A stretch of DNA of 64,000 bases from contig JAUZPR010000004.1 of the NCBI GenBank assembly GCA_030705825.1, positions 222 through 64,221 of the forward strand, in the 5' to 3' direction. Shown here piece after piece: positions 1 to 64,000 of this stretch. The translations under genes were made by a program, and so were the position numbers. The DNA is from Bacillota bacterium (GTDB taxonomy: Bacteria; Bacillota; Clostridia; Acetivibrionales; JANLFN01). Numbering within the stretch: position 1 is the first letter of the stretch; every line of letters starts with the position of its first letter. The notes beneath the pieces were generated by a model. The model had not been told where the DNA came from. It made no database searches and worked only from the letters and a program-made list of their open reading frames with translations.

Positions 1-2058
1 AGTGTAACAGCGGATATAAGCTGGAATGCTGGAGAGCCGGCATATGATGCAAAGACAGCAGGGGAATACACCTTCACAGGAACACTGTCAGTAGCAGGAG
101 CAAGTATACCTGACGAACTTAAGACAGTAGCAGTGAAAGTGATAGTATCCCAGGCAGTAGTAGCATCAGTTGATTCATTGGCTGATATCTCAGTAGATTA
201 TGGGACTTCTTTGGATACTGTGAAGACAAAATTACCCGGCAAAGTGGGGATTACCTTGAATAATGGTGACCTGTCACAGGCTGATATTACCTGGAATAGT
301 GATAGCACAGGATATAGTTCAACCATACCTGGAAGCTACACTTTTACAGGAACATTGTCACTTACCGGAGTAACAGTACCCGTAGACAAGATGGCAACGG
401 TAAAGGTTAATGTATCATACCCCGGAACCTACAACATAACAAAACGTGACGTAGGAGGTATTTCGGTATCTGATTTTACCATATCGCTTAATGGTGTACC
501 CCAAGCTGCGTACTTCAACGTATATTATGTTTCGGAAAAATATCTGGTGAATCCAACAAATTCACCAATAGAAATCAGTGGTAAGCTGACATCAATGTCT
601 GTCGTTTTTGGTAATACTGATAACCTGCAGGTATGGGTTTACAGTGATGCTGAGGGTGGTAACAAGATAGCAGAATTCACCTTGACAAAAGATGGCTTCC
701 TGGTATCAAATACTCCTATGACTGCAATATACTCTGTTGACTTTAATGTGACGGACGGAACTAATCCGATAGCTGGTGCTAATGTCAAATTTAACGGTAT
801 TACTAAGCAGACAGGTGCAGACGGCCATGCAATATTTATTGGTGTACTGGCTGGAAATGATAAGGCATATAGTATAACTGCTGCAGGATATTATTCAGCG
901 ACTGGTAACGTTACTGTAAGCTCGAATAGTATAGAAACTGTTGTCATGGTTCTTCTTAAGACAGATAAGCCTGTCGTTCCTGAAACTGTCAGAGCAGGCG
1001 ATAAATCAATAAGCGGAACAGCAGAAGCTGGTTCGGTAATAACTGTTGCAAGGGGAACTGATATAATTGGAACAGGTACAGCATTGTCAGACGGAAGTTT
1101 TGTAGTAACATTGAATTCAGGTGTTGTACTGAGCCAGGGAGATATATTGCTGGTAACTGCAAAATCAGCTGGCAAGCAAACTAGTGATGCACAGAGTGTA
1201 ATCGTAACGTATGGCAATTCGACTATTAGTCCGTTATCTGCTACCTTTGACAAAAGAACAGACAGTATTAACTATACTGATATAACAATAACATTAAACT
1301 TAAGCGGTAATACTATGACCGGTATAACCAATGGGGCTTATACATTGGTATCAGGCACTGACTATACAATGACTGGTAGTACTGTAAAAATACTTAAGAG
1401 TTACCTTGGTAAACTGAGTATCAGTACACAGAATATGTTATTTAGTTTCAGTGCAGGAACTTCACAAACTCTAGCAGTTTCAATAATTGATACAGATTCA
1501 ACCATAACTCCAACATCGGCATCTTTTGATCCAAGAAGCGGTAAGCCAAATAATGCCGATATAGCAGTAACAATGAACCTGAATGGAAATACTCTGACAA
1601 GTATTAAAAATGGTTCAACAACCTTGACAGGTACTCAATATACTCTGTCAGGTAATACTGTTACGATACTTAAGAGTTACTTGGCTACACTCAATGCAAA
1701 TAGTACTCAGAATCTGGTATTCAGCTTCAGTGCTGGAGCTTCACAAACTTTGACGATTACAATAACAGATATTAATTCTACAATAAGTCCTACGACTGCT
1801 ACATTTAACAAGCACAGCGGCAGAACTGGAAATAATGATATTACTGTGACTATGACTCTAAATGGCAATACTTTAACAAATATAACAAATGGTAGCTATA
1901 CACTACATTCGAATACTGATTACACTATTTCAGGAAATACTGTTACCATTAAAAAGAGCTATTTGGGTACATTTGCTGCATATTCAACCCAATATCTTAC
2001 ATTCCACTTTAGCGCAGGTGCTAACCAAACATTAACAGTAACTATAACTTATAATTAA
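1..2058 (+). CDS. Cell-surface protein, 5'-truncated by the window edge. Ig-like (Big-type) domains followed by three tandem X2-like (CBM_X2-type) modules.
   Basis: Frame 1 is open from base 1, so the ORF-track start at 133 is an internal GTG. The motif DITWN...YTFTGTLS...P..K...V.V occurs twice at the N-terminal end, as in Ig-like surface domains. The segment GDKSISGTAEAGSVITV...DGSFVV looks like a bacterial Ig domain. The C-terminus is three 93-aa modules of the form ATFDK...DITVTM.LNGNTL..I.NGS..L..GTDYT.SGNTVTI.KSYL, which resemble X2 modules. Stop at 2056-2058, followed by a terminator. Confidence 0.75.
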   Translation, partial: SVTADISWNAGEPAYDAKTAGEYTFTGTLSVAGASIPDELKTVAVKVIVSQAVVASVDSLADISVDYGTSLDTVKTKLPGKVGITLNNGDLSQADITWNSDSTGYSSTIPGSYTFTGTLSLTGVTVPVDKMATVKVNVSYPGTYNITKRDVGGISVSDFTISLNGVPQAAYFNVYYVSEKYLVNPTNSPIEISGKLTSMSVVFGNTDNLQVWVYSDAEGGNKIAEFTLTKDGFLVSNTPMTAIYSVDFNVTDGTNPIAGANVKFNGITKQTGADGHAIFIGVLAGNDKAYSITAAGYYSATGNVTVSSNSIETVVMVLLKTDKPVVPETVRAGDKSISGTAEAGSVITVARGTDIIGTGTALSDGSFVVTLNSGVVLSQGDILLVTAKSAGKQTSDAQSVIVTYGNSTISPLSATFDKRTDSINYTDITITLNLSGNTMTGITNGAYTLVSGTDYTMTGSTVKILKSYLGKLSISTQNMLFSFSAGTSQTLAVSIIDTDSTITPTSASFDPRSGKPNNADIAVTMNLNGNTLTSIKNGSTTLTGTQYTLSGNTVTILKSYLATLNANSTQNLVFSFSAGASQTLTITITDINSTISPTTATFNKHSGRTGNNDITVTMTLNGNTLTNITNGSYTLHSNTDYTISGNTVTIKKSYLGTFAAYSTQYLTFHFSAGANQTLTVTITYN
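1219..2055 (+). repeat. Three in-frame tandem coding repeats of exactly 279 nt (93 aa) each: 1219-1497, 1498-1776, 1777-2055.
   Basis: Each unit begins S-T-I-(S/T)-P and ends T(L/I)(A/T)(V/I).I(I/T)D.. or TITYN. Unit boundaries were read directly from codons (tcg 1219, tca 1498, tct 1777). Confidence 0.85.
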
Positions 2059-2067
2059 CATGACAGA

Positions 2068-2120
2068 CTGCGGGAAGCGTTAAATATGAATAACTTGCGC
2101 TTCCTGCAGTTTCTTTTTTT
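2068..2120 (+). terminator. Intrinsic terminator of the surface-protein gene.
   Basis: Stem ctgcgggaagcg (2068-2079) pairs with cgcttcctgcag (2098-2109) with one G-U pair. It is followed by tttcttttttt. Confidence 0.75.
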
Positions 2121-2154
2121 GTAGTAATTTTAATACAAACAAAGGGGGCATTTT

Positions 2155-4257
2155 ATGAGATATAGAGGATTGAAGTTTAGATTTTCAGTTTTGCTTCTTG
2201 TATTTCTTATTATCTTTTTCACACAGTCATTCGCATTCACAATCTCGGACATACCGGACAATACCATAAAACTTGGTGATGACTTTTTTGACCTAAATTC
2301 CAATGCAATGAACGACCCTGCCGGTACTATTCCAATCCAGTCTCTATTGACACCCGGAATAAACCAGAATAGGGCATACTTTAAAATAGGCGGAAACTGG
2401 TATGACTTATTCAACCTGAATGGAGACCAGACACTTACACCTGAAAATGCAATGACTGCAGACCAGGTAAATGCAATCCAGGGCTTCGGTAAATGGTATA
2501 AAGCCGGTGACGAGGTTGTTGTTTTATCAGACCGTGCAATTAAAGAAATACCAGTATTAAAAGAAATAGCATCCGATAAGGGAACCGAATACGCCTCAAT
2601 TAATTTGCCAAAGCAGGTGAAGGTGGTTCTGGATGACAACAGTACAATTGATGTCGGAGTAACATGGGATGCAGGTACTCCACTGTATAACAAGGATGTT
2701 CCGGGACGTTACCAGTTTTCAGGAACACTCGCTTCAGTTGAAGGTGTTACAAACCCAAATAATTTAAAGCCTTCAATAGAAGTAGAGGTAGTTATACCCA
2801 ATTCTGATCCTAATCCAAACACTACCATGAACACATCATCAGGAACTACACTCTTTGAGTTTGATAACCAATCAGACTGGGTGAGTTCAACATCAGCCAA
2901 TATAGAAATTGATCAGGCAAATTTTGTTTCGGGAACCGCATCCTCCGCATTATCTCCCTCGACACCTATTGCTATTTTAGATGCTACCGGGACTGCCACA
3001 AAGCAATCCTTTTTCCAGGTACAGACCAGCGGTAATATCGGAGACAAATTGAAGGACATGCAGAATATTGAATTCAATATATATGTACCTGATAAAACCA
3101 AATTTGACTATATGGTAATCAAATTTTACACCAATGATTTTCATAGCTGTTTCTATCAGAACGGAATTGGTAATTGGGAGGTTTCTAACGGCTGGAACAA
3201 GATAAGAAGGTCGGTCGGTGATTTCGAATACGTAGATAGTTCAGGAACTGCAGGTGTAAGTCAAATGTCTGCCATGAGCAGCATGAACAGTCTGGTACAA
3301 ACTTCGGACGGCATTCCGGCAGTAAATGATCTCAAGACAAGCATGCAGAAAAGTATAAGCTTATTGAATAATACCATATACAAACAAAAAGCAGGAAAGA
3401 AATCGGCTTTGTTAAGTTCTGCAGCAGCTTCCGGCAGTTCATTCTGGGGCAATATCTACAGTATGGACGTTGACATTGCTTTTACTAATCCTAATTTGCC
3501 AACTGTTAATTTTGACAAAATCGCAATTAATGTTGCCGGTAATGCCAAATTGTTATTTACATTTGATGATTCCTGGTATGATGTAAAACAATATGCAGAG
3601 CCGATATTAACAGCCAACAATTTCAAAGCTACCCTTTGGACTTATAAAGACGGTGTACTTAATGAATCGGGAACAGGACCTTTAAATATTATGAGTGTTT
3701 CAGACATAAATTCTCTTTATGCAAAGGGATGGGATGTAGGCAATCATACCGTCGACCATCCTGATGACATTACTGCACTGTCACCGGAAAATGTAATAAG
3801 TGAATATAGGGATAATCAGACATGGCTTGACCAAAATGGCTGGACCAGAGCTTCGCAGCATGTGTGCTATCCGTCAGGAAGCTACAATGAACAGGTGATA
3901 AATCTTTTGAAGAGCATAGGGGTGAAGTCTGCGAGGACAACAGAATATGGAATTCAACCTACACCGGTATTCAATATGTACCGGCTGAAAATAGTATTTA
4001 TCAGCAGGGATACACTGGTTTCCGATATTGAAAAACAAGTGGATGAAGCCGTTGCAACAGGTTCAACTATAATTTTCATGCTTCACAGGGTGGAAGACAG
4101 TCCAATTATGACAAACGATACTGAAGGTTACAATGCACTAGCTGTTTCTACAGCCAATTTCCAAGCTATTGTAAATTACGTCAAACAGCTGTCGGATGCA
4201 GGTTCCATAAGTGTAGAGACCATCAGCCAGTGGTATAACGAATACATTGGTAACTAA
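2155..4257 (+). CDS. Secreted multidomain polysaccharide deacetylase (C-terminal NodB/CE4 domain).
   Basis: RBS aaaggggg lies upstream of the ATG. The N-terminus has a hydrophobic signal-like segment (LLLVFLIIFFTQSFAF). There is an Ig-like segment (VVLDDNSTIDVGVTWDAGTPLYNKDVPGRYQFSGTL). The C-terminal domain carries the NodB motifs FTFDDSWYD, GNHTVDHPD and CYPSGSY. Confidence 0.8.
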   Translation: MRYRGLKFRFSVLLLVFLIIFFTQSFAFTISDIPDNTIKLGDDFFDLNSNAMNDPAGTIPIQSLLTPGINQNRAYFKIGGNWYDLFNLNGDQTLTPENAMTADQVNAIQGFGKWYKAGDEVVVLSDRAIKEIPVLKEIASDKGTEYASINLPKQVKVVLDDNSTIDVGVTWDAGTPLYNKDVPGRYQFSGTLASVEGVTNPNNLKPSIEVEVVIPNSDPNPNTTMNTSSGTTLFEFDNQSDWVSSTSANIEIDQANFVSGTASSALSPSTPIAILDATGTATKQSFFQVQTSGNIGDKLKDMQNIEFNIYVPDKTKFDYMVIKFYTNDFHSCFYQNGIGNWEVSNGWNKIRRSVGDFEYVDSSGTAGVSQMSAMSSMNSLVQTSDGIPAVNDLKTSMQKSISLLNNTIYKQKAGKKSALLSSAAASGSSFWGNIYSMDVDIAFTNPNLPTVNFDKIAINVAGNAKLLFTFDDSWYDVKQYAEPILTANNFKATLWTYKDGVLNESGTGPLNIMSVSDINSLYAKGWDVGNHTVDHPDDITALSPENVISEYRDNQTWLDQNGWTRASQHVCYPSGSYNEQVINLLKSIGVKSARTTEYGIQPTPVFNMYRLKIVFISRDTLVSDIEKQVDEAVATGSTIIFMLHRVEDSPIMTNDTEGYNALAVSTANFQAIVNYVKQLSDAGSISVETISQWYNEYIGN

Positions 4258-4299
4258 AACAAAAGTACGCACAAAAGTTGATAGTGATTGATGTGGGAG

Positions 4300-4322
4300 T
4301 AGCCTCTTATGGAGGCTATTTT
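4300..4322 (+). terminator. Intrinsic terminator after the deacetylase gene.
   Basis: Hairpin tagcctc-ttatg-gaggcta followed by tttt. Confidence 0.55.
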
Positions 4323-4349
4323 CATGCATTTCAGAAGTATTTTAAAGGT

Positions 4350-4385
4350 AAAAAAGAACGGCTGCAGGGAAAAGCAGCCGTTTTG
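4350..4385 (-). terminator. Intrinsic terminator closing the minus-strand pel/nucleotide-sugar operon. It could act in both directions.
   Basis: Stem aacggctgc (4357-4365) pairs with gcagccgtt (4374-4382). Read on the minus strand it is followed by tcttttttacc. An A-run and a T-run flank the stem on both sides. Confidence 0.7.
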
Positions 4386-4418
4386 TTATAAGGAAGGTAA
4401 CAATGGTTTTTATACTTG

Positions 4419-5318
4419 TTAAAACAAATCAGAGAATAGATCTTTTTTGGGTGACCATGGTGTATGGCTTATAAGTTTTGAATTATCACCATAAATATCA
4501 GATATGTCATTATTCTTTATCAAGCTGTCATCAATCTCAAAATACAGCTTCTTTCCAGCCATGTTCATCAGATTTGTTAAAATTTCCTCCATACTGAGTG
4601 ACACGGAACTGCATACATTGTAGATTTCTCCTGGATATCCGTTCATTAGAATTTGCCAATATGCTTCAACAACATCTGCAATATGTAAATAGTCTCTCTT
4701 TGGTTTTATATTGCCTACTTTTATAATATCTCCGTCCTTAGCATTGTTTATCTGTTCAATAAAATTGCCAACCGCCAATTTTCTGGAGATACCTTTTCCT
4801 ATTATATTGAAAGTTCTTGCAACATTCACATTGATTCCGAGGTTGTTAAAATAATATTGCGCAATTTCAGTTTGTATCAGCTTGGAAAAACCATATAAAT
4901 TTACAGGTGCTGCAGGGGAGGATTCTCTTACGGGTAACTGTCGGGCATTTCCGTATTCTGCTGCAGAACCGATTAAAAGTATTTTTTCTATAACTATATT
5001 ATTTTCTATAATTATTTCAAAAATATTTCGTGAGATATTTGCGTTAAGTTGATAATACTCATCAAATGATACGGCTTGGAAGGTACCTATCATATTTATC
5101 AAATAATTTGGTTTAAAGCTGACAATAATGTTTTTCAGGCTGTCTTTATCAAGAGGATTAACCTTTTCATACCATATCCATTTAAAATGGCTGTAATAGT
5201 AATCGTCCTTATCTACGCCGCAAATTGCGTATTTTTCATATAATTTATGTTTTTGGATAAAATCCTTAAAATGATAACCTGTAAAACTATTTGATCCTAG
5301 ACATAATATTTTTTTCAT
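4419..5318 (-). CDS. NAD-dependent epimerase/dehydratase/reductase (extended SDR), a nucleotide-sugar modifying enzyme.
   Basis: The preferred start is MKKILCLGSNSFTGYHF (ATG at 5318, GAGGAG 12 nt upstream), giving a Rossmann GxxxxxG N-terminus. The ORF-track start at 5402 would overlap the upstream gene by more than 100 nt. SDR-like YxxxK region (YGFSKLIQTEI). Overlaps the upstream gene by 32 nt. Confidence 0.75.
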   Translation of the reverse strand: MKKILCLGSNSFTGYHFKDFIQKHKLYEKYAICGVDKDDYYYSHFKWIWYEKVNPLDKDSLKNIIVSFKPNYLINMIGTFQAVSFDEYYQLNANISRNIFEIIIENNIVIEKILLIGSAAEYGNARQLPVRESSPAAPVNLYGFSKLIQTEIAQYYFNNLGINVNVARTFNIIGKGISRKLAVGNFIEQINNAKDGDIIKVGNIKPKRDYLHIADVVEAYWQILMNGYPGEIYNVCSSVSLSMEEILTNLMNMAGKKLYFEIDDSLIKNNDISDIYGDNSKLISHTPWSPKKDLFSDLF

Positions 5319-6018
5319 TAGGAAGGAATACTCCTCTCTTTTCTCTAAAGATGGAGGTCGCTTTGTCATAGTCATCAAACCTTCCGATATCAAGCCAATC
5401 ATAATCTCCTCTATAGCAGCCTATCTTTTTCCCATTTTGGCTTAATAGTGTTATTAAATCGGGAATATCCATCTTTAGGTTTTTAGGTATAAATTCAACA
5501 ACATTTTTATTAAAAACATAAATACCCATACTTACATCAAAATTATAAATGGGTTTTTCTATGTAATTAAGGAATTTTTCATTTTCAGATTGAATAACAC
5601 CAAGGTCTATCTTAACTTCCTTATTAAAAACCGAAATAGTAACATCATTTTCGTTTTTTAAATGAAAGTTATATAGGTCGTTGTAATCTATACTGGTTAA
5701 AAGATCCCCATTCATTACAAGGAAAGTATCTTCAAGGTTGTCAATGATAGAAATTGGTCCGGCAGTTCCAAGGGCACTTTCCTCGATTGAATACTCAATA
5801 TCGATCCCATACTTTTCACCGGTATTAAAAAAAGCTATTAAAAGATCGGCAAGATAATTAAGGGATAACACAAAATTTGTGAATCCAAAATTTTTAAGCT
5901 GTTTCAAAATAATTTCCAGTATAGGAGTATCATCAATAGGCAGTAGTGGTTTCGGAATACAGGTAGTAAACGGTTTTAACCTGACTCCTTTACCGCCCGC
6001 AAGAATTATTGCCTGCAT
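5287..6018 (-). CDS. Sugar-phosphate nucleotidyltransferase (NTP_transferase family).
   Basis: The N-terminus MQAIILAGGKGVRLKPFT..IPKPLLPI is the canonical nucleotidyltransferase signature. The size (243 aa) is typical. Confidence 0.85.
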   Translation of the reverse strand: MQAIILAGGKGVRLKPFTTCIPKPLLPIDDTPILEIILKQLKNFGFTNFVLSLNYLADLLIAFFNTGEKYGIDIEYSIEESALGTAGPISIIDNLEDTFLVMNGDLLTSIDYNDLYNFHLKNENDVTISVFNKEVKIDLGVIQSENEKFLNYIEKPIYNFDVSMGIYVFNKNVVEFIPKNLKMDIPDLITLLSQNGKKIGCYRGDYDWLDIGRFDDYDKATSIFREKRGVFLPNEKNIMSRIK

Positions 6019-6033
6019 AAAACACCCTCCATT

Positions 6034-7026
6034 TTACATATTGAATATATCAGTTTTATATCTATTAATATTATGCTGTAACCATTCAATAGTTTCTTTT
6101 AATCCGGCACTTAAAGAATATTTTGGAGTCCATTCTGTAAGAGCTCTGATCTTACTATTGGAGCCCAAAAGCCTGTTAACTTCGCTTTTATCCGGCCTTA
6201 GCCTGATATCATCAGTTATGATTCTGGCTTCTGGGTTCAATTGGCGGCTGATTTCTTCAAAAATATCTTTAACCGATATCTCCTTTTGTGAAGCTATGTT
6301 TATTTCTTCACCAATAGCTGCATCTGCTTTCGCAATTGAAATAAAACCTGCTACGGTATCTTTAACATAATTGAAATCTCTTGTTGGAGTCAGATTGCCT
6401 AGTTTTATTTCCTTTTTACCCGCTAACAGCTGTGTAATTATAGTAGGTATTACTGCTCTGGCAGACTGTCTGGGTCCATAGGTATTAAAAGGTCGTACTA
6501 TCGTTGTTGGAAGGTTATAGCTTCTGCAAAATGCTTCGGTTAGCCTGTCGGCTCCTATTTTTGAGGCTGAATAGGGGGATTGTCCCTGGTAAGGGTGTTT
6601 CTCATCAATTGGAATATATTGTGCAGTGCCGTATACTTCAGACGTTGAAGTAACAAGTACACGCTCAAGATTATAGTCTCTGGAGGCTTCCAGTATGTTT
6701 AATGTACCTTTAATATTTGTATCTACATAACTTTCCGGGGCATGGTAACTATAGGGTATTGCTATCAGTGCCGCCAGGTGAAAAATTATGTCAACTTTAT
6801 TAAATGCCTCCCTTACACAATTATGATCTCTAATATCTCCGCTGAATACCTCGATCTCCTGCAATTTGGTTTTGTCTATGGTATCAAGCCATCCCCAGGT
6901 GTTTAAAGAATTGTAATACACGAAAGCTTTTACTTTAGCACCTTCATCTATGAGTGCTTCGACCAGATGGCTTCCTATGAACCCATCTGCACCGGTTACC
7001 AAAATGTTTTTTCCGCAAAGTCTCAT
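6034..7026 (-). CDS. NAD-dependent nucleotide-sugar 4,6-dehydratase/epimerase (extended SDR).
   Basis: ILVTGADGFIGSHLVEAL (GxxGxxG), STSEVYG and YSASK (catalytic S...YxxxK), and VRPFNTYGPRQ. Confidence 0.85.
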   Translation of the reverse strand: MRLCGKNILVTGADGFIGSHLVEALIDEGAKVKAFVYYNSLNTWGWLDTIDKTKLQEIEVFSGDIRDHNCVREAFNKVDIIFHLAALIAIPYSYHAPESYVDTNIKGTLNILEASRDYNLERVLVTSTSEVYGTAQYIPIDEKHPYQGQSPYSASKIGADRLTEAFCRSYNLPTTIVRPFNTYGPRQSARAVIPTIITQLLAGKKEIKLGNLTPTRDFNYVKDTVAGFISIAKADAAIGEEINIASQKEISVKDIFEEISRQLNPEARIITDDIRLRPDKSEVNRLLGSNSKIRALTEWTPKYSLSAGLKETIEWLQHNINRYKTDIFNM

Positions 7027-7133
7027 TTGTTTTCCTCCTAAATAACTGAATAAAGATATATATTATGTATATTGTGGGTATAAAAGGAATATGTCTTTGG
7101 GGAAATTTTTATTATAGTAGAGAAAAAACATTG

Positions 7134-8522
7134 TCAATCCAAATTCGGGAACATCATAAATGCATATTTTTTGATATTTTTAAAAAATATTACTAGAAAT
7201 ACAATTGATATAATAAGAGAAAGTATTGATGCAGTCATAAAGCCTATGCATATTAAGTTTAAATGAACTAGATAAGTGATAATAGTAAGCAGTGCATTCA
7301 ATGCTAAATAAATCAAAGATATAAGAAAAGCAAAATTCCTGGCATCAAAGTAAAGTATTACTATCATTGAAACATACATTAATAATGAAGAATTCATACC
7401 TAAAGTTAATATACAAAAGGTGTAATAGGAAGGAAAGCCTGTTTCAATATTTTTGCAGATTATAAGAGGCAATGAGAGCATAATTAATGTTATAATTGTC
7501 TGTATCAAAGCCAGTTTAATATAGCAATATTTTACAGTAACTTTTAATGAATATAAATTATAATCTATTTCATCCAAAGTACCATTGTTATTTATAGATA
7601 AATAGAATGCATTGCAAGAGGTATGCAATGAGGTTTCAAATCTTATACTGAAATATACCAATCCGGGAATGAAACCCAGGACAGCAAGATAAAAAGGCAG
7701 ATCAAATCCGGTCTTAACTGTCAGGAACCCGTTAATAAAACTTCCGGTATCGGTAAATCTATAAAAGAGGGATAAAAAGTATAGGCTGAATGTATAGCAA
7801 AATCCTATAGTAATTAGGGAGGGATATTTGATAATATATCTTGTCCACTCCATAAAGTTGCCGTTTCCTTCTCCAAAAGCTTTCCTGATTTGATAAATCA
7901 GTATAATAGCGGTCAAGGCAAACCCTGAATCAAAGCTTAATAATATATAGTTCAAAGAAAATTGTGGCGGCACCTGCTTAATAAACAGCAACATCAGGAC
8001 AATAAGTATATTTCCTGCAAGAAAACCTAGAGAAATGGATTTATAATTTTTCACGGCAGATAGGTAAATGGTTTCCAAGCTTATAATACTTACTATTGAA
8101 TATAAGATTGACAGCATAATTCCATATTGGTATTTCATTCCTGCAAAAAGTATTAAGCTTATTGAAGCCGCTATGCTTAAAATAACTGCAAAAACCATGG
8201 CACCGTACAGTGATGGCATTATCTTTTGAAACTCCTTTTTGTGAAGGCAATCTGAAACATACCTTGTAAGAACCATTGAATATATGGAAGTCAGGATTGT
8301 TGATAAAATAAAGGAGTACGTTACTGTGGTTAATATCCTTTCAGAAGGAATTCCGGAGTATTTTGAAGTACCTAATATAAGTTGAATAATGAATACGGCT
8401 ACTATACACATAAACATTGGCCCATTAAGTACTATTACTGCATAGCCATAGGACTTTACCGAATGTATCAGGCCATGTTTCCTGTCAATCATATTTCTTA
8501 ATTTAAATCCGATTCCAGCCAT
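7134..8522 (-). CDS. pelG: PelG-like exopolysaccharide export/polymerisation membrane protein.
   Basis: ATG at 8522 gives MAGIGFKLRNM, the characteristic PelG N-terminus. RBS GAGGTG lies 7 nt upstream; the ORF-track TTG at 8528 is less likely. The protein is polytopic and hydrophobic throughout. It sits directly downstream of a PelF-like gene. Confidence 0.75.
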   Translation of the reverse strand: MAGIGFKLRNMIDRKHGLIHSVKSYGYAVIVLNGPMFMCIVAVFIIQLILGTSKYSGIPSERILTTVTYSFILSTILTSIYSMVLTRYVSDCLHKKEFQKIMPSLYGAMVFAVILSIAASISLILFAGMKYQYGIMLSILYSIVSIISLETIYLSAVKNYKSISLGFLAGNILIVLMLLFIKQVPPQFSLNYILLSFDSGFALTAIILIYQIRKAFGEGNGNFMEWTRYIIKYPSLITIGFCYTFSLYFLSLFYRFTDTGSFINGFLTVKTGFDLPFYLAVLGFIPGLVYFSIRFETSLHTSCNAFYLSINNNGTLDEIDYNLYSLKVTVKYCYIKLALIQTIITLIMLSLPLIICKNIETGFPSYYTFCILTLGMNSSLLMYVSMIVILYFDARNFAFLISLIYLALNALLTIITYLVHLNLICIGFMTASILSLIISIVFLVIFFKNIKKYAFMMFPNLD

Positions 8523-8544
8523 TACCAATCACCTCTTAAACTAT

Positions 8545-9966
8545 TCAGGACAATGCTTCTTCGTATACCTTCTTATATTCTGCCTGCATGTTTTTTATTG
8601 TGTAATATTTACTGACTCTCTGCTTTCCAACCTCACCCATCCTTTTACGCATAGATTCATCCAGAGCCAAATGTACAATTGCTTTGGCTATTGCAGTGGA
8701 ATCCATAACAGGTACAAGGATACCAGCTCGGTCTTGGCCTTGGCTGGCACCGTAAACTAATTCACTGCAGCAGCCTACATCGGTAACAATAATGGGCTTG
8801 GAATAAGCCATGGCTTCAAGTATGGAAAGGGGCTGGCCTTCACTGATACTGGTCAGTATAACAATATCCATGGAAAATAAGGTGTGCAAATAGGTGTTGT
8901 AATCAACTCTTTTTGTAAAAACAACATCACAGATATTCTCTTTTTTTATATAATCCAATACATATTCAAAATATTCTTCATCTTCATTAGTAGGTCCCAT
9001 AATAACCAACTTCAATGCGGGTACTTCTTTTTTAGCCAGTTTAAAGGACCTGACCATTGTTATAATATCCTTTATAGGTACTACTCTGGCAATTGCACCT
9101 AATACTATACTATCATCATAAAGCTTGTTATCGAAGGTCTTGTTATAATCCTCAACATTCATACCGTTGGGAATAATCAAAGTTTTTTGTATGTCTGCAC
9201 CTATTCCAATCTGAATACTTCTGTTTCTTTCAAATTGAGTTACTATTCTTTGTGAAAATTCATATGCACATTTTGACATTGAAACGAAATATTTTACCCA
9301 AAGCTCTTTTGCATATCCCATTATTAAATTGGTCTTTATTATTTCCTCCTCTCTTTCCCTTGTATAAATGCCATGCTCTGTTAAAATAAAGGGTTTCTTT
9401 TTAAAATAATTCATTTTAGATGCAACAATACCAGGGAACCCGGCTGAGACACAATGGTATACATCAGCTTCGGGAACGTCCTCCGAAAGGACATAAAACT
9501 GGTATATGTACATTGTTCTGATTGACCACAAAAAATCATTGAACGGAGCATTCGGAAAGTCTGTTTTATATATATCCTGTACTATTTCATAAAATTCAGA
9601 TGAATTAAAAAAGTCAATCAGATTATTTCCCTTGATTCTTTCAATAAATTCAAAAAGCATAGGCCAATCGGAATATCTTCCTGAAAAATGATTCGATAAA
9701 GCCTCTCTTTCACGATTGTCTTTGATAAAATGACGAGAAAGCCAGTGCACTTTCTTTTTTACAGGGGTATCCAAAAAGATTTCTTTAATATGTATCATAT
9801 TATCCGGTATTTTACAGCTGTATTTACCTTTGTCTTTTTCTTTTGCACCTATGGCAAATGTTACAAATTGAAGGTCGGTAAAGCACTTGAGGAAAATATT
9901 CAACCAGCTGGTAATACCCCCGATCATATAAGGATAACTTCCTTCAGTAATTATGCATATCTTCAT
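8545..9966 (-). CDS. pelF: PelF-like GT4 glycosyltransferase.
   Basis: Preferred start MKICIITEGSYPYMIGGITSW (ATG 9966, GAGGGA RBS) matches the PelF/DUF3492-type N-terminus. The C-terminal GT-B motif is SISEGQPLSILEAMAYSKPIIVTDVG. Confidence 0.8.
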   Translation of the reverse strand: MKICIITEGSYPYMIGGITSWLNIFLKCFTDLQFVTFAIGAKEKDKGKYSCKIPDNMIHIKEIFLDTPVKKKVHWLSRHFIKDNREREALSNHFSGRYSDWPMLFEFIERIKGNNLIDFFNSSEFYEIVQDIYKTDFPNAPFNDFLWSIRTMYIYQFYVLSEDVPEADVYHCVSAGFPGIVASKMNYFKKKPFILTEHGIYTREREEEIIKTNLIMGYAKELWVKYFVSMSKCAYEFSQRIVTQFERNRSIQIGIGADIQKTLIIPNGMNVEDYNKTFDNKLYDDSIVLGAIARVVPIKDIITMVRSFKLAKKEVPALKLVIMGPTNEDEEYFEYVLDYIKKENICDVVFTKRVDYNTYLHTLFSMDIVILTSISEGQPLSILEAMAYSKPIIVTDVGCCSELVYGASQGQDRAGILVPVMDSTAIAKAIVHLALDESMRKRMGEVGKQRVSKYYTIKNMQAEYKKVYEEALS

Positions 9967-10001
9967 TAGCTTAATCCCTCTTATACATTTATAGAATTTC
10001 A

Positions 10002-10913
10002 TTACGTAAGAATATTTCTGTTCCAGAAATTAACCATACCGGCTGCCTTATCGGTTAAAAGCAAATCTTTTTCGGATATTGCCTGCAATGTGTCAATAAA
10101 AATATTGGGGTTATTACTCAAATAGCAAAATTCCAGTAAAGCCAGGTATGAATTTTCGCTTCTTGGATACTTACTTATAAATGATTTGCATGAAGCATAA
10201 GCACTGTATAATTCCATTAAAATCAATTCATTTTTTATTTTATTAATAAAATATTTTTCTTCAGGCAGATTATCTATTGAGAAAAGGGTATTAAATACTT
10301 TAAATAAACTTTTCCTATTTTCAAAAGTTGCTGTGTTATTAAGTTCTTCCCATTCGATCAAATCCAAATAAGCATCAATCAGCAGCTTACAATTTTTAAT
10401 GTCATTTTGCTTTTTTTGAAATTCATTTTTTCTTTTGCAAAAGTTTTCGTTTGTTTTGCGCATTATATCTGTTATTGCAGCAGAAGAATAATGGACTATC
10501 TCCGGATCTTCATCCAGTAATGCTTTATTTAGAAAAGGTAATATGGTAGTATAATCCTGGTTTATGCAGTTGAAGAATCTTTTCCTTCTTTGTATTGAAT
10601 CTTTAATTTCAAATATTAAGTCTATAGACAAGACATCATTAAAATTAATATTATTCTCATCTGAAATAACAACTTCTGAAAAGGTTGGGTTGATTTCATC
10701 CTCAGCAATTAATTCGCTTGGATCATAGCTTTTATTTTTTGCAAGTATATCTACAGTAAACATCATAATAAGCCCAAAAAACGGTAATGCGGATATTATA
10801 ATAATACGCGGAAGAAAATTATACTTGGCAAATATCTTAATAAAAACAGAATATATTGCGGCTATTAAAAAATTGATTAATAAAGCAAGTATATAAATAT
10901 TCATATTGAACAT
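10002..10913 (-). CDS. pelE: PelE-like membrane-anchored helical-repeat protein.
   Basis: Two N-terminal hydrophobic helices are followed by an all-helical, TPR-like region. The gene lies between PelD-like and PelF-like genes. The alternative ATG at 10904 forms an ATGA overlap with the pelD stop (10901-10903). The assignment rests on position and architecture, not on a diagnostic motif. Confidence 0.55.
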   Translation of the reverse strand: MFNMNIYILALLINFLIAAIYSVFIKIFAKYNFLPRIIIISALPFFGLIMMFTVDILAKNKSYDPSELIAEDEINPTFSEVVISDENNINFNDVLSIDLIFEIKDSIQRRKRFFNCINQDYTTILPFLNKALLDEDPEIVHYSSAAITDIMRKTNENFCKRKNEFQKKQNDIKNCKLLIDAYLDLIEWEELNNTATFENRKSLFKVFNTLFSIDNLPEEKYFINKIKNELILMELYSAYASCKSFISKYPRSENSYLALLEFCYLSNNPNIFIDTLQAISEKDLLLTDKAAGMVNFWNRNILT

Positions 10914-12625
10914 CCCTTAAAGATTTTAAAAGAATAATAATGTGATATCAGTTCTCCAAGAAAAGTAAGCAAATATTCCATTTCAGCTGTTATTCTGTCA
11001 AAATTGATTCCGTTGAATGTGATTATTCCAAAAACGTATTTATTGGTTTCATCAATAAGAGGTAAGGCAATCATGGGATTTACATCGAAACTTTTATTAA
11101 CATAAATAGACTTGTCTTCAATTAGTTTTTTAAAAAAATCCGGGTTTCTTAATTCGGGTACTTGATTTTCAGATAACAGATAGAAATTTACTTCCTTAAA
11201 TCCGGTTATTTCGCGTACAATTTGAGGAATAGCAGCTTTAAATTCACTTATTGCAGTATTTTCAATTTTCTTTATAGCCATTAATACTTTAATAATATTG
11301 CAATCAGCTATCTTTAGCTGTTCTGCCAGGATTGATGCCGATTTTCTTGTGTCGGATAAATTATTTTTAATACTTGCATAGAGCTGTTCCAATCTTAAAT
11401 AAGACTCTTTAAGCTGCTGCAATTCAAGTTTCTTAGACGAAATGCTGAATCCTGACAGTAATGCTATAAGAAAATAAAGTATGTATGTTTCTATTGTATT
11501 TAGGTTTAATGCAAAACTGCCATTAAAATATGCCTGAATATCGGTTGAAGCAATAGAGAGTACAGCTGATATTATGGAATGTTTAATACCATATAATAGT
11601 CCCATAATTATTATACATAATATTTTTGTATCGAAATGGAGCCGTATAATATTTGAAATCCATACAGCAAACAGAGTCAACAGGATATTTTCAACCCATG
11701 GTAAAATAAGATGCTTTTTCTTTATTTTTTTTGGAGGTTCGGTTTTATTTGATTTATGAGCCTCGAATTTTAAAAACCATTTATAGGTTTTATCAAGGCC
11801 AAAAGTCAGGGGTGTATTAATATAAATATCCAGTTTGATTTCATAGTTGGGGGAATACTTGACTGGCTGATGTCCCCTATAAGATTCAGCTATGCTATTT
11901 GAAAATTTACTATATATATCATTAACGAGTTTATTTATTTCAATAATATCTCCGCGCAACTCCAAAATTCCGCTGGAACTGCTTTCTATTATATTACACA
12001 GCTCTTCTACGGCATCGAAAATGTATAATAATTCTATTAGTTTAATATGCTCAGGCAAATATTCCCGCCTGACATAAGCAGATTTGAATAACTCAAGAAC
12101 TACTCCGCCTTCGCCGCGGATATTCTGACCAGGGCCATAAACAGGAGGCATTCTGACAATAGCAGTATTTAAATGGTATACCCGGCTGTAGGTAGAACAA
12201 TACTGCTCACAGGTTTTTCTGTTCATATAATAGACACCGTTTTTATTATTTTCATTTAATATCTCAGATTCATCATAATTAGATAAGAATAACGTGGAAA
12301 GGAATACAAATCTTGAAACATTGAATTCTACACAAAGATTGAGTGTATTTATGACAGGATCCAACTCGGGGATATATATTTTCCCCATATTGTCAAATGT
12401 GTTTCCGGCTGCGTAAATTACTGCGTCAAAGTGACCTGATTCAAAAATATCCCTGCAATCTTTTGATGAGGCATCAAGTTTATAATATTCAAATTTATGA
12501 ATAAAAGTATGGTGGTTTTCCTCTTGATTTGAGTCTATAACTGTAACAATATGCTTTTTTAAAAGCAATTCGTTTACCAGGTTTTTACCTATAAAACCAT
12601 TTCCCCCTATCACAAGAATGTTCAT
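10901..12625 (-). CDS. pelD: PelD-like protein with an N-terminal SDR (epimerase-like) domain, 4 TM helices and a C-terminal GAF-like domain. No GGDEF domain.
   Basis: MNILVIGGNGFIGKNLV (Rossmann) plus roughly 290 aa with an SDR-like layout. A hydrophobic block follows (about aa 305-400). The last roughly 170 aa look like a single GAF-like fold and then the protein ends. RBS GAGGGGGA. First gene of the operon. Confidence 0.65.
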   Translation of the reverse strand: MNILVIGGNGFIGKNLVNELLLKKHIVTVIDSNQEENHHTFIHKFEYYKLDASSKDCRDIFESGHFDAVIYAAGNTFDNMGKIYIPELDPVINTLNLCVEFNVSRFVFLSTLFLSNYDESEILNENNKNGVYYMNRKTCEQYCSTYSRVYHLNTAIVRMPPVYGPGQNIRGEGGVVLELFKSAYVRREYLPEHIKLIELLYIFDAVEELCNIIESSSSGILELRGDIIEINKLVNDIYSKFSNSIAESYRGHQPVKYSPNYEIKLDIYINTPLTFGLDKTYKWFLKFEAHKSNKTEPPKKIKKKHLILPWVENILLTLFAVWISNIIRLHFDTKILCIIIMGLLYGIKHSIISAVLSIASTDIQAYFNGSFALNLNTIETYILYFLIALLSGFSISSKKLELQQLKESYLRLEQLYASIKNNLSDTRKSASILAEQLKIADCNIIKVLMAIKKIENTAISEFKAAIPQIVREITGFKEVNFYLLSENQVPELRNPDFFKKLIEDKSIYVNKSFDVNPMIALPLIDETNKYVFGIITFNGINFDRITAEMEYLLTFLGELISHYYSFKIFKGCSI

Positions 12626-12732
12626 TAGTAAGTTTGTCCCCCTCGTAAATACATTTTTTATCTAATACAAATTGTATAATATTTATAGATATTCATATTA
12701 AATTGGTATTAGCACTTAATAATAAAATTCTT

Positions 12733-12768
12733 AAAAAAAAATTAGGTATATTCGCATACCTAATTTTT
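12733..12768 (-). terminator. Intrinsic terminator after the MFS gene, upstream of the pel operon.
   Basis: Stem attaggtat / atacctaat. Read on the minus strand it is followed by a run of 9 T. Confidence 0.75.
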
Positions 12769-12831
12769 GAGAAAGCATATTAATTTTTTAGGGGATAGGA
12801 AATGTAATATTTATGCCTGATAATTATTAGT

Positions 12832-14265
12832 TTATTGCTTTTTAAGCCTGCCGCCCTCAGTAACCGAACGTGTCAGGCTTATAATTACAGCCAGCAGACA
12901 TGACAGCCCGGCCAAAATTGCAACATATCTGAAGCCTTTCATAAAGATGGCTGCATCAAAACCGCTGCCGGTGTTTCCAAATTTATTTATGTCCATTTTA
13001 GTAACTGCAGTAAATAATAGAACTGAAAATGTAGCACCTGAAACCATACCCAGATTTCTGAAAAGTGCGTTTATACCACCTGCGATACCAAGCCTGTCCT
13101 TCGGTACCGAGCCCATAATGCTGTTATTGTTGGGTGATTGGAATATAGCCACACCCAGGCCTAGTAAAGCCATTAAAATAATTATCTCAAAAAACGATGT
13201 TTTAGTGTTTAGTGTAGTCAGATAAAAAAGCACAATTGTATTTATAGTCAAACCGGTTACCGTTAGGGGCCTGTAGGTAATCCTGTCGGAAAGCCATCCG
13301 CTTATGGGAGCTACAATGGCAGTTGTTGCCGGATATGCCGAAATAAGAAGTCCTGCGGTAAGAGTATCCAGCTTCATTGCATATTGCAGGTAAAAAGGGA
13401 TGAACATTGTAGTTGAAAAGGTAGCTATAAAGGATAGGTATGCCGAACTGATACCCATTGAAAATACCCTGCTTTTAAACAATTCCAAATGGATAAGAGG
13501 ATTTTCCGCCTTCCTCTCGGTCCGTATCAAAAAATAAGTTATGATTGCCGAGGCTATAAGCATTGGTATAAAAACATCAAGCTTTATGACATTATCCTCA
13601 ACAAATAAAAGTCCCAGAAATAGCAACATTATTGAAGATACCATCATTAAAGAGCCTTTTATATCGAATTTGCCTGAGTGAGGATTTCCGGGCAAGTCAG
13701 GAATTATTATTAATGTAAGGATGGTGCCGATTATTCCTACCGGGATATTTATTAAGAATATGGACTGCCAGCCTGCAAGATGGACAAGCACACCTCCGAG
13801 ACTAGGGCCAACAAGGCTTCCGATTGCTACTGTCGTTCCGGTAATTCCAAGCGCCATACCTCTCTCTTTAGGAGGAAATGTTGCAGTAACTATACCCTGG
13901 CTGAGAGCCATCATGGAAGATGCACCAACGGCTTGCAATATCCTTGAAAAAACAAGGAATACCAGGCTGTGTGATAATCCGCACAGACCGGATCCGAATG
14001 TAAAAACAATGAATCCGAATAGAAAGATCTTCTTTTTTCCTCTTAAATCGGAAATTTTACCCCAGATTAAAAGTAGAACAGATATGGTAAGCAAATAGGA
14101 TGTTACCACCCATTGTATTGATTCTATTGTTACCGAAAGCTTTCCCGACATGACAGGAAGGGCGATATTAACTATGCTTCCGTCCAGTGTTGCCATAAAT
14201 ACCGATACCGATACATTAAAAAGTATCAGCCATTTGTGTAGCTTGTGCTGCTGTTGCTGTTCCAT
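12832..14265 (-). CDS. MFS transporter, 14-TMS DHA2 (EmrB/QacA-like) type.
   Basis: Preferred start MEQQQQHKLHKW (ATG 14265, GGAGG 5 nt upstream). LDGSIVNIALP and GKISDLRGKKK are typical MFS/DHA2 motifs. Hydrophobic throughout. Confidence 0.8.
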   Translation of the reverse strand: MEQQQQHKLHKWLILFNVSVSVFMATLDGSIVNIALPVMSGKLSVTIESIQWVVTSYLLTISVLLLIWGKISDLRGKKKIFLFGFIVFTFGSGLCGLSHSLVFLVFSRILQAVGASSMMALSQGIVTATFPPKERGMALGITGTTVAIGSLVGPSLGGVLVHLAGWQSIFLINIPVGIIGTILTLIIIPDLPGNPHSGKFDIKGSLMMVSSIMLLFLGLLFVEDNVIKLDVFIPMLIASAIITYFLIRTERKAENPLIHLELFKSRVFSMGISSAYLSFIATFSTTMFIPFYLQYAMKLDTLTAGLLISAYPATTAIVAPISGWLSDRITYRPLTVTGLTINTIVLFYLTTLNTKTSFFEIIILMALLGLGVAIFQSPNNNSIMGSVPKDRLGIAGGINALFRNLGMVSGATFSVLLFTAVTKMDINKFGNTGSGFDAAIFMKGFRYVAILAGLSCLLAVIISLTRSVTEGGRLKKQ

Positions 14266-14437
14266 ATTTCCCTCCGATAAACTTATGCTGCCCAACTTTC
14301 CTATAAAAATCAGTTCGATTAAATGCTTAAAGTAGATTATATATAATACTGGGAAAGTTGTCACTTTATATAATAACATTGAAAGAGGGTTTGTACAGAT
14401 ATTTTACTGGTATTTATGTATAGGTTTCCAAAAGGTT

Positions 14438-14917
14438 TTATTCATTTATAAATTTTTTGAATTTTTCCATTATATCCGGGAATGTATCAAAGAATCGGTT
14501 AAGAAGTTCTATCCTGTGCAGGGTGTTTGCAGTTATATTGTGTTCAATAAGCTCTGTTTCAAATAGGATACTTTCGGTTACTCCGATGTGGCGCAAAAAA
14601 TCTTCTAAAACTGCATGCCTGTTAAATAGGAACTTTCCTATTTCTTTTCCATTCTCGGTAAGAAAAATGATTCCATACTTTTTGTAATCTAAAAGCCCCA
14701 AATGGGTAAGCTTCTGTACCATTTTTGTTGCTGAAGGAGCCTGGACATTCAAAAGCTCTGCAAGCTCATTAATACGGATATAGCCCTCCTCAAGACTATT
14801 CCGGTAAATCATCTCAAGATAATCCTCCATAGATGAGGTCAAAAGCTTGTTATTTTGTTCAAGCAGCTGGTATCCCCTGACCGTGTAAAATTTCTGTGGT
14901 TCTTCCATATTGCTCAC
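14438..14917 (-). CDS. mntR: DtxR-family, MntR-like manganese-responsive transcriptional regulator.
   Basis: SMEDYLEMIY...ATKMVQKL...NRHAVLEDFL...ELIEHN aligns by eye with B. subtilis MntR, including the positions of the metal ligands (D, E, H, E, E, H). Confidence 0.65.
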   Translation of the reverse strand: MSNMEEPQKFYTVRGYQLLEQNNKLLTSSMEDYLEMIYRNSLEEGYIRINELAELLNVQAPSATKMVQKLTHLGLLDYKKYGIIFLTENGKEIGKFLFNRHAVLEDFLRHIGVTESILFETELIEHNITANTLHRIELLNRFFDTFPDIMEKFKKFINE

Positions 14918-15123
14918 TACCTTTATTGTTATAATTAATTGTATTCCGGCCTGGAAGCAAATATATTAGAAAAATCATTTGTTAAAAAGGTTTTGAACAT
15001 AAAACTATAAATGTACTATTCGTTGTACAGGAATTAGTGTAGAATATATGGAAAAGCGATATGAAATACAACGGTTAATTGATTCGGGGACTTTATCAAG
15101 CGGATACAGAAAGGGATTTCATA

Positions 15124-16143
15124 ATGAATTATACAAAACTGGGACGTACTAATCTAACAGTAGGCAGAACAGGCTTTGGAGCCCTTCCGATACAAAGGGT
15201 CAGCTTTGAGGAGGCAAGACTGCTGCTCAGAAAAGCATTTGACAATGGCGTGAATTTTTTCGATACAGCCAGAGCATATACCAATAGTGAGGAAAAGATA
15301 GGATATTCACTTTCAGATATAAGAAAGGAAATTTATATTGCAACAAAAAGCGGTGCAACTGACAAGAAAACATTCTTTGAACATATTGAAACAAGCCTCA
15401 AAAATTTGAAAACTGATTATATTGACATAATTCAACTTCATAATCCTGATAAGCTGCCTGATCCAAAGGATCCGGATGGTTTGTACAGTGCATTGCTTGA
15501 GGCCAGGCAAAAAGGTATTGTTAGATTTATAGGCATTACCAGCCATAAACTTTCGAATGCTTTGGAAGCTGCCGAAAGCGGCCTGTATGATACGGTACAA
15601 TTCCCCTTAAGTTCGCTTTCATCCGACCAGGATCTTAAAGTGGTGGACGTCTGCAAAAAAAACAATGTAGGGCTTATTGCCATGAAAGCCTTGTCAGGAG
15701 GTCTTATTACCAATGCGGCATCTTCCTTTGCCTTTTTGAGGCAGTATGAAAATGTTGTCCCCATATGGGGAGTCCAGAGGGAAGTTGAACTGGATGAAAT
15801 ACTTGGCTATGAAAAAACCCCTCCTGAATTGGATGATAAAATGCTTGAAATTATAAGGAAGGACAGGGAGGAATTAAGCGGTTCCTTCTGCAGAGGCTGC
15901 GGCTACTGTATGCCTTGCCCGGCGGGAATACAGATTCCTATGGCTGCAAGGATGTCTCTGCTGCTCAGAAGATCTCCATATCAAAACCTCATAAATGAAT
16001 ATTGGAGAGAGAATATGGAGTTGATAGAAAAATGTACCCAATGCAATAATTGCAGAAATCACTGCCCATACGGCCTAGATACGCCTAATCTTTTGAAATT
16101 CATGCTTAAGGATTACAGAGAATTCTATAAAGAACATATATAA
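15124..16143 (+). CDS. Aldo/keto reductase with a C-terminal Cys-rich Fe-S region.
   Basis: Preferred start MNYTKLGRTNLTVGRTGFG (ATG 15124). GVNFFDTARAYTNSE is the AKR signature. The C-terminus carries CRGCGYCMPCP and CTQCNNCRNHCP cluster motifs. Confidence 0.8.
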   Translation: MNYTKLGRTNLTVGRTGFGALPIQRVSFEEARLLLRKAFDNGVNFFDTARAYTNSEEKIGYSLSDIRKEIYIATKSGATDKKTFFEHIETSLKNLKTDYIDIIQLHNPDKLPDPKDPDGLYSALLEARQKGIVRFIGITSHKLSNALEAAESGLYDTVQFPLSSLSSDQDLKVVDVCKKNNVGLIAMKALSGGLITNAASSFAFLRQYENVVPIWGVQREVELDEILGYEKTPPELDDKMLEIIRKDREELSGSFCRGCGYCMPCPAGIQIPMAARMSLLLRRSPYQNLINEYWRENMELIEKCTQCNNCRNHCPYGLDTPNLLKFMLKDYREFYKEHI

Positions 16144-16268
16144 AAAACAAGCTAATGCTCTTTACATTTTATTATATATGAACAGATTGGAAAGCTAAAA
16201 AATTATTTCCTGCAATTTATTTTTTCAAAATATATTGAAAACCATAGGGAATAACCAATAAGGCTTAT

Positions 16269-16297
16269 TTGACTGTCTATTTCTAATGTGATAAAAT
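16269..16297 (+). promoter_or_regulatory. Sigma-A-like promoter for the ATP-grasp/PHP/deacetylase operon.
   Basis: TTGACT (16269-16274), 17-nt spacer, TAAAAT (16292-16297). Confidence 0.55.
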
Positions 16298-16337
16298 TCT
16301 GTCTGTAAGGAATTACATAAAAAGGGAGTCTTGATAC

Positions 16338-17552
16338 TTGAACAGGGCATTGATTACAGATGTGCATTATCGTATGGGGTTGGCTGCAGTCAGGTCTCTT
16401 GGCAGGAGGTCAATACCGGTTACTGCGGTGGAATTTAATAATATTCCCCAGAAATCAGTTTTGGGGTTTTATTCCCGCTATACAGATGATAAAAAGATTG
16501 TACCCAATGCATTGGAAAATCAAATGGAGTTTGTAAACAGCATTATTAAAATTGCTGAGGAACAGCAGAATACCGCCGCAAACCATATGGACAAGCCGGT
16601 GCTAATACCAGTTGGTTTGGACAGTCTGATGGCGGTATCCAGATATGATAAACTTCTGGAACCTTATTATGATTTCGTAGTTCCGCCTTTGGAAAGTATT
16701 GAAATTGCAAATGATACCGAGAAACTGCTCGAGGTAGCTGAAAAAATAGGTGTACCATATCCCGAGTCAACTACTTTAGCTGAGAATGAGACGGTTGAGC
16801 ATTTATCACAGAGGATAGGATATCCTGTAGTAATAAAATACCGTAAGGGCGAACTTTTAAAATTAAGTGCCGGTAAGAGATATAGAATAATTCACGATCA
16901 AAAAACCTTTATTGAAGCATTTAAAGAGATGCATGCAATACAAAAGTATCCTCTAGTGCAGAGATATGTTAGCGGTACGGGTTTCGGCGTTTCCGTAGTG
17001 TTTGACAGACGTGGAGAACCGCTGGAAATATTCTGCCATAAAAGGTTGAGGGAATATCCTGCAACCGGGGGTCCAAGCTGCTTCTGTGAAAGTGTTTGGG
17101 ATGACAGGTTGGTAGACTATGCAGTAAAATTACTTAAGGCATTAAATTGGCGCGGTGTGGCAATGGTAGAATTCAAAGGTGATCTTGATTATGAGGTGTG
17201 CCTGATGGAAATAAATCCGAGGTTTTGGGGAAGCCTTCCTTTGTCAATTGCTTCGGGATGCGATATACCTTATGCAATTTACCGTGCAGCATCCTGGGAA
17301 TTTTCGAAGGAAAATGATGCGACGGGATATAAATGGAGTCCAGAAAGATATAAAAAAGGAAAACGGATGCGTTACCTACTGCAGGATATAATGACATTAC
17401 CAGGTTATTTAAAGATTACGAAAAATAAAGCCGGATTTCTTGCAAAATTTACAGCTCAATTATTTAATCCCACCATTTCAGAGGGAGTTTTTGAATTTAA
17501 AGATTGGAAGCCATCATTGGCATATTTGAGACAAGCAGTAAAGAAAATATAA
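16338..17552 (+). CDS. ATP-grasp domain enzyme (carboxylate-amine/thiol ligase superfamily), substrate unknown.
   Basis: TTG start after AAAGGGAG. GYPVVIKYRKG, EYPATGGPS, GVAMVEFK and MEINPRFWGS are typical ATP-grasp elements. Confidence 0.75.
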   Translation: MNRALITDVHYRMGLAAVRSLGRRSIPVTAVEFNNIPQKSVLGFYSRYTDDKKIVPNALENQMEFVNSIIKIAEEQQNTAANHMDKPVLIPVGLDSLMAVSRYDKLLEPYYDFVVPPLESIEIANDTEKLLEVAEKIGVPYPESTTLAENETVEHLSQRIGYPVVIKYRKGELLKLSAGKRYRIIHDQKTFIEAFKEMHAIQKYPLVQRYVSGTGFGVSVVFDRRGEPLEIFCHKRLREYPATGGPSCFCESVWDDRLVDYAVKLLKALNWRGVAMVEFKGDLDYEVCLMEINPRFWGSLPLSIASGCDIPYAIYRAASWEFSKENDATGYKWSPERYKKGKRMRYLLQDIMTLPGYLKITKNKAGFLAKFTAQLFNPTISEGVFEFKDWKPSLAYLRQAVKKI

Positions 17553-17553
17553 T

Positions 17554-18384
17554 TTGGAGGACAAGCTGTTGAAATTCGACCTGCACTTGCATTCCAGACA
17601 TTCTCCTGATTCTAAAAGTAAAGTAAAGGATATTATAGATAAAGCCCTGAGGACAGAACTTCAGGGCGTTTCAATTACTGACCACAACTGCTTTGACGGA
17701 AGTGAAGAAGCTTTAAGCATAAATACATCCGATCTGATTATTGTTCCCGGAGCAGAATATTCTACTGATCAGGGACACATTCTTGTTTATTTTCTGAAGT
17801 ATGGGATTGAAAAGCTAAACCTGGATACCGATTCAATGGGCCGTTACAGGTGGCAGGATATTATTCAGGAAGCACACCGGCAGGATGCACTGGCTTTTCT
17901 TGCACATCCTTACAGATATAAAAAGAATTACGAAAGTGACATATGGCAAGAGGTTGACGGTATAGAAATTTATAATTCCAGAGCGGCCTTGTGCAGGAAC
18001 ATGAATGCCAACCTCAGGGCTTTTGAACAGGCCTCGGAAATGAATAAGGCTTTTTCCGCAGGAAGCGACGGACATTGGCTGGGGGAAATAGGGAACGCCT
18101 TTTGGGAATATGAAAACATAAAAGAAAATAAGACAGATATTAACGAAGAAATAAAACAGGCATTAAGGAGCGGTAAGGGCAAAGTTTTCGGTTCAGCAAC
18201 AAACAGGTTTTATGAACCGTCCAGCCAGATATTTAAAAGATTACACGCCAGAAAATATTTAAATTTACCCAAACCACTTATTAAAATGGCATATGCATGT
18301 GTTATGGAAACCGGCAGATATCTCGGAATAGGTGAAAAACCTATGGAGGGCTGGCTGGACATTGATTCTAATGAAAAGGAGTGA
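17554..18384 (+). CDS. PHP-domain metal-dependent phosphoesterase.
   Basis: FDLHLHSRHSPDS and SITDHN are PHP motifs, plus a later AHPYR and GSDGH. The start is uncertain: an in-frame TTG at 17569 has better spacing to GGAGG (17557-17561). Confidence 0.75.
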   Translation: MEDKLLKFDLHLHSRHSPDSKSKVKDIIDKALRTELQGVSITDHNCFDGSEEALSINTSDLIIVPGAEYSTDQGHILVYFLKYGIEKLNLDTDSMGRYRWQDIIQEAHRQDALAFLAHPYRYKKNYESDIWQEVDGIEIYNSRAALCRNMNANLRAFEQASEMNKAFSAGSDGHWLGEIGNAFWEYENIKENKTDINEEIKQALRSGKGKVFGSATNRFYEPSSQIFKRLHARKYLNLPKPLIKMAYACVMETGRYLGIGEKPMEGWLDIDSNEKE

Positions 18385-19811
18385 TTGATTTGTTCCTCTA
18401 TGATATGGCACGTAAAGTAAATCACTATAGAAAAATGCGCAGAAAAATACAGGCTGGAAAATATTTGAGCCCCGTAAGAAGGATAGAGAGAACAGCACCC
18501 TTAAGTAAAAAACGCTTGGTTGCAATGACCTTTGATGACGGTCCCAGCAGTGCGTTCCCAAATCCGCCGGTCAGAGGTGCGGAAGAACAGCTGGGGCTTA
18601 CTGAGGAGCTGTTATATATATTAAACAGCTATAAAGCCAAGGGAACATTTGATGTCATAGGTACTACCGAAAACAACTATCCCGACAATCAGGGGAAAGT
18701 CGGGGATTTTACATGGAGCGGAGTACGCTTTGACCATTATCCGGAATTTGGCAAGGACAAGCTGGCCGGTGTTAAAAACCAGCTTGAGCTTGCACAAAAG
18801 ATTATTGCAGAAGGTCACGAAATTGCCAACCATGGTTACAGGCATATGATTTTTGGCCCAATGAAAGTGGTTTACGGAAAAAGAACTCATTTCAATACAT
18901 TAAAAGAGGTAATAGAAGATCTTTCTGCACTCCATCAGCTTGTTAACGAACAATTGAACTATAAAATACGCTTATCAAGGCCTCCGCATTATATAGATAA
19001 AATTCCCGGCGGACATACTTCATATGATGCATATCATTATATGAACTATAATTATCTGGCGGCCAGCTTTGACGGCGGTGGATGGATACCCTCCTGCGGA
19101 GAATATGCTCAGGATGTGAAGGTAATGACAGATCCTATCAAACAAGCATTGGAAAAAAATCCTGATGCTTTGAACGGACAGATTATTTTTCAGAAGGACG
19201 GCTTCAACATGTCTCTTCAAACTCCTGTGACAACTGCCCTTGAAAGCGGACTTAAAATGTTGTCCGACGCAGGCTATGAAGTGGTTACTGCATCTGAACT
19301 GCTTGCACTATCACCATTTGAGGATATCGGGGATGTGGATCCTGTTTTTGAAGCAGTCAGAAAGCTTGCAGATTCAGGTTATGTCATTGGTTATAAAAAT
19401 AATACCTTCCAGCCCGACAGACCGGTTACACGCGGTGAATTGGCAATGATGACGGTAGCTCCGGAGATCCTGCTTAACGAATACAGGTCGCTGGTGGATA
19501 TGGCAACAGAAGGACGCGGTATACCGGCGCCTATGTTTAAGGATGTCCCTTTAAACCATCCTTACAGGATTGCAATTGAAAAGGCAGCAGCAGCGGGTTG
19601 GCTTACCAGGGTTAATGCCGAAAGAAAATTCAGGCCGGATGATTTTGTTACTCCGATAGAATTTGCAGAGTTCCTTGGCACCAGAGCTGCAGGCTCAAAT
19701 GTTGAGTGGAATCCGAATGAGTTCAAAGGTATAGGAGTTCCGCCAGAAAAGCCGGATATTTTAAGACGAAGGGATATAATAGGAGCATTGGCTCAAATCA
19801 ATTTAAAATAG
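18381..19811 (+). CDS. Polysaccharide deacetylase (NodB/CE4) with C-terminal SLH cell-wall anchoring repeats.
   Basis: NodB motifs MTFDDGPS, ANHGYRH and SRPPHY. The C-terminus has SLH-like repeats (FEDIGDVDPVFEAVRKLADSGYVIGYKNNTFQPDRPVTRGELAMM and FKDVPLNHPYRIAIEKAAAAGWL). The likely true start is TTG at 18390, 9 nt after AAGGAG. Overlaps the PHP gene end. Confidence 0.8.
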   Translation: MIDLFLYDMARKVNHYRKMRRKIQAGKYLSPVRRIERTAPLSKKRLVAMTFDDGPSSAFPNPPVRGAEEQLGLTEELLYILNSYKAKGTFDVIGTTENNYPDNQGKVGDFTWSGVRFDHYPEFGKDKLAGVKNQLELAQKIIAEGHEIANHGYRHMIFGPMKVVYGKRTHFNTLKEVIEDLSALHQLVNEQLNYKIRLSRPPHYIDKIPGGHTSYDAYHYMNYNYLAASFDGGGWIPSCGEYAQDVKVMTDPIKQALEKNPDALNGQIIFQKDGFNMSLQTPVTTALESGLKMLSDAGYEVVTASELLALSPFEDIGDVDPVFEAVRKLADSGYVIGYKNNTFQPDRPVTRGELAMMTVAPEILLNEYRSLVDMATEGRGIPAPMFKDVPLNHPYRIAIEKAAAAGWLTRVNAERKFRPDDFVTPIEFAEFLGTRAAGSNVEWNPNEFKGIGVPPEKPDILRRRDIIGALAQINLK

Positions 19812-19834
19812 TTTTTAATCGAATTTACCAATTA

Positions 19835-19866
19835 AGCGGACAAAGGATATCCTTTGCCCGCTTTTC
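19835..19866 (+). terminator. Intrinsic terminator.
   Basis: agcggacaaagg-atat-cctttgcccgct (one mismatch) followed by tttc. Confidence 0.6.
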
Positions 19867-20079
19867 ATATGGATTTAGTAATGTGAATCTGTTTGTGATT
19901 ATCTTATCTGCTTGTAAAGCTATATATTTCTAAATTAAAAATAATACTTTTAGTTAAATTAGCACAATATAAATTACGGAAAGTAAAGGTTATAATAATT
20001 CAGCCCATATTTAGAAAGAACAGCGTCAGTACTTTAAAGAGAAATATATGAATTCTGAAGTTCATATATTTACTTAAGG

Positions 20080-20385
20080 ATGGTGTCTGTAAAATTGTTG
20101 GTTATCGGCACATTTGAATATTCAATTGAATTGGAACAGGTATTGGAAGAATTGGAGCATAGTGGTGTTCCAAGAAAAAAACTGCTGATAGCAGCAGCAA
20201 TTGGATTTGCAGCAGGATTTGGATTATATCTTGTTTTTAATAAAACATCAAATCGTAATTTCCCCAAAAAGCTGCCTGAGGTTGTAGTAATTGTCCAGTG
20301 CCAGGATATTCAAATCAAACAAGTTACTGAGATTCTGTGGAAATATAAAGTCCTCACAGTTGGAGATGTTACAGAACCGGGATAA
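20080..20385 (+). CDS. Hypothetical small protein with one central hydrophobic helix.
   Basis: Open frame of 101 aa in an otherwise empty gap. RBS spacing is poor. No recognisable motif. Confidence 0.35.
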   Translation: MVSVKLLVIGTFEYSIELEQVLEELEHSGVPRKKLLIAAAIGFAAGFGLYLVFNKTSNRNFPKKLPEVVVIVQCQDIQIKQVTEILWKYKVLTVGDVTEPG

Positions 20386-20490
20386 ATTCTAAATTGCAAT
20401 TGGATTAGTATTCAAGTAATATTTATTTATAAAAAAGAAATATAAGGAAATAAAAATTATTATAAACCAATATTTATTTTGGAGGTTGGA

Positions 20491-21807
20491 ATGAAAAGGG
20501 AGCTTCGTTTAGCCATATTAGTGGCTGCAATTTTAATGACAGCATTTATATTAACAGTAGCCGTTACTGAAAAATCCAATATGAACAGCATTCGTGAGTA
20601 TTATAGCACACAGCAGTTGCAGAAAACTGCAGACAGTAATATTTCCCTGCCTGCACCTTCAAAGGATGCATATGAATTTGAAGCCAACAAGGTTACGGTA
20701 TGGATAATTTCAATATTGTGGGGTATGGCAGTACCTGCATTTTTCCTCTTTTCGGGATTGTCGGCAAGGTTAAGAAAATGGATTGATTCCAAAACCTCAA
20801 GCTTCATTATATCAGCAGCTCTGTTTTTTTTAATTTATTCAGTGTATAGTTTTCTGCTCAACCTGCCCCTTGACTTTTACAGCGGTTTTATCAGACTGCA
20901 TTCCTTTGGGCTTTCGAACCAGACATTTGCCAAGTGGGTCAGTGATTCCTTGATCAGTGCGGGTATTTCAACACTGATAGGAACAATAATAGTCTGGGTG
21001 CCTTACCTTGTAATAAGAAAATCTCCCAAACGCTGGTGGCTTTACATAGGGCTTTTATCAATTCCTGCAATGACTTTCATGATGTATATATCCCCTTTAT
21101 ATATAGACCCGCTCTTCAACAAATATATTCCCCTCAAAAACAAGACCCTGGAAACAGAAATATATCAGCTGCTTGATAAAACTACAATAGGAAACTGTCA
21201 AATTTATGGTATTGAAAAAAGTGTTGATACAAAACAGATGAATGCCTATATGACCGGCATGTTCGGCAGCAAGAGAATAGTTCTGTGGGATACTACCATG
21301 AACAACCTGGATGATAAAGAGGTATTGACAATAGTAGCCCATGAGATGGGCCATTATGCGCTGGGACATATATGGAAGGGCATTTTGCTTGGTGGATTGC
21401 TTACCATTATAGGTTTGTTTATTGTTAATAAGGTGTCACTCTGGATTATTGCAAAATCAGGAGGAACCTTCGGTTTTACAAAGCTTGGCGATATAGCATC
21501 ACTCCCTTTGCTTTTCCTTGTATTTAACCTTGTGATGTTTGCGGCAAATCCTATTATTAACGGCGTTTCAAGATATCAGGAACACCAGGCCGATACTTAT
21601 GCACTGGAACTGACAAAGGATAATTATTCTTTTTCTTCATCAATGATCAAACTTCATCAAACAAGTTTATCCCTGCCCAATCCGGGCCCTGTTTATGAAT
21701 TTTGGGTCTATGACCACCCTACACTAAAGGAAAGGGTAGATTTTGCGGCGTCCTATAAACCCTGGGAGAAAAACAAACCATTGGAGTTCAGGGAGTATAT
21801 CAAATAG
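20491..21807 (+). CDS. M48-family (Ste24/HtpX-like) membrane zinc metallopeptidase.
   Basis: ATG 20491 lies 5 nt after GGAGG. HEMGH zinc motif (VAHEMGHYALGH). Multiple TM helices. Downstream E (QEHQAD) typical of M48. Confidence 0.85.
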   Translation: MKRELRLAILVAAILMTAFILTVAVTEKSNMNSIREYYSTQQLQKTADSNISLPAPSKDAYEFEANKVTVWIISILWGMAVPAFFLFSGLSARLRKWIDSKTSSFIISAALFFLIYSVYSFLLNLPLDFYSGFIRLHSFGLSNQTFAKWVSDSLISAGISTLIGTIIVWVPYLVIRKSPKRWWLYIGLLSIPAMTFMMYISPLYIDPLFNKYIPLKNKTLETEIYQLLDKTTIGNCQIYGIEKSVDTKQMNAYMTGMFGSKRIVLWDTTMNNLDDKEVLTIVAHEMGHYALGHIWKGILLGGLLTIIGLFIVNKVSLWIIAKSGGTFGFTKLGDIASLPLLFLVFNLVMFAANPIINGVSRYQEHQADTYALELTKDNYSFSSSMIKLHQTSLSLPNPGPVYEFWVYDHPTLKERVDFAASYKPWEKNKPLEFREYIK

Positions 21808-21837
21808 AATTTCAAAAATCAGCAGACAGGCTGGTTA

Positions 21838-21905
21838 AAAAATGAAACAGGGGACGACAGACTTTTAATTGGAAGATAAAGTCTGACGTCCCTGTTTCAT
21901 TTATG
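21838..21905. terminator. Long bidirectional terminator hairpin between convergent genes.
   Basis: atgaaacaggggacg.cagact ... agtctgacgtccctgtttcat, with A-runs upstream and T-runs downstream. Confidence 0.75.
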
Positions 21906-21914
21906 CAATAACTG

Positions 21915-22283
21915 TTACTTTTGTTGAAAAAACTGAACATTAAGTCCATTAGGATCTTTTACAGTGAAGAATTTTGAACCGGGAGTTTCAATTGGTCCGC
22001 TATGCACAGGGATATTTTTACTTTTTATCTTATTTATCATAGTATCTACAGAATCTACGGCAAAACCAATAGATATGAATTCGCTGTGCTTGACTTGTGT
22101 GTTGTTGCTGTCCGCTAAAAGTTCGACCAAGGTTTCATCGCTAACACCGTTGCCCATAAAGGCTATTTCAATTCCAGGCCCTGCGGGAAAGCGTTTTGTC
22201 ATTTTAAGTTCCAACAATTCGGAATAAAAAGCGATTGATTCATCCAAATTTTTAACATAGATTGTTGTCCATAAAAACTTCAT
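21915..22283 (-). CDS. VOC/glyoxalase-family protein.
   Basis: ATG 22283 lies 7 nt after GGAGGA. MKFLWTTIYVKNLDESIAFYSELL is a typical glyoxalase-fold N-terminus. Confidence 0.75.
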   Translation of the reverse strand: MKFLWTTIYVKNLDESIAFYSELLELKMTKRFPAGPGIEIAFMGNGVSDETLVELLADSNNTQVKHSEFISIGFAVDSVDTMINKIKSKNIPVHSGPIETPGSKFFTVKDPNGLNVQFFQQK

Positions 22284-22396
22284 AATAAGTTCCTCCATCT
22301 CTAATTATAATTTTCTGGAAATATAATATAACAAGTTTTATAATATTAATAGGAGCGAAATTATACTGGTATAAATTATAACAGGCAGGATTGGTT

Positions 22397-23227
22397 ATGA
22401 ATAGTGAGATACAGCGATACAAAGAACTAGCCGACTTTTTAAAAACACGAAGGGCAAAAATCTTACCATCTCAGGTAGGACTCCCATCGGTAATGCGTCG
22501 ACGTACTTCTGGATTGAGAAGAGAGGAAGTAGCTCAGTTAGCCGGTATCGGTGTAACCTGGTATACCTGGCTTGAACAGGGACGATCCATTCATGTGTCG
22601 GCTCAGGTAATAGAAAGTCTGGCCAGGGTTTTACTGCTGGACAAGCAGGAACGGATTCATCTTTACCTTTTGGCAAACCAGCCCCTTCCGGCAGATATAC
22701 CGGGATATCAGGGAACAGTGAGTCCGGTACTTCAACATGTTCTGGATAGTTTGACACTCAGTCCGTCCCTGGTCACTGATCAGCGGTGGAATGTCATTGC
22801 CTGGAACCAAGCGGCGTGTGCTATTTTAGGTGATTTCAGCAAAATGAATATCCGTGAACGGAATATAGTTTGGGCTATGTTTACAGATAATAAATTCAAG
22901 CAGTTGTATGTAGATTGGAAGCTGCATGCCAAGGGACTACTCGGCAGATTTCGTTCGACATGCGGTCAATATATAGAAGATTCCTGGCTTGCTCAGTTTA
23001 TTGATGATCTTAAAATGCAAAGCGCGGAATTTAATTTATGGTGGCCTTTACACGAAATCCAGGGCAATAGCGAAGTTTACAAGCAATTATACCATCCTGT
23101 TGCAGGAATTCTGGATTTTGAAGTTAGTAATTTTGATGTTTCCGATAATTCCGGTTTAAAAATGATTGTACATACCCCATTACCTGGAACGGATACTACT
23201 GTGAAAATGAAATCATTATTGGATTAA
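22397..23227 (+). CDS. XRE-type HTH transcriptional regulator with an MmyB-like C-terminal ligand domain.
   Basis: LRREEVAQLAGIGVTWYTWLEQGR is the HTH signature of MmyB-like regulators. The gene is divergent from a VOC gene. Confidence 0.7.
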   Translation: MNSEIQRYKELADFLKTRRAKILPSQVGLPSVMRRRTSGLRREEVAQLAGIGVTWYTWLEQGRSIHVSAQVIESLARVLLLDKQERIHLYLLANQPLPADIPGYQGTVSPVLQHVLDSLTLSPSLVTDQRWNVIAWNQAACAILGDFSKMNIRERNIVWAMFTDNKFKQLYVDWKLHAKGLLGRFRSTCGQYIEDSWLAQFIDDLKMQSAEFNLWWPLHEIQGNSEVYKQLYHPVAGILDFEVSNFDVSDNSGLKMIVHTPLPGTDTTVKMKSLLD

Positions 23228-23413
23228 GGTATTACAGGCATTTAATAAAAAGCTCCACACCTATAACAATTAATAAAGTCAATATGAAAATGGAGAAAAA
23301 TAGTATGTAGCCCTTTCTGAACATCCTTATACCACCTGCAGCTTATATTTAGTGCCTATTTTATTATATGCACCCGATATAGGCCGGTTGACCGGTTAAA
23401 TAATATAATTGCA

Positions 23414-24445
23414 TCATAGAAAAACATATAACAGGAAGGCAACATAAAGAACGCCGCTGAACAATAACGCAAACGGGTTGACTGTTTTCCTAACCTTTAT
23501 CCAAACAAGATTAAAGGATGCTGAAGCAATGGCTAATATTGCTGAAGCAAGCGTAATACCCTTAAGGTTCCATGGTGTGAACAGCATTCCGAAAACAACC
23601 GGAAAACAGCTTTGAAATACCATCGCACCTGTTATATTTCCCAGCGCAAGAGTATCCTTCTTCCGCCCTGTCCATATGACCGAATTGAGCTTTTCAGGAA
23701 GCTCGGTGGCTATAGGTGTTATGATAATGGAAAGGACAAGCGGTGCCACACCCAGAATGGTTGACAAATCTTCCACATATTCAACGAACAAATGAGCGCC
23801 GTAAATAATTCCAGCCAGGGCAAGCAGTAATTGTACTACTATCCAGGTCATGCTGGTTTTAACCTTGAATATTCTGGATGCATATAAAGGATCAAGGTCT
23901 TCGCATTGGGCGCAATCATCTGAAAAGGAACGTTTGAGATATAGTATGTAGGATAGTAGAAGTACAACTGCTATTATATCCTTAAATACAACCGCGCTGT
24001 GAATAAAGGTTGTCAATACCGCTACCCCATATATTGCAAGAAAATAGCTCAAATCTCTTGTTATTACCTTCTGGTCGGCTGTCATTTTTAAAGTACGTTT
24101 TCCGAACATGGTATAAGTAATTACAGCCAATCCTGTTACAAAGAATGCAAGAGTGCCAAGCATGAACGGGGCTCCTGCTATTGCTCCGATACCAATTTCA
24201 TTTGCCTTTTCATCTGTATAATATAAAATTGCTATAATCGGTATGATAGTTTCGGGGAGCGCGGTTCCTACAGCGGCAAAAATACTCCCAACCACACCCT
24301 GGCCCATATTCAGCTTCTTTCCAAACCATTCAATCCCGTTTGTAAAAATAAAACAGGATAAGAGTATTAACGCAAGACTTGCTCCTACCATCAGAATGTC
24401 AGTAAACAAAAAATACACTCCCTTTTGAAATAATATTTTGTCCAT
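23414..24445 (-). CDS. CaCA-family cation antiporter (Na_Ca_ex, YrbG-like), placed under a Mn riboswitch.
   Basis: Alpha-repeat motifs GTALPET and ATELPEKL...GNITGAMVFQ. About 10 TM segments. The ORF-track start at 24511 lies inside the riboswitch terminator, so the first ATG after it (24445) is used, although its RBS is weak. Confidence 0.75.
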   Translation of the reverse strand: MDKILFQKGVYFLFTDILMVGASLALILLSCFIFTNGIEWFGKKLNMGQGVVGSIFAAVGTALPETIIPIIAILYYTDEKANEIGIGAIAGAPFMLGTLAFFVTGLAVITYTMFGKRTLKMTADQKVITRDLSYFLAIYGVAVLTTFIHSAVVFKDIIAVVLLLSYILYLKRSFSDDCAQCEDLDPLYASRIFKVKTSMTWIVVQLLLALAGIIYGAHLFVEYVEDLSTILGVAPLVLSIIITPIATELPEKLNSVIWTGRKKDTLALGNITGAMVFQSCFPVVFGMLFTPWNLKGITLASAILAIASASFNLVWIKVRKTVNPFALLFSGVLYVAFLLYVFL

Positions 24446-24491
24446 ATTCAGAATTATATATAATCTTAAACCCGCTATTTGAAATATGCTC

Positions 24492-24620
24492 AAAAAAAAG
24501 ACTTTTAACACAACCTTTAATAAAAAGATTATGTTAAAAGTCTCGTTACCATATTATAGGCCGTAAAGCCAGGTATTAAACCAGTATGTTGACTTTACGA
24601 TTAAACTACTCCCCTTTAAC
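24492..24620 (-). promoter_or_regulatory. yybP-ykoY-type Mn2+ riboswitch (aptamer about 24536-24619) with expression-platform terminator (24492-24544).
   Basis: The minus-strand RNA reads AAAGGGGAGUAG...GUAAAGUCAACAUAC...GGCUUUAC...AUGGUAACGAGACUUUU. This matches the conserved GGGGAGUAG, GUCAACAUAC and ..AAGAGAC.. blocks of the family. The 3' P1 strand GAGACUUUUAACA can alternatively pair with UGUUAAAAGUC, which is followed by UUUUUUUU. Confidence 0.75.
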
Positions 24621-24626
24621 AAGGTA

Positions 24627-24656
24627 ATTTTACTATAAAAGTATAATATATGTCAA
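24627..24656 (-). promoter_or_regulatory. Sigma-A-like promoter driving the riboswitch leader.
   Basis: On the minus strand: TTGACA (24656-24651), 18-nt spacer, TAAAAT (24632-24627). Confidence 0.55.
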
Positions 24657-24843
24657 TCATTCGGAATTTTCGGCAGAGCCATCAATCCTAATAAATATTA
24701 TTAGTTGGTTTAGTTTGTATATGTTATAGGTGTATGTTACAATTAAATCATTACATCCCTGTTCCGATTTAATTTTAACATCTAATTTCCATAGTAAAAA
24801 ATTAATAGTTAAAGACAGAAAGGCAGAAATAACAAAGGGGTAA

Positions 24844-26565
24844 ATGATGAAAAACAAAACAGGATATTATGTCAGAGAAGTAAAAAATCTTAAGGACCTA
24901 TTAAATCAGAGTCGGGAATTGTTTGGAGATAAAAATGCCTTCCTTGTAAAAAAGCCTGAAGGCGAATATGAAGGTATTACCTATAAACAATTTTATAATG
25001 ATATAAATTCCTTTGGAACTGCACTGCTGAATATGGGATTGAAAAATAAGTTTGTTGCGGTTATCGGCGAAAACCGGTATGAATGGTGCGTAACCTATCT
25101 TTCCACAGTAAACGGAGTAGGGACAATTGTACCACTGGATAGGGAATTGCCTGAAGCCGACATAGAGAACCTGTTAAACAGATGTGAAGCAGAGGCTGTT
25201 GTTTTCTCGGGAAAACACAGTGGGGTTATGAGAAATATATCCAATAAGGTTTCTTCTGTAAAATATTTCATTAATATGGATTTAGATCAGGACAGAGACG
25301 GATTCTTGTCTTTTAAGCAGATATTGAATGCAGGGAGCCGGTTAATGCTTGATGGAGACAGGGCTTATCAAGATATTGATATAGACAGTGATAAGATGAA
25401 TATCCTAATCTTCACATCAGGCACAACAGGTTTTGCAAAGGGGGTTATGTTAAGCCACCGGAATATTTGCTCCAATATAGTTTCTGTTTGCTCAACAGTA
25501 AAAGTAACAGATAAGGATTCTTCCTTGTCCATACTTCCGCTTCATCACACTTATGAATGTACCTTGGGATTTTTAGCAATGATATATAACGGCTGTACAA
25601 TAGCATTTTGTGAGGGCTTGAAGCATATCGGCAAAAATCTTAAGGAGGTAAGTCCTACATTTTTGATAGCAGTTCCTCTGATTCTTGAAAATATGTATAA
25701 AAAAATCTGGGAACAGGCTTCAAAGAAAAAAGGTATGGGAGCAAAACTAAAAGCTGCGCTTGTATTCAGTAATATTCTAAATAAATTTCTGAGAATAGAT
25801 ATAAGAAAAAGACTTTTTAAACAAATTCATGATAATCTGGGCGGAAAGGTCAGACTAATTATTACCGGAGCTGCAGCAATTGACCCTAAAGTTTCCAAAG
25901 GCTTAAGACATATGGGTATACTTGTAGTCCAGGGCTATGGGCTTACTGAATGCTCGCCTTTGGCCATCGGAAACAGGGATTATATCTACAAAGACAGTGC
26001 AGTAGGTTTGCCTCTGCCTGGTGTAAAGGTAAAGTTAAAAGACCCCGATGTGCATGGTATAGGTGAACTTGTGGTAAAAGGCGATAATGTCATGTTAGGG
26101 TATTTCAAAGATGAAGAAGCTACCCGGAAAAGTATCAAAGACGGATGGTTCCATACCGGAGATCTTGGATGTATGAACAAATCAGGGTTCTACTACATTA
26201 CAGGCAGATGTAAAAATGTTATAGTTACTAAAAACGGAAAAAACATTTATCCCGAGGAATTAGAGGCATGCATTAACAAAAATCCTTTGGTGCAGGAATC
26301 CCTTGTTTGGGGCTGTTATGAGGAACAGTCCGGAGAGACTCATGTAAATGCACAGATATTCCCGAACCTTGAAGCTATAAAGGAAAAGTTCAAAATTTCA
26401 AGTATTTCAAAAGATGAATTGCTTAAGATATTTTCTGATATTGTAAAGAATGTAAATAAGGATATGCCTCTTTATAAGCGTATAAAACATTTTAGTATCC
26501 GTGAAACCGAATTTATAAAAACTACAACAAAAAAAATTAAGAGGTTCGCCGAAGGCGTAAGTTAA
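24844..26565 (+). CDS. Long-chain-fatty-acid--CoA ligase / AMP-dependent synthetase.
   Basis: RBS AAAGGGG. AMP-binding motif IFTSGTTGFAKGVMLSHRN. QGYGLTE, GWFHTGDLG and GRCKNVIVTKNGKNIYPEE. Confidence 0.85.
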   Translation: MMKNKTGYYVREVKNLKDLLNQSRELFGDKNAFLVKKPEGEYEGITYKQFYNDINSFGTALLNMGLKNKFVAVIGENRYEWCVTYLSTVNGVGTIVPLDRELPEADIENLLNRCEAEAVVFSGKHSGVMRNISNKVSSVKYFINMDLDQDRDGFLSFKQILNAGSRLMLDGDRAYQDIDIDSDKMNILIFTSGTTGFAKGVMLSHRNICSNIVSVCSTVKVTDKDSSLSILPLHHTYECTLGFLAMIYNGCTIAFCEGLKHIGKNLKEVSPTFLIAVPLILENMYKKIWEQASKKKGMGAKLKAALVFSNILNKFLRIDIRKRLFKQIHDNLGGKVRLIITGAAAIDPKVSKGLRHMGILVVQGYGLTECSPLAIGNRDYIYKDSAVGLPLPGVKVKLKDPDVHGIGELVVKGDNVMLGYFKDEEATRKSIKDGWFHTGDLGCMNKSGFYYITGRCKNVIVTKNGKNIYPEELEACINKNPLVQESLVWGCYEEQSGETHVNAQIFPNLEAIKEKFKISSISKDELLKIFSDIVKNVNKDMPLYKRIKHFSIRETEFIKTTTKKIKRFAEGVS

Positions 26566-26685
26566 AAAATCAGTACTAAAATGAAGTAAATCAAATTTGA
26601 TATATTTACGTTTGGCTTTTAAAATGTAAATATTAGTGGTAAAATATGAGAATAGAAATAATTGTGTAAGGAAAGGTCGTAGTTT

Positions 26686-26997
26686 ATGTTTTTCGCAGCA
26701 GGCACTTTAGCAGTTTGCTTTTTTATATGGTTGACCAGATCCCTATCCTGTACGATTAGAAAATATGTAGTAGGGTATTTAAATGTTGACCTTAAATTTG
26801 CTATTGAAAAATCTGCTGCTTTGTACAGTTTTTTAACCTATGTTTTAAAAGCTGCCGCTTGTACTGTTCTGCTAAGTTCAGTTATGCACATTTCCAGGCA
26901 TGCTGTAATTTCTTTGGACATAGTTTTTCTTTTTGCTTCATTAATTCTGATTTTATTCCATACTATAAAAGACTCAAGATATCCTTCCTTCAGGTAA
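26686..26997 (+). CDS. Hypothetical small membrane protein.
   Basis: 103-aa ORF with three hydrophobic segments and a plausible AAGGAAAGG RBS. No motif recognised. Confidence 0.4.
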   Translation: MFFAAGTLAVCFFIWLTRSLSCTIRKYVVGYLNVDLKFAIEKSAALYSFLTYVLKAAACTVLLSSVMHISRHAVISLDIVFLFASLILILFHTIKDSRYPSFR

Positions 26998-27148
26998 TTC
27001 CATAAAACAATCTTAAGATTTCCTCAAAAAGACATCAGGAGATATATGTATTATTAAGCGAATGGCTTAACATGTTGCGGTTCATATGTGTAACATTTTA
27101 GGATTGCTCATGCTTTTTTTACATTTCCAAAAATGAAGGAGGTTTGTT

Positions 27149-27880
27149 ATGCAAAAAAATTTAAATAAAATAACCGGAAAGCACAGCTTCAGGAATATAA
27201 CGCAGGAAATTGAGCGTGCACAGGAGATTATAGAAAGTCAGAATTTTGAAATAAGAAAGAACCTGAAAAAATACAACGATTTGATAGAACAACACAGGCA
27301 AATAGTATATAAAACAAGGTATGATTTACTGACAAGACAAATTTCACTTAATATTACATCAAAAAGATGTCCTGAACGATATATGCTGTTAAGTGAAAAG
27401 TACGGTGAAGGGGTACCAATAGAGGCGGAAAGGAGAATAGCCCTGCACTTCATAAATGAATGCTGGGAGGAATACCTTGGTTATGCAGCTTATATCCGTG
27501 AAGGCATCCATCTTGTAAATGTGGCTGGAACAGACCCATATACTGTATTTAACAGGGAAATCAGCAAGGCCTTCGAGGATATGCAGGAAAAAATTATTGA
27601 GAGTACAGTCGATGTTTTTAACTCGGCTGAGATAGATGAAAACGGAATAGATATTGAAAAGGAAGGTTTAAAAGGACCGTCGGCTACATGGACATATATA
27701 GTGGATGACAGCTCTGAACAGCTTGGCATACTAAAACTTCTCGGAAATCCAATTTCATACACCAATCCGGTTTTTATCCCGCTTTTGATAATTACAGGTA
27801 TAATTAACAGGTTTGTCACAAGGAAAAAGGCTTTGAAGAAAAGCGGATATTGGCAGGAGAATCAGGAGGATTCATTATGA
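27149..27880 (+). CDS. Stand-alone paralog of the SecA C-terminal (helical scaffold/wing-like) module, with a hydrophobic tail.
   Basis: Strong RBS GAAGGAGG. The 243-aa product aligns by eye along its length with the last roughly 215 aa of the downstream SecA-like protein. Examples: QNFEIRKNLKKY vs QNFDIRRNLKKY; YIREGIHLV in both; IDENGI.(I/L)EKEGLKGPS(A/S)TWTYI(V/I)DD. The stop TGA overlaps the downstream ATG (ATGA at 27877-27880). Confidence 0.75.
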   Translation: MQKNLNKITGKHSFRNITQEIERAQEIIESQNFEIRKNLKKYNDLIEQHRQIVYKTRYDLLTRQISLNITSKRCPERYMLLSEKYGEGVPIEAERRIALHFINECWEEYLGYAAYIREGIHLVNVAGTDPYTVFNREISKAFEDMQEKIIESTVDVFNSAEIDENGIDIEKEGLKGPSATWTYIVDDSSEQLGILKLLGNPISYTNPVFIPLLIITGIINRFVTRKKALKKSGYWQENQEDSL

Positions 27881-30282
27881 AAATAAATAAGATAGATTTT
27901 AAAAAATTGGCAAGGCAGCTTAAGTACAAGCACGTCGAATTTGATACTGAAAGCTATGTAAGTTTACTGGAGGAAATAAACAGCTACAATTTTGAGTCAA
28001 ATGACGACTCAAGCCTTAAAGAAATGTCGCAGAAGTTAAAATGGAAAGTGTCACAGGGAGAAGCACTTGACCGACTGCTTCCAGAGACCTACGCTGTTGT
28101 CAGGGAAATGTCGGCGAGGGTGTTGGGTATGAGACATTTTGATGTACAAGTATTGGCAGGTATAGCTATGCATTATGGTAATATTGTGGAAATGCAGACA
28201 GGAGAAGGAAAAACCCTGGCTGCCGTATTGCCTGCCTGCCTAAATGCTTTAACCGGAAAAGGAGTTCATATACTTACCTTCAACGACTACCTTGCAAAAC
28301 GGGATGCTGAGTGGATGGGCCCTGTTTACAGGATGTTCGGACTCAGCGTAGGTTATGTTCAGGAAAAAATGAGTCCGGAGCAGCGCAGAAAGGCATATGA
28401 ATGCGATATAACCTATCTTACTGCACGCGAATCAGGATTTGATTATATCAGGGATTTTTTATGCACCGATGAGAGGCAGCTTATCCTAAAACCATATAAT
28501 TTTGCCATAGTAGACGAGGCTGACTCCATAATGATTGATGAAGCCCGGGTCCCTCTTGTGATAGCAGGAAAAATGGACGAAGATCAAAATACACCTCAAC
28601 TGATGGCTGATATAGTAAAGGGTATGACGTTCGGCCAGGACTATGATACTGATGAATACAGCAGGAATGTTTATCTGACAGATGCCGGCACTCATAAGGC
28701 TGAAAAGCTGCTTAACTGCGGGAATCTGTATCTGCCTGCGAATATATGGCTGCTGACGGCTTTGAATAGTGCACTTCACGCTCAAGCACTTTTAAAACGG
28801 GAAAAGGACTATATCGTAAGAAATGGGAAGATAGAAATCATCGATGAATTTACTGGGAGAATAGCTGAAAAACGGCATTGGCCCGATGGCCTTCAATCGG
28901 CTGTTGAAGCCAAGGAGGGCTTAAAATCAGATTCCAGGGGCAGGATATTGAATTCCATAACAATGCAGGATTTCCTCAAGCTTTATCCCAAACTGTGCGG
29001 AATGACAGGTACTGCAAAGTCTGCTTCGGATGAATTCTTTGAATTCTATGGACTCAATGTGGCAGTTATTCCGACAAATAAGCCATGCATCAGGATTGAT
29101 CATCCGGATATGATTTTTACACATACCGAAGCTAAAATAAATGCACTTGTAAAGGAAATAAAACAAGTGCATGATACCGGCCGTCCAATACTTATAGGTA
29201 CGTTGACAGTGGAAGAATCCGAGCGGCTGGAGAAGGCTCTTAAATCTGCCGGTGTTGAGTGTCAGGTACTTAATGCAAAAAACGACGAGCTTGAGGCAAA
29301 GATCATTACAAATGCCGGAAAGTTGGGAGCTGTGACGGTATCAACAAATATGGCAGGCAGAGGTGCAGACATAAAACTGGGCGGGGAAAATGAAGAGGAG
29401 CACGATAGAGTTGCGGAACTGGGAGGTTTATATGTTATAGGCACCAACAGACATGAGAGCATGAGAATTGACAATCAATTGAAAGGAAGAGCCGGAAGAC
29501 AGGGAGATCCGGGAAGCACAAGATTTTTTATTAGTCTTGAAGATGATCTGATGATCCGGTATAGGCTTAAGGACCTTATACCTCCCAAATATTATCCCTC
29601 AAAACAGGATGATCCGATAGACGGTGATATATTGGGACGTGAAATTTCAAGTGCACAGAAAATAATTGACGGCCAGAATTTTGATATAAGAAGAAATCTT
29701 AAAAAGTACACAATTATACTTGAACAGCAGAGGCAGATAATCCACAAAAGGCGATATGAAGTTCTAACTGGAAGGCAGCCTATGCAAATTCTGGAGAACA
29801 GGTCGCCTGTACGTTACGCTGAATTAAAGAGATCTATAGGGGAGGATATTCTTAAAAAGGTAGAAAAGCTGCTTGCCCTGTACTATATGAACAGATGCTG
29901 GGAGGATTATCTGGATTATGTGGGTTATATCCGTGAGGGTATACATCTTGTGGCTATTGCAGGCAAGGATCCCCAGTTGGAATTTCACCAGAAAGTAATA
30001 GCGGCTTTTAATGAAATGCAGGAAAGCATAATTTCGAGTATGGTAGATAAATTCAACAGTGCAAAAATCGATGAAAATGGTATAAATCTCGAAAAGGAAG
30101 GGCTTAAAGGACCGTCATCCACCTGGACATATATTATAGATGACGGAACAGAACAATTCGGGATGCTTAAGATGTTGGGTGATACGGCTGCCATGGCTGC
30201 CGGTGCATTCCTTATACCTCTGTCCATGCTTTATGGAGTGTTCAACAAGAATTCAAACAGGAGAAAAATCTATAAAATTTAA
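27877..30282 (+). CDS. secA: SecA-family preprotein translocase ATPase, SecA2-like (short preprotein-binding region, no C-terminal zinc finger).
   Basis: ATG 27877 lies 7 nt after AGGAGGA. Motifs: VLGMRHFDVQ, EMQTGEGKTL (Walker A), GKGVHILTFNDYLAKRD, AIVDEADSIMIDEARVPLVI (DEAD), GMTGTA, TNMAGRGADIKLGG, GRAGRQGDPG. Confidence 0.85.
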   Translation: MKINKIDFKKLARQLKYKHVEFDTESYVSLLEEINSYNFESNDDSSLKEMSQKLKWKVSQGEALDRLLPETYAVVREMSARVLGMRHFDVQVLAGIAMHYGNIVEMQTGEGKTLAAVLPACLNALTGKGVHILTFNDYLAKRDAEWMGPVYRMFGLSVGYVQEKMSPEQRRKAYECDITYLTARESGFDYIRDFLCTDERQLILKPYNFAIVDEADSIMIDEARVPLVIAGKMDEDQNTPQLMADIVKGMTFGQDYDTDEYSRNVYLTDAGTHKAEKLLNCGNLYLPANIWLLTALNSALHAQALLKREKDYIVRNGKIEIIDEFTGRIAEKRHWPDGLQSAVEAKEGLKSDSRGRILNSITMQDFLKLYPKLCGMTGTAKSASDEFFEFYGLNVAVIPTNKPCIRIDHPDMIFTHTEAKINALVKEIKQVHDTGRPILIGTLTVEESERLEKALKSAGVECQVLNAKNDELEAKIITNAGKLGAVTVSTNMAGRGADIKLGGENEEEHDRVAELGGLYVIGTNRHESMRIDNQLKGRAGRQGDPGSTRFFISLEDDLMIRYRLKDLIPPKYYPSKQDDPIDGDILGREISSAQKIIDGQNFDIRRNLKKYTIILEQQRQIIHKRRYEVLTGRQPMQILENRSPVRYAELKRSIGEDILKKVEKLLALYYMNRCWEDYLDYVGYIREGIHLVAIAGKDPQLEFHQKVIAAFNEMQESIISSMVDKFNSAKIDENGINLEKEGLKGPSSTWTYIIDDGTEQFGMLKMLGDTAAMAAGAFLIPLSMLYGVFNKNSNRRKIYKI

Positions 30283-30456
30283 AAAAATTAATTTTTTTTG
30301 AGTACTTTTTACAGAATTTACGTATAATCAGTTGAAGACAAAAATTAGTCCTGATTTTTAAGCGCTTCACGTCAGAATGTATGTTGACGTTGCAAAATTT
30401 GATATGCATTCTCGATTTAATTTTTGGTCGTCGAAAAACTTGTTTGGAGGGAAAAC

Positions 30457-30972
30457 ATGCGTAAGGAGAATTTGTTTGCCGGTATTTTTTTTATAGTCAT
30501 CGGTTGTGCACTTTTAATTGCCAACTATGTTTTCAATATTAATATTTTTCATTTTGGATCGGGTGATTTTTGGCCTTTTATAGTACTTGCAGTAGGAGTA
30601 ATTTTTGAAATGTCCTACTTTACATCCAGAAGGGCGCCAGGCTTACTTGTACCCGGAGGAATAATTACGGTTTGCAGCTTGCTTTTCATGTTTGAGGTGG
30701 CAACCAAATGGGATTTTTCAGAATATACCTGGCCTGTGTACATATTGGCAGTAACTTTCGGTTTGTTCCAGCTGTATGCCTTCGGCAGCAGAAGTAAGGG
30801 ACTGTTTCTGACTGTTATGATTCTTACAGCGGTCACAGCTCTTTCGGCAGTTCTTGTTATTCTCCAGGGCCTTTCGAATTGGGCAGACTTCGGCAGTGTC
30901 GCAATTGCGGCAATTCTAATAATATTCGGCTTGATTGTTCTGTTTGGACGTAAAAACAAGGGAAGAACGTAA
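30457..30972 (+). CDS. Hypothetical integral membrane protein (5-6 TM).
   Basis: ATG 30457 lies after GGAGGG. Almost entirely hydrophobic. No motif recognised. Confidence 0.6.
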   Translation: MRKENLFAGIFFIVIGCALLIANYVFNINIFHFGSGDFWPFIVLAVGVIFEMSYFTSRRAPGLLVPGGIITVCSLLFMFEVATKWDFSEYTWPVYILAVTFGLFQLYAFGSRSKGLFLTVMILTAVTALSAVLVILQGLSNWADFGSVAIAAILIIFGLIVLFGRKNKGRT

Positions 30973-31036
30973 GCAGCTTAGTTAAAACGATTTTTTAGAA
31001 TAAAGTATTGGAAATACATTTAAGATGAAAATTTTT

Positions 31037-31080
31037 AAAGGCTCAATAAAAGGATACCTTCTATTGAGCCTTTAATTTTT
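31037..31080. terminator. Bidirectional intrinsic terminator.
   Basis: aaaggctcaata (31037-31048) pairs perfectly with tattgagccttt (31062-31073). T-runs are available on both strands. Confidence 0.75.
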
Positions 31081-31091
31081 AGGTCTTTAGC

Positions 31092-32189
31092 CTATTTAGT
31101 AAATGAAATTGGGTTACCTATGTTGTTATTGTTGATGTCTTCTAATTGTATTGATATTCCACAGCCCGCCTTGATACCTGAGGGTAGGGTTATTTCAAAA
31201 GAAGACTCGCCGTTTCCGGGTGGAACAGTACAAATAAACTGTTGGGATTGCTGGATTGGGGATTTTGAAACAAAATAAGTTGCACCGTTACCAATAACAG
31301 TTATTTTCACAATATAGGTATCATCAGTTGTAACAGGTTGACCTTGACTATCCTTTAAGATTAATGTGAGTCTGCTTGTTGAATTCTCAGCCAGAGGCCT
31401 GTCCAGTGAAACAACAGAATTAATGTGATCAACTGAAGAATTTTTTGCAGAAGTAATTTTGATTGATTTAAATGCAACAACCTTATCAGATTTATCCACT
31501 TCAATTATATTTAGATAACTGCTGTTTGGTCCGAACTTATCTACTTCCGAATCAATTCTAACAACATAATCAGAAGGTCGATTTACTCCTACAGCAGCCA
31601 ATTCATTTATTTGTGATGTATTAAGTGAAGAATAGTATGTGTGTCCATTTTGCAGAGGTTTAAACGATAGTTTATAAAAGCCGGCATATTGTGATTCAAT
31701 CTGTGTAACCTGTTGTGACAAGGAAACGCTGGAAGCTGGTTTGCCTGAAGTTACTATTAAGGTTTTGGTTTTGGAGTCATAATTAGATTTAAACCCCAGT
31801 ATTTCTAATACCATTCTTGTTGGTAGATATTGTTTACCGTTAAATGACACGGATTCGGTATCATTAAGAATTCTAAATCCATTTTTATAAATATATAAGG
31901 TACCCATTGGTATTTCCAATTTAATTCCATTCTTTTCTGCAGTTGCAGTCTTTTTCCCGGAATCCCATCTTACCTTGGCACCGGCTTTTTCTAATGTCGC
32001 TGTAACAGGCACCAGAATTCTCCCTTTAGTATCAATATAAGGATATCCTGTACTGTTGTTATAGCTCACATACTGCCCGTTAATTTTAACTTTGGGCACC
32101 GTAGTCTGTGCATTTATAAATCCAAAGCTAAAAATGAGAAAAATGATACTAACAAGAAAACAATAAATTGAAAAGCGGTTTTTTGACAT
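31092..32189 (-). CDS. Secreted protein with a copper-amine-oxidase N-terminal-like (stalk) domain.
   Basis: ATG 32189 lies after GGGGGGA. Signal-like segment FLVSIIFLIFSFGFINAQ. KINGQYV...YIDTKGRILVPV...LEKAGAKVRWD...NGK.YLP.R resembles the Cu_amine_oxidN1 domain common in Clostridia. Confidence 0.65.
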   Translation of the reverse strand: MSKNRFSIYCFLVSIIFLIFSFGFINAQTTVPKVKINGQYVSYNNSTGYPYIDTKGRILVPVTATLEKAGAKVRWDSGKKTATAEKNGIKLEIPMGTLYIYKNGFRILNDTESVSFNGKQYLPTRMVLEILGFKSNYDSKTKTLIVTSGKPASSVSLSQQVTQIESQYAGFYKLSFKPLQNGHTYYSSLNTSQINELAAVGVNRPSDYVVRIDSEVDKFGPNSSYLNIIEVDKSDKVVAFKSIKITSAKNSSVDHINSVVSLDRPLAENSTSRLTLILKDSQGQPVTTDDTYIVKITVIGNGATYFVSKSPIQQSQQFICTVPPGNGESSFEITLPSGIKAGCGISIQLEDINNNNIGNPISFTK

Positions 32190-32411
32190 GTTTGAAGTCC
32201 CCCCCAAGTATAAATATTCAAATATGAGGCTTGCTGATTTCATTTTAAAACTAAGTTATTATATTTACTATTATATATTAACATTATTGACAAAAAGTAT
32301 CAATTATGGACTCTATTTGTTAATGTATATTTTTTGAATATTGCATATTGTTATTAACTCCCCTAATTTGTGGTATAATATGGTGCGTATGTACAAGGAT
32401 TTCAGGAGGAA

Positions 32412-33284
32412 ATGGAATTGATAGCTGCTGATGATTGGAAGGACTATGAACTTTTAGATACAGGTGATGGTGAAAGGCTTGAAAGATGGGGAAAGATAAT
32501 TCTCAGGCGGCCCGATCCTCAAATAATATGGCCCCGTGCAGGTGGAGAAAAACTATGGGCCAAGGCTGATGCTCATTATCATAGGAGCCAGAGCGGAGGG
32601 GGCCAGTGGGAGTATATTAACAAGATTCCTGAAAAGTGGACTGTTTCTTATGGTAAGCTCTCATTTAATATAAAACCTACGGATTTTAAACATACAGGAC
32701 TTTTCCCCGAACAGGCTGCCAACTGGAAATGGATAATGGATAAAATCAAATCGTCATCCAAACAGGCAAATATACTCAATCTTTTTGCATATACCGGCGG
32801 CGCAACTGTTGCTGCCGCATATGCCGGTGCCGAGGTTTGTCATGTTGATGCTTCAAAGGGTATGGTAGGCTGGGCCAAGGATAACATTAATCTGTCGGGT
32901 TTGGGAGAAAAGCCGGTTAGATTTATAACCGACGATGTTATCAAGTTCGTTCAAAGGGAAAAAAGAAGAGGACATTTATATGACGGAATAATAATGGACC
33001 CTCCATCCTACGGGAGAGGACCAAAGGGTGAAGTATGGAAAATAGAAGATGCTTTGTATGGGTTTGTTGAAGAATGTGCAGGAATACTGTCTGATAATCC
33101 GCTGTTTTTCCTTATTAATTCATATACGACAGGATTTTCTCCGACAGTGCTTGAAAATGTACTAAAGCTGCTTGCAGGCAGAAAATTCGGAGGTTCGGTA
33201 AGCTGCGGCGAAGTTGGAATCCCCATTACCGCATCAAAGCTAATTTTGCCCTGCGGCATATACGGACGTTGGGAAAAAATATAG
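32412..33284 (+). CDS. Class I SAM-dependent (rRNA-type) methyltransferase.
   Basis: NLFAYTGGATVAAA (SAM motif I), HVDASK and IIMDPPSYGRG (motif IV). The layout resembles RlmI/RlmK-type C5/N2 RNA methyltransferases. Confidence 0.75.
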   Translation: MELIAADDWKDYELLDTGDGERLERWGKIILRRPDPQIIWPRAGGEKLWAKADAHYHRSQSGGGQWEYINKIPEKWTVSYGKLSFNIKPTDFKHTGLFPEQAANWKWIMDKIKSSSKQANILNLFAYTGGATVAAAYAGAEVCHVDASKGMVGWAKDNINLSGLGEKPVRFITDDVIKFVQREKRRGHLYDGIIMDPPSYGRGPKGEVWKIEDALYGFVEECAGILSDNPLFFLINSYTTGFSPTVLENVLKLLAGRKFGGSVSCGEVGIPITASKLILPCGIYGRWEKI

Positions 33285-33286
33285 AA

Positions 33287-33314
33287 GTTCGGAGTTAAGA
33301 GTTCGGAGTTCAGG
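33287..33314 (+). repeat. Four tandem GTTNRGR heptamers (GTTCGGA GTTAAGA GTTCGGA GTTCAGG), the same family as the array at 42449.
   Basis: Read directly. Starts 3 nt after the methyltransferase stop codon. Confidence 0.8.
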
Positions 33315-33479
33315 GTGTTACTTGTAGGGGCGGCTGCCCACAGCCGCCCGTTTAGGATATGGGTATAGGGAACGGCGCCACGTGTTTCTGTATATATCGG
33401 GGCAGATTCCATATCTGCCTGGGTAAAGAACCAGGGTAATAAATTCCCTTCCCACAATGCGATGGGGGAAGGGCCAGGG

Positions 33480-34172
33480 ATGAGGGTTAGGAATTTGAAA
33501 GCTGAAGACATTAAGATTATATATGAAGATAATCATCTGCTTGTAGTTGAAAAACCGGTAAATATTCCTTCCCAGGAAGATGAGTCGGGCGATGCCGATA
33601 TGCTTACCCTTCTCAAAGAGTATATTAAAAACGCCTGCAATAAGCCGGGAAATGTTTACCTTGGCCTGGTACACAGGCTTGACAGGCCTGTAGGCGGAGC
33701 CATGGTTTTTGCAAAAACCTCAAAGGCTGCTTCGCGCCTGTCAGAGCAAATAAGATCGAGGGAATTTAAAAAGACATATCTTGCAGTAGTTAACGGGGCA
33801 CCCGCAAAGCATGGAAGTTTAAAAAACTATCTTTATAAAGATAATAAAACCAATATTGTAAGTATCGTGAATGAAGGCAAGGAAGGGGCAAAGCTTGCCC
33901 TTTTGGATTATGAAGTGGTATCATCTGTTAATAATTTAAGTCTTGTCAAAATAAATTTAAATACAGGTCGTTCACATCAGATTCGCGTTCAATTTGCAGG
34001 TATAGGAAATGCTCTTTACGGAGACAGAAAATATGGAGTAAATTCAAGTAAGGACGGGCAACAGCTGGCTTTATGGTCTACAAGCATTTCTCTGGCACAT
34101 CCTACGTTAAAAGAAGTAATGACTTTCTCAAGCAACCCGCCTCGTGTATATCCATGGGATATGTTTATTTAA
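33480..34172 (+). CDS. RluA-family pseudouridine synthase.
   Basis: IIYEDNHLLVVEKP and LVHRLDRPVGGAMVFAKT (HRLD catalytic motif), plus GRSHQIRVQ. The start is uncertain: ATG 33480 follows GGAAGGG, and ATG 33462 is the alternative. Confidence 0.8.
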   Translation: MRVRNLKAEDIKIIYEDNHLLVVEKPVNIPSQEDESGDADMLTLLKEYIKNACNKPGNVYLGLVHRLDRPVGGAMVFAKTSKAASRLSEQIRSREFKKTYLAVVNGAPAKHGSLKNYLYKDNKTNIVSIVNEGKEGAKLALLDYEVVSSVNNLSLVKINLNTGRSHQIRVQFAGIGNALYGDRKYGVNSSKDGQQLALWSTSISLAHPTLKEVMTFSSNPPRVYPWDMFI

Positions 34173-34296
34173 TATCTATTTTTTTACCCAGACTTTTGGT
34201 AGTAAAAAAATTTTTTTGTGGGATTATAATTGTATGGATCAAAAAAGGAACCCGATGAAATAGGGTTTATTTGGCCGCACCTGAAAGGAGTTTTTT

Positions 34297-34644
34297 ATGG
34301 ACCAAAACAGGAACAACATAATTGAGTCACTTACAGAGCTTGAAAAGATGGAAAAGGATAAATGCAGCCTCCCTCTGATATTTGCAGAGGTTTTTAAGGA
34401 TGAAATGAACGCAAACGAGGAACATAAGCTGTATAACGGATTTGTCAGGCTGATACACAAGTATTCGGAGGACAAAAAGTCGCTGGATGTAATAAATGAA
34501 TATACCAGGGTGATTTCTGGCGGAACATCGCTGGAAGAAATACTGCAGGTTACAAAAGATGAAGCCGCTGAACCGACGGTAATTTCGGATATTGTGGTAG
34601 ATAACAGCTGCTCAAGGCAGGAGGAATGGGACAAACAGAAGTAG
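34297..34644 (+). CDS. Hypothetical acidic protein.
   Basis: Good RBS AAAGGAG 8 nt upstream. 115 aa. No motif recognised. Confidence 0.55.
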   Translation: MDQNRNNIIESLTELEKMEKDKCSLPLIFAEVFKDEMNANEEHKLYNGFVRLIHKYSEDKKSLDVINEYTRVISGGTSLEEILQVTKDEAAEPTVISDIVVDNSCSRQEEWDKQK

Positions 34645-34746
34645 GAAAGTTTTGTATAAGTCAAAGAGTTATGATACTATATGAACAAGATTATACAGAT
34701 AAAATAAACGCATTTGCATTTAATTTTTGCGGTTTACGAGGTATAT

Positions 34747-35928
34747 ATGTCTAAGATACATCTTATAGCAACATCGGCATTCGGAATTGAAGCAGTTGTA
34801 GGACGTGAACTCAGGAACCTGGGATACGAAGACCAGTCTGTGGAGAATGGCAGAGTAATTTTCAGCGGTGATGAAAAAGCGATATGTAAAACCAACCTTT
34901 GGCTTAGAACTGCCGAAAGGGTACTGGTGAGAGTAGGAGAATTTACAGCACTGTCTTTTGAAGAACTGTTCGAGAAAACAAAAGCACTACCATGGGATGA
35001 ATGGATTCCTGAGAATGCTGAATTTCCTGTTGAAGGTAAATCCATAAATTCCAAACTGTTCAGTGTGCCCGATTGTCAGGCTATTGTTAAAAAAGCTGTT
35101 GTAGAAAAGTTAAGACAAAAGTACAACCGCCAGTGGTTCGATGAGACCGGACCCCGTTATGTTATAGAAATTTCACTGCTTAAGGATGTTGCTACACTTA
35201 CTATAGATACCAGCGGTGCAGGACTTCATAAAAGAGGATACAGAAAGCTTGTAGGAGAAGCCCCATTAAAGGAAACCCTGGCCTCCGCAATGCTGCTAAT
35301 AAGCAGATGGAACAAGGACAGAGTCCTTATCGACCCTTTTTGCGGTACAGGTACAATACCCATTGAAGCAGCATTAATAGGACGCAATATAGCTCCCGGG
35401 TTAAACAGGGAATTTGTTTCCGAACAATGGCCTTCGATACCAAAAAAGCTTTGGACCGAAGCAAGAGAAGAAGCCAGGAATATGTCTGTTCCTGAAAGGG
35501 AATTGATAATACACGGTTATGATATAAGTGAAGATGCAATCAGCCTTGCAAGATACCATACCAAGCAGGCAGGTGTTGAAGACTGTATTCATTTGCAGAG
35601 AAGGGCTGTTGCCGATTTAAGCACAAAATACAAATATGGTGTTATAATGTGTAATCCGCCATACGGAGAACGCCTCGGCGAAATAAAAGAAGTGGAAAAG
35701 CTTTACAAACAAATGGGAACAGTAATTCGTCCGCTTGACACCTGGTCTTACTACATAATATCTTCACATCCCGAATTTGAAAGATTATTCGGAAAAAGGG
35801 CGGATAAAAAAAGGAAGCTTTACAACGGTAGGATCCAGTGTAATTACTATCAGTATTTCGGACCTGTACCACCCAGAAAGAAACCGGAGTTGCCGGCTGA
35901 ACAGCCTGCCGGTGTAAAAAACGATTGA
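34747..35928 (+). CDS. THUMP-domain class I SAM-dependent RNA methyltransferase (RlmL/YpsC-like).
   Basis: MSKIHLIATSAFGIEAVVGRELRNLGY (ferredoxin-like/THUMP N-terminus). DPFCGTGTIPIEAA (motif I). MCNPPYGERL (NPPY motif IV). Confidence 0.8.
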   Translation: MSKIHLIATSAFGIEAVVGRELRNLGYEDQSVENGRVIFSGDEKAICKTNLWLRTAERVLVRVGEFTALSFEELFEKTKALPWDEWIPENAEFPVEGKSINSKLFSVPDCQAIVKKAVVEKLRQKYNRQWFDETGPRYVIEISLLKDVATLTIDTSGAGLHKRGYRKLVGEAPLKETLASAMLLISRWNKDRVLIDPFCGTGTIPIEAALIGRNIAPGLNREFVSEQWPSIPKKLWTEAREEARNMSVPERELIIHGYDISEDAISLARYHTKQAGVEDCIHLQRRAVADLSTKYKYGVIMCNPPYGERLGEIKEVEKLYKQMGTVIRPLDTWSYYIISSHPEFERLFGKRADKKRKLYNGRIQCNYYQYFGPVPPRKKPELPAEQPAGVKND

Positions 35929-35996
35929 CTTGTAATGTAGCTTAACTTATTATTTATTAATAATAAAGCTTGTAGAACGGTAGAAAGGAAAGCAAT

Positions 35997-37277
35997 ATGT
36001 ATTTATGTGCTGAGAGGTCAAAAACCGGGGGAAAAGTAAGAATACCCGGTTCTAAATCACATACAATCAGATCTTTATTTATTGCCAGCCTTTGCGAAGG
36101 AAAGTCACAAATCAGAAATCCTTTAATTTCGAACGATGCATTGTCCGCTTTAAAAACATGCCGGTCCCTGGGTGCCGTTATAGAACAGCATAATGATTAT
36201 TATTCTGCCCAGGGTTTTGGAGGGATACCTTCAACTCCGGAAGACATAATAGATGTAGGCAATTCAGGCACGACACTGAGGTTTGCTGTGATGGCTGCTG
36301 CTTTGGGAAACGGGTATTCGGTATTTACAGGTGATTACCAGATACGCAGAAGGCCGCTGGCGCCTTTGATAGATGCTATAAATGGGCTTGGGGCGGAGGC
36401 TGTCTCAACCAGATCCAATGGCATGGCTCCTGTAATTGTTAAGGGCAGGGCATCCGGAGGGAAAATAAGTCTTGATGCAGTAACGTCACAGTACCTTTCG
36501 TCTATACTTATCAGTGCACCTCTCCTGGATAACGACACTGAAATAACCCTGACCAGATTGAATGAAGTCCCTTATGTTGAAATGACACTTTGGTGGCTGG
36601 ATAAACAGGGGATTAAATATCAGAATGACAATTTCGAACATTTTCATATATATGGCCGACAAAAGTATAAACCTTTCGATATGGCCATACCTGGAGATTT
36701 TTCTTCTGCAACCTTTTTTATGGTGCTGGCGGCCATATCCGGCGGCGAATTTATTTTAGAAAATTTAGATATGACAGCCCCCCAGGGAGACAAAAGAGTA
36801 TTATCTATTCTTGCTCAAATGGGCTCAGAGGTAAAAATCCTTGAAAATGCCGTTTATATTAAAGGTAACCGACTTAAGGGTATGGAAATAGATATGAATT
36901 CAATACCTGATGCACTGCCTGCCATGGCGGTAGCCAGTTGTTTTGCTGAAGGTGAAACCAGGCTTGTCAATGTTCCACAGGCAAGACTGAAGGAAACCGA
37001 CAGAATACATGTAATGTGCCAGGAACTTTCAAAAATGGGAGCCGATATAACCGAACTGGAAGACGGTCTTGTTATAAGACAAAGCAGGCTTAAGGGCTGC
37101 AGGGTATCGGGCCATTATGATCACAGGGTCGTTATGTCTCTGGCGGTTGCAGGTTTAAATTCGGACGGTGTTACCATTATTGATACGGCTGAAGCAATGA
37201 ACGTAACCTTCCCTGAATTCGCAGACTTTGTACGTAAATGCGGGGGCAGCCTGGAAATGAAAGATACGGATAGTTGA
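35997..37277 (+). CDS. aroA: 3-phosphoshikimate 1-carboxyvinyltransferase (EPSP synthase).
   Basis: IPGSKSHTIRSL, GNSGTTLRF, RRRPLAPL and LKETDRI are EPSPS signatures. The gene is followed by aroK and aroC. Confidence 0.9.
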   Translation: MYLCAERSKTGGKVRIPGSKSHTIRSLFIASLCEGKSQIRNPLISNDALSALKTCRSLGAVIEQHNDYYSAQGFGGIPSTPEDIIDVGNSGTTLRFAVMAAALGNGYSVFTGDYQIRRRPLAPLIDAINGLGAEAVSTRSNGMAPVIVKGRASGGKISLDAVTSQYLSSILISAPLLDNDTEITLTRLNEVPYVEMTLWWLDKQGIKYQNDNFEHFHIYGRQKYKPFDMAIPGDFSSATFFMVLAAISGGEFILENLDMTAPQGDKRVLSILAQMGSEVKILENAVYIKGNRLKGMEIDMNSIPDALPAMAVASCFAEGETRLVNVPQARLKETDRIHVMCQELSKMGADITELEDGLVIRQSRLKGCRVSGHYDHRVVMSLAVAGLNSDGVTIIDTAEAMNVTFPEFADFVRKCGGSLEMKDTDS

Positions 37278-37285
37278 GGTATTAT

Positions 37286-37771
37286 ATGAAGAATATTGTA
37301 TTGATAGGTATGCCTAGTTCCGGAAAAACAACAATAGGCAAACTGCTGGCTAAAAAGCATGAAATGGCTTTTGTTGATACCGACCAGCTTATAAGGGAGC
37401 AGGAGAACAGGGAATTGAGTGAAATAGTAAATACACAAGGCCTGGATGCCTTTTTAAGGATTCAGGAAAACCTGGTAACAGGTCTTGAACTGGATAACAG
37501 CATCATTTCAACAGGCGGAAGTGTTGTATATGGAGAGTATTCCATGAGTCATCTGAAGACCTTGGGTAAAATTATTTATCTTGAAGTTGAATTTGAAGAA
37601 TTGGAACGAAGAATTACAACCAAAAGAAGGTTTGCAAGAAACAGGGAGCAGAGTTTTCATGACTTGTATCTCGAAAGGGTACCTTTATACAGAAAATATG
37701 CCGACGCAATTATAAATTGCAGCGGAAAAACCGCCGATGATATTGCAATGGAAATTGCCTCCGGTTTGTAA
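37286..37771 (+). CDS. aroK: Shikimate kinase.
   Basis: MKNIVLIGMPSSGKTTIGKLLA (P-loop), DTDQLI and STGGSVV. Confidence 0.85.
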   Translation: MKNIVLIGMPSSGKTTIGKLLAKKHEMAFVDTDQLIREQENRELSEIVNTQGLDAFLRIQENLVTGLELDNSIISTGGSVVYGEYSMSHLKTLGKIIYLEVEFEELERRITTKRRFARNREQSFHDLYLERVPLYRKYADAIINCSGKTADDIAMEIASGL

Positions 37772-37806
37772 AAGATAATTTACCTGTACATGGAAAGGAA
37801 AAAGCT

Positions 37807-38985
37807 ATGCTTGGAAATTCATTTGGAAGATTTTTTAAAGTTACTACCTGTGGTGAGTCTTATGGGGGAGCATTCAGGAGAAATCCCGATATTCCCGGAG
37901 AATTGCGCGGTGGTTTAATGACAATTATAGACGGCGTGCCGTCAGGACTAAAGCTTACTGCCGATATGATACAGGCTGAACTTGACAAAAGGAGGCCGGG
38001 ACAGTCTGAATTGGATACGCCAAGGAAGGAAAAAGACAAGGTCTATATTTATTCGGGAGTAATGGAAAATGATATTACCACCGGAGCGCCCATCGGAATG
38101 CTGATACCCAATACGGATATAGATGAACAGCATGTTGAAAAGCACAGAAGTTATCTGGATTTTATCAGACCCGGCCAGGCAGGCTATACATATTATAAAA
38201 AATTCGGACAAAATGCAGATCTTTACGGAGCGGGAAGAGCATCAGGGAGGGAAACGGCTGCCAGAGTTGCGGCTGGTGCAGTAGCTAAGGCTGTTCTGGA
38301 TGGTTTGGGCATTGATGTCATATCCTTTGTGACTGAAATCCATGGAATAAAATCCGGTGATATATCCTATGAAATTGCCAAAGCAAACTACAGGAAGAAT
38401 GAACTTAATTGTCCCGATCTTGAAAATGCCGTCAGGATGATTGATGAAATCAAAAAGATCAAAGCTGAGGGAGACTCCTGCGGGGGAGTAGTAGAAATAA
38501 TAGCAAGAGGCGTTGCGTCAGGTTTGGGTGAACCGGTTTTTGATAAGCTGAGTGCTACAATTGCACATGGTATTATGTCCATAGGCTCGGTAAAGGGCCT
38601 GGAATTCGGAGCCGGTTTTGAACATACACGAATGAAGGGCTCTGAATCAAACGACAAACCATACCTCGACAAGGATACCGGAAGAGTAAGATTTAAAACC
38701 AATAATGCAGGGGGGCTGCTCGGTGGTATTTCAAACGGCGAGGATATCAGGATAAGGGTAGCAGTTAAACCTACCCCCACTATATCGGTTACTCAATCAA
38801 CTGTTGATGTTAAGAATCTTGAAAATACAGACATATCATTTAAAACCAGGAACGATCCGTGCATTTGTCCCAGAATATACCCTGTGTGCGAAGCCATGGT
38901 AAGAATAGCCATACTTGATGCAATTTATATGGCTAAAGGTTACAGAGAATTGTCTTTTTTAGATGATAAATGGGACAGATTGTAA
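37807..38985 (+). CDS. aroC: Chorismate synthase with a divergent N-terminus.
   Basis: GNSFGRFFKVTTCGESYGG..., RRPGQS, RPGQAGYTYYKK, GRASGRETAARVAAGA, GDSCGGVVE, NNAGGLLGGISNGEDI and NDPCICPR are chorismate synthase blocks. Confidence 0.85.
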   Translation: MLGNSFGRFFKVTTCGESYGGAFRRNPDIPGELRGGLMTIIDGVPSGLKLTADMIQAELDKRRPGQSELDTPRKEKDKVYIYSGVMENDITTGAPIGMLIPNTDIDEQHVEKHRSYLDFIRPGQAGYTYYKKFGQNADLYGAGRASGRETAARVAAGAVAKAVLDGLGIDVISFVTEIHGIKSGDISYEIAKANYRKNELNCPDLENAVRMIDEIKKIKAEGDSCGGVVEIIARGVASGLGEPVFDKLSATIAHGIMSIGSVKGLEFGAGFEHTRMKGSESNDKPYLDKDTGRVRFKTNNAGGLLGGISNGEDIRIRVAVKPTPTISVTQSTVDVKNLENTDISFKTRNDPCICPRIYPVCEAMVRIAILDAIYMAKGYRELSFLDDKWDRL

Positions 38986-39132
38986 TACTTGGGATAATTT
39001 TATATGAAACAAGAAAGAAAGTAACGCTTTTCATTTATTTTGTTGCTATAATAGAGGAATTTTAAAAATAATGTCTAATTTTAAATTTAGATATATTTTC
39101 AATTATTAACTGGTAGCGGAGATATCATTTTT

Positions 39133-39936
39133 ATGAATGATCCTATTAAAATTCTTATTGCTGATGATAATGGAGACTTTGCAGGACTGCTCAATGAAAT
39201 TTTGAACAAGGAAGAGGATATGACAGTTGTAGGTATAGCGAAAGACGGGCTACAGACCTTGGAACTTATCAATATCCTTTCGCCTGATATAGTAGTTCTT
39301 GACATAATCATGCCAAATCTGGACGGAATTGGAGTTCTTGAAAGACTGGCTTCAGTTAAGAACAGTACAAAACCTTTATTCATAATGCTGTCAGCTATAG
39401 GCCAGGATGCATTTGTTCAAAAAGCCATTACTCTTGGGGCAGAATATTATCTTGTAAAACCCTTTGACATAAATATACTTCTTAAGAGGATAAGGCAAAT
39501 ACATAATGAAAAGAACATGTCCTGGTTTTCAAATATGATTCCTGATATGGAGGACGCCAGGCAGGATATTATCCACGACAAGAGTACTGAGGTTCAAGTA
39601 ACAAATTTCATACGTGATGCGGGGATTCCAGCACATATGTCAGGCTATCAGTACTTAAGGGAAGCAATAATATTAACCTTGAACAATAATAACAATATAA
39701 GATCGGTGACTAAAGCCTTATATCCCGAGGTAGCAGAAAAATTCAGTACCAGTCCTCAAAAGGTTGAACGGGCTATCAGAAATGCCATAGAAAGTGCATG
39801 GCTTAAAGGTAATACTTCATACCTGGATTCCATTTTCGGAAGTTCAGCTTCGTTTAATAAAGGCAGACCATCAAATTCTGAATTTATTGCAATTGTTGCC
39901 GAAAGAATAAAAATGTCTCATAGAAGAAGATATTAA
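39133..39936 (+). CDS. spo0A: Sporulation master regulator Spo0A.
   Basis: Receiver domain (ILIADDN...VLDIIMPNLDG...SA). Spo0A-specific C-terminal domain (IRDAGIPAHMSGYQYLREAI, PQKVERAIRNAIE, NSEFIA). Confidence 0.9.
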   Translation: MNDPIKILIADDNGDFAGLLNEILNKEEDMTVVGIAKDGLQTLELINILSPDIVVLDIIMPNLDGIGVLERLASVKNSTKPLFIMLSAIGQDAFVQKAITLGAEYYLVKPFDINILLKRIRQIHNEKNMSWFSNMIPDMEDARQDIIHDKSTEVQVTNFIRDAGIPAHMSGYQYLREAIILTLNNNNNIRSVTKALYPEVAEKFSTSPQKVERAIRNAIESAWLKGNTSYLDSIFGSSASFNKGRPSNSEFIAIVAERIKMSHRRRY

Positions 39937-39953
39937 ATGAATTTTTTGCAAAC

Positions 39954-39981
39954 AAAAAAGCCCTATTAACAGGGCTTTTTG
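39954..39981. terminator. Bidirectional terminator between spo0A and hup.
   Basis: aaaaaagccct-attaac-agggcttttt. Confidence 0.8.
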
Positions 39982-39994
39982 CCTTAAGTAATTA

Positions 39995-40270
39995 TTACTT
40001 GTTTACCTTATCCTTTAAACCCTTACCAGCTTTGAAAACTGGAGCGTTTGATGCAGGTATAGTAATTTCTTTCTTAGTCTGAGGATTTCTGCCTTTTCTA
40101 GCAGCCCTTTTCCTAACTTCGAAGGTTCCAAAACCAACAAGAACAACCTTGTCACCTTTTTTGAGAGCATCTTCTACAGATGCGATAAAAGCGTTGAGAG
40201 CAGCTTCACTGTTCTTCTTATTCAATCCTGATTTAGAAGCGATAGAGTTAACTAAATCTGTCTTATTCAT
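39995..40270 (-). CDS. hup: HU-family DNA-binding protein.
   Basis: ATG 40270 lies 8 nt after AGGAGG. MNKTDLVNSIA...GFGTFEVRKRAARKGRNPQT...F.AGK is the canonical HU sequence. Confidence 0.9.
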   Translation of the reverse strand: MNKTDLVNSIASKSGLNKKNSEAALNAFIASVEDALKKGDKVVLVGFGTFEVRKRAARKGRNPQTKKEITIPASNAPVFKAGKGLKDKVNK

Positions 40271-40303
40271 GTACATAACCTCCTAATTTTGGAATTCGAC
40301 ATT

Positions 40304-40332
40304 ATTTTATAACGAAAGTCGCACCAAGTCAA
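40304..40332 (-). promoter_or_regulatory. Sigma-A-like promoter of hup.
   Basis: On the minus strand: TTGACT (40332-40327), 17-nt spacer, TAAAAT (40309-40304). Confidence 0.6.
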
Positions 40333-40463
40333 GCTTTTGGGAATAAATTAGTCTGGAAGAACTATATTTTTAAGGATTTTTTAAAATTAGTTGATTTTAC
40401 CGTTTAAAAAGTATATAATTATTCTTTTTTTACTCCTGCAAATCAAATTAGCCTACAGCTGTC

Positions 40464-40850
40464 TCATGTTTGGGGTATAATACAAATTTCTACATTTGGC
40501 AGAAGAGATCGTAATTCGTCGAAAAAATTATTTTCCTTATGTTTGTCGGGTGATGCACCCATAACAATACATCCTATTTTGTTATTCTTGGCAAAGTCTG
40601 CAATAGTTTCACCGATTTTATCCGATTTAAGGACAGTTAAATTGGCGCCAACCGATTTTGAAATTTTAAACAGATATTCCAAAGCTTCACCCTCTTTAGC
40701 GTTATCAAGAAAATTCCAGCTGTTCTTTGCCACATGAAGTACATAAAGTTCACCGTCAAATTCATCTTTATATTCGGAAGCGTTAACAATCAGCCTTTCA
40801 CAGGTCTTCTGCTGAGTTACGCAAACTAGTATGTTTTTTTGTTTATTCAA
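40464..40850 (-). CDS. Universal stress protein (UspA-like) domain protein.
   Basis: NILVCVT...YVLHV...CIVMGAS is the Usp alpha/beta fold pattern. 128 aa. Confidence 0.65.
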   Translation of the reverse strand: MNKQKNILVCVTQQKTCERLIVNASEYKDEFDGELYVLHVAKNSWNFLDNAKEGEALEYLFKISKSVGANLTVLKSDKIGETIADFAKNNKIGCIVMGASPDKHKENNFFDELRSLLPNVEICIIPQT

Positions 40851-40980
40851 TAATTAATCCCCCTTCCAAAGCTACGATAATAACTCAACAATATATTATT
40901 ATATACTTTCCTGCACAATAATGAAAAGAGGGAAATACTTTGATTGAAAAGCATCGGTATGCTATATTTAAAAATAAGTT

Positions 40981-41451
40981 TTGAGGGAGGGTGGTAATAT
41001 TAATAATTTTACTTTGAACACTTTTGTTCAGAACTTTAAAAGGGACAAGGAAGAGTTTCACCAAAGGTTTGAAACCCTCAATAAAAAACTGGATGATATT
41101 AATAGCAGATTTGACAGCTTTGAAACTGGAATAGGAGATCTGAACAAAAAGCTGACAGATATTGAAGATATACATTATTTCCTGTTTTCCAGGATTGGCG
41201 GTCCTGAGATGCGGCTGGATAATGTAAATGTTTACTTATCTTCCATACAAACAAGCCTTAAAGAATATAAGACTCTTGTATTTGAGGGGAATAAGGAAAT
41301 AGACGGTGAAATATTAATGCTGAAAATAAAGCTTCAAAAAATAAAACCCATAATTAGCTGGGAAAACAATAAAATCTTGTTTAACAAATATATAGAAATA
41401 GAAAATGATTTTAAGGAAATAGAGAACATTTTAACAACAGCTGAGAAATAA
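40981..41451 (+). CDS. Hypothetical coiled-coil protein.
   Basis: The open frame follows GAGGGAGGG. The start codon is uncertain (the TTG at 40981 overlaps the RBS, so a later TTG or ATT is possible). Heptad-rich sequence. A strong terminator follows. Confidence 0.45.
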   Translation: MREGGNINNFTLNTFVQNFKRDKEEFHQRFETLNKKLDDINSRFDSFETGIGDLNKKLTDIEDIHYFLFSRIGGPEMRLDNVNVYLSSIQTSLKEYKTLVFEGNKEIDGEILMLKIKLQKIKPIISWENNKILFNKYIEIENDFKEIENILTTAEK

Positions 41452-41490
41452 GACGGCTGATATTAATTTTTAAAATCGCAACTTCACTTT

Positions 41491-41530
41491 AAGCAAGGAA
41501 AAGGTCTCCTTTTTCCTTGCTTTTTATTTT
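41491..41530 (+). terminator. Intrinsic terminator.
   Basis: aagcaaggaaaagg-tct-cctttttccttgctt followed by tttatttttg. Confidence 0.8.
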
Positions 41531-41605
41531 TGTATATAATAAAATCTCAATTGGACGCTGAACAAGCTGTTAATTTCTTGTAATATACATTGTAAGGAGG
41601 AATCC

Positions 41606-42448
41606 ATGAAGACAATTCATACTGAAGATATTATAAAGGCTGTCGAAAAGATTGCCGTAGAAGCAAATTATTATTTGAACAGCGATATATATGAGGCATT
41701 AAACAGAGGATTGGAACAAGAGGAATCGGAAATCGGAAAGGATATTTTAAGCAAGCTCTTAAAAAATGCCGAGATTGCCGGAAAAAGGAATATGGCTATT
41801 TGTCAGGATACAGGTATGGCGGTAATTTTTGCGTCTGTCGGACAGGATGTACATATTAAGGGTGGGAGCCTTACCGATGCAATAAATGAAGGAATACGCA
41901 GAGGATATGGAAAAGGGTATCTCAGAAAATCGGTGGTAAAGGATCCTATAGAAAGAGTAAATACAGGTGATAACACTCCTGCAATCATACATTATGATAT
42001 AGTTGAGGGTGATACACTTAAAATAATCATAGCGCCCAAAGGTTTTGGAAGCGAGAATATGAGCGCACTGAAAATGCTTAAGCCTTCAGATGGTATCGAA
42101 GGTGTTAAGAACTTTATAATCGATACGGTAAATAATGCAGGCCCTAATCCATGCCCACCGATTGTTGTGGGAGTCGGTATCGGGGGAACTATGGAGAAGG
42201 CTGCAATTTTGGCTAAAAAGGCTTTACTGAGGCCTATAGATATAAGAAATGATATAGAATATGTATCGACTCTTGAAAAGGAAATGCTGTCTAAAATCAA
42301 TGATCTGGGTATAGGTCCTTCCGGTCTTGGAGGAAGGGTCACAGCTCTGGCTGTAAATATTGAGGTTTTTCCAACTCACATAGCAGGTCTTCCGGTAGCA
42401 GTGAATATAAACTGCCACGCAACAAGACACGCGGAAGCGGTTTTATAA
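41606..42448 (+). CDS. Fe-S hydro-lyase alpha subunit (class I fumarate hydratase / L(+)-tartrate dehydratase type).
   Basis: [29 protein letters not shown] and [13 protein letters not shown] are signature blocks of the alpha (N-terminal) domain. Confidence 0.85.
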
Positions 42449-42780
42449 GTTAGGAGTTTAGGGTTAGGGGTTTAGAGTTAGGAGTTTAGGGTTAGGGGTT
42501 TAGAGTTAGGAGTTCAGAGTTAGGAGTTCAGAGTTAGGAGTTCAGAGTGCGGAGTTCAGAGCTCAGGGTGGAGAGTTTTCAGAGTTTAATGTTAAGAGTT
42601 TAGAGTTTAAAGTTAAAAGTTAAAAGTTGAAGTTCGGGGTTTATTGTTTAAGATTTGAACCTCAGAATTTTGAACTCCCTACAGCGAACACCGAACTAAT
42701 AGTCTCTGAATCCCAAATCACAAAAGCCGAACCGAAAACTCCGAACCGCGAACTACATACTCTGAACTTGCCAATCTGAA
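42449..42780 (+). repeat. Intercistronic array of degenerate GTTNRGR heptamers (42449 to about 42660), followed by an inverted, complementary array (about 42661-42780).
   Basis: Starts immediately after the alpha-subunit stop codon. The 28-nt unit GTTAGGAGTTTAGGGTTAGGGGTTTAGA occurs twice (42449-42504). The 14-nt unit GTTAGGAGTTCAGA occurs three times (42505-42546). Decaying copies follow. The second half reads as the reverse complement of the same family (TCTGAACT, GAACTCC, CCGAAC). Confidence 0.9.
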
Positions 42781-42795
42781 AAAAGGAGTGTTTTT

Positions 42796-43347
42796 ATGTT
42801 ACATGAGATTAGTTCGCCGCTTACAAAGGAAATGGTAAAGAATTTGAAGGCGGGTGATACTGTAAGAATAAATGGTACTGTATATGCGGCCAGGGATGCT
42901 GCACATAAAAAAATGATTGAGTTGTTAAATAAAGGTATGGAGCTTCCTTTTGATGTTAGAGGACAGATTATATATTACGTCGGACCATGCCCGGAACGCG
43001 AGGGCCAGGTAATAGGTTCGGCCGGTCCTACCACAAGCAGCAGAATGGATGCATATGCACCTGCCTTAATAGAACTTGGACTTTTAGGAATGATTGGAAA
43101 AGGTCTTAGAAACGATAAAGTAATAGAAGCAATGAAAACTCATTCGGCTGTTTACCTTGGAGCCATTGGCGGTGCAGGAGCCCTGACTGCCAATTGTATA
43201 GTCGGTCAGGAAATAATAGCATTTCCGGAACTGGGCCCGGAGGCATTAAGAAAGCTCCAGGTTAAGGATTTCGAGACTGTGGTTATTATAGACAGCTACG
43301 GTACCAATTTGTATGAAATAGGCAGGAAAAAATACAACAGAGCTTAA
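42796..43347 (+). CDS. Fe-S hydro-lyase beta subunit (class I fumarate hydratase / tartrate dehydratase C-terminal domain).
   Basis: RBS AAAGGAG 7 nt upstream. GTVYAARDAAHKK, GPTTSSRMD and GMIGKG are typical of the beta subunit. Confidence 0.85.
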   Translation: MLHEISSPLTKEMVKNLKAGDTVRINGTVYAARDAAHKKMIELLNKGMELPFDVRGQIIYYVGPCPEREGQVIGSAGPTTSSRMDAYAPALIELGLLGMIGKGLRNDKVIEAMKTHSAVYLGAIGGAGALTANCIVGQEIIAFPELGPEALRKLQVKDFETVVIIDSYGTNLYEIGRKKYNRA

Positions 43348-43506
43348 TTGGATATGTAATTTAATTTGCCAATATAGTATAATAGAAAAGACTTGAATGG
43401 AATTTTATTCATTTTACATAGTTTTATTTTATTTACCTGAAAATATGGGTATTAAATATTCAAGATAAATAAAAAATATAATTAAATAGATTGGAGGTGT
43501 TTTTTA

Positions 43507-43716
43507 ATGTCAAAGGTAACACCTGATATGATAATTTCGGATATTATCAATCTTGATAGAGGAACTATACCGATTTTGCTTAATGCCGGCATGCACTGCC
43601 TGGGGTGTCCGTCATCACAGGGCGAAAGTCTGGAAGAAGCATGTGCTGTTCATGGAATAGATACAGATGAATTGGTTAAACAAATCAACAGTTATCTGGA
43701 AGGCTCAAACAAGTAA
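43507..43716 (+). CDS. DUF1858-type small redox/disulfide protein.
   Basis: RBS TGGAGGTG. ...GMHCLGCPSS..ESLEEAC..HGID... is the characteristic DUF1858 pattern. Confidence 0.7.
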   Translation: MSKVTPDMIISDIINLDRGTIPILLNAGMHCLGCPSSQGESLEEACAVHGIDTDELVKQINSYLEGSNK

Positions 43717-43883
43717 TTAAAATTTTCAATTAACAATAAAAGCTCAAGGTTAAAAGACTTTGGGTTTTTATTTTTTTGCTGTTTGCAAAATGAGTCGAAC
43801 ATTATTGCCAATTTATAAAAAAATATTCGGATAATTGTTAAATTGTTATTGATTTATAGAACGATTCTTTGGTATTATTATGA

Positions 43884-45278
<1,395 letters not shown>

Positions 45279-45294
45279 AATAGAAGAAAACCTG

Positions 45295-45324
45295 TTGACA
45301 AGCTTGATACTTCTAATGTAATAT
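45295..45324 (+). promoter_or_regulatory. Candidate sigma-A promoter for tRNA-Lys.
   Basis: TTGACA (45295-45300), 18-nt spacer, TAATAT (45319-45324). Confidence 0.45.
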
Positions 45325-45369
45325 ATATAAATGTCGGCTGAAGTTCGGCAAAACAAACTTCAGCCATAT

Positions 45370-45445
45370 GGGCTATTAGCTCAGTTGGCAGAGCACTTGA
45401 CTTTTAATCAAGGTGTCCCGCGTTCGAATCGCGGATAGCTCACCA
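45370..45445 (+). tRNA. tRNA-Lys (anticodon UUU), CCA encoded.
   Basis: Cloverleaf read by eye. Acceptor GGGCTAT/ATAGCTC. D arm GCTC-AGTTGGCA-GAGC. Anticodon arm CTTGA-CTTTTAA-TCAAG. T arm CCGCG-TTCGAAT-CGCGG. Ends in discriminator A plus CCA. Confidence 0.9.
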
Positions 45446-45478
45446 AAAAACCTGTAATCATGGATTACAGGTTTTTTT
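45445..45478 (+). terminator. Intrinsic terminator after the tRNA.
   Basis: aaaaacctgtaatc-atg-gattacaggttttttt. Confidence 0.8.
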
Positions 45479-45703
45479 AATGCGTAAAAACAAGCACTAT
45501 GTTTTGGGTACGATCTGCATCTAGCCAGGAGGCAAAATTTACAATCCTTGGGGATATTGAATGTATTGCCTATTTTGTACGTCTCTATAATGGTAGAGTT
45601 TACATAAAAGGATGACTCGTGTTGAGGATTGATAATCTGGAAAATTATTAGTATTATTGAAATATAATAGTATGGAAATGCGAATAAAAAGGGGATTGTA
45701 GTA

Positions 45704-46222
45704 TTGAAAAAGGCTATCACTGTTTTAGGATTAATTATTTTAATACTTGTATTTTCCATATTTTACAGACACACTATTCAATCTAGAAATAGTGATATCA
45801 TGTCCAATAAAAATATCGCATCTTCTATAAACAGTTCAAATACCATGCCAGTATCTGAGCCAAATGAATATAAAACACCTTATCAATGGAAATTGGAAGG
45901 CTATACCCAACGACACGGCTTAATAAGAACAGCAAATACCGTATGGTCTATAAAAGGAATTCTTGAACCAAATCAGGAAGTCTGGGATGAGTTAGTTGCA
46001 TGGAGTGGCTCTAATGAAAATGGAAAACAAGTTATAGGAATATTTGTTGATAATGGTCAAGTTTTTGATGGTAAATATGATGCCATATGTCTATCACCTA
46101 ATCAGAATATTGGTAAAATTTATATTACTAATGTAAACGGGGATGTGCTTTATTTGAAATCAGAAAATGGAACTAGTGGTACCTTTAATATAGATACAAA
46201 AACATGGACTTTTAATAAGTAA
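45704..46222 (+). CDS. Hypothetical exported protein.
   Basis: TTG start 8 nt after AAGGGGA. N-terminal MKKAITVLGLIILILVFSIF signal/anchor. No motif recognised. Confidence 0.6.
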   Translation: MKKAITVLGLIILILVFSIFYRHTIQSRNSDIMSNKNIASSINSSNTMPVSEPNEYKTPYQWKLEGYTQRHGLIRTANTVWSIKGILEPNQEVWDELVAWSGSNENGKQVIGIFVDNGQVFDGKYDAICLSPNQNIGKIYITNVNGDVLYLKSENGTSGTFNIDTKTWTFNK

Positions 46223-46371
46223 ATATTTTTAATTATTATATGTTGACGATTATTTTCGGCTTAATCCTATTCGTTTTATTTACAGAAAGCGTAACTGTAA
46301 CAAATCCATATTTTATGAGTCGTTACGAGTCAATAATCCCATTCACTTATATTTTTATTAGAGGTGATTTT

Positions 46372-46647
46372 ATGGCACACAGTTTGAAATGTTATTGCTG
46401 CTGGAAAAATGCTACGTCTAATACTCATTACTATTGCTTTAAATGCATAAAGAAACTCAAAAAGATGTTTGATAATAATATTGCTGATTTTGGTGACAAG
46501 TGCTTTGAAATACTCGAAAATCCTCATCATTCTTCCCATTGCATTTCGTGTGGTGAATTTGAAGATAGAAGGATAATTGATGTTAAGTGTATTTGCAATA
46601 AATGTGTAATGGAAGAATTATTGGCTTACGAACAAGAAAATAATTAA
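46372..46647 (+). CDS. Hypothetical Cys-rich small protein (zinc-ribbon-like CxxC pairs).
   Basis: ATG 46372 lies after AGAGGTGA. CYCC...CFKC...CISC...CICNKC. The longer ORF-track start (46240) has no RBS. Confidence 0.55.
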   Translation: MAHSLKCYCCWKNATSNTHYYCFKCIKKLKKMFDNNIADFGDKCFEILENPHHSSHCISCGEFEDRRIIDVKCICNKCVMEELLAYEQENN

Positions 46648-46718
46648 TTGTCCTTTTTGTGGTTCAAAATTTGATTGTTTAACGTAATTGTTAATTGGAA
46701 ATTTTTGATGCTACCATA

Positions 46719-46759
46719 TTGACAAACTATCAAACAATAGAATAAAATGTTTGATAGTT
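46719..46759 (+). promoter_or_regulatory. Promoter overlapped by a 12-bp inverted repeat, the likely TetR operator.
   Basis: TTGACA (46719-46724), 18-nt spacer, TAAAAT (46743-46748). The perfect inverted repeat AACTATCAAACA (46725-46736) / TGTTTGATAGTT (46748-46759) spans the spacer and the -10 element. Confidence 0.65.
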
Positions 46760-46781
46760 AGAATGTTTGAGGAGGTTCCGG

Positions 46782-47381
46782 ATGGATACTCAAGATAAAA
46801 AAAAGGATATTCTTAAGGCTGCAAGCTCTTGCTTTGCTCGATACGGGTATGAAAAAACCACATTGGACGACATAGGCAAGCTTGTGGGCTTAAATAAGGC
46901 TTCGCTTTACTACTATTACAAGAATAAGGAAAGCATTTTCTCAGAGGTTATATATACTGAAGCCGATGAATTTGTGAAAAGTGTTTTTAACAGCATTGAA
47001 AACGTCCCGGGATTCAAGGGGAAAATTCTTACTTATCTGGATGAGCGTCATAAATTTATAAGAAATGCAATGAATCTTAATCAGCTGAGTGTGGAAAGTG
47101 CCAACAAGATAGCGCCAATTTTCGGGGTTATGTATCAGAAAATTATGGACCAGGAAATTGAACACCTGGCAGGTATTCTTAAAGGTGCGGTCAGGAAACG
47201 GCAGATTATCGAATGTGATTCACAGAGGATCGCAAAGAGTGTATTCACGGTGGCTGAATGTATAAGAAGCAGAGTGGACTGCCAGTTAACATCCGAAGAA
47301 GCATTTAATGAGGTTATAAGGGAAGTTGATTTTACAGTATCATTGATACTTGACGGTTTAATTAGAAAGGGTGAGGATTAA
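46782..47381 (+). CDS. TetR/AcrR-family transcriptional regulator.
   Basis: ATG 46782 lies 7 nt after GAGGAGG. ILKAASSCFARYGYEKTTLDDIGKLVGLNKASLYYYYKNKE is the TetR HTH. Confidence 0.85.
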   Translation: MDTQDKKKDILKAASSCFARYGYEKTTLDDIGKLVGLNKASLYYYYKNKESIFSEVIYTEADEFVKSVFNSIENVPGFKGKILTYLDERHKFIRNAMNLNQLSVESANKIAPIFGVMYQKIMDQEIEHLAGILKGAVRKRQIIECDSQRIAKSVFTVAECIRSRVDCQLTSEEAFNEVIREVDFTVSLILDGLIRKGED

Positions 47382-47382
47382 A

Positions 47383-48171
47383 ATGAAGAATGCAATTTTT
47401 TATTTCTCTGCAACAGGGAATAGTCTGGTTATAGCCAGGTCAATAGCTGATAAGATGGGGGATACCGAACTGATATCCATTCCCAAGGCTATAAATGAAG
47501 ACACAATCGAACTGGAGTATGAACGTATTGGTTTTGTATTTCCGGTTTTCTATGCGTTTGCGCCTTCCATAGTCAAAAGATTTATAAATAAATTAAGTTT
47601 CAGCAAATCACAATATATATATGCGGTCGCTACTCTTGGCGCATCATACGGGATGACTTTCACCGATTTTGGCGAATGTATAACAGCACGAGGAGGAGAG
47701 CTTAAAGCGGCCTTTCCGGTCCACATGCCAGGTAATTATATCGTTAAATACGGTGCATTCCCCAAAGTCTTACAAAAGCTGTATTTTAGATGGGCAAAGA
47801 AAAAGGTTTTAAAAATTTCCGGTTTGGTCGGTAAAAAGACTGCCACACCTACGCCGAAAGGCAGTTGGCTATTAAGACACTATGCGGATTCTTCCAGAGA
47901 AACAATCAATAATTTTGGCAAAATGGCTGAAAATTATCATACCTCAGAGAAGTGCAACGGGTGTGGGTCATGTGCCCGTGTATGCCCTGTAGGAAACATC
48001 ACCATGAAGGATAAAAAGCCGGTTTGGGGAAATGCATGTGAGCTTTGTGTTGCCTGTATACAATGGTGCCCTGAAAAGGCTATAGATTATGGGCAGAAGA
48101 CACAAAAACGAGGTCGATACCATCATCCGGAAATCAAACTGTCGGAGATAACAAAAGGGGGGCATTTGTAA
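47383..48171 (+). CDS. Flavodoxin-like / 4Fe-4S dicluster protein (EFR1-type ferredoxin).
   Basis: MKNAIFYFSATGNS (flavodoxin-like N-terminus). CNGCGSCARVCP and CELCVACIQWCP cluster motifs. Confidence 0.7.
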   Translation: MKNAIFYFSATGNSLVIARSIADKMGDTELISIPKAINEDTIELEYERIGFVFPVFYAFAPSIVKRFINKLSFSKSQYIYAVATLGASYGMTFTDFGECITARGGELKAAFPVHMPGNYIVKYGAFPKVLQKLYFRWAKKKVLKISGLVGKKTATPTPKGSWLLRHYADSSRETINNFGKMAENYHTSEKCNGCGSCARVCPVGNITMKDKKPVWGNACELCVACIQWCPEKAIDYGQKTQKRGRYHHPEIKLSEITKGGHL

Positions 48172-48305
48172 TAGTCGATTCCTTCTTCGGCAGGACAAGA
48201 AGCAAGAGGATATTACTATTTCGGCAATGGTTGGTTAGGGTGTTTTATTGTTTATAATATGGTAAAATCAGTACAAAGCTTAAAATGGTGAGGAGATAAA
48301 TATAT

Positions 48306-48761
48306 ATGCAGAATATTAAGTATGTTCATACGAATCTTATTGCTAAAGACTGGAAAAGTCTTTCAAAGTTTTATATTGAAGTATTTGGATGTAAGCCTAC
48401 ATATCCGGAAAGAGATTTATCAGGGGACTGGATAGATAAAATAACAGAAATTAAAGGAGCAAGACAGAGAGGAATACACTTAAGCTTGCCTGGTTATGAA
48501 AATGGACCAACTCTAGAGATATTTGAGTATAGTCCTGAAAATTTAAGGAGTTCCGAACCATCAATAAATATGCAAGGGTTTGGGCACATTGCGTTTCATG
48601 TTGATGACGTAGAGGAAATTTTGAAAACGCTAATTACACACGGTGGGAAACATTTCGGTGAAGTAGTTAGAAAGGAGTACCCTGAACTTGGCTTGTTAAC
48701 AGCGGCATATACAAAAGACCCGGAAGGTAATTTTATTGAATTACAAAACTGGAAAAAGTAG
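48306..48761 (+). CDS. VOC/glyoxalase-family protein.
   Basis: RBS GGTGAGGAG. HTNLIAKDW..L..FY...FG, GFGHIAFHVDDVEE and DPEGNFIELQ. Confidence 0.75.
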   Translation: MQNIKYVHTNLIAKDWKSLSKFYIEVFGCKPTYPERDLSGDWIDKITEIKGARQRGIHLSLPGYENGPTLEIFEYSPENLRSSEPSINMQGFGHIAFHVDDVEEILKTLITHGGKHFGEVVRKEYPELGLLTAAYTKDPEGNFIELQNWKK

Positions 48762-48790
48762 AATTTAGTGAAGATGAATTACCTAAAAGT

Positions 48791-48893
48791 ATTTTGTGTT
48801 GCCTGTATACAATGGTGCCATGAAAAGAAAGAGGCTCATAAGGATATTGATGACATTATCAAGGAAAGAATAATTTTATCAAACCGCTTGTAA
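48791..48893 (+). pseudogene. Orphan 3' fragment of a ferredoxin-type gene, paralogous to 48044-48078.
   Basis: 48793-48827 matches 48044-48078 at 34 of 35 nt (tttgtgttgcctgtatacaatggtgcc[c/a]tgaaaag). It encodes the same LCVACIQWC cluster motif, then a different tail up to TAA at 48891-48893. There is no upstream body of the gene. Confidence 0.5.
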
Positions 48894-48916
48894 TCAAAGA
48901 ATTGCAGGCGGTTTTT
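48881..48916 (+). terminator. Intrinsic terminator.
   Basis: aaaccgcttgtaat-caaaga-attgcaggcggttt (two G-U pairs), running into a T-run. Confidence 0.65.
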
Positions 48917-49105
48917 ATATATCAGAAAGGCAATGTTATTTGAAATAGGCACATTGATTTTTACTAGTGAATGTGCTTAATTGAGCTTTTTAAAATGAGT
49001 AATGTTCAGTATTGGGCGCGGATGCTTCTGTACATTGTAAATTTAGAATAATATAATGAAGGCGTATAGGATTGTTAGAATAAATTGGTTTTGTGAGGAC
49101 ATATT

Positions 49106-50806
49106 ATGAAATCCAAAGAACTTTCTAAAAGGATTTATGGATATAAAAAGCTCGGCTGGCTGGGGCTGGTAATAGTTGTTTCCATTGTAATGTTCCAGAA
49201 TCTAAATTTGCTGGGTCCTTTTTTTAAACGGGTAACGAGTGTTTCCGAGTACCTGACCTGGCATATAGTTTTCGAATTTATCAGTGTCTTTGTATCTATT
49301 TGCGTCTTTATACTGTCATATTATGCATACAGGCAAAACAGAAGGCTCAGAGTCATACTGATAGCCAATGTGTTTTTATCAATGGGCCTCATTGATATAT
49401 TCCATACGCTAAGCTACAAAGGAATGCCATATTTCCTGACTGATAACATTACCTCAAACAGGGCTACAACCCTCTGGATAATTTCAAGGCTTTTTGGAGC
49501 CTTGGGTATAACGATGGTCAGCCTTATCAAGAAGAACAGGAAATCCAATATAGACAGAAGGTTTTTTTCTCTTATCTCTGTTTTGCTCTCTCTTTCGGTT
49601 TTAATCCTGGCAACCTATTTTCCACACGTAATCCCTGCTATGTATGTTGAGAAAACAGGGGTAACTCAGATTAAAAAAATCCTTGAATATGTTGTTATTT
49701 TGCTTTTATTATTTGCGGGCATCATGTATTTAAAGCAATATCTGAGAAACAAGGATAAATCAAATCTGGTTTTTACAATTGCAATAACCACCTCTATTTT
49801 CAGTGAATTGGCTTTTGTAAGTTATACTTCGGTTTATGATATTTACAATTATATAGGTCATGTTTACAAATTTATTTCTTACTTTTTAGTTTTCAGGGTT
49901 GTATTGATTATCAATATTCAGAGGCCCTACCTCGCATTGTTCAAAGCTAAAGACAAGCTGAAGAAATATGCCGGAAATCTTTATACTCTTGTTTCCGAAC
50001 GGACAACGGAATTGCAGAAAGTGAATCAGGAATTGTATCTTATAAATCAGAAGCTGTTGGAGGATCTTGATTTTGCCCGGGATATCCAGAAGGCCATATT
50101 ACCCGACAGGTTACCCAATAGTGATGAGGTCGCATTCGAAGCAAAATATTATCCTGCTGAAAAAGTAAGCGGAGATTTCTATAACATATTCAGATTGGAT
50201 GAAAACCGGATAGGAATGTATATAGGGGATGTATCCGGACATGGGGTCCCGGCTGCAATGCTTACAATGTTTTTAAGCCAGAGTATTAAAACCGTAAAGG
50301 AACTGGACGGAAGCAAATTTGAAGTTCTCAAACCCTCAAAGGTTTTGGAAACCCTTTATGAATTATATAATAAAATGCATTTTAAAGATGAAATGTATAT
50401 TTTGATTTTTTATGCAATATATAATGTAAAAACCAGAGAGCTTGAATATTCATCAGCAGGCTTGAATGCACAACCTATTTTGATCAAGAGTAATAGTGAG
50501 CTTGCGGAAATTGATATTAAGGGTCTGCCTATCTGCAGCCTTATAAATATTTCAAAGACAAATTATACAGACAAGATAATTAAATTGGAAAAGGGGGACA
50601 GAATGTTCTTTTATACTGATGGGTTAACGGAACTTAATTATAAGAAAACAGGAAATGTTATTACCCTTGAACAATTGGGAAAATTCCTGACTAAAAATGA
50701 TAGTAAGGGTTGCCTTTTCAGTGAATTGGACAGGGAAATAAAATTTGCTTCCAGTAATGAAGGGCTTACAGATGATATTACATTTTTTATGCTTCAGGTA
50801 AATTAA
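49106..50806 (+). CDS. Membrane sensor (7-TM, MASE3-like) fused to a PP2C/SpoIIE-type serine phosphatase.
   Basis: The N-terminal roughly 270 aa are polytopic. A coiled linker follows. The C-terminal part carries AKYYPAEKVSGDFYNIF, YIGDVSGHGVPAAM, FYTDGLTE and DDITFF (PP2C/RsbU-like). Confidence 0.8.
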   Translation: MKSKELSKRIYGYKKLGWLGLVIVVSIVMFQNLNLLGPFFKRVTSVSEYLTWHIVFEFISVFVSICVFILSYYAYRQNRRLRVILIANVFLSMGLIDIFHTLSYKGMPYFLTDNITSNRATTLWIISRLFGALGITMVSLIKKNRKSNIDRRFFSLISVLLSLSVLILATYFPHVIPAMYVEKTGVTQIKKILEYVVILLLLFAGIMYLKQYLRNKDKSNLVFTIAITTSIFSELAFVSYTSVYDIYNYIGHVYKFISYFLVFRVVLIINIQRPYLALFKAKDKLKKYAGNLYTLVSERTTELQKVNQELYLINQKLLEDLDFARDIQKAILPDRLPNSDEVAFEAKYYPAEKVSGDFYNIFRLDENRIGMYIGDVSGHGVPAAMLTMFLSQSIKTVKELDGSKFEVLKPSKVLETLYELYNKMHFKDEMYILIFYAIYNVKTRELEYSSAGLNAQPILIKSNSELAEIDIKGLPICSLINISKTNYTDKIIKLEKGDRMFFYTDGLTELNYKKTGNVITLEQLGKFLTKNDSKGCLFSELDREIKFASSNEGLTDDITFFMLQVN

Positions 50807-50980
50807 ATCTTTCCTATAAATTCATTTCTTTATGTGTTAGATTTCTATAAAGTTGTGGTATAAATCAATCAATTCCGTATCTCGGGTTAAATATCAGTGA
50901 TTATAATAAATACCAAGTTTAATATTTATTACGGAAAAAAATTCGGTGAATTAATAATAACGGTTTACAGGGTGAATGTA

Positions 50981-52240
50981 ATGAAAGGGATCAGAAACAA
51001 GTTAAGTACCAAAGGGCACCATCCTGTTATTGGAGCGATAGATTTTATGAAATATATAGGACCGGGGCTCATTGTTACGGTCGGGTTTATTGATCCGGGT
51101 AATTGGGCTTCCAATCTTTCTGCCGGTTCCGATTACGGGTATAGGCTTCTGTGGATGGTGACACTATCAACCATAATGTTGATTTTACTGCAGCACAATG
51201 CCGCACATCTGGGTATTGCTACCGGAGATTGTCTCTCGGAAGCTGCAACAAAGCATCTGAACCCCATTTTGTCCAAAACGGTATTGTCAACGTCTGTACT
51301 GGCCTCCATATCAACCGCTATGGCTGAAATCCTTGGAGGTGCGATTGCACTGCAGCTCTTATTTAATATTCCATTGAAGGTTGGAGCGGTAATTATACTG
51401 GCATTTGTGCTGTGGATGCTTTTTACCAATTCCTACAGGAGATTGGAAAAATGGATTATCGGATTTGTTTCAATAATAGGAATTTCCTTCATTTATGAAC
51501 TGAGCATAGTTCACATGAATTGGGGCCGAACTCTAAAAAGTGCAGTAATACCAAGCTTCCCAAAAGGTTCAATGCTAATAATCATGTCGGTATTGGGTGC
51601 GGTTGTCATGCCTCACAATTTATTCCTTCATTCTGAAATAATTCAGAGCAGGCAGTGGAATAAAGAGAATCCGGAGGTAATAAAGAGACAATTAAAATAC
51701 GAATTTGCAGATACACTATTTTCGATGCTGGTTGGATGGGCTATAAACAGTGCAATGATCATTCTGGCAGCATCAACTTTTTTCAACAGTAATATCAAGG
51801 TTGATGAATTGGTGCAGGCCCAGCATCTCATGGACCCCTTACTTGGAAAAGGTGCTGCAATCATCTTTGGAACAGCACTTTTATTTGCGGGGATATCTTC
51901 GGCTACTACCGCGGGAATGGCAGGGGGAAGCATCGTAGCTGGAATGTTTAAAGAACCTTATGATATCAAGGATATTCATACCAGGTTAGGTGTCGGAGGT
52001 GTATTATGCTGGGCGACATTTATTATATTTTTGATATCCGATCCCTTTAAAGGGCTGGTCTACTCACAGATGTTTTTAAGTATGCAGCTTCCATTCACTA
52101 TATTTCTACAGGTTTACATCACCTCCTCAAAAAAAGTGATGGGTCAGTACAGGAATTCATTAATTGATAAATTCCTCCTTTTAGTTATCGGGGTTATTGT
52201 TTCGGTATTAAATATAATGCTGCTGCTAAGCTATATTTGA
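50981..52240 (+). CDS. mntH: NRAMP-family divalent metal (Mn2+/Fe2+) transporter.
   Basis: ATG 50981 lies after AGGGTGA. GPGLIVTVGFIDPGNWASN (DPGN motif), MPHNLFLHSE, and about 11 TM segments. Confidence 0.85.
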   Translation: MKGIRNKLSTKGHHPVIGAIDFMKYIGPGLIVTVGFIDPGNWASNLSAGSDYGYRLLWMVTLSTIMLILLQHNAAHLGIATGDCLSEAATKHLNPILSKTVLSTSVLASISTAMAEILGGAIALQLLFNIPLKVGAVIILAFVLWMLFTNSYRRLEKWIIGFVSIIGISFIYELSIVHMNWGRTLKSAVIPSFPKGSMLIIMSVLGAVVMPHNLFLHSEIIQSRQWNKENPEVIKRQLKYEFADTLFSMLVGWAINSAMIILAASTFFNSNIKVDELVQAQHLMDPLLGKGAAIIFGTALLFAGISSATTAGMAGGSIVAGMFKEPYDIKDIHTRLGVGGVLCWATFIIFLISDPFKGLVYSQMFLSMQLPFTIFLQVYITSSKKVMGQYRNSLIDKFLLLVIGVIVSVLNIMLLLSYI

Positions 52241-52318
52241 TTATAATAAATTTTATTGTTTATATATCCAGTGCAGTGGTATTAATTTTATAATCGAAAG
52301 AACGGAAGGAATGATGTT

Positions 52319-52783
52319 ATGTTAAATGCTGGAGATAAAGCACCGGAATTCAGCCTGAAATCCATAGACGGCAAAGAAATCAGCCTGTCTGATTTTAATG
52401 GCAAAAAGATAGTATTATATTTCTACCCCAAGGATAATACTCCCGGATGTACAAAGGAAGCCTGTGGTTTCAGGGATGTATATGATTATATTCTAGAAGC
52501 AGGTGCCGTTGTAATAGGGATCAGTCCGGATGGTTCCGATTCACATGCAAAATTCAGGAATAAGTATAATCTTCCTTTCTACCTGTTAAGCGATGAAGAC
52601 CATAAGGTATCGGAGGCATATGGCACATGGGGGGAAAAGAAATCCTACGGTAAAAATTATATGGGGATAATCAGATCTACCTTTATTATAAATGAGAGCC
52701 TTACTATTGAGAAAGTATTCCCAAAGGTTTCACCTGAAGGCCATGCTGAAGAAATTCTGGATTATTTAAATAAACAGGAATGA
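52319..52783 (+). CDS. bcp: Thiol peroxidase / peroxiredoxin of the Bcp type.
   Basis: GDKAPEF, VLYFYPKDNTPGCTKEAC, and FPKV at the C-terminal end. Confidence 0.88.
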   Translation: MLNAGDKAPEFSLKSIDGKEISLSDFNGKKIVLYFYPKDNTPGCTKEACGFRDVYDYILEAGAVVIGISPDGSDSHAKFRNKYNLPFYLLSDEDHKVSEAYGTWGEKKSYGKNYMGIIRSTFIINESLTIEKVFPKVSPEGHAEEILDYLNKQE

Positions 52784-52811
52784 CAAATATAAAAGCTTTG
52801 GAGGGTGGATT

Positions 52812-53129
52812 ATGCTGTGTAAGGATTTAAAGGTTGTAAATCTCAATATTACAGAAGACAACTATGAATACAAGGCACTTTTCAGATTGTGTACCGAGAA
52901 TGTTTGTATGGATGTTGATTTGGGACAGCTTGAAAACGGCGAAATACTGCAGGAAATCAAGAAAAGCTTTTCTATTGAAGACTCTTTAGAAGAAACAAAA
53001 AATATCATTATAGAAAAAATTATGGAGGCTTCAAAACTGGAATCCAGAATTTCGGAAGGTGAAGATTGCTGCGGAAATGTCGAAGACAAGGCTGTGGGAA
53101 GAAGTATCGATTCTTTAAGTATGTCGTAG
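52812..53129 (+). CDS. Hypothetical acidic protein.
   Basis: RBS TGGAGGGTGG 5 nt upstream. 105 aa. No motif recognised. Confidence 0.5.
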   Translation: MLCKDLKVVNLNITEDNYEYKALFRLCTENVCMDVDLGQLENGEILQEIKKSFSIEDSLEETKNIIIEKIMEASKLESRISEGEDCCGNVEDKAVGRSIDSLSMS

Positions 53130-53151
53130 TATTCTTATAAGGGGTGAAAAT

Positions 53152-54819
53152 GTGAATTATAATATACTGATAGGCGGATCGGCAGGGCAGGGGGTTGAAA
53201 CTGTATCTGCCATATTTGAGAAAATACTTAAACGTCAGGGTTTTAAAATTTTTACAATTAAAGATTATATGTCGAGGGTAAGGGGCGGACATAATTTCAT
53301 TCAAGTCAGATTCGGTACAGAAAAATTGTTTTCACACCGTGATGAGATAGACGGAATTATGGCTTTCAATGATGAAACTATTGAACTTCACCTGGAAAGG
53401 TTAAAATCCGACGGATTTATAATTTGTGATGAAGAAATCAACTTTACTGACCAGAGGATTTTAAAATTACCTTTAAAGCAGACGGCAAAGGCTTCAGGTA
53501 ATATAAAAGCGTTTGGAAGCGTTGCCGTGGGTTCTGTTCTGGAACTGCTTGGCATAGGTCAGACTGGAATTGAAAATGTTTTGATGGAATATTTCAACAG
53601 CGAAATTTCCGCTCAGAATTTAAATGCCATACATAACGGAAGAAAGCTTGTTTCAAAAAGATGTGACACTGTTCCGTCTAAAAAAGACGGTAATATTCTT
53701 ATTAATGGAAACCAGGCTGTTGCACTTGGGGCTTTGGCGGCAGGTTGCAGATTTTATTCGGCTTATCCTATGACACCTTCAACAAGCATTATGAATTACC
53801 TTGCAGAGAAAATGATGGATGCAGAAATTGTTGTTGAGCAGGCTGAAGATGAGATCGCAGCTATCAATATGGCTATTGGAGCATCCTATGCCGGAGCCAG
53901 GTCTATGACCGGAACTTCAGGCGGGGGCTTTTCACTGATGGTAGAGGCACTGGGCCTCTCGGGAATGATGGAAATACCGTTGGTTATAGCTGAGGTACAG
54001 AGGCCTGGTCCTACTACCGGGTTTCCCACAAGGACAGAGCAAAGTGATCTTAAATTTGTTATTTCAGCTTCACAGGGCGAATTTCCAAGGATGGTCATTG
54101 CTTTAAGAAACGCGGAAGATGCTTTTTATCAGACTGTAAGGGCATTTGACATTGCCGATAAATATCAGCTTCCTGTAATTCTTTTAAGTGACCAGTTCCT
54201 TGCAGATTCAACTGTTACCTCAGAGCCGTTTGATTTTGAGAGTACTAAGATAAATAACCATATCTGCGAATATTCATCGGATAAACCATACAATAGATAT
54301 GAAATAACACCAACCGGAATTTCACCGCGTCTTATACCAGGTGGAAATCATGGGATTACAGTGCTTTCGGATAGCGATGAACATGACAAATCGGGTCATA
54401 TTACCGAATCGGCTGATATAAGGAACCAGATGGTCAATAAAAGGATGAGAAAGCTGGATCTTCTGAAGGAGGAACTGCAAGAGCCTTTGTTTATTGGAGC
54501 AGAAGACAGTGAAGTTCTGTTACTTGCATGGGGTTCATTGTGGGGACCGGTTTCGGAAGCAGTAAACATATTGAACGAATACGGGGATAGTAGGTATGGT
54601 GCCCTTGTTTTTGGCGATATCTGGCCCTTGCCGGTAAAATTGCTTGCTGAAAAAGCTAAGAAAGCAAAACGGATAATAAATGTTGAGCAGAATGCTACCG
54701 GACAGCTTGCATCGATTGTATCTGAAGTCACAGGCATATTCTGTGATTCAAGCATCCTGAAATTTGACGGGCGGCCTATGAGTTCAGGGTATATCTGCAG
54801 CAAAATAAGGGGGGAATAA
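53152..54819 (+). CDS. 2-oxoacid:ferredoxin oxidoreductase, fused gamma-alpha subunit.
   Basis: GTG start after AAGGGGTGA. N-terminal IGGSAGQGVETVS (gamma-like). Then YPMTPST, AINMAIGASYAGARSMT.TSGGGF and EVQRPGPTTG.PT (alpha). Confidence 0.85.
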   Translation: MNYNILIGGSAGQGVETVSAIFEKILKRQGFKIFTIKDYMSRVRGGHNFIQVRFGTEKLFSHRDEIDGIMAFNDETIELHLERLKSDGFIICDEEINFTDQRILKLPLKQTAKASGNIKAFGSVAVGSVLELLGIGQTGIENVLMEYFNSEISAQNLNAIHNGRKLVSKRCDTVPSKKDGNILINGNQAVALGALAAGCRFYSAYPMTPSTSIMNYLAEKMMDAEIVVEQAEDEIAAINMAIGASYAGARSMTGTSGGGFSLMVEALGLSGMMEIPLVIAEVQRPGPTTGFPTRTEQSDLKFVISASQGEFPRMVIALRNAEDAFYQTVRAFDIADKYQLPVILLSDQFLADSTVTSEPFDFESTKINNHICEYSSDKPYNRYEITPTGISPRLIPGGNHGITVLSDSDEHDKSGHITESADIRNQMVNKRMRKLDLLKEELQEPLFIGAEDSEVLLLAWGSLWGPVSEAVNILNEYGDSRYGALVFGDIWPLPVKLLAEKAKKAKRIINVEQNATGQLASIVSEVTGIFCDSSILKFDGRPMSSGYICSKIRGE

Positions 54820-54826
54820 ATATATT

Positions 54827-55678
54827 ATGTGCGACTCCAGCTTTAACATTTCAGAAACTGCATGGTGCCCCGGGTGTGGGGACTTTGACATAATAAGCTC
54901 TTTAAAAGAAGCTTTGGAAACACTGGGTAAAAAGCCACATGAGGTATTGGTAGTCGGAGGAATCGGGCAGGCTGCCAAGACTCCTCAATATATAAATACA
55001 AACGGTTTCTGTGGTCTTCACGGCAGAGCACTGCCACCGGCAGTTGCAGCGAAAATTGTGAACAGCAGGCTTACCGTTATTGTAAATACCGGAGACGGTG
55101 ATTCATATGGAGAAGGCGGAAACCACTTTATTCATAATATAAGAAGGAATGTGGACATTACACATTTTGTTCATAACAATCAGATATATGGTCTGACCAA
55201 AGGTCAGGCATCACCTACCACCGATATCAGCCACATAACAGATATCCAAACAGCCGGGACCATACATGAACCATTAAACCCTGTCCTCCTGGCAATAGCT
55301 GCGGGCGCAGGCTTTGTTGCGAGGGCTTTCAGCGGAGATACCAAACATTTGACATCAATAATGATTGAAGCAATCAAATACAGGGGTTATTCCTTGGTAG
55401 ATATACTTCAGCCCTGTGTAAGCTTCAATAAGGTTAATACTTTTCAATGGTACAGCAAACGGGTTTATAAACTCGATGAGAGCCATGATGTCACCGACAG
55501 GCTGAAAGCCATGGAAAAGGCCATGGAGTGGGGAGAACGCATTCCTATCGGAATATTATACAAAAAAGATAAACCGGTATTCAATGACAAAATTGAATTT
55601 CTAAAGGATAATCAGGTTCTTATTGAAAAGGAATTTCACATGGAAAAGGTAAAAAGCTATCTGAAGGATTTTGTATAA
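54827..55678 (+). CDS. 2-oxoacid:ferredoxin oxidoreductase beta subunit (TPP-binding).
   Basis: WCPGCGDF, TGDGDSYGEGGNH, NNQIYGLTKGQ and QPCVSFN. Confidence 0.88.
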   Translation: MCDSSFNISETAWCPGCGDFDIISSLKEALETLGKKPHEVLVVGGIGQAAKTPQYINTNGFCGLHGRALPPAVAAKIVNSRLTVIVNTGDGDSYGEGGNHFIHNIRRNVDITHFVHNNQIYGLTKGQASPTTDISHITDIQTAGTIHEPLNPVLLAIAAGAGFVARAFSGDTKHLTSIMIEAIKYRGYSLVDILQPCVSFNKVNTFQWYSKRVYKLDESHDVTDRLKAMEKAMEWGERIPIGILYKKDKPVFNDKIEFLKDNQVLIEKEFHMEKVKSYLKDFV

Positions 55679-55723
55679 TTTTTATTATAAAAATAGATAT
55701 TGATATAAAAGGGGATGATTTTT

Positions 55724-56338
55724 ATGGATTTAAACAAGGTATTCGAAGAAAGGCGTTCTGTTAATTTTTTTAACCCTCAAAAACAGATTGAAGAAGAGAC
55801 TCTGAAGAATATAATCAATCTTGCTGTTCTTGCACCATCTGCATTCAATCTTCAGCCCTGGGAGCTTATAGCAGTACAATCGGAAGAGGCAAAGAATAAA
55901 CTTTTTCCACTGACCGGCAACCAGCCCAAGATAAAGGAGGCTCCGGTTACACTAATTGTAGTCGGTGATTTGGAGGGATATAAACCTGAAAATACTGCCT
56001 GGAATGATTTGGAGATAATGCTTAACAATAAGCAGGCACTAGAAAACTACCAGAAAAATGCCTATTCATTGTATGGAACCACTAAAGAAAGAAGTATAAA
56101 ATTTGCAGAAAGCAATGCAGGCCTTTTAGCCATGTCAATCATGTATGCTGCAAAGTATTATGGAGTAGATTCGCACGCCATGAGCGGCATTGATTTTGAC
56201 GGAATAAACAAGGCATTTTCACTTGGAGAAAGCAAGACTGTTGTTATGTTGATAGCATTGGGATATTTTGATGAGTCCAGGAAACTGTATCCAAGAAGAA
56301 GCCGCAAGAGCTATTATGATATTGTTACAAAGGTTTAA
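55724..56338 (+). CDS. Nitroreductase-family protein.
   Basis: ATG 55724 lies 8 nt after AAGGGGA. RRSVNFF, APSAFNLQPWE. About 200 aa. Confidence 0.8.
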   Translation: MDLNKVFEERRSVNFFNPQKQIEEETLKNIINLAVLAPSAFNLQPWELIAVQSEEAKNKLFPLTGNQPKIKEAPVTLIVVGDLEGYKPENTAWNDLEIMLNNKQALENYQKNAYSLYGTTKERSIKFAESNAGLLAMSIMYAAKYYGVDSHAMSGIDFDGINKAFSLGESKTVVMLIALGYFDESRKLYPRRSRKSYYDIVTKV

Positions 56339-56356
56339 ATTCAAATTACCTATAAC

Positions 56357-56396
56357 AAAGCCTGCAGGAGACTTATCCAATTCTGCGGGCTTTTTC
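56357..56396. terminator. Bidirectional terminator between convergent genes.
   Basis: aaagcctgcag ... ctgcgggcttt (one G-U pair) followed by ttc. An A-run lies on the other side. Confidence 0.65.
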
Positions 56397-56423
56397 TTAT
56401 AAAATACTAAACCGGATTTAGAT

Positions 56424-57647
56424 TTAGTAATTGTTAACTATATCCATTGCTATTTCCTGCCATCTGAAAAGATTTTCAGGTCTGTTACATACAGTCGAAA
56501 TATCCTTTAATACTATATCGCAGGAACAACCGTTACGTTTGCAGGCATTAACAATACGGGCCAGTTCCTTTCTTACGGCATTCTCATTCAGATTCTCAAC
56601 ACCAAGTTGTGCCGGATTGGGTTTTGAAGCTATAACATATCGATTTTGAATTATTTCGGCTGCAACGTCTATATCAGCCCACGGCGTAATACTTATTTTC
56701 CTTAAATTGGGTATTTGTTCGAGAATACAGATTTTTTTATGCAGCGGCTCACAGCAGCCATAATATACCATACCGAACGGTTCCATGGCTTTTATCATAT
56801 ATTGTATGTCAAACTCGTCATGCATTTTCGGCGACACGCTTCCAAATATCTGAGCCAGACCACGGCCCCATACATCCCTGGCTCTGACTGAGTTCTGATA
56901 CGGATGAAGATCATTTGTCAATGCCGACGTGCTGTGTATGTAATATGCATCACCGTCAAACAACCCCAATTCATCATATTGTTTGACTTTATCAATAAAA
57001 ATATCGGTCAGCTTGCCTATTAATTGATGCATAAATTCCGGTCTTTCAATCAAATCAAAGAAAAGTGTTTCAAGACCCCGGTAAAAAACTATATCGTCCA
57101 TTGTTTTGCAACCAAGCTCATAGCCTGTAGGCTGACCCGAAATTTTTAAGGGAAGTATGTCTCCGAAGATGTCAGCTGTCTGGAAATAATTCTTCATAGT
57201 AGCTTCACGGTCATATGAAATTTTTTCATAGTGAAGCTTTTGCAGATCTTCTTCAATTTGAAACTGGTCAACAAAAGTATGTGATTTTGCGGTTTCCTGA
57301 TGCTCGTTTACTATCTGTTCAACCCCTATCCCAGTTGAGCTTATTATTTTAGGTATACTGAAGTATGGCCTTAAAACCATGTCAGCCGGCATATGCACCC
57401 ATTTGTATATGTTCATCCTGAAAAAGCTTTCTATTTCCCTGTAAAAGACATTTTCACATTTTAAGGTCAGTTCATCATTGATATTCATTTCATCCCAGGG
57501 GATCTCATCTATTAGGACAATTGGTCTTGGTTGTTTCAAGTCATTAACCATTTTGTGAAGAAGAATATTTTGCTTGTTTTTGTCCGAGTTGGCAAGTTCA
57601 AAATATATACTTGCAAGTTCCCTGAGAATTATCTCATCTTTTGGCAT
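56424..57647 (-). CDS. Hypothetical enzyme. Possibly a URO-D/MtaA-like TIM-barrel protein, but that family call is low confidence.
   Basis: Clean 407-aa ORF with a terminator. Soluble composition. The family suggestion comes only from overall resemblance and has not been verified. Confidence 0.55.
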   Translation of the reverse strand: MPKDEIILRELASIYFELANSDKNKQNILLHKMVNDLKQPRPIVLIDEIPWDEMNINDELTLKCENVFYREIESFFRMNIYKWVHMPADMVLRPYFSIPKIISSTGIGVEQIVNEHQETAKSHTFVDQFQIEEDLQKLHYEKISYDREATMKNYFQTADIFGDILPLKISGQPTGYELGCKTMDDIVFYRGLETLFFDLIERPEFMHQLIGKLTDIFIDKVKQYDELGLFDGDAYYIHSTSALTNDLHPYQNSVRARDVWGRGLAQIFGSVSPKMHDEFDIQYMIKAMEPFGMVYYGCCEPLHKKICILEQIPNLRKISITPWADIDVAAEIIQNRYVIASKPNPAQLGVENLNENAVRKELARIVNACKRNGCSCDIVLKDISTVCNRPENLFRWQEIAMDIVNNY

Positions 57648-57855
57648 TCAAACCAGCCCCTTAGCCATTGATTATTATAATTAATATGATATAGGATATT
57701 TTATGTAAATTAAAGTACTTTGTATTACATATATTTATAGTATTGTCCCATTATACCCTTATGAGTGGCGGTACTTGAGTTTATAAGGTATAATATTTAC
57801 TGGAAGAGAAATAACCGGAAATCGATTTCGTAGTTTAAAACCTAATGCGTTAAGG

Positions 57856-58824
57856 ATGTGGTATGAATTGAAATTGTGTATTCTGGACTTGAAATGTATA
57901 GGCAATGATTTGAATATCAATGTTTTTGACAAGTATGGAAAAGTTGAGGCTTATCAGATGACAAAACCTGATGAGGTAGCCGGCAGAATAAAAGACTGCG
58001 ACGTAATAATCACCAACAAGATTCTCCTGAACAAATCAAATCTTATTAACGCTGATAAGCTAAAACTTATATGTATTACTGCCACAGGAACAAACAATGT
58101 TGATCTGGATTACACAAGGCAAAAGGGAATAGCGGTAACAAATGTGGCGGGTTATTCAACCTGGAGTGTTACACAGCATACGTTTGCCATGCTGTTTTAT
58201 GTACTTGAACAGCTTAAATATTATGATGAATTTGTAAAATCAGGAGAATATTCGCGAAGCGACTGCTTCAACAACCTTGATAAACCGTTCAGCGATATAC
58301 AGGGTAAGACCTGGGGCGTGATTGGCCTTGGAGCCATAGGAAGCGCTGTTGCTTCTGTGGCAAGAGCTTTCGGCTGTAAGGTTATTTATTACTCGACAAG
58401 CGGAAAAAACAATAATCCCGAATATCAAAGAGCAGAACTAGATGATTTGCTGAAGACTTCGGATATAGTATCCGTTCATGCACCGCTCAATGACAGGACA
58501 AAAGACCTCATTCAATACAGACACATAGGTATTATGAAAAAAAGTGCAGTACTAATGAACCTGGGCCGGGGCGGAATAGTAAATGAACTTGACCTTGCAC
58601 TGGCTCTGGATGACAAACTTATTGCATATGCAGCTGTAGATGTTCTTGAACATGAACCTATAGCCCAGGATAACCCACTGATGCAGATTAAAGATAAAAG
58701 CAGACTTCTGATTACTCCTCATATTGCCTGGGCAAGTATAGAAGCGAGAAACAGGCTTATAGACGAAATTGCGACGAATATTGAAGCTTTTATCAATAAT
58801 GAAAGCAGAAATAGGGTTTGCTAG
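57856..58824 (+). CDS. D-isomer-specific 2-hydroxyacid dehydrogenase (glycerate/hydroxypyruvate reductase-like).
   Basis: GVIGLGAIGSAVA (NAD site), HAPLNDRTKDLI, NLGRGGIV, DVLEHEP and TPHIAWAS (R-E-H catalytic pattern). The start is uncertain (ATG 57856 or in-frame TTG 57868). Confidence 0.82.
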   Translation: MWYELKLCILDLKCIGNDLNINVFDKYGKVEAYQMTKPDEVAGRIKDCDVIITNKILLNKSNLINADKLKLICITATGTNNVDLDYTRQKGIAVTNVAGYSTWSVTQHTFAMLFYVLEQLKYYDEFVKSGEYSRSDCFNNLDKPFSDIQGKTWGVIGLGAIGSAVASVARAFGCKVIYYSTSGKNNNPEYQRAELDDLLKTSDIVSVHAPLNDRTKDLIQYRHIGIMKKSAVLMNLGRGGIVNELDLALALDDKLIAYAAVDVLEHEPIAQDNPLMQIKDKSRLLITPHIAWASIEARNRLIDEIATNIEAFINNESRNRVC

Positions 58825-58855
58825 ATAGGTACGATAAGTTAATTTTAAGTATATT

Positions 58856-58897
58856 GAAAAACAAGAGGAAGACTTAACGCATTCCTCTTGTTCTTTA
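58856..58897. terminator. Bidirectional terminator between the dehydrogenase gene and pilM.
   Basis: acaagaggaa (58861-58870) pairs perfectly with ttcctcttgt (58883-58892). On the minus strand it is followed by tttttc. Confidence 0.75.
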
Positions 58898-59995
58898 TAG
58901 CGAAATACCCAAAGAGTTGGTCATAAATGTAAGCTTGTTCTTTTCGATATTCTTATCCAGATCAACTCCTTTTAGATCCAGAGAATAAACAGGGGATACG
59001 GGCATGTTGAGCACTGACCCCAAATATCTGTCCAACCCGTAAAGTTGGGAACCACCGCCGGTAATGAATATTCTCTCTACTCTATTTCCCTGAAACCTGT
59101 TCTGGTAGAATTCTATACAGGATATAAGCTGTTTTGTAAGTTTGACCACAAAGTTGTTTATTGATTCATAAACCTCCCTGTGTTCCTGTGTAGACTCATT
59201 GTCAGGAAGCTTAAGGCCGTATATCATTTTCAGCTTTTCAGCAACATCAATTGGTACACCCAAATCCTTTGCAATATGTTCGTCTATATTACTGCTGCCG
59301 CAAAGTATGACTTTGTTGAAGGTGAGGACTCTGTTCTGCATTATATTTATAATGGTTGTTTCCGAACCAAAATCAAGAACTGCAAAAGTGTCTGAATTCT
59401 GGACATTGTTCTGTATACTTGTTTCGGTTGGAATACTGATATCACTTATCCTGTTAAAGAACTTGGCAGTGCTGTTTCCCGGTATATCTATGGCAAGCGG
59501 TTTCAAATCCAGCATCTGAAGGACCTTTACGTAGCTTTGTATAACAAGCCTGGGTACTGCGGTTGCAAATACCTTGCAGATATCCAGCCCGTCTTTTTTG
59601 GTAGTTTGAAGGATTTTATAATCCACACTGTAATCATTATTCAGGAAAGGCAGGTATACGGATACTGTTCTTTTTATAGCCATATCACACGTTTCGTTGG
59701 GCATTACCTCTATGGAGTATATCCTGGTAATGATATTTGTGCCGGACATTATAATTTTGGCTGTTTTGGCAGACATTTTGTAACTAGTTATCAGGTTTTT
59801 GATTGCCTGAACTATTCTCGTCGTATCGTGAATTGAACCGTTGGCGATTGCACCAAAAGGTGTTTTACAGATTCCAAATTTTTTTACAAATACCCTGCAG
59901 TCTTTTCTTAAACTGACTTCTAGAACTTTTATGTTTCTATAACCCACATCAATACAGAGAATACTGTCATTTTTCTTGAAAAGGTCTAAAATCAT
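58895..59995 (-). CDS. pilM: PilM-like actin/FtsA-fold protein (type IV pilus assembly ATPase-like).
   Basis: ILCIDVGYRNIKVLEV, AIDIP, FAVLDFGSETT and RIFITGGGSQL.GL follow the PilM/FtsA ASKHA pattern. ATG 59995 is preferred; ATG 60019 is the alternative. Confidence 0.7.
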   Translation of the reverse strand: MILDLFKKNDSILCIDVGYRNIKVLEVSLRKDCRVFVKKFGICKTPFGAIANGSIHDTTRIVQAIKNLITSYKMSAKTAKIIMSGTNIITRIYSIEVMPNETCDMAIKRTVSVYLPFLNNDYSVDYKILQTTKKDGLDICKVFATAVPRLVIQSYVKVLQMLDLKPLAIDIPGNSTAKFFNRISDISIPTETSIQNNVQNSDTFAVLDFGSETTIINIMQNRVLTFNKVILCGSSNIDEHIAKDLGVPIDVAEKLKMIYGLKLPDNESTQEHREVYESINNFVVKLTKQLISCIEFYQNRFQGNRVERIFITGGGSQLYGLDRYLGSVLNMPVSPVYSLDLKGVDLDKNIEKNKLTFMTNSLGISL

Positions 59996-60371
59996 AAAAA
60001 TACACTTCCTGCTCCCCATAATTTTTCCATAAATAAAATAAAATCAGGCTGGATATTAAATGTTCTCTACTGATTAATTATTTTATATGATTATAATAAG
60101 AAATTCAATATATTTCATCCTTTACCCAACCATAATTATGAAATTTCAATGTATGCAGGCTGAAAATCAGTTTAAATATTTCCAAAATGCTTATAATGTT
60201 CATACAGTATTAAAAAATGATGTCACATTTTTATAATCATAAGTGTTAAGTAATATAGTATTGCCCATCTTGCTATTATTGAAACCAAAGTTGTCTACCT
60301 TTATGTGTAAAATAGGCGTATAATTAGGGTATATTTTGTTTATAACCCGTTTTGGCGCAGGGGGAGTTATT

Positions 60372-60815
60372 TTGTTCGATTTAATTTCATCAATTTTGAA
60401 GTATATCTTTACACTTATTATTTATCTGTTCATTTTCGGTGTAATCAGACTAATTTATCTTGATATAAAGTCAATGAATTTTAAAAAATCCGAGAACGAA
60501 GGTTATCCCTATCTTAAACTAATTAATCAAAGGGAGAACCTTGATTTTAAAATAGAAGAAACCTACATGCTTAAGAACCATATATCTGTCGGTCGCGGCA
60601 ATAACAACGATATAGTTATAAAAGACCCGTTTGTTTCAGGAAAGCATGCAGAAATTAATGTAGTTGACAATAATTTTGTATTAAGGGATTTGAATAGTAA
60701 AAACGGTACTTTTTTAAATGGGGAAATATTACAGGAAGGTTTTGCGTATTTAAAGGATGGGGATAAAATCAAATTCGGATTGATAGATTTCCTATTCGTA
60801 GACTATAAGGCATAG
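60372..60815 (+). CDS. Membrane-anchored FHA-domain protein.
   Basis: TTG 60372 lies after GGGGAG; the ORF-track start is 60336. One N-terminal TM helix. FHA core ISVGRGNNNDIVIKDPFVSGKHAEI...LRDLNSKNGTFLNG. Confidence 0.8.
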   Translation: MFDLISSILKYIFTLIIYLFIFGVIRLIYLDIKSMNFKKSENEGYPYLKLINQRENLDFKIEETYMLKNHISVGRGNNNDIVIKDPFVSGKHAEINVVDNNFVLRDLNSKNGTFLNGEILQEGFAYLKDGDKIKFGLIDFLFVDYKA

Positions 60816-60825
60816 AGGGGCGAAA

Positions 60826-62109
60826 ATGCTGAGATTATTGAATTATAAGCATCCTGTGAATCTTTTGGTTGCTGTTGATATAATTGCATTCGGTTTATTA
60901 TGTTATCATAACAGCAGCAAGGCATTTGACTGGAAGACCTTACTTGCAGGTGTCATTATTTCTGTTTTGTTTTGTATTACATATTTGATTATTGTTAAAA
61001 AAGGTATGGGGGATGAATATCTTTTCTTAATAGTTGCTATGCTCTCAAGCCTTGGATTTATAATGATATACAGGCTTGATAACGAGGCGGGCTTCAGGCA
61101 GTTCATATGGCTCTTGCTTGGAATTTCCCTTTTCTTTTTAAGTTATTTTGCATTTATAAAAATAAAAACATGGTCAAAATTCATTTATTTCTATATAGGC
61201 GCATCTTTTTTGCTTTACATACTTACTCTGGTTTTGGGAACCGACATTGGCGGTTCAAAAAACTGGATAATAGTAGGCGGCTTCAGATTTCAGCCCTCGG
61301 AAATAATCAAAGTCCTTTTTATACTGTTCCTTGCATGTTACTTTAAAGATCCGGATTCCTTAAGGTTTCCTTTGAATAAACCCAAATTCCTGAATACTCG
61401 TTTGGGCAGAAGTCTTTTTCTGATGGCAGCAGTTTATATGAATGTCGCTTTTCTTTTTCTGCAGGGTGAATGGGGTACAGTACTTCTTTTCCTGCTTGTT
61501 TTTCTTGCAGAGGTTTATGTTTTTGATAAAGGAAAGGTCCTCATGCTGGTTAATTCCGCAGCTATAATTATTTGTGCTGCAGCTGGGTATTTTCTCGTAT
61601 ACCACATTAAAGTACGTTTTGATATCTGGCTTAATCCATGGGCCGATATTTCAGGAAAGGGTTATCAGATAGCCCAGTCTCTTTTTGCAATTGCTGCAGG
61701 CGGCTTTTTTGGAACGGGAATAGGCTCGGGAAGACCTGATCTGATACCTGCCGTAAATACCGATTTCATCTTTTCGGCTATAAGCGAAGAAATGGGAATA
61801 TTTGGGGGAATGGCAGTAATTCTGTTGTTTTTCATACTGGCTTACAGAGGCTTCAAAATAGTTATGAAGGTTGAAGATAAATTTAACAAGGCATTAGCAT
61901 TAGGGATTGCAGTTCAGATAGGAATACAGACATTTATAATAATCGGAGGAGTAACCAAATTGGTTCCTCTTACGGGAATTACGCTTCCCTTTATAAGTTA
62001 TGGGGGAAGTTCACTGGTAACAAGCTTTATTCTTTTAGGACTGCTGCAGGCATTATCATCCGGTAAAGCCCAAAGGTCAGGGGGGGTTGATAAGCTTGAC
62101 AGAGAATAA
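60826..62109 (+). CDS. FtsW/RodA/SpoVE-family (SEDS) peptidoglycan polymerase.
   Basis: RBS AGAGGGG. GSKNWI..GGFRFQPSE..K, TDFIFSAI.EE.G and LPFISYGGSS. Confidence 0.88.
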   Translation: MLRLLNYKHPVNLLVAVDIIAFGLLCYHNSSKAFDWKTLLAGVIISVLFCITYLIIVKKGMGDEYLFLIVAMLSSLGFIMIYRLDNEAGFRQFIWLLLGISLFFLSYFAFIKIKTWSKFIYFYIGASFLLYILTLVLGTDIGGSKNWIIVGGFRFQPSEIIKVLFILFLACYFKDPDSLRFPLNKPKFLNTRLGRSLFLMAAVYMNVAFLFLQGEWGTVLLFLLVFLAEVYVFDKGKVLMLVNSAAIIICAAAGYFLVYHIKVRFDIWLNPWADISGKGYQIAQSLFAIAAGGFFGTGIGSGRPDLIPAVNTDFIFSAISEEMGIFGGMAVILLFFILAYRGFKIVMKVEDKFNKALALGIAVQIGIQTFIIIGGVTKLVPLTGITLPFISYGGSSLVTSFILLGLLQALSSGKAQRSGGVDKLDRE

Positions 62110-63517
62110 AAAAATCATTCACATTTTTATATTCATATGTTTTCTGTTTTTACTGCTTGCGGGATATCTGACGTATATTCAGCTTTTTGAGTCGACAAGC
62201 CTGTCTGCAAATCCGTATAACAACCGTAATCAGCAGCTTGAGAACGATACACTGCGCGGAAGTATTTTTGACAGAAATGGGAAATTACTTGCTTACAGTA
62301 AAAAAACAGGTGATAAACAAACCCGTATCTATCCTTTTAATAATCTTTACAGCCAGCTCATAGGGTATGATTCCAAAATTTATGGAAAATCACAGCTGGA
62401 AAAGCAATATGACAACTATCTTGTAAACAGGAATATAGCCAATCCTCTTCTGGCTATTAAAAATGCATTCAACAGTAAGGAGAAGACGGGAAACGACCTG
62501 TATCTGACCATAGATAACAAGCTTCAGACCTTGAGCAGGCAGCTTATTGGAAACAGAAACGGTGCGGTAGTTGCTATGGATCCGAAGACCGGTGAAATAT
62601 TGGCAATGGTAAGCAAACCCGATTTTAATCCCAACAGCAGTACTCTTGAAGCAAACTGGCAAAACCTTGCGGAATCCTCAAGCCACCCATTTCTTCCGCG
62701 TGCCACCCAGGGATTGTACAACCCGGGCTCTACCTTTAAAATAGTAATAAGTACAGCGGCGTTTGAAAATGGAATGGGAACTGTTAAAATGAACGATAAA
62801 GGCAGTGTCATCATTGACGGCAGGCAGATAAAAAACGAGGGCGGAAGTGCATATGGAAATATAGATATAGGCAAGGCACTTTCTGTATCAAGTAACGTAT
62901 ATTTCTCTCAAATTGCAGTACAACTGGGCCAGGACAGGCTTAAGGAAATTACATCAAGATTTGAGCTTGGGAAAGAGATTCCTTTTAATATACCGCTTGA
63001 GCAAAGCTCCTTCGGCTATAGGAATATGAGCAAGGCGGATATGGCATCGGCCGGTATAGGCCAGGGGAAGGTTCTTGTAACCCCACTGCAGATGGCAATG
63101 ATTACATCTGCCATAGCCAACAAGGGAAATATGATGAGACCTATGCTGGTAAACAGGATAAGTACCCATGATGGTCTGCTGGACCTTAAAAACTACAAAA
63201 GTTCTCTTCTTGCACATGTAACTGATAGTAATACTGCTGCAGGCATTAAAAAGATCATGCAGGAAGTTGTAGATAAAGGCACGGGAAGAAATGCAGCAAT
63301 AAGAGGCATTAGTGTTGCGGGTAAAACGGGAACTGCAGAAAATGAGTTTACAGGAATTCAGAACAGGAAGGAGCATTCCTGGTTTATAGGCTTTGCTCCA
63401 GTCGAAGATCCTCAGATAGTAGTTGCCGTCATTCTTGAATATAACGGCTCTTCAGGCGGAAGTGTCGCAGCGCCTATTGCGAGAAGCATAATATCGGAAT
63501 ATTTGAACAATCGATAG
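62087..63517 (+). CDS. Class B penicillin-binding protein (PBP2-type transpeptidase).
   Basis: RG.I.DRNG, PGSTFK (SxxK), SSN and KTGTAE motifs. Overlaps the SEDS gene by 23 nt. Confidence 0.88.
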   Translation: MISLTENKKIIHIFIFICFLFLLLAGYLTYIQLFESTSLSANPYNNRNQQLENDTLRGSIFDRNGKLLAYSKKTGDKQTRIYPFNNLYSQLIGYDSKIYGKSQLEKQYDNYLVNRNIANPLLAIKNAFNSKEKTGNDLYLTIDNKLQTLSRQLIGNRNGAVVAMDPKTGEILAMVSKPDFNPNSSTLEANWQNLAESSSHPFLPRATQGLYNPGSTFKIVISTAAFENGMGTVKMNDKGSVIIDGRQIKNEGGSAYGNIDIGKALSVSSNVYFSQIAVQLGQDRLKEITSRFELGKEIPFNIPLEQSSFGYRNMSKADMASAGIGQGKVLVTPLQMAMITSAIANKGNMMRPMLVNRISTHDGLLDLKNYKSSLLAHVTDSNTAAGIKKIMQEVVDKGTGRNAAIRGISVAGKTGTAENEFTGIQNRKEHSWFIGFAPVEDPQIVVAVILEYNGSSGGSVAAPIARSIISEYLNNR

Positions 63518-63527
63518 GAGTTGAATT

Positions 63528-64000
63528 ATGGCGGGTCAAAGAGTGCTCATAGTAGATGATGAGGTTGAAATTGCCGAGATAATAAGAGATTATCTGAGAG
63601 CGGAGGGTTATGAGGTAAAATTGGCTTCTGACGGAGAAGATGGCCTGAGAAGCTTTAAAAGCTTTGATCCTCAGCTTGTAATACTGGACGTTATGATGCC
63701 CGGGCTTGATGGCATGGAGGTTTGTCGTATTATCCGGTCCCAGTCGAGTATACCAATAATAATGCTGAGCGCAAAAAGCAGCGACATAGATAAAATACTG
63801 GGGCTTGGTCTTGGCGCTGATGACTATATATCCAAGCCGTTCAGCCCCGGCGAACTGGTAGCCCGCGTGAAAGCACATTTCAGAAGATATATGCACCTGT
63901 CCAATACACAGCAGTCAGATATCCTTGAGTTTGGGAACCTGAAAATAGACAGCAGGTCGTACCAGGTTACCGTCAATGGTAACAAAGCCGAACTTGCCGC
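63528..64000 (+). CDS. OmpR-family response regulator, 3'-truncated by the window edge.
   Basis: Not in the ORF track because there is no stop in the window. ATG 63528 lies after TAGGAG. MAGQRVLIVDDE...LDVMMPGLDG...SAK...DDYISKPFSP.EL, followed by the start of a winged-helix domain. Confidence 0.85.
   Translation, partial: MAGQRVLIVDDEVEIAEIIRDYLRAEGYEVKLASDGEDGLRSFKSFDPQLVILDVMMPGLDGMEVCRIIRSQSSIPIIMLSAKSSDIDKILGLGLGADDYISKPFSPGELVARVKAHFRRYMHLSNTQQSDILEFGNLKIDSRSYQVTVNGNKAELA

Follow-up and report, generated by a model that had tools for sequence, protein, structure and literature searches.

Gram-positive bacteria synthesize Pel-type exopolysaccharide from an operon that, in Bacillus cereus ATCC 10987, has the order pelD-E-A_DA-F-G (Whitfield et al. 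2020, PMC7112168), and the structure of the encoded deacetylase PelA_DA has been reported (9ZAU, PMC13254593). A 64,000-nucleotide stretch of DNA from a Bacillota bacterium (hereafter the window) carries pel genes with no pelA_DA among them, which raises the question of whether such a locus is a working Pel system and, if so, what it makes and how it is controlled.

Gene content and boundaries of the pel unit

Four intact pel genes in the order D-E-F-G were read from the sequence on the minus strand, from 12625 to 7134, and their junctions were exactly as originally predicted. The pelD stop codon TGA (10903-10901) overlaps the pelE start codon at 10904 to form ATGA (10901-10904), with AAGGGA 8 nt upstream; position 10904 is the better start because a start at the in-frame ATG at 10913 would leave no distance to this Shine-Dalgarno (SD) sequence. 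A gap of 35 nt with a GAGGG SD separates pelE from pelF, and one of 22 nt with AAGAGGTGA separates pelF from pelG. On the 5' side, an AT-rich hairpin at 12733..12768 on the minus strand (stem TTAGGTAT/ATACCTAA, 6-nt loop, then nine T), also read from the sequence, terminates the upstream MFS gene and forms the boundary of the pel unit. Our terminator scan demands three G-C pairs and hence is blind to this hairpin. The promoter of the pel unit must lie between the hairpin and 12625.

Downstream of pelD, the only strong terminator-like site on the minus strand found by the scan was the intrinsic terminator at 4382-4357, which has a 9-bp stem with six G-C pairs followed by a T run. The pel unit is larger than four genes, as three sugar-nucleotide genes (hereafter the trio) run on, on the same strand, to this terminator. 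The locus had been described as a compact pelDEFG operon; the four genes are indeed tightly packed, but three more belong to the same string. None of the seven ORFs is disrupted, SD sequences are present, and adjoining genes overlap or are separated by short gaps; we infer that the pel genes and the trio are co-transcribed. The 107-nt gap between pelG and the first gene of the trio contains a TTGACA-15-TATAAT match, a possible separate promoter for the trio.

The pelF gene (8545..9966, minus strand) encodes a 473-aa protein (start MKICIITEGSYPY) with a cytoplasmic GT4 domain and the PelF-specific DUF3492 N-domain. It scored 324 bits against NCBIfam NF038011 (cut-off 100), matched the Pfam models DUF3492 (PF11997, 2.5e-67) and PF00534 (2.2e-25), and contains the E-x7-E motif EGQPLSILE. 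The pelG gene (7134..8522, minus strand) encodes a predicted polytopic membrane exporter of 462 aa (MAGIGFKLR...) with ~12 hydrophobic segments in its hydropathy profile, which matched PF16933 over its full length (1-452/452) at 334.7 bits (cut-off 29). The curated cut-offs were surpassed 3-fold by PelF and 11-fold by PelG, and the runner-up PelF-related families scored under their own cut-offs.

The pelE gene (10002..10904, minus strand) encodes 300 aa from the ATG at 10904, with two N-terminal transmembrane (TM) helices predicted from hydropathy and a helical-repeat cytoplasmic domain; in the alignment, the motif L..AL.D.D.E..HYA is conserved and FW is found at the C-terminus. The Pel-specific parts of PelD and PelE matched no Pfam or NCBIfam model. 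No curated PelE model exists, and the PelE assignment was tested by homology to syntenic PelE proteins from operons carrying 9ZAU-type PelA_DA. The variant PelE aligned with this canonical Gram-positive PelE in hhalign at 99.9% (E 1.4e-31, 285 columns), and both PelD and PelE are homologous to their counterparts in canonical pelD-E-A_DA-F-G operons of same-order genomes. Profile searches had been proposed as the check on the original prediction, and they yielded neither an unrelated exopolysaccharide system nor a failed PelE or PelG call.

A PelD variant that ends after the GAF domain

[quoted passage not shown] In phmmer searches, residues 1-562 aligned with hundreds of ~725-aa PelDs of SDR-TM-GAF-GGDEF architecture, in agreement with the predicted PelD-like identity, and within the collected hit set the C-terminal part alone gave E-values down to 1.6e-18 against canonical ~725-aa PelDs. 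The PelD profile also matched the KdpD TM domain at 0.008. The AF2 model (pLDDT 76) showed the four TM helices, the long helix, and the GAF domain, and Foldseek retrieved GAF folds, with P. aeruginosa PelD (4dn0) at rank 18 and a weak E-value of 2e-2.

The protein terminates right after the GAF domain, at the point where canonical Gram-positive PelD continues into its degenerate, c-di-GMP-binding GGDEF domain. All PelDs of the variant clade described below likewise end after GAF, whereas same-order PelDs go on for ~120 aa with an RxxD I-site. Neither the window nor any variant locus contained a homologue of the GGDEF tail or an I-site, and the genome of this bacterium encodes at least 14 GGDEF proteins. 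As PelD has no GGDEF domain or I-site, c-di-GMP activation through binding to PelD cannot occur, and control must instead be transcriptional or exerted through another ligand or partner. The locus would accordingly be a c-di-GMP-independent one, judging from its domain content.

A PelD without GGDEF can work, as the class IV PelD of Streptococcus intermedius is needed for polymer-dependent aggregation (PMC12345266). Class IV has been described as streptococcal only, and streptococci are without c-di-GMP signalling (PMC7890745, class scheme). The present PelD shares with class IV the SDR-TM-GAF architecture and the lack of GGDEF. However, its host has many GGDEF proteins, unlike streptococci, and streptococci keep pelA_DA, which the present locus is without. 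The class IV SDR has also lost GxxGxxG and the SYK triad, whereas the present SDR keeps GGNGFIG, S/T (LST), and YMNRK (YxxxK). In three clade members, the catalytic Tyr of this domain is replaced by His, which argues against assigning it a firm role.

Sugar-nucleotide genes and a secreted CE4 protein

The first gene of the trio (6034..7026, minus strand) encodes a LegB-family NDP-sugar 4,6-dehydratase (TIGR04180, 503 bits, cut-off 475) with the motifs STSEVYG and YSASK, whose substrate is probably GDP-GlcNAc. It is 72% identical to the LegB of a complete legionaminic-acid cassette (LegB-LegC-NTase-NeuD-NeuB-NeuC) in genome G042, and the pel-linked copies compared were 73-76% identical to each other. 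The second gene (5287..6018, minus strand) encodes a sugar-1-phosphate nucleotidyltransferase (PF00483, 1.8e-35), whose best NCBIfam and PDB relatives were mannose-1-P guanylyltransferases and UGPase; its 36% identity to the enzyme of the G042 cassette does not fix its nucleotide or sugar specificity. The third (4419..5318, minus strand) encodes an Rmd-like SDR (Pfam Epimerase, 5.8e-31), a probable NDP-4-keto-6-deoxy-sugar 4-reductase. Its closest relative and best PDB match was the GDP-4-keto-6-deoxyhexose reductase Rmd (2pk3, GDP-6-deoxy-D-lyxo-4-hexulose reductase, 4.7e-33). The gene probably starts at the ATG at 5318 (MKKILCLGSNSFTG), giving a 32-nt overlap with the preceding gene, as in the homologous locus L012.

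In Campylobacter jejuni, the first steps of the legionaminic-acid pathway are carried out by a PtmE-type nucleotidyltransferase and the GDP-GlcNAc 4,6-dehydratase LegB. The present dehydratase scored over the LegB model cut-off, but unlike a legionaminic-acid cassette, the locus has just the LegB-type gene and the nucleotidyltransferase of that set, with no genes for LegC aminotransferase, NeuB, NeuC, NeuD, or CMP-transferase. As LegC and Neu genes are missing, the keto-sugar would be reduced to a 6-deoxy sugar rather than converted to a nonulosonic acid, and the trio together would form a dedicated NDP-6-deoxy-sugar pathway. No close paralogues of the trio genes and no second LegB were found elsewhere in the genome of this bacterium.

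No PelA_DA gene (DUF2194/CE26) lies between pelE and pelF, where the gap is only 35 nt. In the 100%-complete assembly, PF09960 had 0 matches, and tblastn with three PelA_DA orthologues, which match B. cereus PelA_DA 9ZAU at 1.7e-82, found no match. The absence of pelA_DA that had been noted for the operon extends to the whole assembly, and the expected absence of PelB and PelC was borne out in the neighbourhood. Clostridial and streptococcal pel clusters carry accessory genes for CotH, polyphosphate polymerase (VTC), DUF4956, and DUF4832 (PMC7112168); using G010 proteins as queries, tblastn found no match for CotH, VTC, or DUF4956 in the genome.

Convergent to the pel unit, a plus-strand gene (2155..4257) encodes a secreted 700-aa protein in which a CE4 deacetylase domain (PF01522, 1.7e-18) is combined with a signal peptide, Big_4, and a beta-sandwich module. 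The CE4 domain has the Asp-His-His metal triad and the catalytic Asp/His, with the motifs TFDD, HTVDH, and MLH. Its AF2 model gave a CE4 fold in Foldseek, with acetyl-xylan esterases and PgaB among the fold matches. Acetyl-xylan esterases are common in plant-biomass degraders, and the CE4 fold fits these too. Like IcaB and the N-domain of PgaB, it is a secreted CE4 protein with a metal triad, encoded beside a synthase-type exopolysaccharide operon; unlike them, it has a Big_4 and beta-sandwich context. It has no sequence relation to PelA_DA.

Orthologues of the CE4 protein (42-54% identity) are encoded beside pel genes in six further loci (L012, L014, L019, L021, L022, L023), and the L019 copy is the eighth and last gene of a co-directional operon string. 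For L017 and L018, the flanking sequence that was captured contained no CE4 gene. Among 29 PelG-positive Clostridia genomes, 20 had DUF2194, seven had the CE4 family, and none had both (hypergeometric p = 2.3e-5, phylogeny not taken into account). The CE4 family was thus present in seven of the nine genomes without DUF2194, ~3-9 kb from pelG whenever the two were on one contig. These patterns suggest that the convergent CE4 gene probably supplies the deacetylase function, as a candidate replacement of PelA_DA.

Conservation of the variant locus and its possible product

The same gene set was found in at least ten other loci from Acetivibrio and uncultured Bacillota. D-E-F-G with the full trio was present in the window, L012/L013, L014, L015, L017, L018, L019, L021, and L023, while L016 had only the nucleotidyltransferase. 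The trio was on the same strand as pel in six loci and convergent in three Acetivibrio-genus genomes. In the PelG tree, which took in eight of the variant loci, these formed one long-branch clade (support 100/100) with a stem length of 1.76 substitutions per site. Between L017 and L018, dN/dS was 0.04-0.14 for pelD, E, F, G, legB, and ntp (0.11 for pelD), showing that these genes are under purifying selection. This bacterium is placed in one order with an Acetivibrio MAG, whose genus includes three other carriers; its genome contained only one marginal dockerin, and its original description as a cellulolytic-type Clostridium is unconfirmed.

Compared to the operon of B. cereus ATCC 10987, the present locus has the same D-E-...-F-G order on one strand, a DUF3492+GT4 PelF, PelG, a 2-TM PelE, a TM+GAF PelD, and no outer-membrane parts. 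It differs in having no PelA_DA in the locus or genome, an extra N-terminal SDR in a PelD without GGDEF or I-site, an added trio and CE4 gene, and no flanking galE or pelA_H. Clostridial-type clusters were represented by the same-order genomes G010 (L007) and G022 (L008), which share with it the bacterial order, the N-terminal SDR of PelD, and homologous PelE, PelF, and PelG (20-44% identity). In contrast to the present locus, G010 and G022 encode a PelD of 721-732 aa that carries an RxxD I-site, their pelE and pelF genes flank one for a DUF2194 PelA_DA, and CotH/VTC/DUF4956 genes follow downstream. The comparison bears out the predicted variant architecture. The original reading of the locus was incomplete rather than wrong, having missed the trio, the loss of GGDEF, and the CE4 gene.

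Three other explanations were considered. An unlikely one is that the product is ordinary Pel (alpha-1,4 GalNAc/GalN), the trio being an unrelated neighbouring cassette (e.g., for protein or cell-wall glycan decoration) and the CE4 protein a plant-polysaccharide esterase. The resemblance of the CE4 fold to acetyl-xylan esterases, the promoter-like sequence between pelG and legB, the finding of LegB-type dehydratases away from pel in other genomes, and a GH114 hydrolase, of a family active on alpha-1,4-galactosaminide polymers, beside locus L012 would all fit it. However, the nucleotidyltransferase adjoins pel in all variant loci, and the full trio does so in all but L016 and in two orientations, while these loci contained no further gene for a glycosyltransferase, flippase, or polymerase. 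The mutual exclusion of the CE4 family and DUF2194 among PelG-positive genomes, and the CE4 gene closing the same co-directional string in L019, also argue against it.

That the locus is a decaying, non-functional remnant of pelD-E-A_DA-F-G, left after the loss of pelA_DA and the PelD GGDEF domain, is strongly disfavoured and very improbable. Both PelA_DA and c-di-GMP binding by PelD, needed in B. cereus or P. aeruginosa (PMC7112168, PMC13254593), are missing, but the intact ORFs with their SD sequences and close junctions, the recurrence of the reduced set, the low dN/dS values, and the functional GGDEF-less streptococcal PelD (PMC12345266) are at odds with decay. A non-Pel route of the Wzx/Wzy or cellulose-synthase type was refuted by the profile scores of PelF and PelG and has practically no chance of being correct; apart from the missing curated matches for the Pel-specific regions of PelD and PelE, no support for it was found, and these two proteins are homologous to syntenic genes in operons with 9ZAU-type PelA_DA and CotH/VTC/DUF4956.

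We therefore consider it likely that the locus represents a functional, divergent Gram-positive Pel-type sub-family that has no c-di-GMP domain, apparently uses a CE4 enzyme rather than PelA_DA, and carries its own 6-deoxy-sugar pathway. In this proposed system, the nucleotidyltransferase, the LegB-type 4,6-dehydratase, and the Rmd-type 4-reductase would act in turn to produce an NDP-6-deoxy-hexose, most likely a GDP-6-deoxy-HexNAc of the QuiNAc or FucNAc type. PelF would polymerize the nucleotide sugar at the membrane and PelG would export the chain, with PelE (2 TM and helical repeats) and PelD (4 TM and GAF) completing the membrane complex; the exported polymer would then be modified by the secreted CE4 enzyme, the gene of which adjoins the operon. 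PelF was the sole glycosyltransferase across all loci examined and hence is the likely user of the trio's sugar. The attached 6-deoxy-sugar pathway speaks for a product that is mixed or other than a GalNAc/GalN polymer, and the polymer probably differs from classical Pel, a partially de-N-acetylated alpha-1,4 GalNAc. A more specific proposal, which we put forward only tentatively, is that the clade polymerizes a GDP-linked 6-deoxy-N-acetylhexosamine (QuiNAc/FucNAc type) that is de-N-acetylated by the CE4 enzyme that displaced PelA_DA. If true, the polymer would be a cationic exopolysaccharide of 6-deoxy-aminosugars that has not been known before, and its synthesis would have no receptor-level coupling to c-di-GMP, although these bacteria use c-di-GMP elsewhere.

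Gene content of the pel locus

Pel is counted among the most widespread biofilm polysaccharides. On the minus strand of the window, four intact open reading frames of 574, 300, 473, and 462 aa (12625–7134) encode PelD-, PelE-, PelF-, and PelG-like proteins. Direct reading of the sequence showed that the pelD stop codon (TGA, 10903–10901) and an ATG at 10904 share bases as ATGA, and AAGGGA lies 8 nt upstream of this ATG. The pelE start was placed there rather than at the in-frame ATG at 10913, because the latter leaves no space for a ribosome-binding site. The pelE–pelF and pelF–pelG gaps were 35 nt and 22 nt, respectively, with good Shine-Dalgarno sequences at both. The coordinates, the ATGA overlap, and the two gaps given in the original prediction were exact when re-read from the sequence.

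In the profile HMM searches that had been proposed as a check, PelF and PelG cleared the curated cut-offs. PelF scored 324 bits against NCBIfam NF038011 (cut-off 100) and matched the PelF-specific DUF3492 at 2.5e-67, and the full-length match of PelG to PF16933 scored 334.7 bits (cut-off 29). PelF alone gave no match in a first scan of genome contigs. PelD and PelE were anchored through relatives, since their Pel-specific parts have no curated model. The PelE clade of the window aligned over its whole length with canonical PelE of the same order (hhalign 99.9%, E 1.4e-31), and PelD aligned collinearly with the same-order canonical operons over residues 1–564.

The reading as a compact pelDEFG operon held for the four genes and their families but was too short, as the gene string continues on the same strand through a sugar-nucleotide trio to a terminator at 4382–4357 (minus strand), the only strong one on this strand. 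The observation itself holds, and its first interpretation is supported, although incomplete. The trio encodes a LegB-type SDR (330 aa), a sugar-1-P nucleotidyltransferase (243 aa), and a third protein, also an SDR (~299 aa), all on the minus strand. The pelG–legB gap is 107 nt long and hairpin-free. A perfect TTGACA and TATAAT, just 15 nt apart, overlap the pelG stop codon (7111–7137, minus strand) and may serve the trio as a weak internal promoter. No Rfam family, riboswitches included, was found upstream of pelD or within the pelG–legB gap, and the pelG–legB spacers of six loci had no conserved element in common. Elsewhere in the window, a match to the Mn2+ (yybP-ykoY) riboswitch (24512–24626, minus strand; E 1.8e-7) reached 39 bits, short of the gathering score (45), and an MntR-like regulator was located at 14438–14917.

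Conservation of the variant and its candidate deacetylase

As predicted, no gene for the DUF2194 deacetylase PelA_DA was present between pelE and pelF, and the whole assembly (242 contigs, 100% estimated completeness) yielded 0 matches to PF09960 and 0 by tblastn with three orthologues. An assembly artefact was ruled out by the identical junction in at least ten other assemblies. In contrast to published surveys, which present Gram-positive pel as a uniform pelD-E-A_DA-F-G set, the window locus departs from that set. The published loci comprise these genes plus listed accessory sets, with four PelD classes, and no description of the window-type gene set was found in this Pel literature (PMC7112168, PMC7112194, PMC7890745, PMC12345266, PMC13254593).

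In the same order, genomes G010 and G022 have operons encoding an SDR-TM-GAF-GGDEF protein of 721–732 aa, a 2-TM protein of ~300 aa, a DUF2194 protein, PelF, and PelG, with CotH, VTC, and DUF4956 additionally in G010. Except for DUF4832, this is the clostridial and streptococcal layout of Whitfield et al. (PMC7112168), and the DUF2194 protein of G022 gave a 1.7e-82 match to 9ZAU, the PelA_DA structure from B. cereus. In the window's own assembly, tblastn with the G010 proteins found no CotH, VTC, or DUF4956.

The relatives of PelG formed a tight group at 47–56% identity, after which identity fell to 32% or less. In a maximum-likelihood tree, the PelGs of the window, five metagenomic sequences, and two MAGs formed one clade (support 100/100), which was nested within Gram-positive PelG on a stem of 1.76 substitutions per site. 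All variant loci examined contained pelD, pelE, pelF, and pelG and lacked both DUF2194 and the GGDEF tail of PelD. Synteny with other Clostridia, a comparison that had been suggested for the four genes, showed that the DUF2194-less core indeed recurs and that the nucleotidyltransferase always adjoins it; the full trio was present in all variant loci except one (L016). The trio runs opposite to pelG in the three genomes that share a genus with an Acetivibrio MAG, so the trio–pel association outlasts rearrangement. Between two genomes of this genus, dN/dS was 0.11 for pelD, 0.11 for pelE, 0.05 for pelF, 0.07 for pelG, 0.04 for legB, and 0.14 for the nucleotidyltransferase. Of the 149 species genomes in the order, 4 (two families) carried the variant and 9 carried canonical types. 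Experiments look feasible because one carrier, from the same Acetivibrio-type genus, is a complete 4.9-Mb genome.

Convergent on the operon, a plus-strand gene (2155–4257) encodes a secreted protein of 700 aa. This protein combines Big_4 and a beta-sandwich module with a CE4 domain that keeps TFDD, HTVDH, and MLH; its predicted model has the standard CE4 fold. The best Foldseek match of the model (beta-sandwich plus CE4) was the turret protein of Haloferax tailed virus 1 (8qpg_TA, E 6.8e-12, 519 columns), which outranked every bacterial CE4 enzyme. The gene directly upstream (1–2058, plus strand), truncated at the edge of the window, encodes a surface protein that carries Big_4, Big_6, and three CBM_X2 domains and is not conserved next to the CE4 gene in other loci. 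Orthologues of the CE4 protein (42–54% identity) adjoin pel genes in six further loci. In L014 and L021 they follow the trio in convergent orientation, and in L012 the orthologue lies upstream, on the pel strand, with a GH114 gene as its neighbour. The L019 orthologue is gene eight of the co-directional string, and that of L023 (genome G042) is separated from the trio by ~4 kb. In L022, the orthologue stands beside a canonical-clade pel locus without DUF2194 and without the GGDEF tail. One CE4 homologue (L020) had no pel neighbour.

Among 29 PelG-positive genomes of the class, the CE4 family was absent from all 20 with DUF2194 and present in seven of the nine without it, namely the four genomes of the variant clade as well as G119, G485, and G528. 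Wherever one contig holds both, the CE4 gene lies ~3–9 kb from pelG. A complete lack of overlap would arise by chance with a probability of 36/1,560,780 = 2.3e-5, uncorrected for relatedness, and at least four lineages are involved. This mutual exclusion is a clean candidate for non-orthologous displacement, and its genomic pattern suggests that PelA_DA was probably displaced by the CE4 enzyme.

Locus L022 (Logan SRR18006931, 462–11884) has PelF and PelG of the canonical clade, a 652-aa PelD, and a 77-aa ORF between pelE and pelF. Flanking genes encode DUF4832, a beta-helix protein, and an orthologue of the window CE4 protein along its full length. This locus may represent an independent case of the replacement. 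DUF2194 and the CE4 family are both missing from two PelG-positive genomes of one genus (G168 and G238), which either have a third solution for polymer modification or need none. A second deacetylase locus in the window (16338–19811, plus strand) has no counterpart beside other pel loci; its tightly packed co-directional genes encode a CE4 deacetylase that carries SLH domains, together with an ATP-grasp enzyme and a PHP phosphoesterase.

Frequent pel neighbours are right-handed beta-helix proteins (L017, L018, L019, L022, L023) or GH114 (L012), which could be the matching glycanases. The window showed neither, and no GH114 (PelA_H-like) protein was found in its own genome. In L023, the beta-helix protein (4263–6281) between the trio and the CE4 gene ends in a region with weak similarity to dockerins (20.3 bits, just below the cut-off), which hints that this putative glycanase may be cellulosome-associated in that species. 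For the window's own genome, the label of cellulosome producer was unsupported, with one marginal dockerin.

PelD without a GGDEF domain

The window PelD ends directly after GAF, whereas same-order PelDs extend into an RxxD-bearing domain (LIRSND, CIRETD). There is no space for a GGDEF remnant, because the pelE start sits inside the pelD stop codon. An exhaustive HMMER search returned 3007 PelD relatives, the top ones being ~725 aa long, covering query residues 1–562 and continuing for ~105–130 residues more; a cluster look-up of relatives yielded no names. In an AF2 model of residues 296–574 (pLDDT 76), four TM helices and a single helix of ~80 residues accompany an alpha/beta domain that matched GAF folds in Foldseek (all E-values weak), with P. 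aeruginosa PelD (4dn0) at rank 18. At the sequence level, the TM-GAF profile missed P. aeruginosa PelD and gave KdpD-TM (0.008) and chance poxvirus core protein matches, and a word-index search with the C-terminal half matched the query itself alone.

This architecture corresponds to class IV PelD, which Whitfield and Howell (PMC7890745) described in streptococci only and tied to absent c-di-GMP signalling. That link fails in the present genome, because it contains 15 GGDEF matches, 14 of them strong; a lifestyle free of c-di-GMP is thereby ruled out as the cause of GGDEF loss. The SDR domain also differs, retaining GGNGFIG, S/T, and YMNRK where that of streptococcal class IV is degenerate. 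Within the variant clade, the SDR tyrosine is sometimes histidine, and in some members the whole SDR domain is missing. Three metagenomic relatives (P0088, P0101, and P0138; 615–635 aa) combine a fully canonical SDR (SSAAVYG, SPYGxxK) with no GGDEF tail, a combination that falls outside the four published classes. Loss of the c-di-GMP receptor domain thus reaches beyond streptococci without the signal.

Predicted precursor pathway and polymer

The LegB-type dehydratase scored 503 bits against TIGR04180 (cut-off 475). Exclusive association of such genes with pel was ruled out, as paralogues occur elsewhere. Because a paralogue 72% identical to the window enzyme sits inside a full legionaminic-acid cassette (LegB, LegC, nucleotidyltransferase, NeuD, NeuB, NeuC, and cytidylyltransferase) in the complete genome G042, the dehydratase substrate is most likely GDP-GlcNAc. 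Where this cassette has the LegC aminotransferase, the window has a reductase, and the expected product of the trio, judged from gene content, is GDP-6-deoxy-HexNAc. The closest solved relative of the reductase is 2pk3, a GDP-6-deoxy-D-lyxo-4-hexulose reductase (4.7e-33), and the window nucleotidyltransferase is just 36% identical to the cassette enzyme; the trio may instead run GDP-D-rhamnose-type chemistry.

In the proposed mechanism, PelF, the only glycosyltransferase in any variant locus, would consume the sugar nucleotide from the trio, the chain would be exported by PelG, and PelE and PelD would complete the membrane complex. The exported polymer would then be modified extracellularly by the CE4 enzyme. 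Action of c-di-GMP through PelD would be impossible, since the I-site domain is missing. The Pel core synthase appears to have been re-equipped at least once, with another deacetylase family and its own precursor pathway. A 6-deoxy-aminosugar polymer, if this is the product, would widen the known chemistry of synthase-dependent exopolysaccharides.

Follow-up and report, generated by a model that had tools for sequence, protein, structure and literature searches.

A PelD-like protein with an SDR domain and no GGDEF domain in the pel operon of an uncultured clostridial bacterium

Pel is one of the most widely distributed biofilm polysaccharides; c-di-GMP turns it on via PelD. The window considered here, that is, the whole analysed stretch of 64,000 nucleotides from an uncultured clostridial bacterium, contains a pelD-like gene whose product begins with an SDR domain and ends directly after a GAF domain. 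Is this protein a PelD, has the c-di-GMP receptor site indeed been lost, and what could the SDR domain do in a polysaccharide synthase? The gene and its closest neighbours are the following.

7134..8528, minus strand: pelG (PF16933 PelG, E 1.3e-99)
8545..10002, minus strand: pelF, a GT4 glycosyltransferase (NF038011 PelF, E 2e-96, 324 bits against a cutoff of 100; DUF3492 and Glycos_transf_1)
10002..10913, minus strand: pelE-like gene, 303 aa (overlaps the end of pelD by 13 nt; homologous to pelE-position genes)
10901..12625, minus strand: pelD-like gene, SDR - four TM - stalk - GAF without GGDEF (ORF list, translation, Pfam, AlphaFold2, Foldseek)
12733..12764, minus strand: intrinsic terminator of the upstream MFS gene, with a 9-bp stem, a 6-nt loop and T8 (direct sequence reading)

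The coordinates of the pelD-like ORF include the stop codon; the product has 574 aa counted from ATG and starts with MNILVIGGNGFIGKN, and the ribosome-binding site upstream is GAGGGGGA. A plus-strand reading of the same region was rejected, as it contains many stops. The 206-nt intergenic region 5' of the gene contains the terminator of the MFS gene, a hairpin followed by T8, and thus pelD is the first gene of its operon. A consensus terminator scan missed this structure because its stem is AT-rich. The genes follow in the order pelD-pelE-pelF-pelG and overlap or are adjacent, which agrees both with the operon context expected of PelD and with the sequence-only reading, where the gene had been placed first in a pel operon. 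The pelE-like protein has no Pfam match; it is homologous to the product of the pelE-position gene in related loci, including the canonical pel operons of Pectinatus (tblastn E 1e-8 to 7e-60).

In the AlphaFold2 model (mean pLDDT 82) the protein consists of an SDR domain (aa 1-293), four membrane helices, a long helix and a small alpha/beta domain (aa 459-571). The corresponding segments of the gene are listed below.

11747..12625, minus strand: extended-SDR domain, aa 1-293 (PF01370, Foldseek, alignments to 6bwl, 2p5u and 4zrm)
11435..11731, minus strand: four-helix membrane block, aa 299-397, DUF4118-like (AlphaFold2 helices, hydropathy segments)
11258..11434, minus strand: juxtamembrane stalk helix, aa 398-456 (continuous AlphaFold2 helix 375-456)
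10913..11257, minus strand: reduced GAF domain, aa 457-571 (top Foldseek matches PelD 4etz and 4dn0)

The Pfam Epimerase family (PF01370) matches aa 3-215 with E 1.7e-20, so the N-terminus is SDR-like, as had been proposed. The four-helix hydrophobic block seen in the sequence is likewise found in the model (helices 299-326, 333-345, 347-367, and 375 onward) and in the hydropathy segments. The last 170 or so residues had been taken for a single GAF domain; the protein does end with a GAF domain, but the latter spans only about 115 aa and is preceded by a stalk helix of about 60 aa. Compared with most relatives it lacks about 20 aa, a deletion visible in the alignments. An epimerase match at the N-terminus and a PelD_GGDEF or GAF match at the C-terminus had been expected from profile searches. 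The former was found, but no Pfam or NCBIfam family, PelD_GGDEF included, matches aa 300-574. Among relatives, the membrane block weakly matches DUF4118, and the regions of P0018, P0023 and P0005 homologous to the GAF domain match GAF or GAF_3.

The assignment of the TM-GAF part to PelD comes from its predicted structure and from the operon context. With the C-terminal model as the query, Foldseek ranks PelD of P. aeruginosa first (4etz, 4dn0; E 1.2e-3, probability 1.00) and generic GAF domains next, which speaks against this part being unrelated to PelD. Four TM helices, a juxtamembrane helix and a cytoplasmic GAF domain, the arrangement characteristic of PelD, are present according to AlphaFold2 and Foldseek and to the DUF4118 and GAF matches of relatives. 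A profile of the TM-GAF region searched against PDB sequences did not retrieve PelD and produced weak GAF matches (E 0.05-0.2). A phmmer search with aa 296-574 against 1.84 billion representatives returned only 50 proteins, including SDR-TM-GAF proteins of about 720-740 aa and SDR-less TM-GAF proteins, both with an RxxD-bearing tail. The Pectinatus relatives are located in canonical pelD-pelE-DUF2194-pelF-pelG operons. Direct sequence homology reaches only uncharacterised PelDs of the Gram-positive type (Paenibacillus, Pectinatus), and the link to P. aeruginosa PelD is one of predicted fold and of context, with a modest Foldseek E value. The class I PelDs of P. aeruginosa and B. cereus (4dn0, 4etz) share with the clostridial protein the four TM helices, the juxtamembrane helix, the GAF domain and the PelE, PelF and PelG partners, and provide the best structural match of the C-terminal model. 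However, the clostridial protein has no GGDEF domain and no I-site, carries an additional SDR domain, and its aligned GAF domain is only about 10-12% identical.

The protein stops at the last GAF helix, at the point where GGDEF-bearing relatives continue for about 95-120 residues containing RxxD. The only R..D tetrapeptide, RNPD at R493, lies in a loop of the GAF domain and is not conserved; about 0.6 such tetrapeptides are expected by chance, and it was rejected as a cryptic I-site. Pfam, the model and the alignments thus agree with the earlier suggestion that the known c-di-GMP receptor site has been removed. The PelD_GGDEF model matches none of the Gram-positive relatives tested and therefore cannot decide membership. 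A separate GGDEF partner, whose existence had been considered, was not found: a motif scan of all ORFs of the window and of eight related loci yielded no GGDEF. An upstream c-di-GMP riboswitch as a substitute input was rejected as well, since no match anywhere in the window reached the Rfam gathering threshold, and the pelD leader gave no match with E <= 1. The literature on c-di-GMP enzymes of Acetivibrio and C. thermocellum contained nothing directly usable.

The window derives from a metagenome-assembled genome, and the missing domain could in principle be an artefact of assembly or annotation, or the gene could be truncated or a pseudogene. However, ten independent sequences, from independent assemblies, have the identical end point, pelE begins 13 nt ahead of the pelD stop and so leaves no room for a lost domain, and neither the window nor the related loci scanned contain a GGDEF-like ORF. 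An artefact is thus extremely improbable. The degenerate GGDEF domain with its RxxD I-site, one of the features by which PelD is recognised, is absent from the protein and likewise from published class IV PelDs; hence it is a feature of PelD classes I-III rather than of the whole family.

Four PelD classes have been defined and SDR-fused PelDs described (Whitfield 2020, PMC7112168; Whitfield 2021, PMC7890745), in agreement with the sequence-only reading, where such variants were mentioned for some Gram-positives. The architecture having been published, the novelty suggested in that reading was overstated. About 75% of Gram-positive PelDs carry an SDR domain (PMC7890745). Class IV PelDs have a degenerate SDR domain and no GGDEF (PMC7112168, PMC7890745); they are described as lacking GxxGxxG and the SYK triad and as exclusive to streptococci (PMC7890745). 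They are functional, as deletion of pelD in S. intermedius lowers Pel-dependent aggregation (PMC12345266).

The clostridial protein resembles class IV (e.g. SiPelD of S. intermedius) in the N-terminal SDR domain, the four TM helices (DUF4118), the GAF domain, the loss of the degenerate GGDEF domain, the first position in a Gram-positive-type pel operon, and the presumed lack of response to c-di-GMP. However, its SDR domain is not degenerate in the class IV sense, as it retains GGNGFIG, the Ser/Thr and the Tyr. Moreover, it comes from a clostridial metagenome-assembled genome rather than from Streptococcus, and it falls into a separate clade of the tree, with P0023 serving as the streptococcal proxy. 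The operons also differ: the streptococcal one is pelDEA_DAFG with four extra genes, whereas the clostridial one has no DUF2194 PelA_DA and contains a three-gene deoxysugar cassette. Class II PelDs (the Brevibacillus/Paenibacillus type; SDR, TM, GAF and degenerate GGDEF) also combine the PelD core with an SDR domain whose cofactor motif is intact, and the homology to P0004 of Paenibacillus wynnii extends over the full length (E 1.3e-30). However, their RxxD-bearing tail of about 100 aa is missing here, and the class II motifs SPYGxxK, SNVYGPRQ and QTRDFIYV correspond to YYMNR, PPVYGPGQ and LIELLYI in the clostridial protein.

The clade of the clostridial protein comprises ten members, all from metagenomes, Acetivibrio-like and rare. 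The genome survey for related loci was seeded on an alignment of the SDR N-terminus, and its counts refer to the matches listed; among these, the closest genomes are a Bacillota metagenome-assembled genome and an uncultured Acetivibrio sp. Few additional relatives came from word-indexed protein searches. In a rough tree the clade falls separately and its GGDEF loss is independent, the separation from streptococcal class IV being based on P0023 as the proxy and on the literature. P0005 and P0035 appear to represent at least two further lineages with independent loss of GGDEF. The novelty is modest and consists in the clostridial clade itself, its invariant GGxGFIG and Asp31, the lack of DUF2194 PelA, and the three-gene deoxysugar cassette; the work is an incremental extension of published findings, not a new kind of system.

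The sugar genes and an adjacent deacetylase gene are located downstream of pelG.

2155..4257, plus strand: secreted Big_4 and CE4 polysaccharide deacetylase, 700 aa, convergent with the operon (PF01522, E 1.7e-18)
4419..5402, minus strand: Rmd-like 4-ketoreductase of the SDR type (best PDB match 2pk3, GDP-6-deoxy-D-lyxo-4-hexulose reductase, E 5e-33)
5287..6018, minus strand: sugar-1-phosphate nucleotidylyltransferase (PF00483, E 1.8e-35)
6034..7026, minus strand: NDP-sugar 4,6-dehydratase, LegB-like (TIGR04180, 503 bits against a cutoff of 475)

The dehydratase is 74-78% identical to its counterparts in the related loci L001, L003, L004 and L085, the nucleotidylyltransferase is 65-68% identical in L001, L003 and L004, and the reductase, whose true start is probably Met29 near 5318, is 52-55% identical in related loci. 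In this clade the pel locus always occurs with these three genes and without a PelA deacetylase of the DUF2194 type. Searches of the window for DUF2194 PelA_DA, for GH114 and for the beta-helix protein known from related loci found none of them. The CE4 protein is a candidate for replacing PelA_DA in function, and shows 50% identity both with the protein encoded beside the L001 operon and with the CE4 region of a 953-aa protein of L085.

The SDR domain is similar to UDP-hexose 4-epimerases in fold and in the cofactor motif. Foldseek matches it to GalE (4zrm, E 1e-17) and to PelX (6wjb, E 2e-13), with a TM-score of about 0.75 normalised to the target. In alignments to 6bwl, 2p5u and 4zrm, the GxxGxxG motif is GGNGFIG (aa 7-13, positions 12587-12607), accompanied by Asp31, and Ser110-Thr111 and Tyr132 occupy the catalytic positions. 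However, the Ser/Thr-Tyr-Lys triad is incomplete, as Arg136 aligns with the catalytic Lys in all three structures (Tyr132-Arg136 at 12218-12232). For some SDRs, Arg is a partial substitute for the Lys. The contacts with the NDP-sugar are also changed compared with PelX and GalE (6wjb, 4zrm, 2p5u): Pro161 stands at the position of the Asn of NVYGP, and Ile197 at that of the diphosphate-binding Arg of TRDxxYV. Unlike these enzymes, the domain is fused to a membrane protein, and its sequence match to PelX is only E 7e-6.

None of the ten clade members has either contact; class II-like relatives have kept both. The catalytic Lys is kept by nine of ten members, the Tyr is replaced by His or Phe in three or four, and six have both the Tyr and the Lys of YxxxK. 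On the other hand, GGxGFIG and Asp31 are invariant in all ten sequences, which are otherwise 25-40% identical. Conservation is highest in the Rossmann half (42% identity), followed by the stalk helix (37%), and lowest in the substrate lobe (25%), which contains a stretch of low pLDDT (aa 246-266).

One possibility is that the SDR domain is an active nucleotide-sugar enzyme, an epimerase or a reductase, tethered to the synthase and feeding a modified precursor to PelF, which is a published hypothesis for class II PelDs. The extended-SDR fold close to GalE and PelX, the presence of GGNGFIG, Asp31, Ser110-Thr111 and Tyr132, and the Lys kept in most of the clade are consistent with it. Besides, no separate pelX or other 4-epimerase of the GalE/PelX type was recognised among the approximately 20 ORFs of the window scanned with profiles, which include the whole cluster. 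However, the protein itself has Arg at position 136, the Asn and Arg contacts are missing throughout the clade, some members have lost the Tyr, and the substrate lobe shows little conservation and low model confidence. The operon already has genes for two separate SDR sugar enzymes. Finally, the sister loci L083 and L085 encode SDR-less PelDs consisting of TM and GAF only (308 and 319 aa); L085 shares pelEFG, the dehydratase, the nucleotidyltransferase and the reductase, and the L083 contig ends soon after pelF. An active tethered enzyme thus seems unlikely, and the proposal that epimerase activity is coupled to the Pel complex looks weak. The complete Rossmann/SDR domain of about 300 aa described earlier exists as a fold, but its catalytic Lys and substrate contacts do not. 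Residual or altered catalysis on a non-canonical substrate may occur, given the six clade members with both Tyr and Lys.

The SDR-less PelDs of the sister loci and the drift of catalytic residues inside the clade could also mean that the domain is a decaying remnant that has neither ligand nor function and is in the process of disappearing, as it has done in the relatives with TM and GAF only; the SDR domains of classes III and IV have been termed degenerate (PMC7890745). However, this is quite unlikely, because the Rossmann half is the best-conserved part of the whole protein, and a remnant would hardly keep GGxGFIG and Asp31 invariant in ten such diverged sequences.

The reading that we prefer, and consider moderately probable as a whole, is that the product is the PelD of a synthase-dependent exopolysaccharide system of the Pel type (PelD-PelE-PelF-PelG) and acts as a c-di-GMP-independent scaffold with a dinucleotide-binding, non-catalytic SDR domain. 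With the catalytic Lys replaced by Arg and the diphosphate-holding residues gone, this domain would not be a working UDP-hexose 4-epimerase. The Rossmann half appears to be under selection and, as GGxGFIG and Asp31 are invariant, is predicted to bind NAD(H) still. The domain would most likely serve as a module for docking or regulation on the cytoplasmic side of the synthase. The TM-stalk-GAF core would assemble and activate PelE, PelF and PelG, and post-translational control by c-di-GMP at PelD would be absent. A more specific version, which we regard as rather doubtful, is that the Rossmann half senses NAD(H) or another nucleotide in place of c-di-GMP, and that the polymer contains or is built from a 6-deoxy sugar and is not the GalNAc/GalN Pel. 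It would fit the invariant cassette of dehydratase, nucleotidyltransferase and Rmd-like reductase genes, as well as the lack of DUF2194 PelA.

In the literature, loss of the c-di-GMP-binding domain is regarded as peculiar to streptococci and is linked to the lack of c-di-GMP signalling in this genus. The clostridial clade is a separate lineage whose PelD also has no such domain, and some natural PelDs are reduced to TM and GAF alone. The invariant cofactor motif, combined with drifting catalytic and substrate residues, provides a testable lead on the function of the SDR domain. Together, the clostridial clade, the apparent losses in P0005 and P0035, and the TM-GAF-only proteins suggest that TM and GAF form the minimal functional core of PelD, and that GGDEF and SDR are exchangeable input modules.

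The first gene of the pel operon, pelD, is a genuine open reading frame. It occupies 10901-12625, stop codon included, where the sequence-only reading had placed it, and is read from the minus strand; translated from the plus strand, the interval contains stops throughout. The product is a 574-aa protein with the N-terminus MNILVIGGNGFIGKN, and a ribosome-binding site, GAGGGGGA, is located 5' of the ORF. Between pelD and the MFS transporter gene preceding it are 206 nt, in which a 9-bp, AT-rich hairpin and a T8 run (12733-12764, minus strand) form the terminator of the MFS gene; pelD thus starts its own operon. The genes of the region are as follows.

12832-14917, minus strand: MFS transporter and DtxR/MntR-type metal-dependent repressor, with the terminator between them and pelD; not kept in related loci
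10901-12625, minus strand: pelD
Downstream of pelD, same strand: gene in the pelE position, 303 aa, overlapping the pelD stop codon by 13 nt
Downstream, same strand: pelF (NCBIfam NF038011, 324 bits against a cutoff of 100; DUF3492 and GT1)
Downstream, same strand: pelG (PF16933, E 1.3e-99)
4419-7026, minus strand: three-gene cassette directly downstream of pelG
In the cassette, minus strand: LegB-like NDP-sugar 4,6-dehydratase, scoring above the TIGR04180 cutoff
In the cassette, minus strand: sugar-1-phosphate nucleotidylyltransferase
4419-5402, minus strand: Rmd-like 4-ketoreductase of the cassette (best PDB match 2pk3, E 5e-33)
2155-4257, plus strand: secreted Big_4 and CE4 polysaccharide deacetylase

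Pfam assigns residues 3-215 of PelD to the NAD-dependent epimerase/dehydratase domain (E 1.7e-20), as had been expected; the expected C-terminal match was not obtained, and residues 300-574 have no Pfam match. The AlphaFold2 model of the full protein (36-sequence alignment, mean pLDDT 82) consists of an extended SDR (residues 1-293), membrane helices within residues 299-397, an unbroken helix up to residue 456 and a compact alpha/beta domain (459-571). The pLDDT is low at residues 246-266, the substrate-binding lobe of the SDR. Foldseek matches the full model to UDP-glucose 4-epimerases (4zrm, E 1e-17) and the Pel epimerase PelX (6wjb, E 2e-13), with a TM-score of about 0.75 for the SDR, normalised to the target. 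The C-terminal 279 residues, modelled separately (pLDDT 81) for their own search, match first P. aeruginosa PelD (4etz_B, 4dn0; E 1.2e-3, probability 1.00) and then generic GAF domains. Pfam, AlphaFold2 and Foldseek thus agree with the layout proposed from sequence, an SDR, four transmembrane helices and a GAF domain at which the protein stops. The GAF domain assigned to the last 170 or so residues is indeed there, but the fold itself comprises only about 115, some 20 fewer than in most relatives. Around residues 484-492 the domain (10913-11257) is missing some 20-24 residues, equivalent to roughly a strand plus a loop, that most relatives have. The same region is shortened in the related protein P0002 and in the P0016/L003/L004 lineage, and is evolutionarily plastic.

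When the PDB was searched with a sequence profile of the TM-GAF region, P. aeruginosa PelD was not among the hits, in line with the literature, where Gram-positive PelDs were identified by fold recognition (PMC7112168). A phmmer search with residues 296-574 against 1.84 billion representatives yielded only 50 proteins, including some with the layout SDR-TM-GAF-tail and TM-GAF proteins that have no SDR and carry RxxD-bearing tails. Full-length homologues were found in Paenibacillus wynnii and Pectinatus, the latter in canonical pelD-pelE-DUF2194(PelA_DA)-pelF-pelG operons. Given the operon context, the fold match, the phmmer relatives and this full-length homology, the protein very likely belongs to the PelD family.

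The C-terminus coincides with the last GAF helix. Relatives of about 720-740 aa have 95-120 further residues with the RxxD-x-x-G signature. The only R..D tetrapeptide, at R493, lies in a non-conserved GAF loop, and about 0.6 such tetrapeptides are expected by chance. The proposed loss of the c-di-GMP site thus holds, and we are confident that there is no c-di-GMP binding of the I-site type. A rough neighbour-joining tree for the TM-GAF core, built without a named streptococcal sequence, places the protein in one clade with nine GGDEF-less relatives (P0002, P0003, P0008, P0012, P0013, P0016, P0017, L003, L004). An assembly artefact as the cause of the missing GGDEF domain has a negligible probability, since ten independent sequences agree and pelD overlaps pelE. 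In the same tree GGDEF-less P0023, P0035 and P0005 are placed apart, among GGDEF-bearing sequences, which points to several independent losses of GGDEF. No protein with a GGDEF motif is encoded within the 64-kb window or the related loci, and no c-di-GMP riboswitch was found upstream of the pel operon.

The SDR is conserved unevenly in the ten-member clade. The mean pairwise identity is highest in the Rossmann half (42%) and lowest in the substrate lobe (25%), with 37% in the stalk, 31% in the TM segment and 29% in GAF. GGxGFIG and Asp31 are invariant in all ten proteins, and Ser110 and Ser/Thr111 are retained. SDRs that have Asp at the end of beta2 prefer NAD to NADP. The domain is predicted most likely still to bind NAD(H); that it is a remnant without ligand is rather improbable, as the cofactor motif is invariant. 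The catalytic Tyr position holds Tyr in six proteins, His in three and Phe in one; the catalytic Lys is present in nine of ten, the exception being the window protein (Arg136). The Asn of NVYGP and the Arg of TRDxxYV, which contact the nucleotide sugar in GalE-type enzymes, are substituted in all ten, whereas class II-like relatives retain both. The related loci L083 and L085 encode minimal PelDs of TM and GAF alone (L083 1449-2375, 308 aa; L085 6001-6960, 319 aa), and thus the SDR is dispensable in close relatives. Both genes are in intact operons, preceded by a gene of GH114, to which the PelA hydrolase domain belongs; behind the L085 gene come pelEFG and the deoxysugar cassette as in the window, and the L083 contig stops shortly past pelF. 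No transposase was called in the retrieved sequence, which sets these loci apart from the published case of S. thermophilus JIM8232. The fused epimerase activity suggested earlier is unlikely in view of Arg136, the Asn and Arg replacements and the SDR-less loci; an active tethered sugar enzyme is a doubtful alternative, and the SDR is probably non-catalytic.

The analysis establishes that a PelD core is fused to an SDR fold and that the c-di-GMP receptor domain is missing. In P. aeruginosa the core of PelD forms a complex with PelE and PelG and brings in PelF (literature cited in PMC7890745). By analogy, the TM-stalk-GAF core probably does the same here, and its activation would be independent of c-di-GMP binding at PelD. 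The SDR would probably be no UDP-hexose 4-epimerase but a docking or sensing module. We have moderate confidence in this mechanism as a whole, with an NAD(H)-binding SDR.

The window shares pelD-pelE-pelF-pelG and the three sugar genes with the related loci L001, L003, L004 and L085. The 4,6-dehydratase is 74-78% identical in these loci, far above PelD (28-38%), which suggests that the polymer, or a decoration on it, involves a 6-deoxy sugar and not GalNAc alone. Taken at its full length, the reductase ORF runs 116 nt into the gene upstream of it. The start is probably near 5318, as GSNSFTG, the Rossmann motif, comes after Met29 and the orthologue in L001 has 295 aa. The DUF2194-type PelA_DA usual in Gram-positives is absent from the window, L001-L004 and L085. 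A large secreted Big_4 and CE4 deacetylase adjoins the pel locus in the window, L001 (12754-14472) and L085 (1739-4600), and is possibly a non-orthologous substitute for the Pel deacetylase. A cluster at 16338-19811 (plus strand), some 4 kb away from the pel operon, encodes an ATP-grasp enzyme, a PHP-domain phosphoesterase and an SLH-anchored CE4 polysaccharide deacetylase, the second cell-wall-associated deacetylase of the window. In the Acetivibrio-like loci L003 (7353-9383) and L004 (7424-9475), and partly in L002 (3-830), a divergent gene beside pelD encodes a 676-683-aa beta-helix protein (DUF1565/NosD-like) that might cleave the polymer as a glycanase or lyase.

The source is named a Bacillota MAG by NCBI. 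The window, at 37.6% G+C, has genes for CBM_X2 and SLH proteins; among the matches listed, the closest genomes are those of a Bacillota MAG and of an uncultured Acetivibrio sp. (class Clostridia, order Acetivibrionales). A 641-aa surface protein at 133-2058 (plus strand) has three CBM_X2 modules, Big_6 and Big_4; its start is GTG in the ORF list, and the true N-terminus may extend past the window edge. Such proteins are typical of cellulolytic Clostridia, consistent with an Acetivibrio-like origin.

An N-terminal SDR on PelD has been described as apparently active in Brevibacillus and apparently inactive in streptococci, clostridia and actinobacteria, and GGDEF loss was described specifically for streptococci (Whitfield et al. 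2020, PMC7112168). Of the four classes formalised later, class IV, with a degenerate SDR and without GGDEF, is exclusive to Streptococci, and every other SDR-bearing PelD is stated to keep GGDEF (Whitfield et al. 2021, PMC7890745). Pel-dependent aggregation of S. intermedius requires class IV pelD, and the function of its SDR was declared unknown (2025 study, PMC12345266). Since these papers already report an SDR-fused PelD without GGDEF, the novelty was overstated at first. P0005 (L002 2790-4748, sediment metagenome), a 652-aa PelD without the GGDEF tail, has a fully intact SDR of class II type (SSAAVYG, YGMSK, NVYGPRQ, QTRDFIYV) and is a further architecture outside the published classes; in its operon a 76-aa ORF sits between pelE and pelF. 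The window PelD resembles class II in its cofactor motif and class IV in its C-terminus, and matches none of the four classes exactly. The system remains a variant of a known one, and GGDEF-less PelD now extends outside streptococci.

Follow-up and report, generated by a model that had tools for sequence, protein, structure and literature searches.

A leader RNA on the minus strand of the window, which is the whole 64,000-nucleotide stretch of DNA that was analysed, most probably acts as a transcriptional ON Mn2+ riboswitch of a P2-less form and controls a CaCA antiporter of the BP3410 type, itself most likely an Mn2+ exporter. We assign this reading a probability of about 0.8. Comparison of sequence and predicted structure supports the leader RNA as a genuine, compact member of the yybP-ykoY class. 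Earlier publications already describe the class of riboswitch, a three-way-junction variant of it and its pairing with a CaCA gene. Mn export by a CaCA protein has a precedent too, as it was shown experimentally for Bordetella pertussis BP3410 in 2021 (PMC8546581). The value of the present case lies mainly in annotation, and it opens no new question.

The elements of the unit follow each other on one strand in the order promoter, aptamer, terminator and CaCA gene. The sigma-70-type promoter (24656-24627) consists of a -35 element TTGACA at 24656-24651, an 18-nt spacer and a -10 element TAAAAT at 24632-24627, as the initial annotation had described it. With 11 of 12 matches it ranks top among the nine promoter-like sites of the region, and a TTGACA...TA(A/T)AAT promoter is located at equal distance in eight homologous leaders. 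The sequence between this promoter and the gene contains no further promoter-like site, and the CaCA gene appears to be under riboswitch control from a single upstream promoter, as is asked of the BP3410-type arrangement. The gene start listed in the open reading frame track, a GTG at 24511, had been suspected to be wrong and indeed falls within the 3' arm of the terminator. A ribosome-binding site GGGAG at 24422-24418 is followed, after an 8-nt spacer, by a TTG at 24409-24407. Translation from this TTG yields a protein of 331 residues that aligns end to end (100% coverage) with homologues of 330-334 residues beginning with MF.D..., and its N terminus aligns with the homologous N termini MFIDAVML and MFADIFML. 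Judged by the alignment and the ribosome-binding site, the true start codon is TTG 24409 and not 24511. A 30-residue open reading frame downstream (23232-23324), examined as a possible part of the unit, shows no conservation next to the closest homologues.

The aptamer occupies positions 24620-24533 and was assigned as a three-way junction of P1, P3 and P4 based on the Rfam model RF00080, RNAalifold, covariation and a covariance model, R1, built from eight homologous leaders that precede CaCA genes. P1.1 is a weak, AU-rich helix of the strands GUUAAAGG (24620-24613) and CUUUUAAC (24540-24533). It is followed by the internal loop L1, with GGAGUAG (24612-24606) on the 5' side and CGAGA (24545-24541) on the 3' side, and by P1.2, in which UU at 24605-24604 pairs with AA at 24547-24546. 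P3.1 is formed by 24599-24590 and 24571-24562, and leads via L3 (ACAUACU, 24589-24583) to the P3.2 hairpin (24582-24572); P4 comprises 24561-24548. The three conserved yybP-ykoY blocks were all recovered on the minus strand where the initial annotation had placed them, namely AAAGGGGAGUAG at 24617-24606, GUCAACAUAC at 24593-24584 and GGUAACGAGACUUUU at 24550-24536. The conserved internal loop L1, defined by a 5' GGGGAGUAG and a 3' (C)(A/G)AGA, is present at 24614-24606 and, as CGAGA, at 24545-24541, flanking P1.1. The conserved asymmetric loop L3, defined by CAACAUAC in the P3 hairpin, is found in GUCAACAUAC at 24593-24584. The four-way junction with P2 and P4 that is canonical for the crystallised members was not found, since a linker of 4-7 nt between L1/P1.2 and P3.1 leaves the RNA without P2. 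The minimum free energy fold of the isolated aptamer is the structure described here, including P1.1, at -22.7 kcal/mol. RNAalifold, applied to a structure-blind MAFFT alignment of eight leaders before CaCA homologues, likewise returned P1.1, L1, P1.2, P3.1, L3, P3.2 and P4, with 10 compensatory pairs.

The cmsearch with RF00080 that had been proposed as a check, with a score below the gathering threshold as the ground for rejection, returned 39.0 bits, where the gathering score is 45 bits; formally, this ground for rejection applies. The match has an E value of 2.5e-9 locally and 6.4e-9 genome-wide and is by far the best in Rfam, the next family reaching an E value of 0.07. A default Rfam scan of the window reported tRNA only, and the riboswitch emerges under permissive filters only. 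All relatives in the same clostridial order score 19-33 bits with RF00080. Among 14 control genomes, the RF00080 search cleared the gathering cut-off in only two, even though validated members are present in E. coli, B. subtilis and L. lactis. We explain the sub-threshold score by the absence of P2 and by the model itself. Three-way junctions are recognised among published members of the class, E. coli alx lacking P2 (PMC12153347) and Streptococcus pneumoniae mgtA lacking P4 (PMC6649816). RF00080 of Rfam 15 with its gathering score misses P2-less, terminator-coupled Mn riboswitches. As this form prevails in the clostridial order, standard pipelines fail to see the Mn regulons of its members.

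The leader itself scores 88.7 bits with R1, and a search with the model recovers over 150 copies, spread over 102 of the 149 genomes of the order, with the same P2-less three-way junction. In 79 homologous leaders the L1 segment GGGAGUAG, the CAACA of L3 and the 3' AGA are 100% invariant. For the same 79 sequences, pairing holds in 93.7% of the cells, and compensatory double changes affect 23 of the 31 pairs, in an alignment that was fitted to the model, so that the pair counts are biased towards the structure; none of 500 shuffles reached the observed value, and slid controls gave at most 52% paired. Compensatory changes occur in every helix, including 8 of 11 pairs in P3.1 and 4 of 5 in P3.2, and even the short P1.2 covaries (UA 45, CG 31). 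Classification of 90 downstream genes yielded 29 GDT1/UPF0016, 15 TerC, 15 P-type ATPase, 7 CaCA and 7 DedA/VTT genes, with representatives confirmed by Pfam. In most copies the RNA subclass is thereby linked to the Mn-homeostasis membrane proteins GDT1/UPF0016, TerC and P-type ATPase, all well-established targets of Mn riboswitches. Copies before these three families score 80-99 bits with R1, although the model was built from CaCA leaders, and are identical in L1 and L3. The assignment as a Mn2+ (yybP-ykoY) riboswitch made in the initial annotation is supported by the best Rfam match, the invariant L1 and L3, the covariation and the Mn-exporter type of the downstream genes. The score below the gathering threshold and the silence of the default scan could also be read to mean that the leader is a promoter with a constitutive attenuator or terminator whose resemblance to yybP-ykoY arose by chance. 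Such a coincidence is highly improbable at an E value of 6.4e-9 over the whole genome, and it is already contradicted by the covariation of more than 150 homologous copies in every helix, by the invariance of L1 and L3 and by a regulon of Mn-exporter families.

The expression platform is an intrinsic terminator (24544-24492) formed by a hairpin of 20-21 bp at 24544-24498 and a U8 tract at 24499-24492. Folded alone, the terminator reaches -24.7 kcal/mol. Its 5' arm (GAGACUUUUAAC...) doubles as the 3' strand of L1/P1.1, and the P1.1 3' strand CUUUUAAC accordingly pairs alternatively within the expression platform. In the minimum free energy fold of the whole leader, at -40.9 kcal/mol, the terminator is formed and P1.1 is absent, and the folding z-score of the whole leader against shuffles is -7.6. 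The arrangement in which P1.1 and the terminator share a strand is kept in all eight aligned leaders. That the 3' P1 strand can form a terminator instead, as had been claimed beforehand, agrees with this shared strand and with the differing folds of the aptamer alone and the full leader, and both point to a Mn-ON terminator logic. We infer Mn2+ as the ligand and ON as the direction in vivo. Transcription would begin just upstream of the aptamer, and at low Mn2+ the weak P1.1 would not be held, so that its 3' strand would pair downstream into the terminator of about 20 bp with its U8 tract and transcription would end before the coding region. With rising cytosolic Mn2+, the metal would bridge L1 (GGAGUAG...CGAGA) and L3 (ACAUACU), a contact that would dock the two helical legs and lock P1.1. 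The 5' arm of the terminator would then be sequestered and RNA polymerase would read through into the CaCA gene, whose product would export Mn2+ against H+ or Na+ and relieve the Mn excess.

The yoaB leader of Lactococcus lactis and the yybP/ykoY leaders of B. subtilis (mswA/mntY-type) are said to have been described in 2015, by Price and by Dambach, as transcriptional ON Mn2+ riboswitches, in which Mn2+-dependent docking of L1 and L3 reportedly stabilises P1.1 against a competing terminator. The L1 GGGGAGUAG and L3 CAACAUAC consensus is common to these RNAs and the leader studied here. They form four-way junctions, however, whose P2 hairpin of about 20-25 nt has no counterpart here, and they control a P-type ATPase, TerC and YybP rather than a CaCA protein. 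P2 is also absent from the E. coli alx riboswitch, where L1/P1 is almost directly joined to P3 and the junction is three-way instead of four-way (PMC12153347). The alx RNA is a translational, pH-coupled switch with a TerC target, and its occurrence is said to be restricted to Enterobacterales (PMC12153347). The present leader, by contrast, is a simple terminator-type switch whose linker measures 4-7 nt; its form is common across a clostridial order, occurring in 102 of 149 genomes, and its target is a CaCA gene. The mgtA riboswitch of S. pneumoniae likewise combines a three-way junction with a terminator-type platform and, as here, controls a transporter of a family otherwise associated with Ca2+ (PMC6649816). 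It lacks P4, which is replaced by UNAAA, and not P2, and its target is a PII-type ATPase (PMC6649816).

The regulated gene (24409-23414, minus strand) encodes a 331-residue CaCA-superfamily transporter, a probable Mn2+ exporter of the BP3410 type according to Pfam and homology. Pfam PF01699 (Na_Ca_ex) matches in two stretches with 89.8 bits (cut-off 24.9; E 2.2e-25), and the alpha-repeat motifs GTALPE (residues 48-53) and ATELPE (residues 234-239) were both located, in agreement with the CaCA antiporter initially proposed. E53 of GTALPE and E239 of ATELPE are invariant in 15 homologues, as expected for the two-domain CaCA architecture. The protein stays far below the equivalog cut-offs for YrbG-type calcium/sodium antiporters, scoring 78.2 bits with TIGR00367 against a required 179.65 and 37.1 bits with PRK10734 against 432. 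The nearest solved structure is NCX_Mj (PDB 3V5U/5HWY; E 1.8e-10), with which it has the CaCA fold and two Na_Ca_ex domains in common. The fold and both alpha-repeat glutamates of NCX_Mj and E. coli YrbG are kept, but their signatures GTSLPE/GTSLPE are GT(A/C)LPE/ATELPE here. The NCX_Mj residues S51, N81, S210 and D240, which we take to be ion ligands, align to A, A, E and Q, respectively. The changed alpha-repeat signatures, together with A and Q at N81 and D240, suggest an ion specificity different from that of NCX_Mj and YrbG. Mn2+ as the substrate and H+ or Na+ as the coupling ion are presumed here.

A closer relative is BP3410 of B. pertussis, a CaCA protein under a BprK/yybP-ykoY leader that is induced by Mn (Capek et al. 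2021, mBio; PMC8546581). The functional form of BP3410 lowers cellular Mn about 5-fold as measured by ICP-MS, showing that it exports Mn (PMC8546581). A partial BP3410 sequence, machine-read from Fig. S1 of PMC8546581, aligns with the protein over 285 residues at 35% identity and 58% positives (E 3e-54). Both proteins have GTALPE, (V/I)ATELPE, GAM.Q, TPW and a CxxCEDL(D/E)PL loop, whereas NCX_Mj and a C. perfringens homologue carry GTS.PE instead in the same figure. On this similarity, the protein is placed in the same CaCA subfamily as BP3410. The two systems differ in that BP3410 comes from a member of the Pseudomonadota and the present gene from an uncultured clostridial lineage, and in that the Bordetella RNA is recognised by Rfam with an E value of 8.5e-15 (PMC8546581) while the P2-less form stays below the threshold. 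The B. pertussis gene also carries an inactivating 10-residue duplication that is absent here.

Within the order, the riboswitch is located upstream of CaCA genes in eight further genomes, in one of which it precedes a UPF0016-CaCA operon. It also precedes five of six close homologues (65-76% identity) sampled from other Clostridia, outside the R1 training set. Aminipila butyrica and a Caldicellulosiruptoraceae isolate are among the hosts of these riboswitch-bearing homologues. In the genome under study, which is rated 100% complete, this leader is the sole Mn riboswitch; a second copy was sought there, for example before a P-type ATPase gene on contig C35, and none was found. UPF0016 and TerC are absent from the same genome.

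That the fold is of the yybP-ykoY type but the signal before CaCA genes is Ca2+, alone or together with Mn2+, and that the transporter is a true Ca2+/cation antiporter expelling Ca2+, would agree with the public annotation of the family as sodium:calcium antiporter and with the retention of both alpha-repeat glutamates that bind Ca2+ in NCX_Mj. Yet the CaCA-linked leaders form no separate RNA group, the copies before GDT1/UPF0016, TerC and ATPase genes scoring equally and being identical in L1 and L3; one genome has a single riboswitch driving a UPF0016-CaCA operon; and the residues at the presumed ligand positions of NCX_Mj (S51, N81, S210 and D240) are changed. The three-way-junction mgtA RNA binds Ca2+ tighter than Mn2+ in vitro and its ATPase moves both ions, but its read-through and expression are activated by Mn2+ and not by Ca2+ (PMC6649816). 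As BP3410 of the same subfamily is moreover Mn-induced and Mn-exporting (PMC8546581), we consider a Ca2+ system quite unlikely.

It is also unlikely, though somewhat less so, that the riboswitch senses Mn2+ while the transporter moves another ion and so answers Mn stress in a secondary way, for example by Na+/H+/Ca2+ exchange or by export of another transition metal such as Co2+, Cd2+ or Fe2+. In favour of this, a Mn riboswitch is absent from most members of the subfamily in other phyla, two riboswitch-less relatives adjoin a Na+ riboswitch and a DUF1646 gene, and the riboswitch class in the order also precedes DedA/VTT, Zn_peptidase_2, ABC ATPase and PilZ genes, which are not obvious Mn exporters. 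Against this, a genome that lacks UPF0016 and TerC and has its only Mn riboswitch on the CaCA gene is hard to explain unless the gene handles Mn, and BP3410 alters cellular Mn about 5-fold (PMC8546581). For at least the riboswitch-linked members of a CaCA branch named "sodium:calcium antiporter", the linkage and the homology to BP3410 argue for Mn2+ export, the reading preferred here.

The extent to which this function applies to the wider subfamily was approached through its distribution. At 80 CaCA-subfamily loci from many phyla, R1 returned only two already-known loci and one Peptococcaceae locus, and RF00080, applied to 40 of the 80 sampled across other phyla, found a Mn riboswitch at one. 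From these scarce matches, the link between riboswitch and CaCA gene is confined to certain Clostridia and Bordetella. Within the order, the riboswitch must have been gained or lost at least 6-9 times along the CaCA protein tree, which rules out that the riboswitch-linked proteins form one clade. An alpha-repeat signature of their own was likewise ruled out, the signature being family-wide. Neither the nearest homologue within the order (72% identity) nor the genome's own paralogue carries the riboswitch. As most subfamily members are without it and gains and losses are repeated, the substrate may differ among members of the subfamily.

A bolder proposal is that the whole GT(A/C)LPE/ATELPE branch consists of exporters of Mn2+ (transition metals) with their specificity set by S51 to A or C, N81 to A, S210 to E and D240 to Q, and that the present protein is the sole riboswitch-controlled Mn exporter of its genome in place of UPF0016 and TerC. 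We put this forward tentatively, at somewhat below even odds. If it were true, the riboswitch linkage seen in Clostridia, with its repeated gains and losses, would count alongside BP3410 as independent evidence of branch-wide Mn export. The branch extends over at least 10 phyla, and its members are uniformly annotated as 'sodium:calcium antiporter'.

The minus-strand leader upstream of the CaCA gene begins with a promoter, TTGACA (24656-24651) and TAAAAT (24632-24627) spaced by 18 nt, which agrees with the consensus at 11 of 12 positions and ranks first in the region. It is followed by the conserved blocks AAAGGGGAGUAG (24617-24606), GUCAACAUAC (24593-24584) and GGUAACGAGACUUUU (24550-24536), and by a terminator hairpin of 20 pairs (24544-24498) that ends in a U8 tract (24499-24492). 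All of these elements were found where the initial annotation had placed them, and the leader is much more stable than shuffled sequence (z = -7.6). The reading frame with GTALPE and ATELPE repeats was also present; its product matches Pfam Na_Ca_ex twice, which assigns it to the CaCA superfamily. The proposal that the start at 24511 is wrong proved right, since this GTG falls within the terminator's 3' arm, GGGAG (24422-24418) lies 8 nt before a TTG at 24409, and the 331-residue product read from that TTG aligns with homologues from residue one (MFIDAVML, MFADIFML). Database relatives measure 330-334 residues at 100% coverage.

The assignment to the Mn2+ (yybP-ykoY) class was assessed with the Rfam model RF00080. 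A scan of the window at the Rfam gathering threshold returned a single tRNA and no riboswitch. With permissive filters, RF00080 matched 24626-24512 with 39.0 bits, below its gathering score of 45 bits; taken literally, this would refute the initial annotation, which had tied the assignment to that threshold. The E-value was 2.5e-9 in a 341-nt stretch and 6.4e-9 in the whole 3.65-Mb genome, and the runner-up Rfam family on the leader reached 0.07. In the alignment, approximately 19 model positions after the L1 loop (the P2 hairpin) and approximately 41 positions of the long 3' part of the model have no counterpart in the leader. Of 14 control genomes, just 2 yield a match above the cut-off in the same search, although it does hit E. 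coli, B. subtilis and L. lactis, which all carry validated members. Because the loss of score maps to P2 and the 3' part, and because most controls fail as well, the low score was not taken as a refutation. Every Mn riboswitch of the order scores 19-39 bits under RF00080 of Rfam 15, below the cut-off of 45, and 40-104 bits under a model from eight local sequences. In practice, the Rfam model overlooks a common clostridial form of the Mn riboswitch. In the RF00080 consensus as aligned, L1/P1 is unpaired and a long stretch on the 3' side is part of the model.

Homologues of the CaCA protein with 47-72% identity occur in 21 of 41 related genomes, and eight of them have the same leader upstream as the window's gene, with promoter, GGGAGUAG, CAACAU(A/C/G)C, ACGAGACUUUU and terminator. 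The eight aptamers were aligned by MAFFT without structural input and then folded by RNAalifold, which gave a three-way junction with compensatory changes in 10 pairs. It consists of P1.1 (8-9 bp), the L1 loop, P1.2 (2-3 bp), P3.1 and P3.2 with an asymmetric L3 loop, and a short P4. P2 is absent, because just 4-7 nt join L1/P1.2 to P3.1. R1, a covariance model built from this alignment, located upwards of 150 copies, spread over 102 of the 149 genomes searched in the order, with exactly one in the window's genome. In an alignment of 79 copies, 93.7% of cells are paired, 23 of 31 pairs changed on both sides (298 cells) and none of 500 shuffles matched the observed values; sliding the partners by one to three columns left at most 52% paired. 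Even the short P1.2 covaries (U-A 45, C-G 31). This alignment was fitted to the model, which biases its counts towards the structure; the structure-blind RNAalifold result agrees. All 79 copies share L1 GGGAGUAG, L3 CAACA and the 3' AGA without variation. Three-way-junction Mn riboswitches are already in the literature, lacking P2 in E. coli alx (PMC12153347) and P4 in S. pneumoniae mgtA (PMC6649816).

The first reading frame downstream of 90 R1 matches was sorted by motif, and representatives were confirmed with Pfam. GDT1/UPF0016 proteins were most frequent (29), followed by TerC and P-type ATPases (15 each), CaCA and DedA/VTT proteins (7 each), and ABC ATPases and Zn_peptidase_2 proteins (3 each, with a fourth of the latter, L097, by Pfam); the other 11 were PilZ proteins, a kinase-like frame, an APC permease and unclassified frames. 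GDT1/UPF0016, TerC and P-type ATPases form the classic yybP-ykoY regulon, and the RNA class is therefore identified by function besides sequence. Covariation, invariant loops and downstream gene families support the Mn2+ riboswitch reading. CaCA genes are a recurrent minority target of this RNA subclass. In this order the P2-less riboswitch also precedes genes for DedA/VTT proteins (loci L066, L091, L092, L102, L104, L123, L125), Zn_peptidase_2 (L093, L097, L114, L116), ABC ATPases (L068, L076, L079) and small PilZ-domain proteins (L094, L110), none of them, to our knowledge, a standard Mn-riboswitch target.

The 5' arm of the terminator consists of the P1.1 3' strand (CUUUUAAC, 24540-24533) and the 3' side of L1. 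The minimum-free-energy fold of the isolated aptamer is the three-way junction with P1.1 formed (-22.7 kcal/mol); the isolated terminator reaches -24.7 kcal/mol. In the full-leader fold (-40.9 kcal/mol) the terminator is formed and P1.1 is open, suggesting termination as the default state. If a ligand stabilised the docking of L1 with L3, and P1.1 along with it, read-through would follow, which is the published logic of terminator-type Mn2+ riboswitches. From these folds we infer that the window's leader is probably switched on by its ligand.

The protein scores well under the YrbG equivalog cut-offs, and its nearest solved structure is the M. jannaschii Na+/Ca2+ exchanger NCX_Mj (E 1.8e-10). 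The repeats in both clades of the order read GT(A/C)LPET and (I/V)ATELPEK. Opposite NCX_Mj S51, N81, S210 and D240, which we take to be ion ligands, the alignment places A/C, A, E and Q; the glutamates of the two repeats are kept. Public names for the family are "sodium:calcium antiporter" or "cation:H+ antiporter", and this CaCA branch appears misnamed. Capek et al. 2021 (PMC8546581) showed that in B. pertussis the CaCA gene BP3410 has its promoter upstream of a yybP-ykoY riboswitch and is Mn-induced, and that the functional protein reduces the Mn content of cells about 5-fold. Against 281 BP3410 residues, pieced together from the machine-read alignment in Fig. S1 of PMC8546581, the window's protein is 35% identical, with 58% positives (E 3e-54). 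Both carry GTALPE, VATELPE, LAL.NI(S/T)GAM, TPW and a CxxCEDL(D/E)PL loop motif, whereas the same figure shows GTS.PE for NCX_Mj and for a C. perfringens homologue. These signatures and the similarity place the protein in the BP3410 subfamily. The Mn export predicted in the initial annotation is thus already demonstrated for a relative and probably holds for this protein; the leader is a further example of a known riboswitch-transporter type. The central-loop motif DDCAQCEDLDPLY (residues 168-180, 23869-23907, minus strand) matches EECLDCEDLEPLK of BP3410 despite only 35% overall identity and may be a cytosolic metal-binding site. Clade-B homologues read D..SH.ELE.LY here.

The genome, rated 100% complete, holds a single Mn riboswitch. 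A tblastn search of it found no UPF0016, TerC, DedA-type or Zn_peptidase_2 homologues of the riboswitch-linked kinds, and its P-type ATPase homologue lacks a riboswitch, a picture that fits the CaCA protein as the organism's putative Mn-responsive exporter. The neighbouring genes, a divergent AMP-binding ligase, a convergent MmyB-like regulator and a glyoxalase, do not suggest an operon. Downstream of the CaCA gene lies a frame for a hydrophobic product of 30 residues (23232-23324, minus strand). Nothing equivalent accompanies the seven closest homologue loci, and between the CaCA stop codon and this frame there is no convincing terminator.

How far the riboswitch-CaCA link extends was examined in other genomes. 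Genome G001 of the order has such a locus outside the 90 classified, and at L006/L036 (G021:C11:40146-42067) one Mn riboswitch is followed by GDT1/UPF0016 and directly by a CaCA gene, which looks like a two-exporter operon. Among six closer homologues from unrelated assemblies (65-76% identity), none used in building R1, five have an R1 match directly upstream (45-80 bits; Aminipila butyrica, a Caldicellulosiruptoraceae isolate and three metagenomic contigs) and the Thermoanaerobacter siderophilus homologue has none. Across 80 subfamily loci from many phyla, R1 matched just one Peptococcaceae locus besides the two that were already known, and RF00080 matched 1 of 40 of these loci. When the riboswitch label is mapped onto a maximum-likelihood tree of 71 proteins, it requires 9 changes, at least 6 forced by well-supported branches, and the window's protein shares a clade with riboswitch-linked relatives from other Clostridia (Aminipila, Caldicellulosiruptoraceae). 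A second CaCA copy in the window's genome (contig C236:7892-8878, L025), of the same subfamily with 51% identity and no riboswitch, falls in another clade, as orthologue of riboswitch-controlled copies in sister genera (genomes G002 and G003). The scattered label and the grouping of this copy indicate that the regulatory link was repeatedly gained or lost; not every subfamily member need transport Mn. At L129 (2733-3748, T. siderophilus) and L132 (1759-1813), whose CaCA homologues lack a Mn riboswitch, the gene is followed by a Na+ riboswitch (RF03071) scoring 56.5 bits, a DUF1646 gene, or both, a hint that the function of some members is linked to sodium. In conserved synteny, a tRNA gene directly precedes many of the clade-B CaCA genes without a riboswitch (L140, L142, L143, L147, L149, L018, L019).
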